Shown one piece after another: positions 1 through 37,688 of a stretch of DNA of 37,688 bases. Positions within the stretch are counted from its first letter, which is position 1. Every line of letters starts with the position of its first letter. The DNA is taken from positions 1 through 37,688 of IMG/VR virus record IMGVR_UViG_3300032038_000024; one strand, written 5' to 3'. Made by a program: the position numbers and the translations under genes. The notes beneath the pieces are model-generated. The model saw nothing but the letters and a program-made list of their open reading frames with translations, did not search any database and had not been told where the DNA came from. The stretch is from a virus (lineage: Duplodnaviria > Heunggongvirae > Uroviricota > Caudoviricetes).

Positions 1-190
1 AGCCACATACAGGCCACCAATAATTATGTCGTGGGTGCCAATATTCAACTAAATGTGTTTCTTTATTAATACGAAACTTTGGTTTTGTATAAAATGTAAT
101 ATAGTCATATAACGGTTTTCCAAGTGTACCTATAATAAATACAATTGCAATACCGAATACGCCCAATATTCCTAATAAATCATTATTCAT
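1..190 (-). CDS. Partial hypothetical membrane protein (3' end runs off the window)
   Basis: Manual translation from ATG 190: MNNDLLGILGVFGIAIVFIIGTLGKPLYDY...HNYWWPVCG, with no stop before base 1; hydrophobic N-terminal helix; not in the ORF track. Confidence 0.7.
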   Translation of the reverse strand, partial: MNNDLLGILGVFGIAIVFIIGTLGKPLYDYITFYTKPKFRINKETHLVEYWHPRHNYWWPVCG

Positions 191-192
191 AA

Positions 193-660
193 TTATTTAA
201 TTGATTTTACAACTGAATTAATTGTGGTTTCTACAAATGATTTTATATTATTTGCATTTTCAGCAATAAAGTCAAATTGTTCTTTTGTTATCTCTTTGCA
301 TTTTGTTGAACCACGACCTGTATAATCACGTTCGTAAGGATTATTAAACCAATATCTATTAATATCTCTATTTTCAAAAACTATTCCTTGAGATCTTGTA
401 TCAATATTATAACAATCATATTTATTTCTAAATTCATTTGATGGCCATTTATCTACTTTAACAGCACAAAATGAACAACCATTAAAATCAAAAACAAAAT
501 AACGACCAGCTAATGCTTTATACCATTCTTCACAATTTTTGATTTTTTCTTCTCGTTCTTTTTGTTCTTTTTCTCTATATTCATTTACATAATCCAGATA
601 ATCTTTAATAGATGCATCTGGATGTGTTTTATAATATTCAAATATATTTATATTATCCAT
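193..660 (-). CDS. Hypothetical protein (155 aa)
   Basis: ATG-started ORF packed 2 nt from both neighbours in a co-oriented run. Confidence 0.8.
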   Translation of the reverse strand: MDNINIFEYYKTHPDASIKDYLDYVNEYREKEQKEREEKIKNCEEWYKALAGRYFVFDFNGCSFCAVKVDKWPSNEFRNKYDCYNIDTRSQGIVFENRDINRYWFNNPYERDYTGRGSTKCKEITKEQFDFIAENANNIKSFVETTINSVVKSIK

Positions 661-662
661 AA

Positions 663-938
663 TTAAAATGTGTTTTCATCAATATCAACAGGAGTACCAA
701 CGGAAACCATTTGAATCTTCCAGCTTAAATCATGGCCAGTACGAGTGCAATATGACATTCGCTTGGTACAATTTGCAAGTGCTTTTTTAATTCCTTTGCC
801 TTCCTTACCAGTGTAAAACTTTGCAAACCAAATACTTGCGTTTGTTCTAATAAATGTATCACCACCTGAATAGTAACCGTAAAACTGTTTTGTTACCTTA
901 TCAGTTGCACAAAGTACGTAAGCAATGTTATTCTCCAT
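663..938 (-). CDS. Hypothetical protein (91 aa), first gene after promoter copy 1
   Basis: ORF track; start lies 20 nt from the conserved promoter motif. Confidence 0.75.
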   Translation of the reverse strand: MENNIAYVLCATDKVTKQFYGYYSGGDTFIRTNASIWFAKFYTGKEGKGIKKALANCTKRMSYCTRTGHDLSWKIQMVSVGTPVDIDENTF

Positions 939-957
939 ATTTATTTGTTTAATTTGA

Positions 958-1001
958 TTACAAATATAATATAGAATATATCTTAAAAAATTAAATAATA
1001 T
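958..1001 (-). promoter_or_regulatory. Conserved bipartite promoter, copy 1
   Basis: Minus strand ATATTATTTAATTTTTTA-N9-CTATATTATATTTGTAA; contains TATATTTG, matching the Bacteroidetes -7 consensus TAnnTTTG. Confidence 0.8.
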
Positions 1002-1324
1002 TAAGATTTATTTTCTTCATTTAATTTCTTAATATCTGCTTCGTATTTTTTCAATAATGTTGTAAACCTTTCTGGTCTTGTTGGATTTACAAGTTTAGGA
1101 GCAATTGAAAATTTTAATGTTGTAATATCCCAACCTCGTCTTTCAAATTCTTTTTTTACATCATCAGTAAAAACATTTGAAAATATCCAGCTCCCATCAC
1201 AGCTTCCTTGACACATCATTGGCCATGATACAACTAAATCATAATTATGTTTATCATCTTCATCATGACCCCAATAAACATGAAGTTTATCTTTTTCTTT
1301 AATCTTTAATATTTTCTGATGCAT
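1001..1324 (-). CDS. Hypothetical protein (107 aa)
   Basis: ORF track, ATG start, co-oriented run. Confidence 0.75.
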   Translation of the reverse strand: MHQKILKIKEKDKLHVYWGHDEDDKHNYDLVVSWPMMCQGSCDGSWIFSNVFTDDVKKEFERRGWDITTLKFSIAPKLVNPTRPERFTTLLKKYEADIKKLNEENKS

Positions 1325-1571
1325 ACGATTTTTGATATTTACGTTTATCTAATAATTCATTAATATCAAAACCATCAGGAAGATGATCATCAATAATTTT
1401 TGCCATGTCTATTAAATATTCAATAGACATTCTCATTGTTTCAGATATATTTTCTGAATTATCGTAAAGATATTTTGCAACTTTTTCGTTATTCAAATTC
1501 TTAAGCATGGTAGCCATATTGTAAAATGGCCCAACCATATTTCTTACTCTTTCCTCAATTCTTTCCACCAT
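1299..1571 (-). CDS. Hypothetical protein (90 aa)
   Basis: ORF track; short 3' overlap with the next gene. Confidence 0.7.
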   Translation of the reverse strand: MVERIEERVRNMVGPFYNMATMLKNLNNEKVAKYLYDNSENISETMRMSIEYLIDMAKIIDDHLPDGFDINELLDKRKYQKSYASENIKD

Positions 1572-1586
1572 AATGCAATTTAAGTC

Positions 1587-1901
1587 TTACCAAGATATAG
1601 TTGTATCATCAGCGGGATCCCACTGAGTTCCAGAGAAATGTGATATCTTAAATCCTTTTGATTTAATAAATTCTGAAGTTGCCTTCATTAATGTCTTGTT
1701 TGAAAATGTTATCGTGTGTTCACCTTCAAATCTAGCTTCATTAATCAGATTATAAATCCAATTAAGTTCTTCTTTCATTCGACCCGAATTAATTTCATCT
1801 GAAACTTCTCGAGCCTCTTCAGCTGTAAAATACTTTTGTTCGCCTTCTATTTTCATGTTATTTTCTTTTTTAGGAATTTTACCCCAACCGAGTTCTTCCA
1901 T
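1587..1901 (-). CDS. Hypothetical protein (104 aa; start possibly at the internal MKIEG)
   Basis: ORF track, tight packing. Confidence 0.75.
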   Translation of the reverse strand: MEELGWGKIPKKENNMKIEGEQKYFTAEEAREVSDEINSGRMKEELNWIYNLINEARFEGEHTITFSNKTLMKATSEFIKSKGFKISHFSGTQWDPADDTTISW

Positions 1902-1902
1902 A

Positions 1903-2328
1903 TTAATAAGTTATATTTAAATGTTCATTATAAGCATCCCAGTTTTTATCATCAAGACAATTTTGAATTACTGCTTCATATATTGTCCCATCAATATCTA
2001 AACTGCCACCTTGCCACCATCCAGTTGTATTAAACGAAAACCAACCACCATTATTATCTCGGGCAAAGTATATATCATGCTCATCATATTTTGGAATTGA
2101 ACATCGTATGATGACATCAGTTTTTGGACTAAAGATCCACTTTTTATGTTTTTTCTCTTTAGCCCATAACTTTATTAATTCACATTTTACATGGTTATCG
2201 TCAGCAATCAATATATGATTTGCATCATCAAGTGAAATTATTTCTTCACATTTTGCAATATAATGACGGCCGACTCCACATTTACCGTCATCCCAGAAAT
2301 GATAATATTTGCCTACTTCAGGTATCAT
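1903..2328 (-). CDS. Hypothetical protein (141 aa)
   Basis: ATGA overlap with the upstream stop at 2325-2328. Confidence 0.8.
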   Translation of the reverse strand: MIPEVGKYYHFWDDGKCGVGRHYIAKCEEIISLDDANHILIADDNHVKCELIKLWAKEKKHKKWIFSPKTDVIIRCSIPKYDEHDIYFARDNNGGWFSFNTTGWWQGGSLDIDGTIYEAVIQNCLDDKNWDAYNEHLNITY

Positions 2329-2648
2329 AGTGGTTTCTTTCTCTTTGGTAATTGTGATTCTTGTTCCTCTTCTTTTTCTTTTGCTAAATTAAAATCTTGC
2401 ATATACCATACAAGAGATTCTACAAGGTCTGTATCATCAAAAATATCAAACCAAGTATTCTTATTCCAATTAATCAATTGGTTTCTCTTATAAAAGTATT
2501 CATTGAAACTTTTCTGAAGATAATTGATGCACTTTGTACGAGTGAAGAATCTTGTAACAAATCCATCAAAGCAATCTTCAGCAGATAACACTTCAAGTAT
2601 CTGACGTGCCATTGTTCTTGCAATTTGCATTTTCTTATCTTTATTCAT
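2325..2648 (-). CDS. Hypothetical protein (107 aa)
   Basis: ORF track; translationally coupled to the next gene. Confidence 0.75.
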   Translation of the reverse strand: MNKDKKMQIARTMARQILEVLSAEDCFDGFVTRFFTRTKCINYLQKSFNEYFYKRNQLINWNKNTWFDIFDDTDLVESLVWYMQDFNLAKEKEEEQESQLPKRKKPL

Positions 2649-2680
2649 ATGTATAGATATTAATATATTTTGTAAAATAG

Positions 2681-2716
2681 AAAAATGCCAGCAATTGTAA
2701 AATTACCGGCATTTTC
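2681..2716 (-). terminator. Rho-independent terminator-like hairpin
   Basis: Minus strand AAAATGCC-GGTAATT-TTAC-AATTGCT-GGCATTTTT; the mismatches become G.U pairs only on the minus strand; T-tract follows. Confidence 0.7.
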
Positions 2717-2733
2717 ATTAACATTATTTAATA

Positions 2734-3129
2734 TTATTTATCTTCAGGTTTATCTTTCAAATACTCTTGAATTTTTCCAATATACAAATCTAAAGCTTTC
2801 TTGTTAAATTCGTGGCATTGTTGCATTGAATATAACATATTGCACCAAGATTTATATTCATCTTCCTCATCAGATTTGAATTGAATATAGCCAAGAGCAG
2901 GACCGTGACCTGTGCCGTAATCAAAATCTTCAGTATAACCAATTATGTATGTCCATAATTTGCCATCTACTGAATATTGTAAATTTCCATCTTTGTCTAA
3001 TCGATGTTGAACTGGCCAACATTTCTCATATTTATATTTTAAATTCTTATAATTCTTGAATATCTGAACACCAAATATTCCAATCATTATTCCAAGTACT
3101 ATGAAAAGTACAATTAAATATGCATTCAT
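2734..3129 (-). CDS. Hypothetical protein with N-terminal transmembrane helix (131 aa)
   Basis: YLIVLFIVLGIMIGIFGVQIF hydrophobic stretch followed by a basic segment. Confidence 0.8.
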   Translation of the reverse strand: MNAYLIVLFIVLGIMIGIFGVQIFKNYKNLKYKYEKCWPVQHRLDKDGNLQYSVDGKLWTYIIGYTEDFDYGTGHGPALGYIQFKSDEEDEYKSWCNMLYSMQQCHEFNKKALDLYIGKIQEYLKDKPEDK

Positions 3130-3157
3130 ATTATATTAATTTATTTAATTAAAAATA

Positions 3158-4354
3158 TCAAATTGTATTCATAACTTTTGTTTGATTTAATATTTCTCCA
3201 CAACCATAACAATGATAATAATCTTGGTCATACAAAATACAGAATTGACCTGGAGCAGCTGTTACTGGTGTATCTGAAATAATTTTAATATCATGATCTG
3301 ACCCATAAAAATACATCTTACCTGTGTACTTCTCTGGAGAATGACGTACCTTAAATGTTACATCACAAATAAAGTTTGGATCTCCAGTACCATCCCATGT
3401 ACGATGATACCAAGTATCAATCATATTTTCTGTAAGCCAATTGACATCCATTACATAGAACTCAGTAACCTTGCTCTCATCATAGTTCTTCGATACATAA
3501 ACAATATTCTTGTTCACATCCTTTCCTACGACATACCAAGGACCACATGAAAGATTCAATCCTTTACGCTGTCCTACAGTATGGAACCAATGTCCATGAT
3601 GCTTACCAAGAATTGCACCTGTATCTGCATCGATGATTTTTCCATCCTCCTTACCGAGATACTGCTCAATGTATTGATTATAATTAATCTTACCTAAGAA
3701 ACAAATACCCTGAGAGTCCTTTCTCTTTGCATTAATGAGATGATTCTCCTCTGCAATTTGACGAACCTCCTCCTTCATAAGATTACCAACTGGAAATATA
3801 ATCTTTGAAATAGGTACCTTCTTTGTATCAATATTTGCAATAAAATCTACTTGGTCCTTTACAGGATCCTTAGCTGGGCAAATCCACCACTTAATATTCT
3901 TATCCCAGTCTTTCTTATGCCCATCATTATCATTGAATATAACAGTAGTATCATTAATTACATTCATGTATCCTACACGAGTTGCATAATGACCAGTTGC
4001 AATATAATCATACTTATATCCAACCTTATCATAGAATGCACCAAACTTGATAATTGTATTACACATAACATCTGGGTTAGGAGTATAACCACGACTAACC
4101 TTATCCATTGTATACTTTACAACATTATCCCAATACTCTCGATGTAAGTCAATTATCTCAAACTTACAACCATACTTTGCTGCAACTGCGGAAGCCATCT
4201 CAATATCCTCCTCAGATGTACAACTGTATGAATCCTTCTCATCAGGACCTATATGTATATAATAACAATCAGGCTTCTCTCCAGCTTGACAAAGCATATG
4301 CAATGCAACTGAAGAGTCAACACCACCTGAAAGTAATAAAGCTATCTTACTCAT
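3158..4354 (-). CDS. mnmA: tRNA-specific 2-thiouridylase MnmA (Bacteroidales type)
   Basis: PP-loop LLSGGVDSS, TPNPDVMCN, IATGHYA, KDSQGICFLG, TVGQRKGL, APGQFC; start moved from TTG 4372 to ATG 4354 (MSKIALLL), which overlaps the upstream small-ORF stop. Confidence 0.95.
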   Translation of the reverse strand: MSKIALLLSGGVDSSVALHMLCQAGEKPDCYYIHIGPDEKDSYSCTSEEDIEMASAVAAKYGCKFEIIDLHREYWDNVVKYTMDKVSRGYTPNPDVMCNTIIKFGAFYDKVGYKYDYIATGHYATRVGYMNVINDTTVIFNDNDGHKKDWDKNIKWWICPAKDPVKDQVDFIANIDTKKVPISKIIFPVGNLMKEEVRQIAEENHLINAKRKDSQGICFLGKINYNQYIEQYLGKEDGKIIDADTGAILGKHHGHWFHTVGQRKGLNLSCGPWYVVGKDVNKNIVYVSKNYDESKVTEFYVMDVNWLTENMIDTWYHRTWDGTGDPNFICDVTFKVRHSPEKYTGKMYFYGSDHDIKIISDTPVTAAPGQFCILYDQDYYHCYGCGEILNQTKVMNTI

Positions 4355-4466
4355 TTTCTTTATAATTTTCAATTACAAAATCTACAATACGTTCTAATTC
4401 CCAATCTTGCATATAAGGAAGTAACATATCATTTTCTAATGCTTCAATTATTTCTTCTTTTGTCAT
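4347..4466 (-). CDS. Small hypothetical protein (39 aa)
   Basis: Manual: MTKEEIIEALENDMLLPYMQDWELERIVDFVIENYKENE*; fills the gap exactly and its stop overlaps the mnmA ATG. Confidence 0.6.
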   Translation of the reverse strand: MTKEEIIEALENDMLLPYMQDWELERIVDFVIENYKENE

Positions 4467-4467
4467 A

Positions 4468-4677
4468 TTAAATAAAGAAATAGTTTTTCATTGTTGCTCG
4501 AAGTGACTTAATATCATCGTCAGTTAAACGTGGTTCATTTCCATAAATATAACCTTCAAGCCAAAATGCTGCAATTTGCAATGCCATTGCATTCTTTTTA
4601 CCTTTAAGAGATTTTACACCAAAAGCTACAGCCTTATCAATAATTTCTAAAACGTCAAATTCACTTAAATTATACAT
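4468..4677 (-). CDS. Hypothetical protein (69 aa)
   Basis: ORF track, tight packing. Confidence 0.7.
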   Translation of the reverse strand: MYNLSEFDVLEIIDKAVAFGVKSLKGKKNAMALQIAAFWLEGYIYGNEPRLTDDDIKSLRATMKNYFFI

Positions 4678-4680
4678 AAT

Positions 4681-4956
4681 TTAATCATTTACTAAATGAA
4701 ACTGCGAAAGATCTCTCTGTCCATAAGGCTTCTTGCATTCCTCAATATATTTCAAAACAATTGACTTTGACTTTGCATAATCACCTGACGGATCTCCCTT
4801 CATCCAAGTTTTCCAATCCTTATGCTTCCATTTACCACTCAAAAGATCAATACTGAAATCATCAGGAGAATAATTGAATGTCTTCTTACTCTGAGAAGCA
4901 TAAAACTTCTGCATCTCCTTAATTCTCTGTTGCTCTGAATCGTAAACTCTCTTCAT
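4681..4956 (-). CDS. Hypothetical protein (91 aa)
   Basis: ORF track, tight packing. Confidence 0.75.
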   Translation of the reverse strand: MKRVYDSEQQRIKEMQKFYASQSKKTFNYSPDDFSIDLLSGKWKHKDWKTWMKGDPSGDYAKSKSIVLKYIEECKKPYGQRDLSQFHLVND

Positions 4957-4957
4957 A

Positions 4958-5236
4958 TTAATCTGCTAAATTAAAATCAACATAATTACCTTCTCTACGA
5001 ATAATCTCCTTAATACGAGGCATAAAATCTCCTCTTTTGTAAACTAACCGAGCATTGAAAACTGCAGTGTCCAAATCATCATAAACATTACAATTGTTAA
5101 TATCACGAGTAAAATCAGAAGCAGCAAAAGCAACAGCATATCCCTTTTCACCAAGCTTAAGACCGAACTCGTTTGCCTCATCAATACATTCCAACTCGAT
5201 TAAATACTGAATTTTGAAATTATTCATAATCATCAA
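4958..5236 (-). CDS. Hypothetical protein (92 aa), first gene after promoter copy 2
   Basis: ORF track; start 10 nt from the promoter motif. Confidence 0.75.
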   Translation of the reverse strand: MMIMNNFKIQYLIELECIDEANEFGLKLGEKGYAVAFAASDFTRDINNCNVYDDLDTAVFNARLVYKRGDFMPRIKEIIRREGNYVDFNLAD

Positions 5237-5245
5237 TTTTATTAA

Positions 5246-5289
5246 TTACAAATATAATATAGCAATTAAATTAAAAAATTAAATAATAT
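5246..5289 (-). promoter_or_regulatory. Conserved bipartite promoter, copy 2
   Basis: + strand ttacaaatataatatag-caattaaat-taaaaaattaaataatat; identical boxes and 9-nt spacer. Confidence 0.8.
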
Positions 5290-5329
5290 TAGAAAAATTA
5301 TGCTAATTTTTTAAATTGCATTATATGAA
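5272..5329. repeat. About 58-bp dispersed repeat (upstream promoter box plus stem-loop), second copy at 17681-17739
   Basis: taaaaaattaaataatattagaaaaattatgctaatttt[tt|cta]aaattgcattatatgaa; the only difference lies in the hairpin loop. Confidence 0.9.
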
Positions 5330-5331
5330 AT

Positions 5332-6288
5332 TTAATTTCTCTCAGTCATAATAAATCTGAAGTGTGGAATCATTTTCTCAGAGAACTGAGCTGCGAGAAC
5401 TGAGCGGCAGTACAATTTTTTCTCTCCGTCAGTAATTGTCATCTCGAAGAACTTAGGGTCATTCTTGACATTTGAAACAGTAATCTTCTCGATAATGAAC
5501 TTCTTATCAAGCAGTCGGTCAGCGAGACCGCGAACATTGTATTCAAACTGTTTTGTTGCCTCTTCAACAGTAAATTTCTGGAACTCTTCAACAGTCGGAT
5601 ACATTCGAAGTATTCCGTTCAAACGACCAATTTTATTATCAACCTTTTCCTTTTCTGACCAAATTGACCATGTTGCGTTGTAACCTTTCTTCTCCTTACG
5701 AGCGGCCTCATATCGAGCTTCAATTGCAAGTCTCTGATTCTTGAGAGCCTCAATGTCAGTAGGAATCCTTTCGTAACGCTTTCCAGCAGCCTCGTGAACC
5801 TTTTCCAAATAACGAACCTTAAAATCAGCAAGCTCAGAAGAAAGCTTTGAAACAAGTTCCTCAATGTTATTTTCAAGTTCTGCCTCAGCAGCTTTCTGGT
5901 CATCAGTCTTGGTAGCTTCATTCAGCCAAGCAGTAATCTTGTCAAACATATTGCAAGCATATTTGCCAGCAATTGAATTACCACCGCGCTTTGCACGAGA
6001 TTCATAATCTGCCTGAAGCATCTTAACAAATGCAATAGGCTCACCGTCAAGATACTGACTCAACTTAGTAACCTTGGGATCCAAACGGAACCAGTCCCTC
6101 ATATCCTCAATATCAAACTGAGTTTGAGTTGAACGGATCTCCTTAAGAATAGAATTAATCTTCTCCTGAATATCCTTACCCTTTGCAAAGGTATTGTACT
6201 TGATACTCAGGTTCTTGCGATCATAACCAGCCTCTTGGTAATCTCGACGAAGTTCCTCTTTGGTAAATTTGATATTTGTCATATTCAT
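5332..6288 (-). CDS. Hypothetical helical/coiled-coil protein (318 aa) with elevated GC, probably early and highly expressed
   Basis: Long ORF directly downstream of promoter copy 3; spot count of 24/60 GC at 5641-5700. Confidence 0.85.
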   Translation of the reverse strand: MNMTNIKFTKEELRRDYQEAGYDRKNLSIKYNTFAKGKDIQEKINSILKEIRSTQTQFDIEDMRDWFRLDPKVTKLSQYLDGEPIAFVKMLQADYESRAKRGGNSIAGKYACNMFDKITAWLNEATKTDDQKAAEAELENNIEELVSKLSSELADFKVRYLEKVHEAAGKRYERIPTDIEALKNQRLAIEARYEAARKEKKGYNATWSIWSEKEKVDNKIGRLNGILRMYPTVEEFQKFTVEEATKQFEYNVRGLADRLLDKKFIIEKITVSNVKNDPKFFEMTITDGEKKLYCRSVLAAQFSEKMIPHFRFIMTERN

Positions 6289-6295
6289 TAATTAT

Positions 6296-6339
6296 TTACA
6301 AATATAATATAGTACTTAAATTAAAAAATTAAATAATAT
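6296..6339 (-). promoter_or_regulatory. Conserved bipartite promoter, copy 3
   Basis: ttacaaatataatatag-tacttaaat-taaaaaattaaataatat. Confidence 0.8.
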
Positions 6340-6351
6340 ATGAAAAAATTT

Positions 6352-6382
6352 AAGAAAAAATAAAGGGTAACTTTGTTACCCT
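6352..6382 (-). terminator. Terminator of clpX
   Basis: Minus strand AGGGTAAC-AAA-GTTACCCT then TTATTTTTT; overlaps the clpX stop. Confidence 0.8.
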
Positions 6383-7587
6383 ATTTGTTTTTTGACATAA
6401 TCAATATCAACTGTTAATTCTTTTATATCTGATGAAGGTGCATCAAACATTGCTCGTGTCATAATGTTTTCCATTGTTCCTCTTAATCCACGTGCACCTA
6501 ATTTATTTTCGATTGTCTTATCTACAATATAATTAAGTGCCTCTTCAGTAAAGTTCAAGTCAACATTATCAAGTTCAAATATTCTCTTATATTGTTTGAT
6601 AAGAGCATTCTTTGGTTCAGTCAATATCTTCATTAATGCTTCCCTATCGAGTTCATCAGTATATGTAATTATTGGCATACGACCGATAATTTCAGGAATC
6701 AAACCAAATGCTTTTAAATCAAGAGGAGTAATCTTTGACATAAATTCATCATCAGATGTCTTTCCTTCAACTTGTCTTTCTGCTACTGCATTAAAACCTA
6801 CAGTATGCTGATTACATCTTTGTGCAATCTTCTTTTCAATACCAACAAATGCTCCTCCACAAATAAACAATATGTTTTTTGTATCAATTTTTACAAGTGG
6901 AGTATCTGGGTGTTTACGACCACCTTTAGGAGGTATTGATACGATAGATCCTTCAAGAAGTTTCAAAAGACCTTGTTGAACACCTTCACCTGATACATCT
7001 CGAGATATTGATGCATTATCTCCCTTTCTTGCGATCTTATCTATTTCATCAATAAATACAATACCTCTTTCTGTCTTTTCTACATCATAGTCTGCTGCTT
7101 GATAAAGATTAACAAGTACAGATTCTACATCTTCACCAACATAACCTGATTCTGTTAATACTGTTGCATCAGCAATTGTAAATGGAACATTAAGAAGTTT
7201 TGCAACAGTCTTTGCAATTAAAGTCTTACCAGTACCTGTTGGACCAACTATACATATATTTGACTTTTCAATTTCAACATCATTTACAATTGGAGTAGAA
7301 ATTCTCTTATAGTGATTATATACAGCAACAGCAACACGTTCCTTAACTCTATCTTGTCCGATAATATATTGGTCAAGGAACTCTTTTATTTCGTGAGGCT
7401 TAGGAATACCTGACATTAAGTTTTCACTAACCTTTTCATTTTGTTCTCTTACAGTATTGAATGCTTGGTTAACACAGTCAGAACATATATAACCAAAATT
7501 ACCTTCAAGCAATAATGGAACCATGCTTTGTGGTCTACCGCAGCATACACAATATTTCTCTTGTACTTCTGTTTTATTATCTTCCAT
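6376..7587 (-). CDS. clpX: ATP-dependent Clp protease ATP-binding subunit ClpX
   Basis: C4 zinc-binding domain (CVCC...CSDC), Walker A GPTGTGKT, Walker B FIDEID, RDVSGEGVQQGLLK, VGF loop, LGARGLR; ATG at 7587. Confidence 0.95.
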   Translation of the reverse strand: MEDNKTEVQEKYCVCCGRPQSMVPLLLEGNFGYICSDCVNQAFNTVREQNEKVSENLMSGIPKPHEIKEFLDQYIIGQDRVKERVAVAVYNHYKRISTPIVNDVEIEKSNICIVGPTGTGKTLIAKTVAKLLNVPFTIADATVLTESGYVGEDVESVLVNLYQAADYDVEKTERGIVFIDEIDKIARKGDNASISRDVSGEGVQQGLLKLLEGSIVSIPPKGGRKHPDTPLVKIDTKNILFICGGAFVGIEKKIAQRCNQHTVGFNAVAERQVEGKTSDDEFMSKITPLDLKAFGLIPEIIGRMPIITYTDELDREALMKILTEPKNALIKQYKRIFELDNVDLNFTEEALNYIVDKTIENKLGARGLRGTMENIMTRAMFDAPSSDIKELTVDIDYVKKQIG

Positions 7588-7629
7588 CAACGATTATTTT
7601 AAATTACTAAATATAATATATTAATATAG

Positions 7630-7857
7630 TTGGAACCCGTAAAAAATTATTCATTTTCACAATTATATAAGAAAATGTTTGGAAAGAACGTACACTATAC
7701 TTCTGATTGTGAGTTCTTTCCAAACTTTGATGTCGTCATAAAAGTTAATGACATATATATAAATAAAAATGAAATAATATTTAAGGGCAAAACCAAAAAT
7801 AACAAAATGCTAACAATTGGTTCTAATATGTCCCATCTTATGTTTGAGGTTGTTTGA
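7630..7857 (+). CDS. Hypothetical protein (75 aa from TTG, or about 60 aa from the internal ATG)
   Basis: Only ORF filling the gap between clpX and the next minus-strand gene. Confidence 0.55.
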   Translation: MEPVKNYSFSQLYKKMFGKNVHYTSDCEFFPNFDVVIKVNDIYINKNEIIFKGKTKNNKMLTIGSNMSHLMFEVV

Positions 7858-8383
7858 AGTCTTCAGGATTTTTTCTTACTCTATCTTTCCAATAATTCAA
7901 ACAACTCATAAATGAATCTTCATACTCTTGTTTTACTGATGCATACATTGCTACAACATTTGCAATAGTAGTTAATAATTCATTTGATACAACTTGTCCA
8001 TCAGGAAGCTTTCGGTTACCTGTACATTCTTTATCAAACAAACGAATAAGTTTATCAACACGTTTTTCTGGATCATCTGTTTCACAAGAATGCAATAAAC
8101 AAGTTGATTCTCCAGTCTTAGGATCTCCAGCTAACATTACAATATTCAAATCTTTATCAACCAAATCAAGAGTCAATGCCGTTTCTAATGACCATTGATA
8201 AAGTGGTTCTGATTTACATTTTGTAATATTTGCAGTACGAATCTTTTCTAATAACTCCTCATCAATTGGAGCTTGCATATGATTCCAAATTTGAATTGTC
8301 TTTGCTTCTCTACCTTTAACTGGCCATGAAGCAGTCTTTCCATCGTTAGGAATTTGTCCTAACAAAATATTATCCTTTTCCAT
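7838..8383 (-). CDS. Hypothetical protein (181 aa)
   Basis: ORF track; overlaps the ACP stop by 14 nt. Confidence 0.8.
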   Translation of the reverse strand: MEKDNILLGQIPNDGKTASWPVKGREAKTIQIWNHMQAPIDEELLEKIRTANITKCKSEPLYQWSLETALTLDLVDKDLNIVMLAGDPKTGESTCLLHSCETDDPEKRVDKLIRLFDKECTGNRKLPDGQVVSNELLTTIANVVAMYASVKQEYEDSFMSCLNYWKDRVRKNPEDFKQPQT

Positions 8384-8651
8384 TTAACTTATTATCTATA
8401 TAATCAATTACTTTTCTTAATGTTATTTGGTCATCAATAATACTATCATCTATAACAAAACCATGACCAATCTCACGCTCAACTGCCATTGTAAATTCTA
8501 TCATATCCAATGAATCAAATTTCAATTCTTGATATATAAATTCATCTTCACCATCATTAGGTTTAGATTGTAAATCAATGATAATATCATCATTGCAAAA
8601 TTGGTCATATAAACATTGATATACTATCTTTTTTATTTCATTTCTATCCAT
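8370..8651 (-). CDS. acpP: Acyl carrier protein
   Basis: Small acidic protein with ELKFDSLDMIEFTMAVEREIG; the DSL motif carries the phosphopantetheine Ser. Confidence 0.8.
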   Translation of the reverse strand: MDRNEIKKIVYQCLYDQFCNDDIIIDLQSKPNDGEDEFIYQELKFDSLDMIEFTMAVEREIGHGFVIDDSIIDDQITLRKVIDYIDNKLNGKG

Positions 8652-8764
8652 GTAAAAAATTGTTAAAATATAATATCTGTATTTTAATAGTTATATTCCT
8701 CACTGGAATATCTAGAGGAATGTCTAGCATCCTTTAATGTCAAATTAATATAGTTATTCAGTCA

Positions 8765-9016
8765 TTATTTTTTAGTGGTGCTAGAGGAAGGAATTTCATC
8801 TTTATATGTTATTTTTCTCTTTTTTAGATGTCTACCTGTATATATGCAGCTAAATAATGAAGCAATTGTTATACAAGTAATCATAGTTGTAAATGTTGAA
8901 CTTGCGGGATCATTATAATTAAGTATACATATAACAAATATTATACTAAGTATAACAAATGATATTATACATGCTAAATGATATAATGCCCAATGCATTG
9001 GGTATGCGTGTCCCAT
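8765..9016 (-). CDS. Small two-transmembrane protein (83 aa)
   Basis: Two hydrophobic segments and a basic C-tail. Confidence 0.65.
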   Translation of the reverse strand: MGHAYPMHWALYHLACIISFVILSIIFVICILNYNDPASSTFTTMITCITIASLFSCIYTGRHLKKRKITYKDEIPSSSTTKK

Positions 9017-9019
9017 AAA

Positions 9020-10159
9020 TTAAAAACCTATTTTTCTTGTGTTTGTTTTTGAGAAGTCATTTTCATCATCAATATTATAAATCTCTGCTAATGACATATC
9101 TTTATCAACATCATATCCAAGTATCTTTGAAACCTTTTCTTTTGCAAGTTTCTTAAATTCATATTTAAGTGAAAGACGACCTTTACGAAGTAATGCTTTA
9201 TCAATTTTTGATAATGATGTATTAAAAGTACAAATCAATTTAATTCCTAATACATCAGCAATAACACCATCTGTTATGTTTAACAAAACTGGCATAACGG
9301 GATTATAACCTTCATTACGATCTTTTAATGCTTTTTCACAATCTTCCAATATAAATACTGTATTCTGATTATCAAGGAAATAAGACATCAATTTATCTTG
9401 AGCAGCATTTGCTAATATTGTACCATCCATAAATACAAATGATACTGTTTTGAATTTTGATATAAGATGTTTAATCAATGATGTCTTGCCTGTACCTGGT
9501 TCTCCATAGAAGAATAACAATTCTGCCTTGTCTTCAGATTCCATTAACTTACAAATCTTTTCATAAGGGAAGTCATCATTATAATTCTTTTCGACATCAA
9601 TGTTTTTATCTTCATAATCATACCATGATGTATAGATATTATTTGATGCATCAATTGCAGCAATGCCAAATTCTATTTTATCTTTCTTTGTAGATTGAAC
9701 ACAATTCTTTTTAAGCATTTCCATAATTGGTTCAATGTCTTCAGCTTGACAAAATACTTCCTCATAAAAGTCAGCCATTTCTGCATCTTGCGATAATGTT
9801 ATATTCATTAAAAAATTATGAGGAAACTTACAAGAATCCCCATAATGTAAATACATTGAAGACCCTCCTAATACAAGATATTCATGAGGTGAATAACAAA
9901 ATATTTCTAATTCATAACGTTCTTGTTGTTTCTTTAAATTTTGTAAAAGAACGCGACAGTCAATTTTGTATTTCATTTCTTTACGAATTTCAAAGAACAA
10001 TTCAGATGAATGTTGATAATGTAATTCACCATCATTCCCATAATAGATTCTATAACATTGTGGGAGCTGATGATATATAGACATATACATAGCTCCCAGA
10101 TAATCGTCTGTATGTGAATTAAAATTCTTAAATAATTGGATAATATCTGATGTTGTCAT
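9020..10159 (-). CDS. AAA+ ATPase with unknown N-terminal domain
   Basis: Walker A YGEPGTGKT, Walker B VFILEDCE, sensor/SRH TFNT...IDKALLRKGRL, C-terminal IGF. Confidence 0.9.
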   Translation of the reverse strand: MTTSDIIQLFKNFNSHTDDYLGAMYMSIYHQLPQCYRIYYGNDGELHYQHSSELFFEIRKEMKYKIDCRVLLQNLKKQQERYELEIFCYSPHEYLVLGGSSMYLHYGDSCKFPHNFLMNITLSQDAEMADFYEEVFCQAEDIEPIMEMLKKNCVQSTKKDKIEFGIAAIDASNNIYTSWYDYEDKNIDVEKNYNDDFPYEKICKLMESEDKAELLFFYGEPGTGKTSLIKHLISKFKTVSFVFMDGTILANAAQDKLMSYFLDNQNTVFILEDCEKALKDRNEGYNPVMPVLLNITDGVIADVLGIKLICTFNTSLSKIDKALLRKGRLSLKYEFKKLAKEKVSKILGYDVDKDMSLAEIYNIDDENDFSKTNTRKIGF

Positions 10160-10237
10160 TTATCTTAATGTATAGTTTTTGTATATTATTGTAAAAAAAT
10201 TAAATATTATTAATTGTAATTAATATAGTTTAAATTT

Positions 10238-10245
10238 TACATTTG
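10238..10245 (+). promoter_or_regulatory. Bacteroidetes-type -7 box upstream of recA
   Basis: TACATTTG (TAnnTTTG) ending 7 nt before the recA ATG, in a divergent intergenic region. Confidence 0.55.
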
Positions 10246-10252
10246 TTCAAAC

Positions 10253-11305
10253 ATGGCTAAAAAAGACGTAATTGAAAAGGAATTTGGAATAGATAATGAA
10301 CTTGAATCTGTGTTGAAGGAAATTAAAAAGCAATACGGAGAAGGCACCGTTATGCTTTTAGGAGAATCAGACGTAATGGATATTGAAGCTATTCCTTCCG
10401 GTTCATTGTCTTTAGATGTTGCTTTAGGTATTGGGGGATATCCTAAAGGAAGAATTGTTGAAATATATGGACCTGAAAGTTGCGGTAAGACAACACTTGC
10501 AATTCATGCTGTTGCTGAAGCACAAAAAATGGGTCTTAAGGCTGCATACATTGATGCAGAAAATGCATTCGATAGAGATTATGCAGCTGCTCTTGGAGTT
10601 AATGTAGATACATTATTGTTTGCTCAACCTGACTGTGGTGAAGACTGTTTAGAAATTGCAACAAAGTTAATAGGTTCTGGTAAAATAGGAATTTGCGTTA
10701 TTGACTCTGTTGCTGCATTAATACCTAAAGCAGAATTAGAAGGTGCTATGGGAGATGCAAGAATTGGTCTTCAAGCAAGATTAATGTCACAAGCATTACG
10801 TAAGATGGTAGGTATTATAAAAAAGTCAAACTGCTTATGTATATTCATTAATCAAATTAGAGAAAAGATTGGTGTATTATTTGGTAATCCTGAAACAACA
10901 ACTGGTGGTAATGCTTTAAAATTCTATGCATCAATAAGATTAGAAGTAAGAAAATCAACTGCTGTTAAAGATGGAGAAGAAGCAATTGCAAACTTAACAA
11001 AAGTAAAGGTTGTAAAAAATAAATGCGCACCACCATTTAGAAAAGCAGAATTTGAAATTGTGTTTGGTAAAGGCATTAATAGATTTGGAGAAATAATAGA
11101 TAAATCAATTGAATATGATATCATACACAAATCAGGATCTTGGTTCAGTTATGGAGAAGTAAAACTTGGACAAGGCAAACAAGCTGTTATTGATTTATTA
11201 AATGATAATCCTGAATTATTGGAAGAAATAGAACAAAAAGTTATAGATGTTATTTCAAACAAGCCTAAAGATGGAGCGTATGAATTAGACGATATACTAA
11301 AATAA
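10253..11305 (+). CDS. recA: Recombinase RecA (bacterial type)
   Basis: [72 protein letters not shown]. Confidence 0.97.
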
Positions 11306-11322
11306 ATTAATATATAGAGATT

Positions 11323-11718
11323 ATGTATTTTAAAATTAAATTAAATAGAAATGTTTATCTTCATGGTAGAGATAAACGAGTTATTGAAACATATTTTACA
11401 GAAGGACAACATTTTGCTGATGCAGGAATGAAAGTTATCAAAGGACTTGGAACTGATATTGAAGTTGAAGATGTTTGTTTAATGAAGAATTTCAAACCTG
11501 CAGCAAATGAATGGTATGAAGATAGTAAAATATTTGCAGTAAAGGTAGCTGAAGATATATTTGGAGAAGATGGTACAATAAAGACAGTTAAATATTCTTT
11601 ACCTGTATTTGCAAAAACAAGTGATGAAGTTCATGAAATAATGAAAAACTATATTGCACAAGGTTTAGAGAATATGAGAATCACCACGATCTCCGAAACA
11701 AAGTGGATTTGGATATGA
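11323..11718 (+). CDS. Hypothetical protein, possibly DUF4494-like (131 aa)
   Basis: Two-lobed pattern with ETYF...FADA and ITTISETK resembling Bacteroidetes DUF4494 from memory; needs HMM confirmation. Confidence 0.5.
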   Translation: MYFKIKLNRNVYLHGRDKRVIETYFTEGQHFADAGMKVIKGLGTDIEVEDVCLMKNFKPAANEWYEDSKIFAVKVAEDIFGEDGTIKTVKYSLPVFAKTSDEVHEIMKNYIAQGLENMRITTISETKWIWI

Positions 11719-12203
11719 TAGAATACATTGAACTTGCGGCAAAATTTATTTCACTATTATCATCAGATGATATTAAAAAAATGTTTTCAATTGAAGAACT
11801 TGAAACATTTGAAATATGGGGTAATTATAATGTATTTATAAAATCTTTAGAAAACCCTCGTAGTGAAATGTGTCGAATAAGAAACATATATATTAACAAT
11901 CATATAATGAAACAATTAAATATGAATATGTATTTAATTGGAAAAATAAGTCGTTGGAGATTATATAAAAGATATTGGATTATAACAAAAACACTTTGGA
12001 CATATAGAACAGATTTAAGTATAATATCATGGTTACAATTGTTATTCGTAAAATTAAGAAAAATATCACGATGGAGTTTTCAATTGGATTTGAAAGAATA
12101 TTGGAATAACCAAGATTCAAATAACAAATTAATTGAAAGAATATTTAATGATAAAACAATTGATGAATTATATTTATACAAAATAAAGAAGGAACCTAAA
12201 TAG
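11715..12203 (+). CDS. Hypothetical protein (162 aa from ATG 11715)
   Basis: ATGA overlap with the upstream stop; the track's GTG 11703 start is less likely. Confidence 0.65.
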   Translation: MIEYIELAAKFISLLSSDDIKKMFSIEELETFEIWGNYNVFIKSLENPRSEMCRIRNIYINNHIMKQLNMNMYLIGKISRWRLYKRYWIITKTLWTYRTDLSIISWLQLLFVKLRKISRWSFQLDLKEYWNNQDSNNKLIERIFNDKTIDELYLYKIKKEPK

Positions 12204-12210
12204 GTTCCTT
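12189..12210. terminator. Bidirectional terminator between convergent genes
   Basis: AAGGAACCTA-AA-TAGGTTCCTT with A/T-rich flanks. Confidence 0.8.
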
Positions 12211-12213
12211 TTA

Positions 12214-12510
12214 TTATTGTATATGTAAATATTTTTTTCCTGATTTTTCAAAAACTTTCTCTGGCATTACATTATAATATGTACCATGTTTTTCATCTTC
12301 AAATTCAATAATTACATCATTTTGATGAACATCTAATTCTCTTTGTGCTCCCAAATATGAAAATTGTAATTTATATTCAAACCAATGTGGGATTCCTTTT
12401 TCTGCATTCCCTTCTCTTATTTGTTCAATTTTCAGTTCTCCATTTGTTAGAAACTTTTTTACTTCATCAGTATTTAAACCATCAAATTTAATGTATTTAT
12501 TTGACTTCAT
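12214..12510 (-). CDS. Hypothetical protein (98 aa)
   Basis: ORF track. Confidence 0.75.
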   Translation of the reverse strand: MKSNKYIKFDGLNTDEVKKFLTNGELKIEQIREGNAEKGIPHWFEYKLQFSYLGAQRELDVHQNDVIIEFEDEKHGTYYNVMPEKVFEKSGKKYLHIQ

Positions 12511-12538
12511 ACATATTTACATAGATATATTTATTATA

Positions 12539-12754
12539 TTAAAGTTTTCTGAGTTGTTCAATTGTTACTCTAAAATAAGCTCTGTTTCCACTTGATACAT
12601 ATATATCATTTTCTTTATGACGTTCAATTGCATCTTTTATTGCATCTTCACGTTCATCAATTATATCATGATATTTTGATTTTCTTTTTTGATATACATA
12701 ATAATGACAATCTCCCCATGCCATATTATGACCAGTACCAACTCTTATATACAT
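12539..12754 (-). CDS. Hypothetical protein (71 aa)
   Basis: TAATG 1-nt overlap with the topoisomerase stop. Confidence 0.7.
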   Translation of the reverse strand: MYIRVGTGHNMAWGDCHYYVYQKRKSKYHDIIDEREDAIKDAIERHKENDIYVSSGNRAYFRVTIEQLRKL

Positions 12755-14136
12755 TACTTAAAATCCTTTTCAATTTCTTTCTTTAAATTATTCAAGTCAT
12801 TCAAATACATTTGTTTTTCGGTTGTATTCTTAATATATTCGAGTTCCTTTTTCATTGATTCATTTTGTTTAAGCAATTCATCTCTTTCCTCAATAGTAAC
12901 TTTTGACATTGGTGTACTTATCAATTCCATTGGAAGTTTATAATTATCCATGTCAACCTTGATGTCTGCTTTTGCTCTATTACGAATTTTAAGTTTACCT
13001 TTACATACAAGTTCAATAAACTTTACTAATTCGTCATTCTTTTTAATTCTTTCTTCAAGAATTTTTACAAGTTTCTTTTTACGTTCAGTATAAATACTCA
13101 AACGATAAAGTGTAAAGTATTCAATTACTTCATTCTTATTTGCAAAGTTCTTCAACTTATGATTCTCATCAAGAAGCCAAAGTAAATCATCAGGAAGCTG
13201 TTTAATCAATTTGAATTTATTTGCAATTCGTTTTCCTGAACGATCCTTTTTCATTTCAATTGCAAGTTGTTTCTTAGGAAAGAAAATTTCATAATTGACA
13301 CCACCATCTGTTGACTTATTTTTCCATTCCTTTATATAATCTTCATCCTTGTACTTATAAAGTAATTTTTCAAAATCTTCATATGATACATCAGCTGGAA
13401 GGTCAGTAACTATCATCAAGTCTTTTGATTGATTAAGTTTCCATTCTCCATAATTAAACCATGTACCTTCTTCAAATCTCCAATTCTCCTTTTTAATACC
13501 TTTAAGATAAGGACGAACAACAGTTTTTATTTTATCTTTCTTATCTATACGAGCATTCAATACTTCTTTACAAGCTTCAATAATATCAATTGGATCATAT
13601 GCCTGATTGTGCATTGAATAACCTACAGCAACACCAATATTATTCTTACATAGAACTGTTGGTATGATTGGAAGATATGTCATAGGTTCAACATACTGTC
13701 CTTCTTCAAATACAAAATCTAACAAGTCATAATCAGTCTTATAGATTAAGTCCATATACTTTGAATGCTTAACATAAAGATAACGAGGAGCACCAGCAGA
13801 ATCAGGATCTCTCAATGAACCTACCTGAGAGTCAGATTCAAGTGGATTTAAATTATCTGTAAATGTTCGACACATTCTTACAATTGTATCGTTAAGTGAT
13901 GCATCACCATGTGCATATAATGATACTCGCATTGCATCACCAGACAATGCTAACAATTTATATAGTTTACCATCTTTTGTTGTACCTGCAAGACTTGCAT
14001 GCATAATCTTACGAGCACCTGGTTTAAATCCATCAATAACAGATGGTATAGCACGTTCCTCTAATACAGAAAATGCATAATTAAGATATTCTGTATTTAA
14101 GAAATTTGTTATTGTTCTTTTAGTAATCTTTTCCAT
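12754..14136 (-). CDS. Type IIA DNA topoisomerase cleavage subunit (T4 gp52/GyrA-like, no C-terminal pinwheel)
   Basis: ERAIPSVIDGFKPGARK, YAHGDAS, catalytic APRY, GIAVG-like GVAVGYS; 460 aa. Confidence 0.93.
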   Translation of the reverse strand: MEKITKRTITNFLNTEYLNYAFSVLEERAIPSVIDGFKPGARKIMHASLAGTTKDGKLYKLLALSGDAMRVSLYAHGDASLNDTIVRMCRTFTDNLNPLESDSQVGSLRDPDSAGAPRYLYVKHSKYMDLIYKTDYDLLDFVFEEGQYVEPMTYLPIIPTVLCKNNIGVAVGYSMHNQAYDPIDIIEACKEVLNARIDKKDKIKTVVRPYLKGIKKENWRFEEGTWFNYGEWKLNQSKDLMIVTDLPADVSYEDFEKLLYKYKDEDYIKEWKNKSTDGGVNYEIFFPKKQLAIEMKKDRSGKRIANKFKLIKQLPDDLLWLLDENHKLKNFANKNEVIEYFTLYRLSIYTERKKKLVKILEERIKKNDELVKFIELVCKGKLKIRNRAKADIKVDMDNYKLPMELISTPMSKVTIEERDELLKQNESMKKELEYIKNTTEKQMYLNDLNNLKKEIEKDFK

Positions 14137-14708
14137 TACAAGTATTTAATATTTATAAATCGTTCATCGAAAACATCATTTGTTAACCATGCACCACCGC
14201 TTCCTTCAGATTCAGAAATAGACCAATCAGATGGCTTTAACATGCCGACCCAAATATTTTTAATAGTTAAATCTTCATCAGCATTTTTTGGCTTATTAAA
14301 TGCAGTAAAAATATAAAAATGAAATTCATCTTCTTTATATTTACTACCTTTGCCTTTACCTGCATTTGTTTTCGCACCATTAATTCTTTGGTTTTTATTA
14401 CATGTCGTTTTACCCTCAGTATTATAAAATGGATCTAATAAACACATACAATCAGCATCTTTTGTATCATTGCCTTTTGTAAATTCTAATCCTTTGTTGT
14501 TATTTTGTGTCAAATATAATGGTATCAACCCATCAGATATATTACCTATTAATGTACCGAATGAAGATTGTTTAATTAAAATTTCCTTAAATTGTTTATC
14601 AGTTTTGTTTAAATTGTCATTAATAAAATTTGTAACTCCATTAACTGCACTTAATACATCAATAGTCTTTACATATTTTTTTACATTTTCTAAAATTTGT
14701 TTATTCAT
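14136..14708 (-). CDS. ScaI-like PD-(D/E)xK endonuclease, free-standing
   Basis: IGN..DGLIPL / KDAD / NTEGKTT / FYIF..F.K / IWVGML..SDW pattern resembles the ScaI restriction endonuclease family from memory. Confidence 0.55.
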   Translation of the reverse strand: MNKQILENVKKYVKTIDVLSAVNGVTNFINDNLNKTDKQFKEILIKQSSFGTLIGNISDGLIPLYLTQNNNKGLEFTKGNDTKDADCMCLLDPFYNTEGKTTCNKNQRINGAKTNAGKGKGSKYKEDEFHFYIFTAFNKPKNADEDLTIKNIWVGMLKPSDWSISESEGSGGAWLTNDVFDERFINIKYL

Positions 14709-14714
14709 AATTAT

Positions 14715-16607
14715 TTAACTATTTAACATTTGCTTACGTGTTTCAGAATCTCCTTTTGCAAACCATTTTCTAAACATACTGTCTGCAGCTTCATCTTTTT
14801 TGAAATACAAGAATTTTGGTTCTTGATACATTTCTTTTGATTCTTGATTTGAAAGACCACCAAGTCCTTTTGCATATTTATGAGAATAACCTTTAAGTTT
14901 TTTCTCTTCAGATTTGAACTCTTCCATTGTATAGAATTTCTTACAATCTTTTCCTTTTCTTGATATGATAATAGGAGATATACTTCTGCATACAATTCCT
15001 TTTTCAATCAATTCTGGCCAATTGTTAAAGAATAATAACAATAAACTTGCGATCTTATCACCGTCAACATCAGCATCAGTTGAAATAACAATCTTACCGA
15101 AATTAAGTTCATTTATATCGAACTCTTTACCCCACTTCAATCCAAGAATTGTTACAATATCATTAAATACTTCATTCTTCATAATTTGAAGTGGAGTCAT
15201 TCCATAACAATTCAAAGGTACACCTCTCATTGTATAACCTGCTTGAATATCTGGGTTACGACCACCACGGAAACCTGCCTTAGCAGAATCTCCCTCAAAT
15301 ATCCAAAGTTGTCGGTCATTCTTTTTTCTAGATGAACAAGTAATATATTTGTCAGGACGTTTTAATCCTTTATTAGTTTCTCTATTTATTTTACGAAGTG
15401 CCTTTTCATCTTCAGCAGCAGTCTTTTGTTTATACCAATCTCTTACTAATGAAACAATTTCAGACTTAATAATCTTATTTAAGAATTTTTCATTGACCTC
15501 CCATTTGATTTTTTCATCTTTTGCAAACTTTTCAATTGGAGTTGTCAATGTATCTTTAGTCTGTGAATCGTATGAAGGATTTGATACATTAATATTTATA
15601 AATACACTATACTTATTATCAACACCACGAGTTGTCAAATCTTTAATCTTATCTTTCTTTGTAATGTAATCAACAACTGCTTGATTAATTTCATTTCGTA
15701 ATGCTCTCATGTGTGTACCTTTTGAACATTCTGCACCATTAACAAACCCAACATCAACTGAGCTGTCTGGGAATATTAATGCAGTACATAAATCATTTTC
15801 AAAAGGAATCTTATCTGCTATATTAAGTATATTAGAATACAAATCAATATATTCATCAAGCTTTTTAAACTTCCATTCAATATCTTCTCCACCACAATTG
15901 AATATAACTTTTAATCCTGGATTAGCTGCTGCAGCATCAATGCATCTTTTATGAATAATATTGATAAAATCATCATCGAAAGTTTTCAAGTTAGTTTCAA
16001 ATCTTGAAAAGTCGAGTCTGAATCTTGTTTGTGTATAGTGAGTCGTTTTTCCACATTTGGTAACTTTCAAATCATCATTAAGTTTCTCCATATTGTTTGA
16101 CCATGAACGATGAAACTCATTCTTACCATCTGCTGACTCAATTTCAAAAAATGTGGAAAATACATTACACAAAGCCGAACCTACACCATTTGTTCCTATT
16201 ACATTTCTATCTTCGGTATCATCATAGTTTGAAGATGTTCTTAAACGTCCAAATATAAATTCAGGAACATATACTCCTGCTTCTTTATGTTTAACAATAG
16301 GAATACCACCATTATCTCTTACAATGATTTCTCCGTTATCTTTATTCATTACAACACGAAGTTCAGTCAATCCCATATTGTCTTTACGTCTAAATTCATC
16401 ACAAGAGTTAGAAATAACCTCATCTACAACTTTAAGCATTGCAGGAATATAATTTGTAATCTTCATTTCAAATTTTCCTGTCTTACTATTATAAATAAAA
16501 GAATCCTTTTCTTCGGATTTTGTTGATCCTACCCACATTCCTGGTCGGTTCAATATATGCTGTGTTTCTGATAACTCTTGATATTTCTCTTCAATCTTTT
16601 TTGCCAT
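14715..16607 (-). CDS. Type IIA DNA topoisomerase ATPase-TOPRIM subunit (T4 gp39+gp60 fused/GyrB-like)
   Basis: HILNRPGMWVGS, DEVISNSCDE, DNGGIP, GTNGVGS, IFEGDSA, RGVPLN, DADVDG, KGLG. Confidence 0.95.
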   Translation of the reverse strand: MAKKIEEKYQELSETQHILNRPGMWVGSTKSEEKDSFIYNSKTGKFEMKITNYIPAMLKVVDEVISNSCDEFRRKDNMGLTELRVVMNKDNGEIIVRDNGGIPIVKHKEAGVYVPEFIFGRLRTSSNYDDTEDRNVIGTNGVGSALCNVFSTFFEIESADGKNEFHRSWSNNMEKLNDDLKVTKCGKTTHYTQTRFRLDFSRFETNLKTFDDDFINIIHKRCIDAAAANPGLKVIFNCGGEDIEWKFKKLDEYIDLYSNILNIADKIPFENDLCTALIFPDSSVDVGFVNGAECSKGTHMRALRNEINQAVVDYITKKDKIKDLTTRGVDNKYSVFININVSNPSYDSQTKDTLTTPIEKFAKDEKIKWEVNEKFLNKIIKSEIVSLVRDWYKQKTAAEDEKALRKINRETNKGLKRPDKYITCSSRKKNDRQLWIFEGDSAKAGFRGGRNPDIQAGYTMRGVPLNCYGMTPLQIMKNEVFNDIVTILGLKWGKEFDINELNFGKIVISTDADVDGDKIASLLLLFFNNWPELIEKGIVCRSISPIIISRKGKDCKKFYTMEEFKSEEKKLKGYSHKYAKGLGGLSNQESKEMYQEPKFLYFKKDEAADSMFRKWFAKGDSETRKQMLNS

Positions 16608-16807
16608 TATTTACAATGTTTTGTTTTTATTATGTAACAGTCTTCAATTTTCATTCCAATAATTTCCATTAATTGTTGTTTCATTGACTGAAATTCTTCT
16701 TCTCCAAATTCGTTAATTTTTCTCCAAAAGAACAAATGATGCCGCTCATAAGCAACATAATGAGGTTCATTATATACCTCTGTTTTTATTATCTTATAAT
16801 CCTTCAT
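16607..16807 (-). CDS. Small hypothetical protein (66 aa) at the head of the topoisomerase gene run
   Basis: TAATG overlap with the topoisomerase ATG. Confidence 0.7.
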   Translation of the reverse strand: MKDYKIIKTEVYNEPHYVAYERHHLFFWRKINEFGEEEFQSMKQQLMEIIGMKIEDCYIIKTKHCK

Positions 16808-16861
16808 AACTATACTTAATATAGAAACAAATCTATATAATTAAATATAGTTATGAAGGAT
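16799..16861 (-). promoter_or_regulatory. Long hairpin sequestering the start codon at 16807, with a -7 box in its loop
   Basis: 16799-16814 is perfectly complementary to 16846-16861 (16 bp), extending to 21 bp with one G.U; TAGATTTG on the minus strand at 16835-16828. Confidence 0.7.
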
Positions 16862-16874
16862 AAATTTTTCTAAA

Positions 16875-17639
16875 TTAAGCGAAGCGCCATTCCTTCACAA
16901 TAGCAATATTATTTCCAGCGAGCTCGTATTTCTCAATAAGAATCTGCTTGTTCTTTACACGCTTTGCGTTTCCCTTCTTGTCAATTGGATATCCCCAAGT
17001 CATATCCCGATAATAACCCGGCTTGAACTTTTCGAAGCGAAGGGTAATCTCCAGATCATTAATAAAATAATCTCCCATATCATTCAGGTTTTTCTCCATT
17101 GTAACTACAAATGGAATACCCTTTTCAAGACGAGCCTTTCCCTGCATCTCGCGTTCCTCCTGTTCTTTACGGGCTTTTACATCCTCAGGAGAAATCATTC
17201 TTTTCTCAGTTCGTGTTGAAGTTTCTCCGTATCCGTCATCCCATGTATATGTATTTTCAACAACCTCATAACCCTCAGGAACACAAACTGCAGCAATGTT
17301 ATCCATCTGCTCGGTTGTTGCGCAGTTATTATAGAACCACATCATATAACTGTAATCAGTACAAGCGCTGAACAGAATACCACTGTACTTACCAATGTGG
17401 AACTTATTTGGTTCAATAATACGTTTTTCGTAATCCCAACTGCGTGTACGACCACGAAGATCCTCACAATACTCAGCATCGGGATATTTTGCAAGCGCCT
17501 TCTCCTTGTTCATCGAAGCATTGCGAAGAAATACATAGTGCTCAGTCTTATAGTTTATACCACGAGCATCGGTACGATAGGAAACTGAATAATCCCAAAC
17601 AGTATAATACTTACGAGCAAAACCAATTTTAAGTGCCAT
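16875..17639 (-). CDS. Hypothetical protein (254 aa) with an FHIGKYSG...DYSYMMW motif; elevated GC
   Basis: First gene after promoter copy 4; motif resembles the FGKYKG...Y..W (DUF3820/ExoX C-terminal-like) module; 29/60 GC at 17101-17160. Confidence 0.8.
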   Translation of the reverse strand: MALKIGFARKYYTVWDYSVSYRTDARGINYKTEHYVFLRNASMNKEKALAKYPDAEYCEDLRGRTRSWDYEKRIIEPNKFHIGKYSGILFSACTDYSYMMWFYNNCATTEQMDNIAAVCVPEGYEVVENTYTWDDGYGETSTRTEKRMISPEDVKARKEQEEREMQGKARLEKGIPFVVTMEKNLNDMGDYFINDLEITLRFEKFKPGYYRDMTWGYPIDKKGNAKRVKNKQILIEKYELAGNNIAIVKEWRFA

Positions 17640-17654
17640 ATCAATTTATTTTTG

Positions 17655-17739
17655 TTACAAATATAATATAGTACTTTTGATAAAAAATTAAATAATATTA
17701 GAAAAATTATGCTAATTTTCTAAAATTGCATTATATGAA
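17655..17739 (-). promoter_or_regulatory. Conserved bipartite promoter, copy 4, with upstream stem-loop (repeat of 5246-5329)
   Basis: ttacaaatataatatag-tacttttga-taaaaaattaaataatat followed by the shared hairpin segment. Confidence 0.85.
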
Positions 17740-17741
17740 TT

Positions 17742-18266
17742 TTATTTTAATAGTTTATTGTTTTCTTCCTTTTGTATTCTTATTCTTGTTATGGTACTTT
17801 GGAGATCTCTTATAAAATTGTTTACGAGTGTATTATAATGTTTACGAGCATCTTTTTTGTTTACAAAATAATAATGATCTTTTTTGAAACCTAAGCTATG
17901 AATTGCTGCATTTTTATCAATTCTTATTTGGTCTAAATGAATTGTATCTTTGAAAACAATATCTACTGCCTGAGGATCTAATTCTCTACTTGTTGATATA
18001 CCAGTTCCTGCAGGTCTATCACCATTCATTTTCATAAAATGATAATTATGTTCAATATAATAAGGATTTACTTCTTGAACAATTAATTGGTTAATGATAA
18101 AGTACTTATATGAATTTTCATCTCTAAAATCTTCAAAAGATGTAAATTTCATTAATGTTGAATTTTCATGTTCCTCATCAGCTTCGATATTTTTCATCAC
18201 TTGCTCTCTATTGTCTATTAATTCATAAACAATATCTCCAGGTTTTAATTTTCCAAATGTTTTCAT
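17742..18266 (-). CDS. Hypothetical protein (174 aa)
   Basis: TAATG overlap with the sigma gene; N-terminal FGKLKPGDIVY, C-terminal coiled coil. Confidence 0.8.
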   Translation of the reverse strand: MKTFGKLKPGDIVYELIDNREQVMKNIEADEEHENSTLMKFTSFEDFRDENSYKYFIINQLIVQEVNPYYIEHNYHFMKMNGDRPAGTGISTSRELDPQAVDIVFKDTIHLDQIRIDKNAAIHSLGFKKDHYYFVNKKDARKHYNTLVNNFIRDLQSTITRIRIQKEENNKLLK

Positions 18267-19480
18267 TATTTAAGAAGTTCAATTATGTTACGTTTATCGG
18301 TTTCTGGTATACTCTTTTCAATTATCTTTAATGTATTAGAAATACTATACTTTACTTTATTAGGTGATATACCTTCATTCTCAGCAATTTCATTTATTGA
18401 CATTGGGAACGGTGCATCTATTCCAAATTTCTTTTTGATTATTCGTCTATCAATCATTGGAAGTTTACTTAATACCTTTTCAAGAATTTCCTTGAACATA
18501 TTTTGTTTTTCCATTGCTTCCATTGATTCATCCATAACAGCAAAATCATCATTTGCTACTTCAGATATCTGATTGTCATGGTAACAATCATCAGTATGTG
18601 GATTAATACTGTCAAGACGAATTATGTTTACTGATGAATGTTCCTTTTGTGCAGATTTAGGAACACGAATTACTTTACCTAATTTGTTTATTTCTGATAT
18701 AATAGTTGCACGAATCCATGCAAAAGCAATTGATGAAAATGAAGCTTTCTTTATATTTTCATTTGTCCATTCAATAAATTCTTTCTTACTATTAAATCCG
18801 TTTGCTGGTAATTTCTTTATAGTTGCATCAAGTGTCTTTGTATATTGGAAATTACGTCTTATTAATTCTTCAGCTTCTGCAAATGTAAAGTATACTTTTT
18901 CTGATTTATTAATGTCGTCTAATATTGCAAATCTTAAATTAGCTCTATCTGTATCAAATTTATTAAAAGTAATTAATAGTCCTTCATTTCCTGCTTGTAT
19001 CAAATCATCCAATGGCAACCCAAGATTTTGATAACGCTTTGCACAATCAATAACAAGCTTCAAATTATTCTTAATGAATACATCTCTATTTTCAGGAACA
19101 AAAGCCATATCTTCAGACTCTCCCATAGGATGTAATATATATTCACGTTTTACTTCATTGAAATAAATATCTATGTTATTGTCAAAGGTTGCTTTAGAAA
19201 CATATTTATCAACTAATTTGTTTCTTGTTTTTGTTTTTAAGTCATCATAGAATTTTTCATATATCTCATAATCATACTTATTTAATAATTCTTTACATGT
19301 ACTTATATAAAAATCCACAATTGATGTCTCTGCACAATCTTTTATCATTTTGACATCTTTATAGACAATATCATTAAATGTATCGAAAAATTCTTGGTCC
19401 TCAATTTTGTCTTCTACAGAATCTAAAAAACTATTAATTTTATTTAAAGAGGTTTTTGTTAAATTAAACTGTCTACTCAC
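18266..19480 (-). CDS. Sigma-70 family RNA polymerase sigma factor (RpoD-like) with region-2 insertion
   Basis: NNLKLVIDCAKRYQNLGLPLDDLIQAGNEGL..KFD (2.1-2.2), FSSIAFAWIRATI...VIRVP (2.3-2.4), region 4 HTH RIIKKKFGI..MSINEIA..EGIS; GTG start. Confidence 0.88.
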   Translation of the reverse strand: MSRQFNLTKTSLNKINSFLDSVEDKIEDQEFFDTFNDIVYKDVKMIKDCAETSIVDFYISTCKELLNKYDYEIYEKFYDDLKTKTRNKLVDKYVSKATFDNNIDIYFNEVKREYILHPMGESEDMAFVPENRDVFIKNNLKLVIDCAKRYQNLGLPLDDLIQAGNEGLLITFNKFDTDRANLRFAILDDINKSEKVYFTFAEAEELIRRNFQYTKTLDATIKKLPANGFNSKKEFIEWTNENIKKASFSSIAFAWIRATIISEINKLGKVIRVPKSAQKEHSSVNIIRLDSINPHTDDCYHDNQISEVANDDFAVMDESMEAMEKQNMFKEILEKVLSKLPMIDRRIIKKKFGIDAPFPMSINEIAENEGISPNKVKYSISNTLKIIEKSIPETDKRNIIELLK

Positions 19481-19525
19481 TTATCCCATTAAAAACATAT
19501 ATTTGTTATTAGGGATATAAAAATT

Positions 19526-19557
19526 TTGTTCTACATTATAATGATAACATAGAACAA
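19526..19557 (-). terminator. Terminator-like hairpin upstream of the sigma gene
   Basis: Minus strand TTGTTCTA-TG-TTAT-CATT-ATAA-TG-TAGAACAA then AATTTTT; two wobble pairs form only on the minus strand. Confidence 0.6.
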
Positions 19558-19656
19558 ATAGTATAAAAAATTCAAAAAAATTTAATAAAATTTAATAAAA
19601 AATATTATATGTATTATATTTTTATGAAATTCTTAAATAAAAAATATTATATGTAT

Positions 19657-19872
19657 TTATTTTTCATCTTCCATCTTAACAAAATAACCTACTTTCTCCC
19701 ATGGATCATTTGTAATTACACAATGTTGTGCATCTTCCCAAACATTTCCATCATACATTTCAATATGCCAATACGAACCATTTTGTTCCATATTTTTTAT
19801 TTCGTCTAAGTATATTGTGGCGTAATGACCCCAACAACCACAATATAATTTAACCATTGTTCTTATTCCCAT
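19657..19872 (-). CDS. Hypothetical protein (71 aa)
   Basis: ORF track. Confidence 0.7.
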   Translation of the reverse strand: MGIRTMVKLYCGCWGHYATIYLDEIKNMEQNGSYWHIEMYDGNVWEDAQHCVITNDPWEKVGYFVKMEDEK

Positions 19873-19883
19873 AATAATTAATT

Positions 19884-20162
19884 TTATAATATTTGTTTTA
19901 ATATTAAAATTATAGATAACACAAACGTCATAAATATAATAAATGCAAACAAATAAAGAAATAAATTAATAAAGCACCCGTTCCATGGATTATCAGATTT
20001 TAATTTTATTTCTGCTGAATTATATCGTTTTCTTTTTTCATTCCATTCAATAAAAGAATAATAAGGTTTTTTATACCAAGGAGCAGTCCATTTATCAATA
20101 GATGCTTGTATCTCTTTCATTCCTATTATTCTTCCATTTTCTTTATAAACCCAATAACTCAT
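19884..20162 (-). CDS. Hypothetical protein with C-terminal transmembrane helix (92 aa)
   Basis: ATGA overlap; FINLFLYLFAFIIFMTFVLSIILIL. Confidence 0.75.
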   Translation of the reverse strand: MSYWVYKENGRIIGMKEIQASIDKWTAPWYKKPYYSFIEWNEKRKRYNSAEIKLKSDNPWNGCFINLFLYLFAFIIFMTFVLSIILILKQIL

Positions 20163-21304
20163 TTTGTAAGAAGTTTACTCATGTCAATAATAGCAGCTTC
20201 ACAATAAAGTTCTTCATCTTCCATTATATTAAATCTTACAAATGGAGCACCTTTTGAATTTACTTGCCATGATGCATTAGAATCATCTGGACACCATAAC
20301 ATTTCTACAACACATGTATTTTGATACCCATTATGTTGAATATCTTTAAGTTCAGATTCGCTAATTGGTACAAATTTATATTCTTTTGATTTTTTATATG
20401 TTTCTGCATCTTCATCTTCCATATAAAAATCTCCAGGTTTTACTAATTTCATTAATGCTCCGTCCCATGCACCATCCTCATCATCAATAAATCCTCTAAA
20501 TTCAATCAAATCATCAGATGCTCCAAATACAATAACCCATTTGTTTTTACGACAAATAGCATCAACGTCTATTTTATATTCATTATCTAATTCATCTCTA
20601 TATTCATTACCATCAAGAAGCTTTGCTAAATCTTCAATAGTATTAATTTGTTTTGGCTTTATATTTTCAGATATTTCATCCAAAATAGATTGCTTAATAG
20701 ATTCAGATATTTCAGGCCATGCATTATTAACACATTCAAAGAAATTCTTTGCTCCATGTTGTTTAATATTATAATTAATCCATTCTTTAATTTTAACGCC
20801 TTTATCAATTATCAAATCTCTTTTTTCTTCTTTATTCATATTGCTATTACAATTTATTTTATTTTTATTTAGTGTATCATAATCTACATGAAATTTACGT
20901 TTGAACTCTTCTTTAAGCCAATTTAATGATTTACTAACTTCAAATGTTTTTTCCCAGTCTGAACAATCACGACAGTCATCTCCAAAGTTTCCACCGCATT
21001 TTCTACAATGATCTCTCCAATGTTCAACTTCTTTTTCTTTATTAGCAATTTGTTGAATCATTAAATCTTCATCATATGAATGTCCGAATCTATTTTTATA
21101 TGCTTCCCTTGCGTTGCGAAGATTCATTTCCAATTCATAATTTCTTTTTGAATCTTCGCATCCTCTACAATCATCACAGCCATTTCCTGGTCCACAATGT
21201 AAACATGGGCTTTCATCATAGTATTTCTTTTCAGCTGCTTTAATTTTTGCAATTAAATCATCACGAACCCAATCATCTTGTACACTTGCATCAAATATAC
21301 TCAT
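20159..21304 (-). CDS. Multidomain protein: two tandem Cys-rich repeats plus a conserved phage-type C-terminal domain (381 aa)
   Basis: CLHCGPGNGCDDCRGC and CRKCGGNFGDDCRDC 66 aa apart; C-terminal VIVFGASDDLIEFRG...MLWC...FNIMEDEELYC. Confidence 0.85.
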   Translation of the reverse strand: MSIFDASVQDDWVRDDLIAKIKAAEKKYYDESPCLHCGPGNGCDDCRGCEDSKRNYELEMNLRNAREAYKNRFGHSYDEDLMIQQIANKEKEVEHWRDHCRKCGGNFGDDCRDCSDWEKTFEVSKSLNWLKEEFKRKFHVDYDTLNKNKINCNSNMNKEEKRDLIIDKGVKIKEWINYNIKQHGAKNFFECVNNAWPEISESIKQSILDEISENIKPKQINTIEDLAKLLDGNEYRDELDNEYKIDVDAICRKNKWVIVFGASDDLIEFRGFIDDEDGAWDGALMKLVKPGDFYMEDEDAETYKKSKEYKFVPISESELKDIQHNGYQNTCVVEMLWCPDDSNASWQVNSKGAPFVRFNIMEDEELYCEAAIIDMSKLLTK

Positions 21305-21322
21305 AATTATTTAATTTATTTA

Positions 21323-21535
21323 TTATATTCCATTATATAAAGGAATTGTCAATCCATTAGGCAATAGCAAATATTTATCTTTTCTATATTTAGGATTCCA
21401 ATATCCGTTATGTGATTCTGTTCTCATAAAATTGAAAAATCTTTCAACAGACATCATCTTTTCCAATAATGTATCTCCTTCTCCAATTTTACTTCGAAGT
21501 TCATCTCTCTTTTTGTTAAATTCAGATTCATTCAT
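21323..21535 (-). CDS. Hypothetical protein (70 aa from ATG 21535)
   Basis: ORF track (TTG 21538); the ATG overlaps the upstream small-ORF stop. Confidence 0.7.
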   Translation of the reverse strand: MNESEFNKKRDELRSKIGEGDTLLEKMMSVERFFNFMRTESHNGYWNPKYRKDKYLLLPNGLTIPLYNGI

Positions 21536-21662
21536 CAATATCTTTAATCTTTTTACGATTTATTTTGTTAAAAAAATTTATTCTTTTCAACTTATCATCA
21601 GATTTATTTGCTGTTGCTAAATAAGCATTCTTGGCTTTTTTCTTTTTATTCAGACTAGTCAT
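21528..21662 (-). CDS. Small basic protein (44 aa)
   Basis: Manual: MTSLNKKKKAKNAYLATANKSDDKLKRINFFNKINRKKIKDIDE*; overlaps both neighbours by 8 nt. Confidence 0.55.
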   Translation of the reverse strand: MTSLNKKKKAKNAYLATANKSDDKLKRINFFNKINRKKIKDIDE

Positions 21663-21876
21663 CTTCTGGAGGGAAACAATTATTTATATCCATATACTCG
21701 CAAATGTAATCATTTAATACATCTTCATAATCTAATGCCCATATAAGATGTTTATAAAAATCATAACATTTGCCTTGTTTTAACAAATATTCAAAAAGTT
21801 CTTTTGATTTGATTTGCTTTGCGCTATCACCATCAATTTGATTTAATAACTCTTGTTCGTTTAATTCAATTGTCAT
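21655..21876 (-). CDS. Hypothetical acidic protein (73 aa)
   Basis: ATGA overlap; TAG stop. Confidence 0.75.
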   Translation of the reverse strand: MTIELNEQELLNQIDGDSAKQIKSKELFEYLLKQGKCYDFYKHLIWALDYEDVLNDYICEYMDINNCFPPEDD

Positions 21877-22160
21877 AATATTAATCGTTCCTCAGTACCA
21901 ATATCACCCTCTTCATCGTTATGATAATGCCACCATTGTTCTTCAAGTTCAAAATAATGACCTTCTCCAATTTCAGCATCTAATTCATCGGCTAAAAGCA
22001 TAGCAGCTGCACATAAACCTTCTCTATATCCTTCTTGAAGATAATATAATTGTTCTTCATTCAAATCGTCTGATGTTATTGTGCCTTTACGAAGATCTCT
22101 GATATTGTTAATGTATTTCTTTAAATTTTGTACTGGTATTATAGGAGCTAAACGTTTCAT
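21873..22160 (-). CDS. Hypothetical protein (95 aa from MKRLAP)
   Basis: ATG 22160 directly follows the upstream stop; the track's longer start overlaps that gene. Confidence 0.7.
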   Translation of the reverse strand: MKRLAPIIPVQNLKKYINNIRDLRKGTITSDDLNEEQLYYLQEGYREGLCAAAMLLADELDAEIGEGHYFELEEQWWHYHNDEEGDIGTEERLIL

Positions 22161-22161
22161 A

Positions 22162-22509
22162 TTACCAAATATGCTGAAACACAAATAATTGTGCCGGTGT
22201 TTTTGTATATTTCTTAAGAACCTTTTTAAGTTCTGGATTTTCTTCAATTATTTTGTTATATTCAGATGTTGCTTCAGTAATCAATTCTGAATTTATAACA
22301 ACTGGATCCGGATCTTCACCTGCATCATAATTAACTAATATTGCTCCAAAATATAAATAATTGCCACACATTGTATCATCAACCATTATATTTTGAAATT
22401 TATCCCAGTACTCTTCATCAACCTTTTCCAATTTTTTACCAATTTTACGAACTTCATCACTACCTTCAATTTTCCATCCATAAATTACTATTGTGTGATT
22501 GTCTATCAT
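22162..22509 (-). CDS. Hypothetical protein (115 aa)
   Basis: ORF track. Confidence 0.8.
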   Translation of the reverse strand: MIDNHTIVIYGWKIEGSDEVRKIGKKLEKVDEEYWDKFQNIMVDDTMCGNYLYFGAILVNYDAGEDPDPVVINSELITEATSEYNKIIEENPELKKVLKKYTKTPAQLFVFQHIW

Positions 22510-22515
22510 ATTAAT

Positions 22516-22644
22516 TTATTTAAATTTATTTATACTATATATCATTGCTTGAAGAGGAAGTATATCATCTTCAACTATATGTTTACCAATATAATTATTT
22601 TCGTTATTCTTTTTATGTATAATTTTATGCAGCCAATTGAACAT
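22516..22644 (-). CDS. Small hypothetical protein (42 aa)
   Basis: Manual: MFNWLHKIIHKKNNENNYIGKHIVEDDILPLQAMIYSINKFK*; fills the gap. Confidence 0.4.
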   Translation of the reverse strand: MFNWLHKIIHKKNNENNYIGKHIVEDDILPLQAMIYSINKFK

Positions 22645-22682
22645 AACTATAATTATTATAATTATTACATAATGAAATTATA

Positions 22683-22871
22683 TTAATCTTTATCAGGCAT
22701 TATTATTGCAAGTATAATATAAGGAATTAATCCTACCCCATAAAATAATATAGCAATTATCCAAATAAATCGAAGTATTGTAACATCAATTCCAAAATAA
22801 TCAGATAATCCCAAACATACTCCAGAAATCATAGAGTCAAATGGATCTCCTTTTGTTAATCTTTTACTCAT
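22683..22871 (-). CDS. pspC: PspC-domain membrane protein
   Basis: RL.....D.MISGVCLGLSDYFGIDVTILRFIWII.....G.GLIPYIILAIIMP is the canonical PspC pattern. Confidence 0.88.
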   Translation of the reverse strand: MSKRLTKGDPFDSMISGVCLGLSDYFGIDVTILRFIWIIAILFYGVGLIPYIILAIIMPDKD

Positions 22872-23325
22872 ATATCTCGTTTATAATATCTATATCATCT
22901 AAATATTTTATCATAAGAGGCTTTACTTCATTTTCCCAGTTTAATCCCCCATTAGTGCATCCAAGCTTAGGCCAAGCAATTGATGTTATTCCCCAATGCT
23001 TATAGTTATTTATAAAATTTGCTAAACCACGTTCAATCCATTCTATCCTTGACTTATATTGCCACATTACTTTTGTCGCAAAACAAAGTATCTTTCTTTG
23101 TTTGAACATATCTACATAATCCCAAATCCAAATATCTCCACCATGTGATAAATGTTGTTCTCTTGTATTGTTTTTGCATACATATCTATATTCATTAAAC
23201 ATTTCAGGATATCGTTGCTTATATTGTAATGCGATTCCCTTTCCCATTACACCCATACAGTTTACTGTATTAACTAATGTCTGGCATTCAGAATCAAATA
23301 TATTACCCTTCTTGAATACTATCAT
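22864..23325 (-). CDS. Macrodomain ADP-ribose glycohydrolase, DarG-like
   Basis: GNIF....LVNTVNCMGVMGKGIALQYKQRYP, FATK..W...SRIEWIERGL, SIAWPKLGCTNGGLNW. Confidence 0.9.
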   Translation of the reverse strand: MIVFKKGNIFDSECQTLVNTVNCMGVMGKGIALQYKQRYPEMFNEYRYVCKNNTREQHLSHGGDIWIWDYVDMFKQRKILCFATKVMWQYKSRIEWIERGLANFINNYKHWGITSIAWPKLGCTNGGLNWENEVKPLMIKYLDDIDIINEIYE

Positions 23326-23758
23326 GTTGTTTCTTAATATATTTTAATTTTTTATTCAATTCATCTAAATTCTGTTTCCCTCTTTCAATTACTTCTTCAA
23401 TTGATTTCATACTACTTTCCAATCCATCAACATAATGTTTCCAAAGGATATCTTTATCAAAGCACGCCATTATAGTTATTTCTGATTTTATTAATTCTTC
23501 ATAATTACTATAATCTAATGTACTTAATAAATCTGTTAATAAAGGAATATCATAATCTCGTCTTTCTCCAGTATCAAATAATGATATAAATTTATCTGAA
23601 CCATCAGGAAGCCTAACAGTAAGATTATAATATCCTGTCCATGCCATTTTCTTTATATCAATATTTGTAATAATTAGTGGAAGTAATTGTGGTTTATCAC
23701 CTCCACTAATTGTCCACAATATATCATTTACTTTAATATCTTTTGCAAATTTACTCAT
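23303..23758 (-). CDS. Hypothetical protein (151 aa), C-terminal coiled coil
   Basis: ORF track; ATGA overlap. Confidence 0.8.
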   Translation of the reverse strand: MSKFAKDIKVNDILWTISGGDKPQLLPLIITNIDIKKMAWTGYYNLTVRLPDGSDKFISLFDTGERRDYDIPLLTDLLSTLDYSNYEELIKSEITIMACFDKDILWKHYVDGLESSMKSIEEVIERGKQNLDELNKKLKYIKKQHDSIQEG

Positions 23759-24210
23759 ACTATTTTATTATATTGTAATGAATAAAGCTTACTTAATGTA
23801 TCTTTTTCTTTAGTAACAATTTCTTCTTGTTCCTTAATTTTATTTGTGATTAACTCGCTATAGATATTATTAAGTATATCAAGTCCATTAAAAGATACAA
23901 TCATATCTCCATATACTGGAGTATAATCACGTGCCCATTCAGTATTTCTTTTGACTGCAAGATAAGGAAGACTATATTTCAATTTGTTTACTGCAAGATT
24001 TACTCTTACACGTTTTCCATTTTCAGTATATTTAAATCTTACATTACATATTGATTCATATTCTTTTACAGATATAACTTCAGATATTTGATATGTATAC
24101 TTACCATCTTCAAAAATCAATAAGCTTAAGCCTTGGCCTTTCTTTAATGTATTCCATTTCAAATCTGAATCATTATGCAGCAAGCTTGTAATTTTTTTCA
24201 TTATCTCCAT
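23755..24210 (-). CDS. Hypothetical protein (about 151 aa from MEIMKK), C-terminal coiled coil
   Basis: ORF track start 24243 shortened to the first ATG at 24210. Confidence 0.75.
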   Translation of the reverse strand: MEIMKKITSLLHNDSDLKWNTLKKGQGLSLLIFEDGKYTYQISEVISVKEYESICNVRFKYTENGKRVRVNLAVNKLKYSLPYLAVKRNTEWARDYTPVYGDMIVSFNGLDILNNIYSELITNKIKEQEEIVTKEKDTLSKLYSLQYNKIV

Positions 24211-24592
24211 TTTCTTCGTCCTCCTCAGATTCTTTATTTTCAAAATTAGGAATGTCTTTTTGTATTAACTGTGAATCAGATTCATCACAGTAAATTTCCA
24301 TATATCTTGTTACCTTTGTATTTGTATTTTCAATATTCCAATGTCCTTCTGAATTGATAAAACCAACTCTATATGAATAACGATACCCAAAAGTCATATC
24401 AAGAGTCAATATCTGGCAAAGATATAATCTTGGAAGCCCATATTTATTTTCTTCTCTTTGAGGATATCCTTCTTGCCAATTAGGATTATAGTCAGCCCAT
24501 TTTGCTCCACCTTCAAATGATTCAACATTCTTTGCTGAAGTATATTTTGCAGCTGCTCTTATTTGTTCTTGTCTATTCTTGCGTTTGTTCAT
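24173..24592 (-). CDS. Hypothetical protein (139 aa) with FEGGAKWAD motif
   Basis: ATGA overlap; the GA.WAD motif is common in small phage proteins. Confidence 0.75.
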   Translation of the reverse strand: MNKRKNRQEQIRAAAKYTSAKNVESFEGGAKWADYNPNWQEGYPQREENKYGLPRLYLCQILTLDMTFGYRYSYRVGFINSEGHWNIENTNTKVTRYMEIYCDESDSQLIQKDIPNFENKESEEDEENGDNEKNYKLAA

Positions 24593-24897
24593 AATTCAAA
24601 TTTTTCAATTATTTCACATTTACATTTATCTCCATAATGAACTTCATGCCAATCTTTGATGTAATTTTTCATTTCATCTAAAGTATGAGTTGTATGTTGG
24701 ATTCTTTCTCCTTCATAACCACATTCATGTCCTACTTTATGCCAGAATCCAAATATACGACCTTTGCGTTTTACTTCATACCATTCACTTCTTTCAATTG
24801 AAGTAGATTCTGGTACATATTGTCCGCTAATTGGAAATTTACCTGAGTGTGTAACTTTTAATGTCTTTGAATGTTTTTTGATTATTTTATATTTCAT
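24589..24897 (-). CDS. Hypothetical protein (102 aa)
   Basis: ATGA overlaps. Confidence 0.8.
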   Translation of the reverse strand: MKYKIIKKHSKTLKVTHSGKFPISGQYVPESTSIERSEWYEVKRKGRIFGFWHKVGHECGYEGERIQHTTHTLDEMKNYIKDWHEVHYGDKCKCEIIEKFEL

Positions 24898-25148
24898 ATA
24901 TGATCTATTAAATATTCTTCATCTGTTATATCCTTTGCAGTAGGTCCAAAATTGTATAAACCATGTTTATCTTTCTTTGCTGGTTCTAATGTAATAATGA
25001 TACTATAACCTACTCCAAGATTCATATCAGTATAATAGTATACATATACATGATTATAATCTGACATATGTACACCTCTATATAAATCAATTCTCTCACG
25101 TTCAAGATCCGTAAGTTTGTTGTATGGATATTTTATTTCTTCAATCAT
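24894..25148 (-). CDS. Hypothetical protein (84 aa)
   Basis: ORF track; coupled at both ends. Confidence 0.75.
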   Translation of the reverse strand: MIEEIKYPYNKLTDLERERIDLYRGVHMSDYNHVYVYYYTDMNLGVGYSIIITLEPAKKDKHGLYNFGPTAKDITDEEYLIDHI

Positions 25149-25327
25149 TACTTATATTCTTTAGGTAAAATATTATCATAAAATTCATCAAATGTTTTAT
25201 ATCTAAACTGATTTTGTGGACCGTAAGCATCACCTACATGTTCATTATCTCTACAAATATAATATCCATGTGATGGATTTTCATTTATATATTGTTCTAT
25301 CTTTTTACGTTTTTCTTCTGTTGTCAT
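25148..25327 (-). CDS. Small hypothetical protein (59 aa)
   Basis: Manual: MTTEENVKKIEQYINENPSHGYYICRDNEHVGDAYGPQNQFRYKTFDEFYDNILPKEYK*; TAATG overlap downstream. Confidence 0.7.
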   Translation of the reverse strand: MTTEEKRKKIEQYINENPSHGYYICRDNEHVGDAYGPQNQFRYKTFDEFYDNILPKEYK

Positions 25328-25328
25328 A

Positions 25329-25976
25329 TTATTCTAAGTTTTCGTAAAGCAACGTTATATGGTTTTTCTTAATTCCTGGGACTTCCTTAATGTCTTCAAT
25401 TCTTTTTTGACATTCCTTTTCAAATTCATATGTATTGAATGGATGTGTAATCAAATGACAACCTGTCTTTGTTGGAATTTCAATAACTATTGGGTTATCC
25501 CATTTACTTGTACAGTTTTTTATTGCATCATATATTGCAAGTAATTTAATATCTATCATATCGGGATGTACATCATCAATATCAACAACCCATCTTTTTT
25601 CCTTACCTGATAATGAACCATTGACATGATCACAAAATCTCCATGGTTTTTTAAATTCACCAAGAGATACCATTTCAGCGTACTTAACAAGTGTCTTTTT
25701 TGATAATTCAAGTTTTGATTTAGCATTAACACTTATGTAAGCACGCAAACGAAATAAATCACAACAAGTTTTAATTTCATCTATATACTTATCAAATAAT
25801 TCAATTGAGTCAATGTAATAAGTCTTAAAAGTATAATTCGCAGCAGGCATATCTGGATTATCTTTACCTCTACGAATTAACTGAACATCAAAATATAAAT
25901 CGTTTCTATATCTTTGTTCACTGGGTATACCTAAATCTTTCATATACCCTCTCATTACATCAATATTGTTTGTCAT
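25329..25976 (-). CDS. Stand-alone AEP (archaeo-eukaryotic primase/PrimPol) superfamily-like protein
   Basis: Motif I RWVVDIDD (hhhDhD), motif II PTKTGCHL (T/S-x-x-G-x-H). Confidence 0.55.
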   Translation of the reverse strand: MTNNIDVMRGYMKDLGIPSEQRYRNDLYFDVQLIRRGKDNPDMPAANYTFKTYYIDSIELFDKYIDEIKTCCDLFRLRAYISVNAKSKLELSKKTLVKYAEMVSLGEFKKPWRFCDHVNGSLSGKEKRWVVDIDDVHPDMIDIKLLAIYDAIKNCTSKWDNPIVIEIPTKTGCHLITHPFNTYEFEKECQKRIEDIKEVPGIKKNHITLLYENLE

Positions 25977-25977
25977 A

Positions 25978-26226
25978 TCAATTTAATTTACTATACTGTT
26001 CTGAAATTCTTTCTAAAAACTTATTACAATTTAATTCAAGTTCCTTTGCAATATTTCTTAATTCAATAATGTCCGCAAAATCCTTTTCATAGCATCCCGT
26101 TCCAAAATAATCATTTGTTTCTTCACGTTCTATTCCACGATGTCGAATTTTTAAGCGAACATTTAATAATTCATTTAATCTTTTATTTAATCTATTTTCA
26201 ATAAACTTATCTACACAATTACCCAT
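25978..26226 (-). CDS. Hypothetical protein (82 aa)
   Basis: TAATG overlap. Confidence 0.7.
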   Translation of the reverse strand: MGNCVDKFIENRLNKRLNELLNVRLKIRHRGIEREETNDYFGTGCYEKDFADIIELRNIAKELELNCNKFLERISEQYSKLN

Positions 26227-26483
26227 TACTTAAAACTTAAAATATTAATATCTGTATCTCCGTTAATTTTAACAAGATGACAAATAATCTTTATAATTTT
26301 CCGTTCATAAAATTTATAGTCAATTGAAAAATCTTCATTTATAATTTTATCATATTTTAATTGACAATCCGGTAATTCAATATTTCTATAAATAGGTTCA
26401 TCTTCATCAGATAATCCTGGATAAAAATATAGATGTTTATATTTATCTTTATCTGTGTAAATTGTTACAAAACCCGGTATCAT
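26226..26483 (-). CDS. Hypothetical protein (85 aa)
   Basis: TAATG overlaps at both ends. Confidence 0.7.
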   Translation of the reverse strand: MIPGFVTIYTDKDKYKHLYFYPGLSDEDEPIYRNIELPDCQLKYDKIINEDFSIDYKFYERKIIKIICHLVKINGDTDINILSFK

Positions 26484-26926
26484 TATTGTGGAAAATTAGT
26501 TGGATCATCGTATGCTTTATATCTTCCAGTATCACTATCAATAAGTGGTGTCTTATTGTCTTTTGTTACTTCTTTAATGTATGCTGCATGATGTTTTTCC
26601 ATATCTGAAAAATCATTAGGTTCCATACCTAATTTGTTCATACAAATATCTTTAGATCTATCATCAGCAAAATTAATATACTTATTCTTAAACTTTTCAA
26701 ATTCTTCTTGTAAATGTCTTAAGTCATTTTTGATTTCATCTGCTATCAAAACATTCTTATCAACACAATTTGCAAACATTTGATTAACTCTTAATCCTGG
26801 GAGAATATCTTCATTTCTTAATAAAGATTTCATTATTTTACTTTCAGTATCAGGATTATATTCATCATAATATTCAACTTCCAAAAAGAAAGGTACTTTT
26901 GGTTGATGCCATTGATTATTATCCAT
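26483..26926 (-). CDS. Hypothetical protein (147 aa)
   Basis: ORF track. Confidence 0.8.
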   Translation of the reverse strand: MDNNQWHQPKVPFFLEVEYYDEYNPDTESKIMKSLLRNEDILPGLRVNQMFANCVDKNVLIADEIKNDLRHLQEEFEKFKNKYINFADDRSKDICMNKLGMEPNDFSDMEKHHAAYIKEVTKDNKTPLIDSDTGRYKAYDDPTNFPQ

Positions 26927-26950
26927 ATTTCAAGTCTATCTTTTTATATA

Positions 26951-26996
26951 AAAAAAATATAGACAATACTTAGATAAAATTCTAAATATTGTCTAT
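26951..26996 (-). terminator. Rho-independent terminator
   Basis: 16-bp stem 26959-26974/26981-26996 with one G.U on the minus strand, followed by a T-tract. Confidence 0.75.
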
Positions 26997-27019
26997 GTAT
27001 TTCTTATAGTATTAAATTA

Positions 27020-27457
27020 TTAAACTTCGTTTCGGCGAGCTTCATATTCTGCCTCAAGTTCATCAATTTCAGAGTTATCCCAACTCTCAACTCCACGTCC
27101 CTTAAAATGAGTGGAACCAATTGTATCGTAAGCTATCTGAATAAGAGCAACTAAATCAGCAGAATGAAACGAATAATGTTCAGTGTCGGGCCACGGCCAA
27201 GGTTTTTCTGAAACAATATTTTCATAATCATTACCTGTTGAATTATAATGGAGATGAACATGAAGTTCTCCGTTCACAACAGTGAAATACTTGATGCCAT
27301 GATTGTAAAATTTTCGAGCAGCCTCACATGAACTGTAATCATTTCGATTTGCAAGAAACTCAAGAGGAAATACATCGACTTTATTCTCAGTCATATAATT
27401 GATAATTGACTGAATTAACCCGGCACAAAAACTCTCTGTTGTATACATATTCATCAT
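27020..27457 (-). CDS. Hypothetical protein (145 aa), monocistronic unit between promoter copy 5 and a terminator
   Basis: ORF track; flanked by promoter and terminator; elevated GC. Confidence 0.8.
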   Translation of the reverse strand: MMNMYTTESFCAGLIQSIINYMTENKVDVFPLEFLANRNDYSSCEAARKFYNHGIKYFTVVNGELHVHLHYNSTGNDYENIVSEKPWPWPDTEHYSFHSADLVALIQIAYDTIGSTHFKGRGVESWDNSEIDELEAEYEARRNEV

Positions 27458-27476
27458 ATTAAATATTTTTTATTGA

Positions 27477-27520
27477 TTACAAATATAATATAGTAATCTT
27501 TATAAAAAATTAAATAATAT
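27477..27520 (-). promoter_or_regulatory. Conserved bipartite promoter, copy 5
   Basis: ttacaaatataatatag-taatcttta-taaaaaattaaataatat. Confidence 0.8.
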
Positions 27521-27529
27521 TAGAAAAAA

Positions 27530-27823
27530 TTAATAACTTAATTGATCTTTTGCCCATTGTGATAATACTTCTATAAGATCATCTTCCCAGCGTTCAATAT
27601 CTTTACGATCCCATTCACATTCATTTTCAAGATAATCAAAAGCGTCATCAACCAATGGATCATTTTCTTTATCTGCCATTGCTTTCATATCATCCATAAA
27701 TTCATGACGACTATTATATCCATCTTCAACACAATGTTCATCCCACCATTCTGATAAATCATTTGTCATATCTTCGAGGTCATCTTGAGATGATTCTAAA
27801 ATAAAATTTTTAATATCTTTCAT
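27530..27823 (-). CDS. Very acidic protein with capsid-targeting-like leader (putative internal head protein, DNA-mimic candidate)
   Basis: MKDIKNFILE|S leader; 32 D/E versus 9 K/R in 97 aa. Confidence 0.75.
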   Translation of the reverse strand: MKDIKNFILESSQDDLEDMTNDLSEWWDEHCVEDGYNSRHEFMDDMKAMADKENDPLVDDAFDYLENECEWDRKDIERWEDDLIEVLSQWAKDQLSY

Positions 27824-27826
27824 AAC

Positions 27827-28138
27827 TTATTTTAAATATTCATTATATTTTGGATTGATTCCATAATGATCATCCTTTTCATTATATTCATAAGATTTCA
27901 ATACAAGATAGTTTCCTGGGTCATCTAAATCGTAGAAACCATTATTAGTTGTTGCAATTAACCAATATTCTTTATTGTTTGCTTCTTCTTTAAGTTTCTT
28001 TAATTCATTAACGGCTTTCAATAAATCACCTTCACCCCAATCGGAAACAACTGAGTCATCTCCTCTATCGATGATTTTAAAACCATCTACATTAAATTCT
28101 TTACTATCTGTTTTCAAATATTCAACTATACTTCTCAT
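27827..28138 (-). CDS. Hypothetical protein with variant leader MRSIVEYLKTDS (103 aa)
   Basis: ORF track; hydrophobic pattern at positions 4, 7 and 8 matches the array leader but E10 is missing. Confidence 0.7.
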   Translation of the reverse strand: MRSIVEYLKTDSKEFNVDGFKIIDRGDDSVVSDWGEGDLLKAVNELKKLKEEANNKEYWLIATTNNGFYDLDDPGNYLVLKSYEYNEKDDHYGINPKYNEYLK

Positions 28139-28168
28139 ATTATTTAACTTTGTATTGCAAATAATTTA

Positions 28169-28176
28169 TATTTATA
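28169..28176 (-). promoter_or_regulatory. Possible T4-type late promoter TATAAATA
   Basis: Exact TATAAATA 30 nt upstream of ATG 28138 in intergenic DNA; the octamer is also common by chance in AT-rich DNA. Confidence 0.35.
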
Positions 28177-28197
28177 TAAAAATAATTTTTAGTTATT

Positions 28198-28983
28198 ATG
28201 AGTAGCTGTATTTTTACAGTAATTAAAAATGAACATAACTATATAAAAGATTTTATTGATTATCATTTATCATTAGGAATAGATCATATTTTTATATTTG
28301 AAGATATTGGAAGTATTACACATAAAGAAATAATTGATAATTATCCTAAAGATAAAATTACATTAAATTGTGTTGATATATTAAATTTAGAAATATTTAA
28401 TCAATCTGAATATATTAGAAGTGGTTTATTATGGATAAGAGATAATTTTGATTATGATTGGTGTTTTTCAATTGATTGTGATGAATTCATTACTGTTACT
28501 GATGAATTTCCAAAATTATTAAACGATTATATTAAATATGATGCAATTATGTTACAGTGGAAAAATTACGGAGCGTCAGGATATATTTATAAGCCAAAAT
28601 ATGATAAACCTATTTGGGAAATTTATACAAAGGAATGCGGTTATACATATCAAGATAAAAAATTTTGCAATTATACAAAACTGTGTTTTAATATGAAAAG
28701 ATTACAAGAAAGATTTATAGCAGGTAATCATACTGCATTATGTAATTTTGTTCGTCCTGATTTTACATGGAAAAGAAATGTACCTGTTTATGATAGAATA
28801 TATTTAAGACATTATATTACAAAATCATTTGAAGAATATGTTTGGAAATTAAAAATAAGAGGTATGATGTGTAAAACACATAGATATTATTCAGATTTTT
28901 TTGAAATGAATGAAGATATGATTGATAGAAAAAATGAATTAATAAAATTAGCAGATAATATAATAAAAATGAATAGAACTTAG
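28198..28983 (+). CDS. Glycosyltransferase family 2-like (GT-A fold, GT2_4/GT92-like)
   Basis: IFTVIKNEHNYIKDFIDYHLSLGIDHIFIFEDIGS, WCFSIDCDEF (DxD), LRHY.TKS.EEY. Confidence 0.85.
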   Translation: MSSCIFTVIKNEHNYIKDFIDYHLSLGIDHIFIFEDIGSITHKEIIDNYPKDKITLNCVDILNLEIFNQSEYIRSGLLWIRDNFDYDWCFSIDCDEFITVTDEFPKLLNDYIKYDAIMLQWKNYGASGYIYKPKYDKPIWEIYTKECGYTYQDKKFCNYTKLCFNMKRLQERFIAGNHTALCNFVRPDFTWKRNVPVYDRIYLRHYITKSFEEYVWKLKIRGMMCKTHRYYSDFFEMNEDMIDRKNELIKLADNIIKMNRT

Positions 28984-29001
28984 CTAAGTTCTATTCATTT
29001 T
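28966..29001. repeat. Perfect 36-bp palindrome with no spacer between convergent genes
   Basis: aaaatgaatagaacttag|ctaagttctattcatttt equals its own reverse complement. Confidence 0.95.
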
Positions 29002-29007
29002 GTTTAT

Positions 29008-31866
29008 TTAAGGAGCTGCAAATATTCTTGATGCAATATTTCTCCAGTTAGTTGCATTTTTATATGCATCAACTGAACCTGCAGGTACATAAATAGGATA
29101 TGATAATGCTCCACTAAATGATTCATTATCCATTTGTGGTGGTGTTGTTGCTTCCATTGTAACAGATGTTAAATGTGTATTATAAAATGCTCTATATCCA
29201 ATATATGTACATGAAGCTGGTATAACAAGATCTATTGCAAGACTAGTACAATTTCTAAATGCCTCACGTCCAATACTTGTTGCTGATGCAAGTGAATTAA
29301 TATTACTTAATTTTGGATTATCACATAAACAATAATTACCAAATATCTTAATATTACTTAAATCAAAATTTTTCAATTCTGCACAATTACATACTGATTC
29401 ATTTTTTAATTCAGTACATCCAGGACCTATTGACATTGTTACAAGAGCATCACAAGATCTAAAGCCATAATATGGAATTGGTACAGTTAATTTAGGTAAT
29501 GAAATTTCAATTAATTTATCACAATTATAAAATATATAATCAGAGTTCCATGTTTCAAGTGATGATAAATCAATTTCTTCTAATCTACTCTTTTCTCTAA
29601 ATAATTGACCGGCACCATTAAATGATTTACATTTTGTCAATACAACTTTTTTGAAATTTGTACCTTCAGCAAATGTTGCATAATATTGTATAGCTTCTAA
29701 TTCAGGTAAATTCAATAAATCAAGATTAGGATTATTTGCAAATATCCAATCTGAATTTAATGATTTTAATTTTGGTAAATCAATTATTTTACAATTATCT
29801 AAATGTCTAAAATGCTGATTACCATCTGCAAATTGTACTAAATTTGGTAAATGTATTTCTTTTAATTTTGAACATCCATAAAATGCAGAATTTCTAACAA
29901 TTGTTAAATTATCTAAACCTGTTATATATTCACAATCATATAAATAACTTAAACCTACTTCTTTTACTTCAACAAGACTTCCAAAATTTATTTTTGTTAT
30001 TCCATAAGATTCTCTAAATGCCCACCCATCAATTACAGTACAATTTGGGAATGATATTTCTCCTAAACCTTCTTCTCCTGAAGTACCTAATTCTCTAAAT
30101 GCAGAACCTCTAATATATTCAGCAACACATGTATTATTAGGACCTATACTTTTTATTTTTTTACATCTATATAAAGTAGATCCTTTAATATCTGTAACTT
30201 TAGATATATCTACAGATTCAAGTTTAGGACACTGAGCAAAAGCATTACTATCTGCAATTGTTGTAAGTTTAGGGCAATTTACTTCAATAAGATCATAACA
30301 ACGTAAAAATTGTTCAGAACCACTAAATCTTACAACTTCAGGTAAATTAACTTTTGTAATACCGTATGAATCTTCAAATGCTCCCCCATTAACTTGGGTT
30401 GCTGCATCAAATGTTATTTCACCTAATCCTACTTCACCAGAAGTACCAATTTCTCTAAATGAAGATCCATTAATTGTTGTAATTAATGGAATATGTCCGT
30501 CATCACTTATGCTTTTAATATGTTTACATCTATATAAAGATGTACCACCAAGATAAGTAACATTACTTAAATTAATGTGATCTAAATTTGTACATTCTTG
30601 GAATGCATTATCACCAACATATGTTAAATTACTTGTATCACCTATATTTATTAATGAATAATCACCACGAAAACATTCGTTATTAATTCTTGCACAATTT
30701 TTTAAATCAACATCAATTAACGAACTACAATATCTAAAAAATGAACCATCTAAAGTATAATTTAATTGGCTTTCAGGTAATATAACATGTTCTAATGAAT
30801 TACAATTATAAAAAAATCCTCTTAATCCAGAAATAGATGATGTAAGATTTGATAAATCAACAGTTCCTACTAAATTTTTACATCCATTAAAACAATTATA
30901 TCCAGCAGATACAAGATTTGTTGCATCATAATGTCTTAATTCATAACAATTGATAAACAAATCATAACCTAATGTTGTAATGTTTTTCCCTAAATCATTT
31001 GGGAAAACGTATTCATTACAACCATTAAATGCTTCATAATTAACAGTTGTTATTTTATCCCAATCAATATCAGTAGTAAGTAATTTATTGCATCCATAAA
31101 ATAATCTTCTAGGTATAGATGTTAAATTATTCATACCTAAAACAGTTTCTAATTTTTTAGAATTATAAAAAAGTCCTTCATTAAATAAATTTACATGTGC
31201 AGATTGTAAATTAGGCATTGCTTCAAAAACATAATTACCAATTGAAATTAAATTTTGAAAATCAACACTTGCTAATCCTGAACCTAAAAATGCATGATTT
31301 TTCAACGTAGTAATATTTGATGTATCTCCAATATTTTCCAATGCAATTGCATTTTTAAACGTTTGTTCACCAATAACTACAGCATTTCGTAAATCAATTT
31401 CTTTTAATGTTTTATATTCTCTAAATAAGTAATTTGGAAATGATGTAAAATTTTTAAAATATCTCCACTCATTTAGATATTCAATATCAGGATAATTTTT
31501 TAATACAGTTTCACTAATTGTTGATGTTGTTGAATTAAAATATTTTGCAGTACCTTCAGTTATACCAATAGTATCACCAAATACATTTGCACACATTTTT
31601 TCAGCCTTTTTATCTTCAAAATCTATATAATATTCACCAGTATGCAATATATGAAAATCTTGATAAGATTCATTAAAAAATCTTAACATATGTTCATATA
31701 TATTTTGTATTTCAACAGATCCCTTTAAGATACAATTAAAATCTGATGATGTAAATGATTTTTGTATTATATGATATAATTTATATAATGAAGCGTTTGA
31801 AACATGTTCATATGTTGCATTTGCAACATCTTGTTCATTTGTTTGTTTTACAATTAGTGTTTTCAC
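29008..31866 (-). CDS. BspA-type leucine-rich repeat (LRR_5) protein (952 aa)
   Basis: Repeated IG..AF..C..L..I.LP/xxLxxI units; C-terminal ATTPP....F...IYVPAGSVDAYKNATNW; GTG start; no signal peptide seen. Confidence 0.9.
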   Translation of the reverse strand: MKTLIVKQTNEQDVANATYEHVSNASLYKLYHIIQKSFTSSDFNCILKGSVEIQNIYEHMLRFFNESYQDFHILHTGEYYIDFEDKKAEKMCANVFGDTIGITEGTAKYFNSTTSTISETVLKNYPDIEYLNEWRYFKNFTSFPNYLFREYKTLKEIDLRNAVVIGEQTFKNAIALENIGDTSNITTLKNHAFLGSGLASVDFQNLISIGNYVFEAMPNLQSAHVNLFNEGLFYNSKKLETVLGMNNLTSIPRRLFYGCNKLLTTDIDWDKITTVNYEAFNGCNEYVFPNDLGKNITTLGYDLFINCYELRHYDATNLVSAGYNCFNGCKNLVGTVDLSNLTSSISGLRGFFYNCNSLEHVILPESQLNYTLDGSFFRYCSSLIDVDLKNCARINNECFRGDYSLINIGDTSNLTYVGDNAFQECTNLDHINLSNVTYLGGTSLYRCKHIKSISDDGHIPLITTINGSSFREIGTSGEVGLGEITFDAATQVNGGAFEDSYGITKVNLPEVVRFSGSEQFLRCYDLIEVNCPKLTTIADSNAFAQCPKLESVDISKVTDIKGSTLYRCKKIKSIGPNNTCVAEYIRGSAFRELGTSGEEGLGEISFPNCTVIDGWAFRESYGITKINFGSLVEVKEVGLSYLYDCEYITGLDNLTIVRNSAFYGCSKLKEIHLPNLVQFADGNQHFRHLDNCKIIDLPKLKSLNSDWIFANNPNLDLLNLPELEAIQYYATFAEGTNFKKVVLTKCKSFNGAGQLFREKSRLEEIDLSSLETWNSDYIFYNCDKLIEISLPKLTVPIPYYGFRSCDALVTMSIGPGCTELKNESVCNCAELKNFDLSNIKIFGNYCLCDNPKLSNINSLASATSIGREAFRNCTSLAIDLVIPASCTYIGYRAFYNTHLTSVTMEATTPPQMDNESFSGALSYPIYVPAGSVDAYKNATNWRNIASRIFAAP

Positions 31867-31892
31867 TACAAAATGAAATATTTATTTTGTAT

Positions 31893-32780
31893 TTATTTTA
31901 CAGCAGACTTCATAAATTTATCATCTTTAAGTTTATTCATTGCTGAACCTTCTTTATCAGGTAATGAAGTCTTCTTGTCATCTTCATCTGTTCCACCTTT
32001 AAACGCTTGTGGCATCTTTGCTCGACCAGGTGCAGATTCTGATGGATAATTGTTTGCTTTAATATTAAGTAAACTATTTGTAAGCCACTCAACTAAAGTC
32101 TTTTTATCTGTTATTTCTTTTATATATTTATGGAAGTCATCTATTAAAGATTCATCCAAATTGTCTGCAATATAATTTTCAATTTTTTCTTTATCAAAAC
32201 TTTTATCGAAAAAGTTAGGACCTTCAACTTTACTTGATGGAAGACTACCATTATTATCGTTATCTTCAGCTTTAACAGCAGCAATAGTTCCTTGTACTGC
32301 TTTAAGCATTTGAATTGGACTTATATCACCATCATAATTAAATGCTGCAATTTTTCCTTTTGGATTTAATGCTATTGCTTGAAGCCAAGTATGATGTCCA
32401 TCAATAACATAATTCTTTCTAAATGTTACAATTGGCCATTTAATTAAAATAGGATCTGTAAACGTTTTCTCTAATGATCCTTTTTCTTTTAATGCATGAC
32501 AAAGAGACTTATTCAAATCAATTTCACTTTGTGTTGGCATCAATTGAGATACAGGAATTTCTTTATAACTAAAAGTTAATTTTGTATCTCCAAGTTTACC
32601 ACCAAAACCATCTTCAAGTAACGCTTTAGATTTTGGATCTTCAAGCATCTTGTTTAATGTATCAACATAATCATCATAGTTTTTATGTTTTAACCATTTC
32701 TCAAGTTCTTTACGACGTTGTTTGTTTGAATTAGTTTCTATTTCACGAGATTCAAATATATATGAATTAATTTTTTTCAT
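31893..32780 (-). CDS. ParB/Srx-fold protein with capsid-targeting-like leader (295 aa)
   Basis: MKKINSYIFE|S leader; IPVSQLMPTQSEI, PIV....YVIDGHHTW. Confidence 0.7.
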   Translation of the reverse strand: MKKINSYIFESREIETNSNKQRRKELEKWLKHKNYDDYVDTLNKMLEDPKSKALLEDGFGGKLGDTKLTFSYKEIPVSQLMPTQSEIDLNKSLCHALKEKGSLEKTFTDPILIKWPIVTFRKNYVIDGHHTWLQAIALNPKGKIAAFNYDGDISPIQMLKAVQGTIAAVKAEDNDNNGSLPSSKVEGPNFFDKSFDKEKIENYIADNLDESLIDDFHKYIKEITDKKTLVEWLTNSLLNIKANNYPSESAPGRAKMPQAFKGGTDEDDKKTSLPDKEGSAMNKLKDDKFMKSAVK

Positions 32781-32782
32781 TA

Positions 32783-33280
32783 TTATTTAAATTCTTTAAG
32801 ATATTTTTTAAGATCTTTAATAGCTTCTTTATGCCAATCTTCAGTACCTTCTAATTTAAATCCCCAAGAACTACGTTTATCATTTAATATTTCTTGTATA
32901 TCTTTACCATCCTTATCACTATTAATAAGTTCTTTATTATAAAGCACCCAATATTTAACTGATTTGCCGCGATATTTACTATTTTGTTTTACTATAGCAA
33001 TACCCGTTTTATCAAATTTCAAACCATGATAAAATTCAGTCATATCTTCTTTTTCTGATTTGATCTTAATACTATTTTTAAGTACCTTTTCAATTTCTAC
33101 AATACCTCTAATTTGAATGCCATATCCATCAGTATCATATTTAATCAATAAAGCCTTTTCACCTGTATTAAATGTAAAATCTTCAGATTGACGTACACCA
33201 TCTTTATGTAAGAACATTGCTTCTTTATTAGATCCATTACTTTCGAATCTTTCATTTATAAAAAAATTTATTGTTTTCAT
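32783..33280 (-). CDS. Putative internal head protein (165 aa)
   Basis: Leader MKTINFFINE|R. Confidence 0.7.
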   Translation of the reverse strand: MKTINFFINERFESNGSNKEAMFLHKDGVRQSEDFTFNTGEKALLIKYDTDGYGIQIRGIVEIEKVLKNSIKIKSEKEDMTEFYHGLKFDKTGIAIVKQNSKYRGKSVKYWVLYNKELINSDKDGKDIQEILNDKRSSWGFKLEGTEDWHKEAIKDLKKYLKEFK

Positions 33281-33281
33281 A

Positions 33282-33578
33282 TTATTTAATTCTTACATAT
33301 ATATTTATTCCACCATCAGAATCATATGATTCACCAATCTTTAACTTCTTTACTTCCTTTTCTATAGTATCGTCATCCTCAAGATCTTTTGTTGCTTGTT
33401 TTAAGTCAGCTTCAGTGTATGGTGATATCATTTCATCTTGTGTATTGATTAGAAGCCATTTTGCATTTTTATTGTCTAATCCTGGCAAATCAATTCCAAG
33501 ACTACTTGGATCTGTTACGCTTTTGAAATATTCCCAGCCTTTAGAACTTTCAGTTATATAGTTTTTGATATTTTTCAT
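33282..33578 (-). CDS. Putative internal head protein (98 aa)
   Basis: Leader MKNIKNYITE|S. Confidence 0.7.
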   Translation of the reverse strand: MKNIKNYITESSKGWEYFKSVTDPSSLGIDLPGLDNKNAKWLLINTQDEMISPYTEADLKQATKDLEDDDTIEKEVKKLKIGESYDSDGGINIYVRIK

Positions 33579-33580
33579 AA

Positions 33581-33967
33581 TTATTCTAATCTAATAATTT
33601 TATATGCTCTACCTTTTTCAATAATATCTTTATTAATACATTCATGAGTCTTTATATCATAAAGCGCATAAGCTTCAGTATGTAAATACATATTATATAA
33701 TTTTTTACTCTTAATAAACATTTTTATAATAAATACATCATTCTTAGCATCACCTGCATAATAATGAGGAGGAATTGTTAAAAGATATTTAACACCTTGT
33801 TTCTTAAGAGTATTCCACATATCATCAGTTATTGATTTCACAGTTCTTGCATCATCAACATTTTTATTAATATTACTACCAATAATATGATCCATTTCAA
33901 ATTCTTGGTTTTGAAATTTTATTTTTGTAGAAACAGCTTCATTAATAAATACATTAATATTTTTCAT
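33581..33967 (-). CDS. Putative internal head protein (128 aa)
   Basis: Leader MKNINVFINE|A. Confidence 0.7.
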   Translation of the reverse strand: MKNINVFINEAVSTKIKFQNQEFEMDHIIGSNINKNVDDARTVKSITDDMWNTLKKQGVKYLLTIPPHYYAGDAKNDVFIIKMFIKSKKLYNMYLHTEAYALYDIKTHECINKDIIEKGRAYKIIRLE

Positions 33968-33980
33968 AATTTATTAACAT

Positions 33981-34541
33981 TTATATTTTTGCAAACTGTG
34001 TATCTTGATGTTCATAACTATAATATGAACCTTTATGAGTTTCTTCATCAAGAAAATCAACAAATGCTTTTACTGTCATTGGAGTCAATTTATACTTTTT
34101 AACTTCTCCATTATCAGGTCTTAATTCATTTTTAACAGCTTTAATAAATTGTTTACATTCTTTATCTGAATTAAAGAACATACCTTGATATGTTAAAACT
34201 GGTCTAGCATAATGTTTAATTATTCCATTAATTTTTGATTGATGATTTGGGAGTTCAAACGTTTTAACTGCCACATAAATAGTATCACATAATTTAGGAG
34301 CTGTTTTAACAATATCTTCAATTGTCCATTGGTCTAATCTAAATTTATCTGGTACTGCACTATACCATTTCTTTGTATCTTTAGGATGAATATATAAATG
34401 TTCACCTTCATCATCAAATACACCAAAACTATAATTTTTTAATTCTTTATTAAGTTTTTCTATTTCATCATTAAATTCATCAAAATTTATTGATGATACA
34501 GTTTGTTTTGCTTCGTTTAAAAACTTAACTATATTTTTCAT
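33981..34541 (-). CDS. Putative internal head protein (186 aa)
   Basis: Leader MKNIVKFLNE|A. Confidence 0.7.
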   Translation of the reverse strand: MKNIVKFLNEAKQTVSSINFDEFNDEIEKLNKELKNYSFGVFDDEGEHLYIHPKDTKKWYSAVPDKFRLDQWTIEDIVKTAPKLCDTIYVAVKTFELPNHQSKINGIIKHYARPVLTYQGMFFNSDKECKQFIKAVKNELRPDNGEVKKYKLTPMTVKAFVDFLDEETHKGSYYSYEHQDTQFAKI

Positions 34542-34798
34542 ACTTCGTGACCAAATAATTTTATATCGTTGCAGAACAATACTCCAGTTTTCTTATTATA
34601 TGTTGCAATATGATCCATCATTTTATCTTTATTATTAGGAATGTATACTAATTCTAAATCAGGTTCATTTTCATAATTACCAATGAACACATCTTCTTTA
34701 GTTTCTTTTTTCCATTTTTCCCAATCAGATTTTGAATATTTTACTTGTTCTGAAAATGAAGATCCACTTTCATTAATTTTTGATACAATATCTTTCAT
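34538..34798 (-). CDS. Putative internal head protein (86 aa)
   Basis: Leader MKDIVSKINE|S. Confidence 0.7.
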   Translation of the reverse strand: MKDIVSKINESGSSFSEQVKYSKSDWEKWKKETKEDVFIGNYENEPDLELVYIPNNKDKMMDHIATYNKKTGVLFCNDIKLFGHEV

Positions 34799-34800
34799 AG

Positions 34801-35313
34801 TTATTCAACTGGCTTATTTTTCTTAAAGTCATAATGCATATATTTTTTGAATACTTCTGCTAAAATATTATACATACGACCTCCACGTTTACCAATTGCC
34901 TTTTGTTCTTTTGGTGATAATGAATCTAATGCTCTTTGTTGAAGTTCTCCATAAAGTTTAGTATTTGCTTCTTTACATTCAGGAGCTTCAGTTATCTTAG
35001 ATGCCTTTTCCATTAATTCATCAATTTGATACTTCTTTTGAATTTCATCATATTTAGAATCCCATTCAGGATCTCCATATTTTAATTTTAATGAATTAAA
35101 TTCCTTATCTGCCTTTCTTTGATTCTTAGCCATTTCATCCCAATACTTTTGAGCTTCATCTTCATATTTCTTGACAATAAGTTTTGTCTTTTCAACTTCA
35201 TCAACAAAAGCCATTAATTCTTCTTTTGTTTCAAATGGCTTAGCGGCAGTATCACTTTTACGAGCTTCATTCAATTGTAAGCCCTCATTTATTTTATTAA
35301 CAATATCTTTCAT
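34801..35313 (-). CDS. Putative internal head protein, helical (170 aa)
   Basis: Leader MKDIVNKINE|G with a second site LQLNE|A. Confidence 0.7.
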   Translation of the reverse strand: MKDIVNKINEGLQLNEARKSDTAAKPFETKEELMAFVDEVEKTKLIVKKYEDEAQKYWDEMAKNQRKADKEFNSLKLKYGDPEWDSKYDEIQKKYQIDELMEKASKITEAPECKEANTKLYGELQQRALDSLSPKEQKAIGKRGGRMYNILAEVFKKYMHYDFKKNKPVE

Positions 35314-35315
35314 AA

Positions 35316-35714
35316 TTAATAACCCTTCATAGTGTTTTTATTATCATCCATATAACGATGAGTCATATAACAAGCCTGAGCAATAACTTCAATTTTTGAT
35401 TGTTTACCACTTGTAGCTAATGAATATTGATCTATGACATCCTTTGGAGTTAATTCATAAGCCATTTTTTTATGTTTAACATTTAAAATCTTTGTAGTTA
35501 CAATATCCCAAATGTTATCTAATTCGTCTTTAAGATCTCCTTTCCAAAAACGTTGTTCAATTTCTTCCATAGAATACCAAGAATCATTTTTTGTATCTAA
35601 ACATACTTTTTTTAATAATTCTTTAGTATCATTATCAAGATCATTTGCTACAAGACGCCAATTAAACCACTTTTTATTTTTTGACTCATTTATTTTTGTA
35701 ACGATATCTTTCAT
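35316..35714 (-). CDS. Putative internal head protein (132 aa)
   Basis: Leader MKDIVTKINE|S. Confidence 0.7.
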   Translation of the reverse strand: MKDIVTKINESKNKKWFNWRLVANDLDNDTKELLKKVCLDTKNDSWYSMEEIEQRFWKGDLKDELDNIWDIVTTKILNVKHKKMAYELTPKDVIDQYSLATSGKQSKIEVIAQACYMTHRYMDDNKNTMKGY

Positions 35715-35730
35715 AATTAAAATAATTTAT

Positions 35731-36078
35731 TTAATATCCTGGAAACTCATTGCTTGCAGCAAATTGTTCAATAGCAGTAAGAATCATATCAACTACTTCT
35801 GATTTATCTCTATCTTGATGTTTATCTTCTTTAAGGAATTTTTCAAGCATTGACTTAAGTTCAGAAGACATCTTTGATTTAAATTCTTCCATTACACCTT
35901 TAACTATTTCATCATAATTAGGTTCTTTTGCACCTTTTGCATATTCCTTAATATGATCATCATCATAGTTAACTAAACCTTCTTGATACATTTCATCAAT
36001 CCAAACATCAACATATTCAAAAAATTCACGTTTTGGAGTTTTCTTACTTTCATTAATAAATGTTGTAATGTCTTTCAT
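35731..36078 (-). CDS. Putative internal head protein (115 aa)
   Basis: Leader MKDITTFINE|S. Confidence 0.7.
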   Translation of the reverse strand: MKDITTFINESKKTPKREFFEYVDVWIDEMYQEGLVNYDDDHIKEYAKGAKEPNYDEIVKGVMEEFKSKMSSELKSMLEKFLKEDKHQDRDKSEVVDMILTAIEQFAASNEFPGY

Positions 36079-36106
36079 ATTATATTATAAATCTTTATTT
36101 ATGATT

Positions 36107-36631
36107 TTATTTTCTGTATTCTAATGAGTCTTCATCAAATATTATTTCAATAGGATATTCATTTGCTTTTGATGATTCTGCTGCTTTGAAAATATCAATT
36201 AATTTTTGTTCAACATCATCATCAGTTACATCAACCATATCAAATCTATCGAATGTTATAATGTATTTAAGATTTTTGATTTTGAAATATTCTAATTTAA
36301 TTTCATCATCATTTGTTTTTTTATCATCAAACTTTGGATCCCATTCTATATACTCTTTTGGCTCAACATCGATATGTTCAAAAGTATCATATTCGAAGTG
36401 AGCATCAGATATATTATCATTATTTTTACCAAAGAACTTTTCTGAATAATCCTGAGAAGATGGTAATGAATTGAGCCACATATCATCAATGTATTGTTGA
36501 ATATCTGACTCTTGAAAAGTCTCAGGAGCTTGAAGTATTATTTCTTCAGGCTGAACATTATATGTTGCTTCAATCTCATTAAGTCTGTATGTTTCTACAG
36601 ACTCTCTGATATATTTTATTATAGACTTCAT
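36107..36631 (-). CDS. Putative internal head protein, acidic (174 aa)
   Basis: Leader MKSIIKYIRE|S; 44 D/E versus 20 K/R. Confidence 0.7.
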   Translation of the reverse strand: MKSIIKYIRESVETYRLNEIEATYNVQPEEIILQAPETFQESDIQQYIDDMWLNSLPSSQDYSEKFFGKNNDNISDAHFEYDTFEHIDVEPKEYIEWDPKFDDKKTNDDEIKLEYFKIKNLKYIITFDRFDMVDVTDDDVEQKLIDIFKAAESSKANEYPIEIIFDEDSLEYRK

Positions 36632-36846
36632 TAAACATCCTTGAAATATTTTTTAAAATCTTCAGCTGGTACACCAAATTGTTCTATAAGCCACCAATTA
36701 TCGTTTATTTTTGAAGCCTCATATTCTTCTCCTTGTTTGAATGTCATTCCACCTGTCTTGCGTTCTATCTTATATTCTTTGACACATTTGACATCATGCC
36801 ATTCAGAATAATTAGTTTTCTTTATAGATTCAACAATGTCTTTCAT
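36631..36846 (-). CDS. Array member with variant leader MKDIVESIKKT (71 aa)
   Basis: Same MKDIV start and I8 but no E10; TAATG overlaps. Confidence 0.7.
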   Translation of the reverse strand: MKDIVESIKKTNYSEWHDVKCVKEYKIERKTGGMTFKQGEEYEASKINDNWWLIEQFGVPAEDFKKYFKDV

Positions 36847-37328
36847 TATATATTGTTAGGTAAATTTTTCATATCATCAATTTTAACAACTGCCATTGGC
36901 CCATAATATTTTGAAGTAAATTGTTTAAAATATTTTTCCAATGAATCATGAGATGGTTTTCCTTCTTTCCATTTTCCATCTACAAAATATTCATATTTAA
37001 ATTCATTATCTTTTGTACTCCAAGCAGTAACTGCAGGTAAACCAGTTCCTAATTCCCAACGACTTCCATTTTCATGTTCAATTTTTCTAAGCAATGTCAA
37101 ACAATATCCATTTTCTAATGAATATTCATTTGTAATCATTTTAATAAAATCTTCTACTTTAGTTTTCTTTGTTATAATTTTTACAATAGGAAATGTAGTT
37201 GATTTCCAAGCTTTATCTTGACTTAATCCTAAATAATTTACATCATTTATACTTATAAACCATGTAGCAGATTTAATTCCTGTAATACCATTTACAGCTT
37301 CATTAATCTTGATATTTATATCTTTCAT
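36846..37328 (-). CDS. Putative internal head protein (160 aa)
   Basis: Leader MKDINIKINE|A. Confidence 0.7.
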   Translation of the reverse strand: MKDINIKINEAVNGITGIKSATWFISINDVNYLGLSQDKAWKSTTFPIVKIITKKTKVEDFIKMITNEYSLENGYCLTLLRKIEHENGSRWELGTGLPAVTAWSTKDNEFKYEYFVDGKWKEGKPSHDSLEKYFKQFTSKYYGPMAVVKIDDMKNLPNNI

Positions 37329-37346
37329 TTATATATCATATATATA

Positions 37347-37688
37347 TTACCAACCACATTTATCAGAATTATTATAATCCCATTCAATCATATAATCTTC
37401 TTCTTCTTTTGTCAAGTCTTCTCCTTCATTACTTATTGTCTTAAGAAGATTACCAACAATAAACTTATAAAGACGTTTTCTATCATCAGCAGATAAATTT
37501 CCAGCTTTAGCAGCCTTTAATGTTGCAGTTGCCAATTTAGATACAACTGATGATTTTTCAAGTGTTTCAATTTTAAAATCACCTAATTTATGTTTCTTTA
37601 CAAGATTTTGTACTAGAGGCCAATATTGTTCCTTGTAAATATTTTCATTATTATCTAATTCCATACAAGCATTAAATATTGTATGATT
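37347..37688 (-). CDS. 5'-truncated ORF (frame open to the window edge)
   Basis: Codons upstream of ATG 37664 read NHTIFNAC with no stop up to base 37688. Confidence 0.7.
   Translation of the reverse strand, partial: NHTIFNACMELDNNENIYKEQYWPLVQNLVKKHKLGDFKIETLEKSSVVSKLATATLKAAKAGNLSADDRKRLYKFIVGNLLKTISNEGEDLTKEEEDYMIEWDYNNSDKCGW

Follow-up and report, generated by a model that had tools for sequence, protein, structure and literature searches.

Small acidic proteins with a T4-type leader as candidate injected cargo of giant rumen phages

An acidic protein of 97 residues, encoded by a phage of the rumen, is best read as the member of a new cargo family of the T4 internal-protein kind. The full proposal, in which it would be accessory injected cargo acting as an Ocr-type decoy, has in our estimate a probability of about 0.35. 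The DNA analysed here, a stretch of 37,688 nucleotides (the window), appears to stem from a giant T4-related rumen phage of roughly 376 kb that is kin of the Prevotella Lak megaphages. These are its nearest relatives among GenBank phages (54% identity in the large topoisomerase II subunit), and window sequence was found in runs of at least 15 studies, mostly bovine gut metagenomes, with six RNA libraries among them. The IMG/VR genome G004 (376 kb, rated 98% complete) is syntenic with the entire window, with identities of 92.6% in RecA, 91 and 89% in the topoisomerase II subunits and 73% in ClpX. The gene and its parts are as follows.

27530..27823, minus strand: coding sequence of the 97-aa acidic protein (ATG 27823-27821, TAA 27532-27530)
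27794..27823, minus strand: leader codons 1-10, MKDIKNFILE, with predicted gp21-type cleavage after Glu10 (I-L-E|S)
27530..27793, minus strand: predicted mature 87-aa acidic helical domain (residues 11-97) plus stop, from alignments, model and composition

The acidic protein and its family

The open reading frame is almost certainly a real gene. Lak phages read TAG as a residue; the frame is unchanged under this code, because TAA bounds it on both sides. The first-pass annotation had counted 32 D/E, 9 K/R and five Trp in 97 residues, and 30 D/E versus 7 K/R after cleavage, and all of these figures were exact on recount (19 D and 13 E; 6 K and 3 R). The predicted mature form, which lacks residues 1-10 and would start at Ser11 with SSQDDLEDMTNDL..., has 30 acidic and 7 basic residues in 87 aa and a pI of ~4.05. 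With 33% D/E, the full-length protein is the maximum among ~70 non-overlapping ORFs of the window (mean 16.0 +/- 4.6%), and it lies above each of the 264 ORFs in the relative G001. Its net charge per residue, -0.24, equals that of T7 Ocr as taken from the T7 record. The G+C content of the window is 28.5%.

The helical pattern claimed for the protein also held up: AlphaFold2, run on the 31-sequence family alignment A2, gave an all-helical bundle (pLDDT 81, pTM 0.69) with helices at residues 4-10, 14-30, 39-50, 55-67, 73-78 and 80-96. The acidic residues occupy the non-hydrophobic faces of these helices. Conserved acidic positions are 17, 18, 22, 34, 41, 45, 55, 59 and 93, and three helices carry i/i+4 pairs of them (18/22, 41/45, 55/59). 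Foldseek searches against PDB, BFVD and AFDB clusters returned nothing significant and no PDB match. A wide VIA-align search reached a best Z of 7.1 with generic helical proteins and placed no mimic in its top 50, and a shape search of the ESM Atlas gave one unnamed cluster at TM 0.63, the named rows being all unrelated.

Relatives of the protein fall into 27 clusters at 90% identity clustering, 57-99% identical, in a word-indexed search, and into 30 representatives at 50% clustering, down to ~26% identity, in an exhaustive HMMER search. All of them are metagenomic, from uncultured phages; none is named and none has a Pfam domain. Consistently, scans of the protein and 31 family members against Pfam, PHROGs and NCBIfam gave sub-threshold noise only, the best E value of a PDB sequence-profile search was 0.16, and a protein-atlas feature search gave no usable match. 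Neither the region nor the protein nor the distant member P0047 had a match among 50,697 GenBank phage records in blastn and tblastn searches, whose low-complexity filter may hide acidic matches. The search for longer fused forms of the protein likewise found none, which is weak evidence.

In alignment A1, the leader MKDIKNFI-x-E is almost invariant, position 9 excepted, and the body is conserved. Alignment A2 yields the signature D-L..W-W...C.E-D.Y-D-S...M.A-M-A...N-D..V-D...L......A.D.L, or in short form WW...EDxYDS...ND..VD for the body; across ~30 relatives, a hydrophobic core and polar motifs are conserved, and the motifs that we grouped as non-acidic are WW, Y36, N54-D55 and A91. The gene is present in one copy per genome, and comparison with the L004 copy (96% identity) gives a dN/dS of 0.24, a value that few changes underlie. 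Most family members have 20-33% D/E, and near-neutral ones also exist (net charge -1 in P0043, -3 in P0030 and +1 in the first copy of P0042, in which two copies of the acidic domain are naturally fused in tandem). The family is spread over several phage lineages with differing leaders, those of distant members reading MKTFKEFINE, MKTIKDYIAE, MKNLKEYISE and similar. The contigs that hold the distant members P0047, P0038 and P0042 are too short for informative context.

Two further features of the family concern its termini. In one sub-lineage (L059:5947-6243 and L060), the start codon is ATA, not ATG, and the leader codons are intact and in frame (IKDIKKFILESSQ...); gene callers therefore give 79-aa products from Met19 (P0012, P0013, P0016-P0018 and P0021). 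Here, either translation starts at ATA or the tag is a recent loss. Family members that have no T4-type leader bear a Cys-rich module ending in RIARLESL or RLERLEKLL (L024:5917-6336, L023:857-1240, L018:1916-3089), which stands at the N-terminus of P0036 and P0052 and at the C-terminus of P0038 and P0042. An unrelated acidic neighbour protein of 140 aa in L018 ends in the same Cys-rich RIARLE-type module, which may be a second portable address or an oligomerisation tag.

The leader peptide and the head machinery of the lineage

The leader MKDIKNFILE, followed by Ser11, has I4, F7, I8 and E10 at the positions mapped in the T4 capsid-targeting sequence (CTS). The first 10 residues of T4 IPIII are enough for packaging, with residues 4 and 7 serving in targeting and residues 8 and 10 in processing, and gp21 cleaves after Glu in L/I-x-E (PMC9026906). 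In the T4 record, the corresponding N-termini are MKTYQEFIAE in ipII and ipIII (then Ala), MAKINELLRE in gp24 (then Ser), MKTFKEFTST... in ipI and MELITELFDE in alt.

Leaders of this type head 13 ORFs of the window. In the window and G001 together, 51 of 334 ORFs begin with the pattern versus 0.32 expected from its internal frequency, a ~150-fold N-terminal enrichment. Synonymous codons vary at the conserved leader residues (Ile8: ATA 25, ATT 17, ATC 2; Glu10: GAA 37, GAG 14), and selection therefore acts on the peptide. The bodies that follow the leader are unrelated to one another and include a NDK, a HAD hydrolase, an AAA ATPase, a DUF285 protein and a Zeta-toxin/AAA_33-like kinase (L038:4232-4738, in the relative G002); in the tagged NDK of G001 (L009:11412-11846), the catalytic domain begins at residue 19, behind the tag. 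RecA, topoisomerase II, ClpX, MnmA and the sigma factor of the window are without the leader. The tagged share of genes in the lineage, ~7-15%, far exceeds the cargo that T4 is known to load, which counts against the packaging reading, as does the presence of such enzymes among the tagged proteins.

About 20 tagged genes of G001 (contigs L006-L015) carry an extended leader, MKNLNNYI-x-EKLNIKNI (e.g. 22003-22473, 44147-44677 and 190759-192823), which is doubled in some proteins (MLSLTQHINEKLNVYINEKLNV). It forms a distinct tag sub-class with Lys after the putative cleavage Glu.

Head genes were found in the relatives. G004 encodes TerL, portal, a gp21-like protease and sheath. G002, whose cargo-array proteins are 66-90% identical to those of the window, encodes a 566-aa protein (L038:11382-13082) whose N-terminal part is a Peptidase_S77 domain (E 1.3e-11, above the cut-off) and, as the next gene, a 581-aa Gp23-family capsid protein (L038:13204-14949; E 2.8e-31, Pfam domain from residue 120). 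In both G002 and G004 (G004:212552-214165), one fused protein combines the gp21-type protease with a scaffold-like region of 8-9 tandem 12-residue repeats (VQNWVVEEFAPE); the C-terminal repeat of the G002 protein is of the V-Q-N-W-V-V-E-E-F-A-P-E type, with the variants I-E-K-W-V-N-E-E and I-D-K-W-V-N-E-E. The spacing within the repeat equals that of leader positions 4-10, I-x-x-aromatic-I/V-x-E. The leader core, [ILV]xx[FYW][IV]xE, occurs internally 0.4-0.55 times per 1000 residues, and the protease-scaffold protein accounts for 9 of its 27 internal matches in G002, where they have a 12-residue period, and for 8 of 41 in G004. To judge from these sequences, the leader looks like one scaffold repeat, cleavage site included, which would give a concrete mechanism for co-assembly and release. 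With T4 head genes as queries, tblastn found nothing in G001, L004 or the window, and a PF03420 search of G001 was blank; the G001 contig is without the head module, which accounts for the result there.

The Gp23-family protein of G002 and G004 (G004:214263-216023) begins with an extension of ~120 residues, in which a doubled motif is conserved near residue 40; in G002, it reads A-I-H-E-I-H-E|S. The I-H-E-I-H-E|S element is likely a propeptide cleavage site.

Several indirect lines of evidence thus favour the capsid-targeting leader and the packaging that the first-pass annotation had proposed for the protein: the CTS positions, the N-terminal enrichment, the conservation at the peptide level, the likeness to the scaffold repeat, the gp21-type protease in relatives and the promoter-like motif described below. 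MKDIKNFILE is probably a T4-type capsid tag, through which the protein would be packaged.

Genomic setting and promoter-like motif

The gene is accessory: the syntenic G004, rated 98% complete, lacks it. The whole segment 26927-31892 of the window has no counterpart genes at the syntenic G004 position; a glycosyltransferase-like gene is the only one of its genes with a match in G004, a distant one elsewhere in the genome. The cargo arrays of the window and L004 have few genes in common between flanks that are 75-98% identical. A strain-variable cargo locus is how T4 internal-protein loci behave, which argues against an essential head-building role. The surroundings of the gene contain the following features.

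27827..28138, minus strand: 103-aa gene, 3 nt upstream of the acidic-protein gene; L004 (91% identity) and L059/L060 have the same gene pair
28164..28184, minus strand: promoter-like composite motif TATTTTTATATAAATATAAAT, containing the T4 late-promoter word TATAAATA at 28169-28176
27480..27487, minus strand: TATATTTG, a Bacteroidota-type TAnnTTTG box, 23 nt upstream of the next gene (27020-27457)
31893..37328, minus strand: array of 12 leader-bearing cargo genes, the context of the acidic-protein gene

The 103-aa gene and the acidic-protein gene are probably co-transcribed. The 103-aa protein begins with MRSIVEYLKTD, which is leader-like at residues 1-8, has no Glu10 and has Asp at position 11. 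A T4 CTS with Asp at position 10 targets its protein, and processing is blocked (PMC9026906).

The motif TATTTTTATATAAATATAAAT sits in a divergent spacer of 59 nt and starts 46 nt upstream of the start codon of the 103-aa gene. As a composite, TATTTTTA[AT]-N0-9-TATA[AT]A[AT], it has a single copy in the window, the one ahead of this operon, and its frequency is 0.13-0.34 per 10 kb per strand. Of 34 matches, 29 are intergenic; 25 have a gene start on the same strand within 120 nt, and 23 of these lie 27-67 nt upstream of it. The composite motif precedes the portal gene and a 2830-aa gene in G004, the protease-scaffold gene in G002, a gp13-like neck gene and several giant-protein genes in G001, and a few tagged genes. 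Among the promoter words, only the composite is informative: in the window, neither the late-promoter word TATAAATA alone (20 matches versus 13 +/- 3.7 expected) nor TAnnTTTG alone (80 versus 69 +/- 7) is enriched. From this sharing of the motif, we infer that the operon would belong to the structural-gene promoter class. The TATATTTG box marks a separate transcription unit for the gene at 27020-27457.

The glycosyltransferase-like gene (28198-28983, plus strand; within 28142-29033) is an insertion/deletion polymorphism. Present in the window, it is missing in L004, L059 and L060 and is bypassed by contigs of the runs X17 and X19. In strains without it, the tagged array, the ParB-like gene, the LRR gene, the 103-aa gene and the acidic-protein gene follow on one strand, the distance from the LRR gene to the 103-aa gene is 24 nt, and the composite motif is absent there. 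In either arrangement, the acidic protein would be transcribed with tagged or structural genes.

One RNA library holds a contig of 634 nt that equals 27474-28107 with zero differences and spans the acidic-protein gene and most of the 103-aa gene, and a separate, deeper contig for the next gene downstream; these contigs mean presence in the library, not proof of transcription. In four RNA-library runs, contig breaks and loose ends cluster at 27464-27511, which marks a strain-variable junction beside the TATATTTG box.

Possible function and rival readings

On the proposed route, the acidic protein would be made together with the virion proteins, and its 10-residue leader, as a copy of the protease-scaffold repeat unit, would co-assemble it into the prohead core. 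The gp21-type protease would then cut after Glu10 (I-L-E|S) and free the 87-aa helical domain with a net charge of -23, which would stay in the head and enter the cell with the DNA. There, its polyanionic surface would most likely bind and block a host nucleic-acid-binding protein, for instance a restriction enzyme or another enzyme of defence. It would thereby be an Ocr-type electrostatic decoy that acts ahead of all phage gene expression. In this scheme, packaging, cleavage, injection and the host target are all presumptive. A role as an injected inhibitor has, in our view, slightly less than even odds. The prior for the function of tagged accessory cargo comes from T4, where three internal proteins are all injected inhibitors of distinct GmrSD type IV enzymes (PMC12373910). 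Acidic cargo is feasible, since non-basic foreign proteins such as GFP are packaged via the T4 CTS and delivered (PMC9026906).

The comparison with T4 holds in several respects. The T4 internal proteins IPI, IPII and IPIII have, as here, a 10-residue tag in which position 4 is hydrophobic, position 7 aromatic, position 8 Ile and position 10 Glu, with Ser or Ala next. Like the acidic protein, they are small cargo that is not essential and varies between strains, and their genes have other tagged genes as neighbours. The relatives of the window have a gp21-family protease and a Gp23-family capsid protein. In contrast, the T4 internal proteins are basic (pI 8.9-9.5 versus ~4), their bodies are unrelated in sequence to the one studied here, and the T4 protease is not fused to scaffold as that of the present lineage is. 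The phage itself also differs from T4: it is Lak-related, has Bacteroidota hosts in the rumen and 7-15% of its genes tagged, and is known from sequence alone.

The DNA-mimic half of the earlier claim fared less well: that the protein is a DNA mimic is a reasonable guess, though an improbable one. T7 Ocr (gene 0.3) is a DNA-mimic inhibitor of type I R-M and BREX, and T4 Arn is an anti-McrBC DNA mimic. The support for mimicry comes from composition: like the acidic protein, Ocr is small, helical and extremely acidic, with the same charge per residue and a pI of ~4.05. Ocr differs in that its gene is expressed before all others and its product is not packaged. No sequence relation between the two was seen, and the fold searches above gave no match; hhalign of alignment A2 against Ocr gave a probability of 0.3%, and there was no Pfam ocr match at E <= 0.1. 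T4 Arn and ArdA are also small, acidic anti-restriction proteins of phages or mobile elements. Arn, however, is far less acidic (17% D/E, -0.10 charge per residue) and has no sequence relation to the protein (hhalign probability 0.6%), and ArdA (PF07275) gave no Pfam match. The hhalign probability for T4 AsiA was below 1%. Within the family, acidity is not invariant.

The near-neutral members and the conserved non-acidic motifs agree with a protein that is packaged and injected and is not a DNA mimic at all, namely a target-specific inhibitor or effector whose acidity is incidental or serves solubility or ejection. The characterised T4 internal proteins each bind one enzyme variant specifically (PMC12373910, PMC3012670), IPI*, Ip2 and Ip3 acting on individual GmrSD variants, and the accessory, strain-variable state of the gene points the same way. 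We nevertheless consider this rather unlikely: the protein matches Ocr in charge density and has the most extreme value of its proteome, and the occurrence in several lineages with different leaders fits a broad target better than a narrow one. Less probable again is a role inside the head, either as a polyanionic core or packing component like the gp67-derived peptides, or as a neutraliser that holds co-packaged basic or DNA-binding cargo, e.g. the ParB-like protein, until injection. T4 gp67, a prohead core protein of 80 aa with 44% D/E and a pI of 4.1, resembles the 97-aa protein (33% D/E) in being small and very acidic; it is a head-internal gp21 substrate and the precursor of acidic internal peptides, as the protein studied here is a predicted gp21 substrate. 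Moreover, the gene shares a block with the ParB-like tagged protein in every strain seen. However, gp67 belongs to the head-gene cluster, and heads take their normal shape only with it; the acidic protein, by contrast, is accessory, encoded outside that cluster and without homology to gp67 (hhalign probability 0.05%). G004, rated 98% complete, does without it, which makes it dispensable for assembly, and retains the ParB-like gene (73% identity); conversely, G001 has the acidic-protein gene and no match to the ParB-like gene.

The leader could, finally, be some N-terminal signal other than a capsid tag, such as a tag for translation or assembly or a degron read by the ClpXP of the phage itself, on a protein that acts after expression in the cell. 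The window encodes a full ClpX with zinc finger (6376-7590, minus strand) and G004 a ClpP (G004:274307-274795); the lineage therefore has its own ClpXP protease, and an N-terminal degron is conceivable. ClpX reportedly recognises some N-terminal motifs that start Met-basic-hydrophobic, and the tag stands on many ordinary enzymes. Against this, the leader is spaced like the T4 CTS, closes with the motif of the T4 protease and equals the repeat in the protease-scaffold protein of the lineage itself, the housekeeping-type genes of the window are without it, and the operon has the structural-gene promoter motif. We regard this reading as the most improbable of those weighed here, and keep to that of packaged cargo of the T4 internal-protein kind.

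Injected proteins act before any phage gene is read and therefore decide survival against first-line host defences. To our knowledge, the only injected proteins with known targets are three, T4 Ip1-3, and we know of no way as yet to culture Bacteroidota phages of the present kind. If the tag is a capsid-loading signal, dozens of packaged proteins per giant rumen or gut phage could be listed from sequence, and the acidic protein, with its Ocr-like charge, would stand out as the candidate for a decoy with which Bacteroidota phages counter restriction broadly. The family has no relative in Pfam, PHROG or PDB, so that a structure or partner would define a new anti-defence or head-internal domain. 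It is unlikely, if conceivable, that the protein represents the first ready-made DNA-mimic decoy that is loaded in the capsid and injected ahead of the genome to block restriction-type defences before transcription, on a portable acidic domain of 80 residues that phage lineages join to differing terminal modules (a T4-type CTS in the present one, a Cys-rich RIARLE coiled-coil module at either end in others).

Elsewhere in the window, a ScaI-like restriction endonuclease domain (PF09569, E 6e-11) is encoded at 14136-14708 on the minus strand, between the genes of the two topoisomerase II subunits; between the topoisomerase homologues of G004, there is apparently no room for such a gene.

Follow-up and report, generated by a model that had tools for sequence, protein, structure and literature searches.

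A recurring ten-residue leader on unrelated small proteins of a ruminant-gut phage: a candidate T4-type capsid-targeting sequence

Why should a row of small phage genes encode unrelated proteins that begin with nearly the same ten residues? The locus that raises this question lies in a 37,688-base stretch of phage DNA (hereafter the window). In a regular-expression scan of ORFs in all six frames of the window (^MK.I...[IL].E), 12 ORFs match, all on the minus strand: 11 within 31893-37328 and one outlier at 27530-27823, sharing the leader pattern MKxIxxx(I/L)xE. The same scan of the window gave zero matches left of 27.5 kb and zero outside ORF N-termini; from residue frequencies, we estimate ~0.015 chance matches among ~100 genes. 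Residue 11 is Ser, Ala or Gly in 11 of the 12 tagged ORFs, the exception being an Arg. The original prediction, made from the letters of this DNA, had listed these ORFs and N-termini, the absence of the tag from genes left of 27.5 kb and the small residue 11 in 11 of 12, and the ORF translations, the scan and a recount agree with it on each point. It had also described a row of 12 ORFs, 11 of them tagged. Those ORFs stand, but the prediction missed a further gene truncated by the window end, which is also tagged and whose start is read from the full contig (L001 9602-9982). It is the 13th tagged gene in all, and the row becomes one of 13 genes, 12 of them tagged (Table 1).

Table 1. Array genes and neighbouring features, in window positions. 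A slash follows residue 10 of the leader.
Feature	Position	Strand	Leader	Remarks
Tagged gene, 126 aa (3' part)	37347..37688	-	MKDIKEYIIE/S	full start outside window; G001 ortholog 230351-230728
Tagged gene, 160 aa	36846..37328	-	MKDINIKINE/A	no G001 homolog; precise cassette missing in strain variants
Array member, 71 aa	36631..36846	-	MKDIVESIKK (degenerate, without Glu10)	G001 homolog 229558-229743, also untagged
Tagged gene, 174 aa	36107..36631	-	MKSIIKYIRE/S	acidic cargo, net charge -26; G001 ortholog 83% identical
Tagged gene, 115 aa	35731..36078	-	MKDITTFINE/S	G001 homolog not found
Tagged gene, 132 aa	35316..35714	-	MKDIVTKINE/S	strain variant has 332 other bases instead
Tagged gene, 170 aa	34801..35313	-	MKDIVNKINE/G	
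Tagged gene, 86 aa	34538..34798	-	MKDIVSKINE/S	
Tagged gene, 186 aa	33981..34541	-	MKNIVKFLNE/A	G001 ortholog 84% identical
Tagged gene, 128 aa	33581..33967	-	MKNINVFINE/A	weak PHROG 28122 match
Tagged gene, 98 aa	33282..33578	-	MKNIKNYITE/S	G001 ortholog 50% identical
Tagged gene, 165 aa	32783..33280	-	MKTINFFINE/R	sole member without small residue 11
Tagged gene, 295 aa	31893..32780	-	MKKINSYIFE/S	ParB/Srx-like cargo domain (DGHHTW)
BspA-type LRR_5 protein, 952 aa	29008..31866	-	untagged	Pfam PF13306, 311 bits
Bidirectional terminator-like hairpin	28966..29001	.		closes array operon
Gene, 103 aa	27827..28138	-	MRSIVEYLKT (degenerate)	
Outlying tagged gene, 97 aa	27530..27823	-	MKDIKNFILE/S	very acidic, net charge -23

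The array operon begins with a 386-aa sigma-like gene and adjoins replication genes. Directly 3' of the sigma-like gene lies the truncated 126-aa gene, the first tagged gene of the operon, and the last gene of the transcription unit encodes the LRR_5 protein; no terminator was found between the array and this gene. Elsewhere in the window, positions 6376-7590 encode a ClpX-like ATPase, read from translation only.

The leader and its cargo

Selection on the tag acts at the protein level, because Ile4 (ATA/ATT/ATC), Ile8 (ATT/ATC/ATA) and Glu10 (GAA/GAG) are written with different synonymous codons, Ser11 uses both of its codon families (TCT/TCA and AGT), and no conservation was seen in the 30 nt upstream of tagged starts. 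This tally confirms what codon variation between copies had first suggested. Among 58 leaders, Met1, Ile/Leu4, Ile/Leu8 and Glu10 occur in all 58, Lys2 in 56, Tyr/Phe/Lys7 in 50 and Ser/Ala/Gly/Thr11 in 44, giving the lineage consensus M-K-x-(I/L)-x-x-(Y/F/K)-(I/L)-x-E. The tag also shows a compensatory pattern: where position 7 is polar, position 5 is hydrophobic (Fisher p 2e-4). Tags of the same genome probably share descent, so that both this covariation test and the counts overstate independence. In some tags residue 11 is Arg, Glu or Lys rather than small, which counts against a capsid-targeting reading.

What follows the tag is diverse. Stripped of their tags, 63 tagged proteins fall into 58 families by BLASTP, and we saw no similarity of the tagged proteins to the internal proteins of T4. 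Among the cargo of the relative G001 (376 kb, 98% complete) are proteins with Pfam domains that begin at residues 17-22: an AAA_33 kinase, a ferritin-like protein and a HAD hydrolase. The leader is modular: unrelated cargo carries it, and homologs of the cargo exist without it. Those of the ParB-like cargo, for example, carry other tag versions (MKxLxEYIxE/S, MIKLxxLLxE), are untagged, or are embedded in large proteins. Cargo isoelectric points run from 4.05 to 9.06 in the window, with a median of 5.4 in G001, where 29 of 45 are acidic. The cargo is not short of internal (I/L)xE(S/A/G) sites (12, against 13.4 expected), which also counts against capsid targeting.

The 295-aa ParB-like protein illustrates the arrangement. 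In its AlphaFold model (mean pLDDT 93.5) the tag forms a predicted short helix over residues 4-9, residues 9-12 are a linker of low confidence, and the fold begins at about residue 19. DGHH and Trp are invariant across 60 homologs; the Arg of the DGHHR-type motif is at least 90% conserved in the homologs, but is Thr in this protein and in 118 of 119 close alleles. The best Foldseek match is the N-domain of pNOB8 ParB (E 8e-4, at a TM of only ~0.25). ParBc_2 matches weakly in 13 of the 60 family members and not in the 295-aa protein itself.

Relatives, turnover and head genes

The tag recurs well beyond the window. In G001, 45 of 48 tag matches fall at ORF starts, among 2,981 Met positions. These ~45 tagged genes make up ~8% of the genes; all encode at most 295 residues (P ~7e-4), 40 of 45 are clustered, and the set includes kinase, phosphatase, ferritin-like and ParB-like proteins. 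More distant relatives have other tag versions, and the tag is absent from replication and structural genes. G001 homologs were found for 6 of the 15 proteins queried. Strains differ by gene-precise indels, so that membership of the array varies between them. One joint, 36851->37347, which leaves out the 160-aa gene, occurs in contigs from two studies. Cassettes at this locus thus turn over fast, and the tag is the only part kept.

The source of the DNA is ruminant gut (rumen), and the nearest named relatives are Prevotella Lak phages (topoisomerase II 54% identical); on these grounds the phage probably infects a gut member of the Bacteroidota, perhaps of the Bacteroidales. For the distant cultured phage PTm1, the GenBank record carries no virion-proteome annotation.

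The 32.5-kb contig that holds the array start (L004) also encodes, 16 kb from the array, a prohead protease and a capsid protein. The protease (L004 1082-2770) belongs to the gp21 family (Peptidase S77; PF03420, 44.8 bits, cutoff 27), matches T4 gp21 by BLASTP at E 9e-10 with the GELxHP and SSRG motifs aligned, and is fused to a scaffold with nine 11-residue repeats, W(V/I)xEE(F/Y)xPExQN. The capsid gene is of the gp23 family (PF07068, 98 bits); phmmer against solved T4 chains gave no direct match. The N-terminal segment of the capsid protein ends AAIHEIHE/S(A), conserved in 16 relatives, and a variable Gly-rich linker follows. By sequence comparison this site resembles, and is placed like, FLTE/AEIGG of T4 gp23, which makes IHE/S a candidate maturation cleavage site.

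A promoter-like motif, TTTATTTTTA, is found in five copies in L004 (1.08 expected), all five intergenic, preceding the protease, capsid and sheath genes and the array operon. Diverged relatives retain it ahead of the capsid gene. G001 has it ahead of the orthologous operon, with a genome-wide count that does not exceed that of a mononucleotide shuffle; in the minus orientation there is no copy within the window. The sigma-like first gene and the replication neighbours of the operon count against the capsid-targeting reading, since they leave this short AT-rich motif as the only pointer to late expression of the array.

What the leader may do

We suggest that the tag is this lineage's version of the T4 capsid-targeting sequence, and the array part of a greatly expanded T4-type system, with a probability of roughly two in three. 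This was the reading offered by the original prediction, which had looked to a gp21-like protease, a T4-like head gene with an (I/L)xE-type site, recurrence of the leader in relatives and its rarity at starts of non-virion genes; each of these in silico checks came out as predicted. On this account, the tag would fold as a short amphipathic helix that docks the new protein on the assembling prohead core, formed by the gp21-type protease fused to its nine-repeat scaffold. After shell assembly the protease would cut after Glu10, at hydrophobic-x-E followed by Ser, Ala or Gly, and the same enzyme would trim the capsid protein at IHE/S and chop the scaffold. The freed small proteins (at most 295 residues) would remain in the head and enter the host with the DNA. 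Docking, cleavage, encapsidation, injection and cargo roles are inferred, the three middle ones by analogy. Packing in the capsid and injection with the DNA are probable; an anti-defence or host-takeover function for the cargo is a guess.

Could the tag instead be an uncleaved handle for a partner outside the prohead, on proteins that stay unpackaged and function in the infected cell? Proposed partners are a chaperone, a ClpX-like unfoldase for timed degradation, the sigma-like protein or host RNA polymerase, and a localisation machine. The ClpX-like ATPase of the window, the position of the array behind a sigma-like gene and beside replication genes, the mostly acidic or neutral enzymes of the cargo, which would be useful in cytoplasm, and the internal cleavage motifs that are not avoided all speak for a handle of this kind. 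We nevertheless think it unlikely, as it leaves unexplained the invariant Glu10 and the small residue after it, the match to the capsid IHE/S, the register common with T4 leaders and the upstream motif common to head and tail genes; moreover, N-terminal ClpX signals are not known to fit the tag pattern. Loading into the prohead and cleavage could also be real while the proteins work in the capsid or its assembly and are not injected effectors, whether as extra core or scaffold parts, as DNA-condensing or protecting factors (the tagged ferritin-like protein of G001 would suit), or as proteins degraded and expelled. T4 offers precedents: its prohead protease also processes gp22, gp67 and gp68, which belong to the scaffold and core, and mutants of IPIII have an effect on head assembly (PMC9026906). 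Members come and go rapidly between strains and close relatives, as suits arms-race effectors better than assembly parts, and it is hard to see what kinase, phosphatase and ParB-like enzymes would do inside a closed capsid; we regard a role of this sort as quite unlikely.

It is very improbable that the conserved start is a nucleic-acid feature, such as a translation-initiation context or cassette recombination site, or the trace of one old paralog family recognisable only at its N-terminus. In this genome AAA is frequent as codon 2 and gene starts are often AT-rich, and cassette indels fall at gene boundaries, as such an account would have it. But synonymous and non-overlapping codon families at conserved positions, unconserved upstream DNA, the unrelated folds of the cargo (P-loop kinase, HAD, ferritin-like and a putative ParB-like one) and homologs elsewhere without the tag all count against these readings. 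Codon variation, the 58 families among 63 proteins and the unrelated Pfam domains largely refute these alternatives.

A fuller picture built on the capsid-targeting reading is possible, though we hold it tentatively and would not favour it as it stands. Ruminant-gut phages of one lineage, with genomes of 300-400 kb and kinship to the Lak megaphages, would deliver with their DNA ~45 pre-made small proteins (~8% of genes): a P-loop kinase, a HAD phosphatase, a ferritin-like protein, a ParB-like enzyme and dozens of orphans. One ten-residue tag would dock them all on the 11-residue repeats of the protease-scaffold fusion, and the injected set, made of exchangeable cassettes, would be strain-variable and readable from sequence.

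Should the tag act as it does in T4, the genome alone would suffice to predict which proteins an uncultured phage injects. In this lineage the injected set would exceed all described ones by an order of magnitude and be richer in enzymes, and the tagged orphans would be focused candidates for first-minute functions (anti-defence, host takeover, nucleic-acid repair) in phages of the dominant gut Bacteroidota. Tag and matching protease-scaffold might also serve as a protein-loading device, a use for which the T4 capsid-targeting sequence has been tested. The principle is textbook T4 biology; the mechanism would not be new, and the gain would lie in scale, lineage and predictive use.

Comparison with T4 and other large phages

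In T4 a capsid-targeting sequence is carried by IPI-III, Alt and the gp24 propeptide and is removed by the prohead protease gp21 (Mullaney & Black 1996, as cited in PMC9026906 and PMC3012670). In the T4 record we read the leaders as MAKINELLRE/S for gp24, MKTYQEFIAE/A for IPII and IPIII (for IPIII as the original prediction had quoted it) and MELITELFDE/D for Alt; run on T4, a generic form of the tag motif matches, among real genes, only gp24, Alt, IPII, IPIII and gp61.1. Residues 4 and 7 of the T4 leader direct targeting and residues 8 and 10 processing (PMC9026906), and positions 4, 7, 8 and 10 are those conserved in the present tag. Both systems place on unrelated proteins a ten-residue N-terminal leader with hydrophobic residues at 4 and 7/8, Glu10 and a small residue 11, and both genomes encode a gp21-family protease and a gp23-family capsid protein; the hydrophobic-x-E site of the present capsid protein is a candidate counterpart of that in T4. 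Two differences count against a T4-type reading: T4 has four or five tagged proteins, whereas here there are 13 genes in one array and ~45 per genome, and T4 IPI-III are small and basic, whereas the present cargo comprises mainly acidic or neutral proteins, enzymes among them. A repeat scaffold is fused to the present protease, unlike that of T4, and the leaders here follow the consensus MKx(I/L)xx(Y/F/K)IxE. The present system, from a phage that probably infects a gut member of the Bacteroidota, is known from sequence.

The variable internal-protein loci of T-even phages encode diverse proteins with only the capsid-targeting sequence in common, usually read as an arms race against host defences (PMC3012670, PMC9026906). 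As at those loci, cargo is exchanged between close relatives and the leader retained, but here on a much larger scale, in several islands that flank the head module on either side, and with gene-precise cassette gain and loss between ruminant-gut strains. A giant capsid with many different host-entering proteins (putative here) and a prohead protease that cuts after Glu also recall the ejection and inner-body proteins of phiKZ-like phages. In one of these giants, SPN3US, the head contains ~50 proteins and the protease cuts after A-x-E, favouring Ser at P1' (PMC10052503). Only about nine SPN3US proteins are cleaved, from non-uniform propeptides of 20-254 residues, and most head proteins stay uncleaved (PMC10052503); in the present phage, by contrast, a uniform ten-residue tag marks the candidate set.

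Tagged genes in the window

With 25-34% GC the window is rich in AT, and nearly all of its genes are on the minus strand. The original prediction held that a row of these genes shares a ten-residue leader, encoded by varying codons, ahead of wholly different proteins; this observation is confirmed and slightly extended. A six-frame search of the whole window with ^MK.I...[IL].E returned exactly 12 open reading frames (ORFs), 11 in 31893-37328 and one at 27530-27823, with zero matches left of 27.5 kb, as had been claimed. The thirteenth member is an ORF truncated at the end of the window, which begins MKDIKEYIIE↓S (arrow, putative cut after Glu10) on an ENA contig with identical array genes (L001 9602-9982). 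The remaining member of the row (36631-36846) has the N-terminus MKDIVESIKK, and ORF 27827-28138 has MRSIVEYLKT; both look like decayed tags.

Codons differ between copies at conserved positions (ATA, ATT or ATC for Ile; GAA or GAG for Glu; TCT, TCA or AGT for Ser), and no likeness was found among the 30 nt 5' of tagged starts. Together these point to selection on the peptide. Array genes are spaced 0-28 nt apart, and no terminator was found inside the array. The other genes of the window suggest a replication and expression block. Its topoisomerase II is 54% identical to that of Prevotella Lak megaphages, the nearest named phages. Cattle and sheep gut samples are the source of the sequencing runs that contain the array, and the best-matching run is probably the sample of origin. 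No near-identical DNA was found in the phage collection searched, and an exact 32-mer had no match in viral_contigs. A sigma-70 promoter scan fell below shuffle level and was uninformative.

Behind the tag, the cargo is diverse. Once the tag is removed, 63 tagged proteins from the window and from G001, a 376-kb IMG/VR relative, form 58 BLASTP families; of 15 queries, made up of the 14 array ORFs and the truncated gene at the window end, only 6 have a homolog in G001. A Pfam scan of 12 tagged window proteins gave zero matches, PHROGs gave only two families, both of unknown function, and a protein atlas search with two orphan cargo proteins gave no usable match. Among the tagged G001 proteins are a P-loop kinase (AAA_33), a HAD hydrolase and a ferritin-like protein, in which the Pfam domains start at residues 17-22. 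Depletion of internal cleavage-type motifs was tested in the cargo, and none was found.

For the 295-aa protein, the single array cargo whose fold could be recognised, an initial search recovered close alleles only (at least 76% identity); a representative library gave 935 homologs. Some 20-25 of 137 full-length representatives carry a leader of like format in another version (MKxLxEYIxE↓S, MRxFxxYIxE↓A, MIKLxxLLxE), and in other homologs the domain stands at the very start or is embedded in proteins as long as 1,466 aa. Single-sequence AlphaFold was unusable (pLDDT 36), and a run with a 60-sequence alignment (mean pLDDT 93.5) was used instead. This model has a short helix at residues 4-9, pLDDT below 50 at 9-12 and, from about residue 19, a predicted fold that distantly resembles ParB N-domain/Srx-like proteins. 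DGHH and a W are invariant in the family; the usual Arg is replaced by Thr in the window protein.

Relatives and strain variants

G001 is estimated to be 98% complete and is collinear with the window. The motif M[KR]x[ILV]xxx[ILVMF]xE matches at 48 of its 2,981 Met positions, and 45 of the 48 are ORF starts. The tagged genes lie in islands flanking the head module on both sides (120-134, 184-191 and 229-234 kb), 40 of the 45 have a tagged neighbour, and all of their proteins are 295 aa or shorter, whereas 15% of genes are longer (P ~7e-4). One G001 frame, 188008-189402 (L033; 464 aa), has MKTINEYINE at residue 358, and may represent two genes fused in frame or contain an unrecognised internal start. 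A solitary tagged gene, 254762-255136 (L036; MKQISLYIKE↓S, 124 aa), directly follows recA; the window has just 18 nt at this place, which indicates a single-cassette insertion.

A DNA pattern for the tag gave 29 hits (control 1) in G001, whose capsid protein is 92% identical, 9 in a 60%-complete fragment (G002, 66%), 1 in a complete genome (G003, 57%) and 5 in phage Lak-A1. All four encode a prohead protease. In G003 (294 kb; L054-L068) about 20 genes start MK(S/K/N)Lxx(Y/F)(I/L/V)xE↓(A/S), that is, with Leu at position 4 (for example 102702-103662, 131536-136319 and 287955-290294), some encoding up to 516 aa. Lak-A1 (MK250015, L069-L096; genes called with TAG read as Gln) lacks the tag and has repeated N-termini of its own instead: the start MNKxIKxLxESLFDD is shared by about nine proteins (232-644 aa), and MK(V/I)QIRxGVFETNSSS by five tandem genes. 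We found no description of such arrays in gut huge phages in the literature searchable here, and no mention of leaders in the Jug-phage paper (PMC12880540).

The locus also differs between strains. Ruminant-sample contigs from two studies join 36851 to 37347, removing gene 36846-37328 exactly, and in other contigs gene 35316-35714 is replaced by 332 other bases. A plus-strand family-2 glycosyltransferase gene (28147-28997, 28198-28983) is missing from one RNA-library contig, with the joint 28147 to 28997; the gene is an optional insertion, flanked on either side by a minus-strand unit. Contigs from RNA libraries are evidence here of presence and strain variants rather than of transcription or timing.

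Head genes on the linked contig

The original prediction looked to a gp21-like protease and T4-like head genes for corroboration. Both were found on a 32.5-kb ENA contig that also carries the array start, at a distance of 16 kb from the morphogenetic block: the protease scores 44.8 bits with PF03420 (cutoff 27), and the capsid protein, of gp23 type, 98 bits with PF07068. BLASTP aligned the protease with T4 gp21 (E 9e-10), including GELxHP and SSRG; phmmer against PDB sequences matched neither protein. The protease start, MTDKRCLVYE↓TLG, parallels MNEPQLLIE↓TWG of T4 gp21. In this phage and 15 relatives the capsid protein retains ...NWVSQYAAIHEIHE↓S(A), and next comes a Gly-rich stretch that varies; the T4 gp23 counterpart is ...FLTE↓AEIGGDHG.

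Beyond its first ~190 residues, the protease protein continues with a linker of acidic/basic character, then a coiled segment and nine repeats of 11 residues, W(V/I)xEE(F/Y)xPExQN, every one with a hydrophobic-x-E site. The repeats, which could serve as both docking and cut sites, are kept in relatives. They read W(I/V)xE(Q/N/H)YSPEVQK in the clade using the Leu4 tag, differing in step with the tag version in G003, and the Lak-A1 protease is without Trp repeats. A complex prediction that paired scaffold residues 236-562 with the ParB-like cargo scored 0.00 and is uninformative either way.

The array is likely co-regulated with the head genes, as a shared upstream motif suggests. TTTATTTTTA occurs five times in L004, sequence of the ENA contig, against 1.08 expected (0 of 100 shuffles reached five), always intergenic and on the coding strand; the lone copy in the 37.7-kb window lies within a gene and is wrongly oriented. 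The copy before the capsid gene is kept in relatives down to 57% identity with diverged flanks (L008-L020), and that before the array operon is kept at the orthologous operon of G001, where further copies stand ahead of two more tagged clusters, a DnaK-like gene and the gene of a 2,830-aa protein. We go no further than likely because TTTATTTTTA is short and AT-rich and its extended 13-base form, WTTT[T/A]ATTTTTAW, occurs 16 times across G001 against ~12 expected, which does not exceed a mononucleotide shuffle. Relatives share another conserved block, AATAACAAATAAATTT, immediately 5' of the capsid start codon.

Features of the window, the linked contig (L004) and Lak-A1
Feature	Location	Remark
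Putative ClpX-like ATPase	window 6376-7590	
Putative RecA-like protein	window 10253-11305	
T4-type topoisomerase II, two genes	window 12754-16607	tblastn
Sigma-70-like factor	window 18266-19480	Pfam
Bidirectional terminator	28966-29001	after the 952-aa LRR gene
952-aa BspA-type LRR protein	after array	untagged
386-aa sigma-like gene	directly before array, heading operon	weakly similar, in sigma-70 region 2, to the second sigma gene of the window
TTTATTTTTA before array operon	127 nt 5' of sigma-like gene	
Promoter-like TTTATTTTTA sites	L004 945-984, 2811-2820, 4803-4812, 17605-17614	five copies in all: two before protease gene, one each before capsid gene, sheath gene and array operon (row above)
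Protease-scaffold protein, 562 aa	L004 1082-2770	~16 kb past window end; PF03420 in first ~190 residues
Sheath-sized gene and tube-sized gene	morphogenetic block of ENA contig	
Repeated N-termini, examples	Lak-A1 21479-22495, 59059-60222, 304508-305416; 311040-313486	

Explanations and comparison with T4

The capsid-targeting principle is T4 textbook knowledge, and a tag of this type, with predicted removal by the protease, is the most economical explanation of the array (probability roughly two in three), here with a larger, more enzyme-rich cargo set in a fast-turnover cassette locus. By analogy with T4, the tagged proteins would be cleaved, packaged and injected. Against a T4-type reading stand the many tagged genes, the non-basic cargo, the internal cleavage-type sites that are not avoided and the thin evidence on timing. 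The leader might instead be a shared handle, left uncleaved, for a different partner, which we consider unlikely, or the proteins might be packaged without delivery, to which we give marginally less credence. Least probable by far is that the shared starts reflect a signal at the nucleic-acid level or descent within one old paralog family: we reject an RNA or DNA signal on the codon variation and unlike upstream DNA, and a single diverged family on the 58 cargo families with unrelated Pfam domains (kinase, ferritin-like, HAD).

The T4-type reading can be set against T4 itself. There a generic form of the motif matches, among annotated genes, only gp24, Alt, IPII, IPIII and the uncharacterised gp61.1, so the format is nearly specific for gp21-processed proteins. 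The T4 record gives MKTYQEFIAE↓A for IPII and IPIII, MAKINELLRE↓S for gp24 and MELITELFDE↓D for Alt. The fifth match, gp61.1 (NC_000866 18966-19130, L053), is a 54-aa hypothetical protein whose gene adjoins the primase gene; its start, MKTFKEFIKE↓D, is almost the capsid-targeting sequence of IPII and IPIII. To our knowledge its packaging has not been reported.

Among the 58 leaders compared, the residue class never changes at positions 4, 8 and 10, and Y, F or K occupies position 7 in 50. Position 5 is hydrophobic in 10 of 14 leaders with a polar position 7 and in 7 of 44 others (p 2e-4, the leaders not being independent samples), a pattern that would preserve a three-residue hydrophobic face. 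In the T4 capsid-targeting sequence, residues 4 and 7 direct targeting and residues 8 and 10 processing (PMC9026906; a review of Black's work). T-even internal proteins, too, are diverse and have this sequence alone in common (PMC9026906; PMC3012670).
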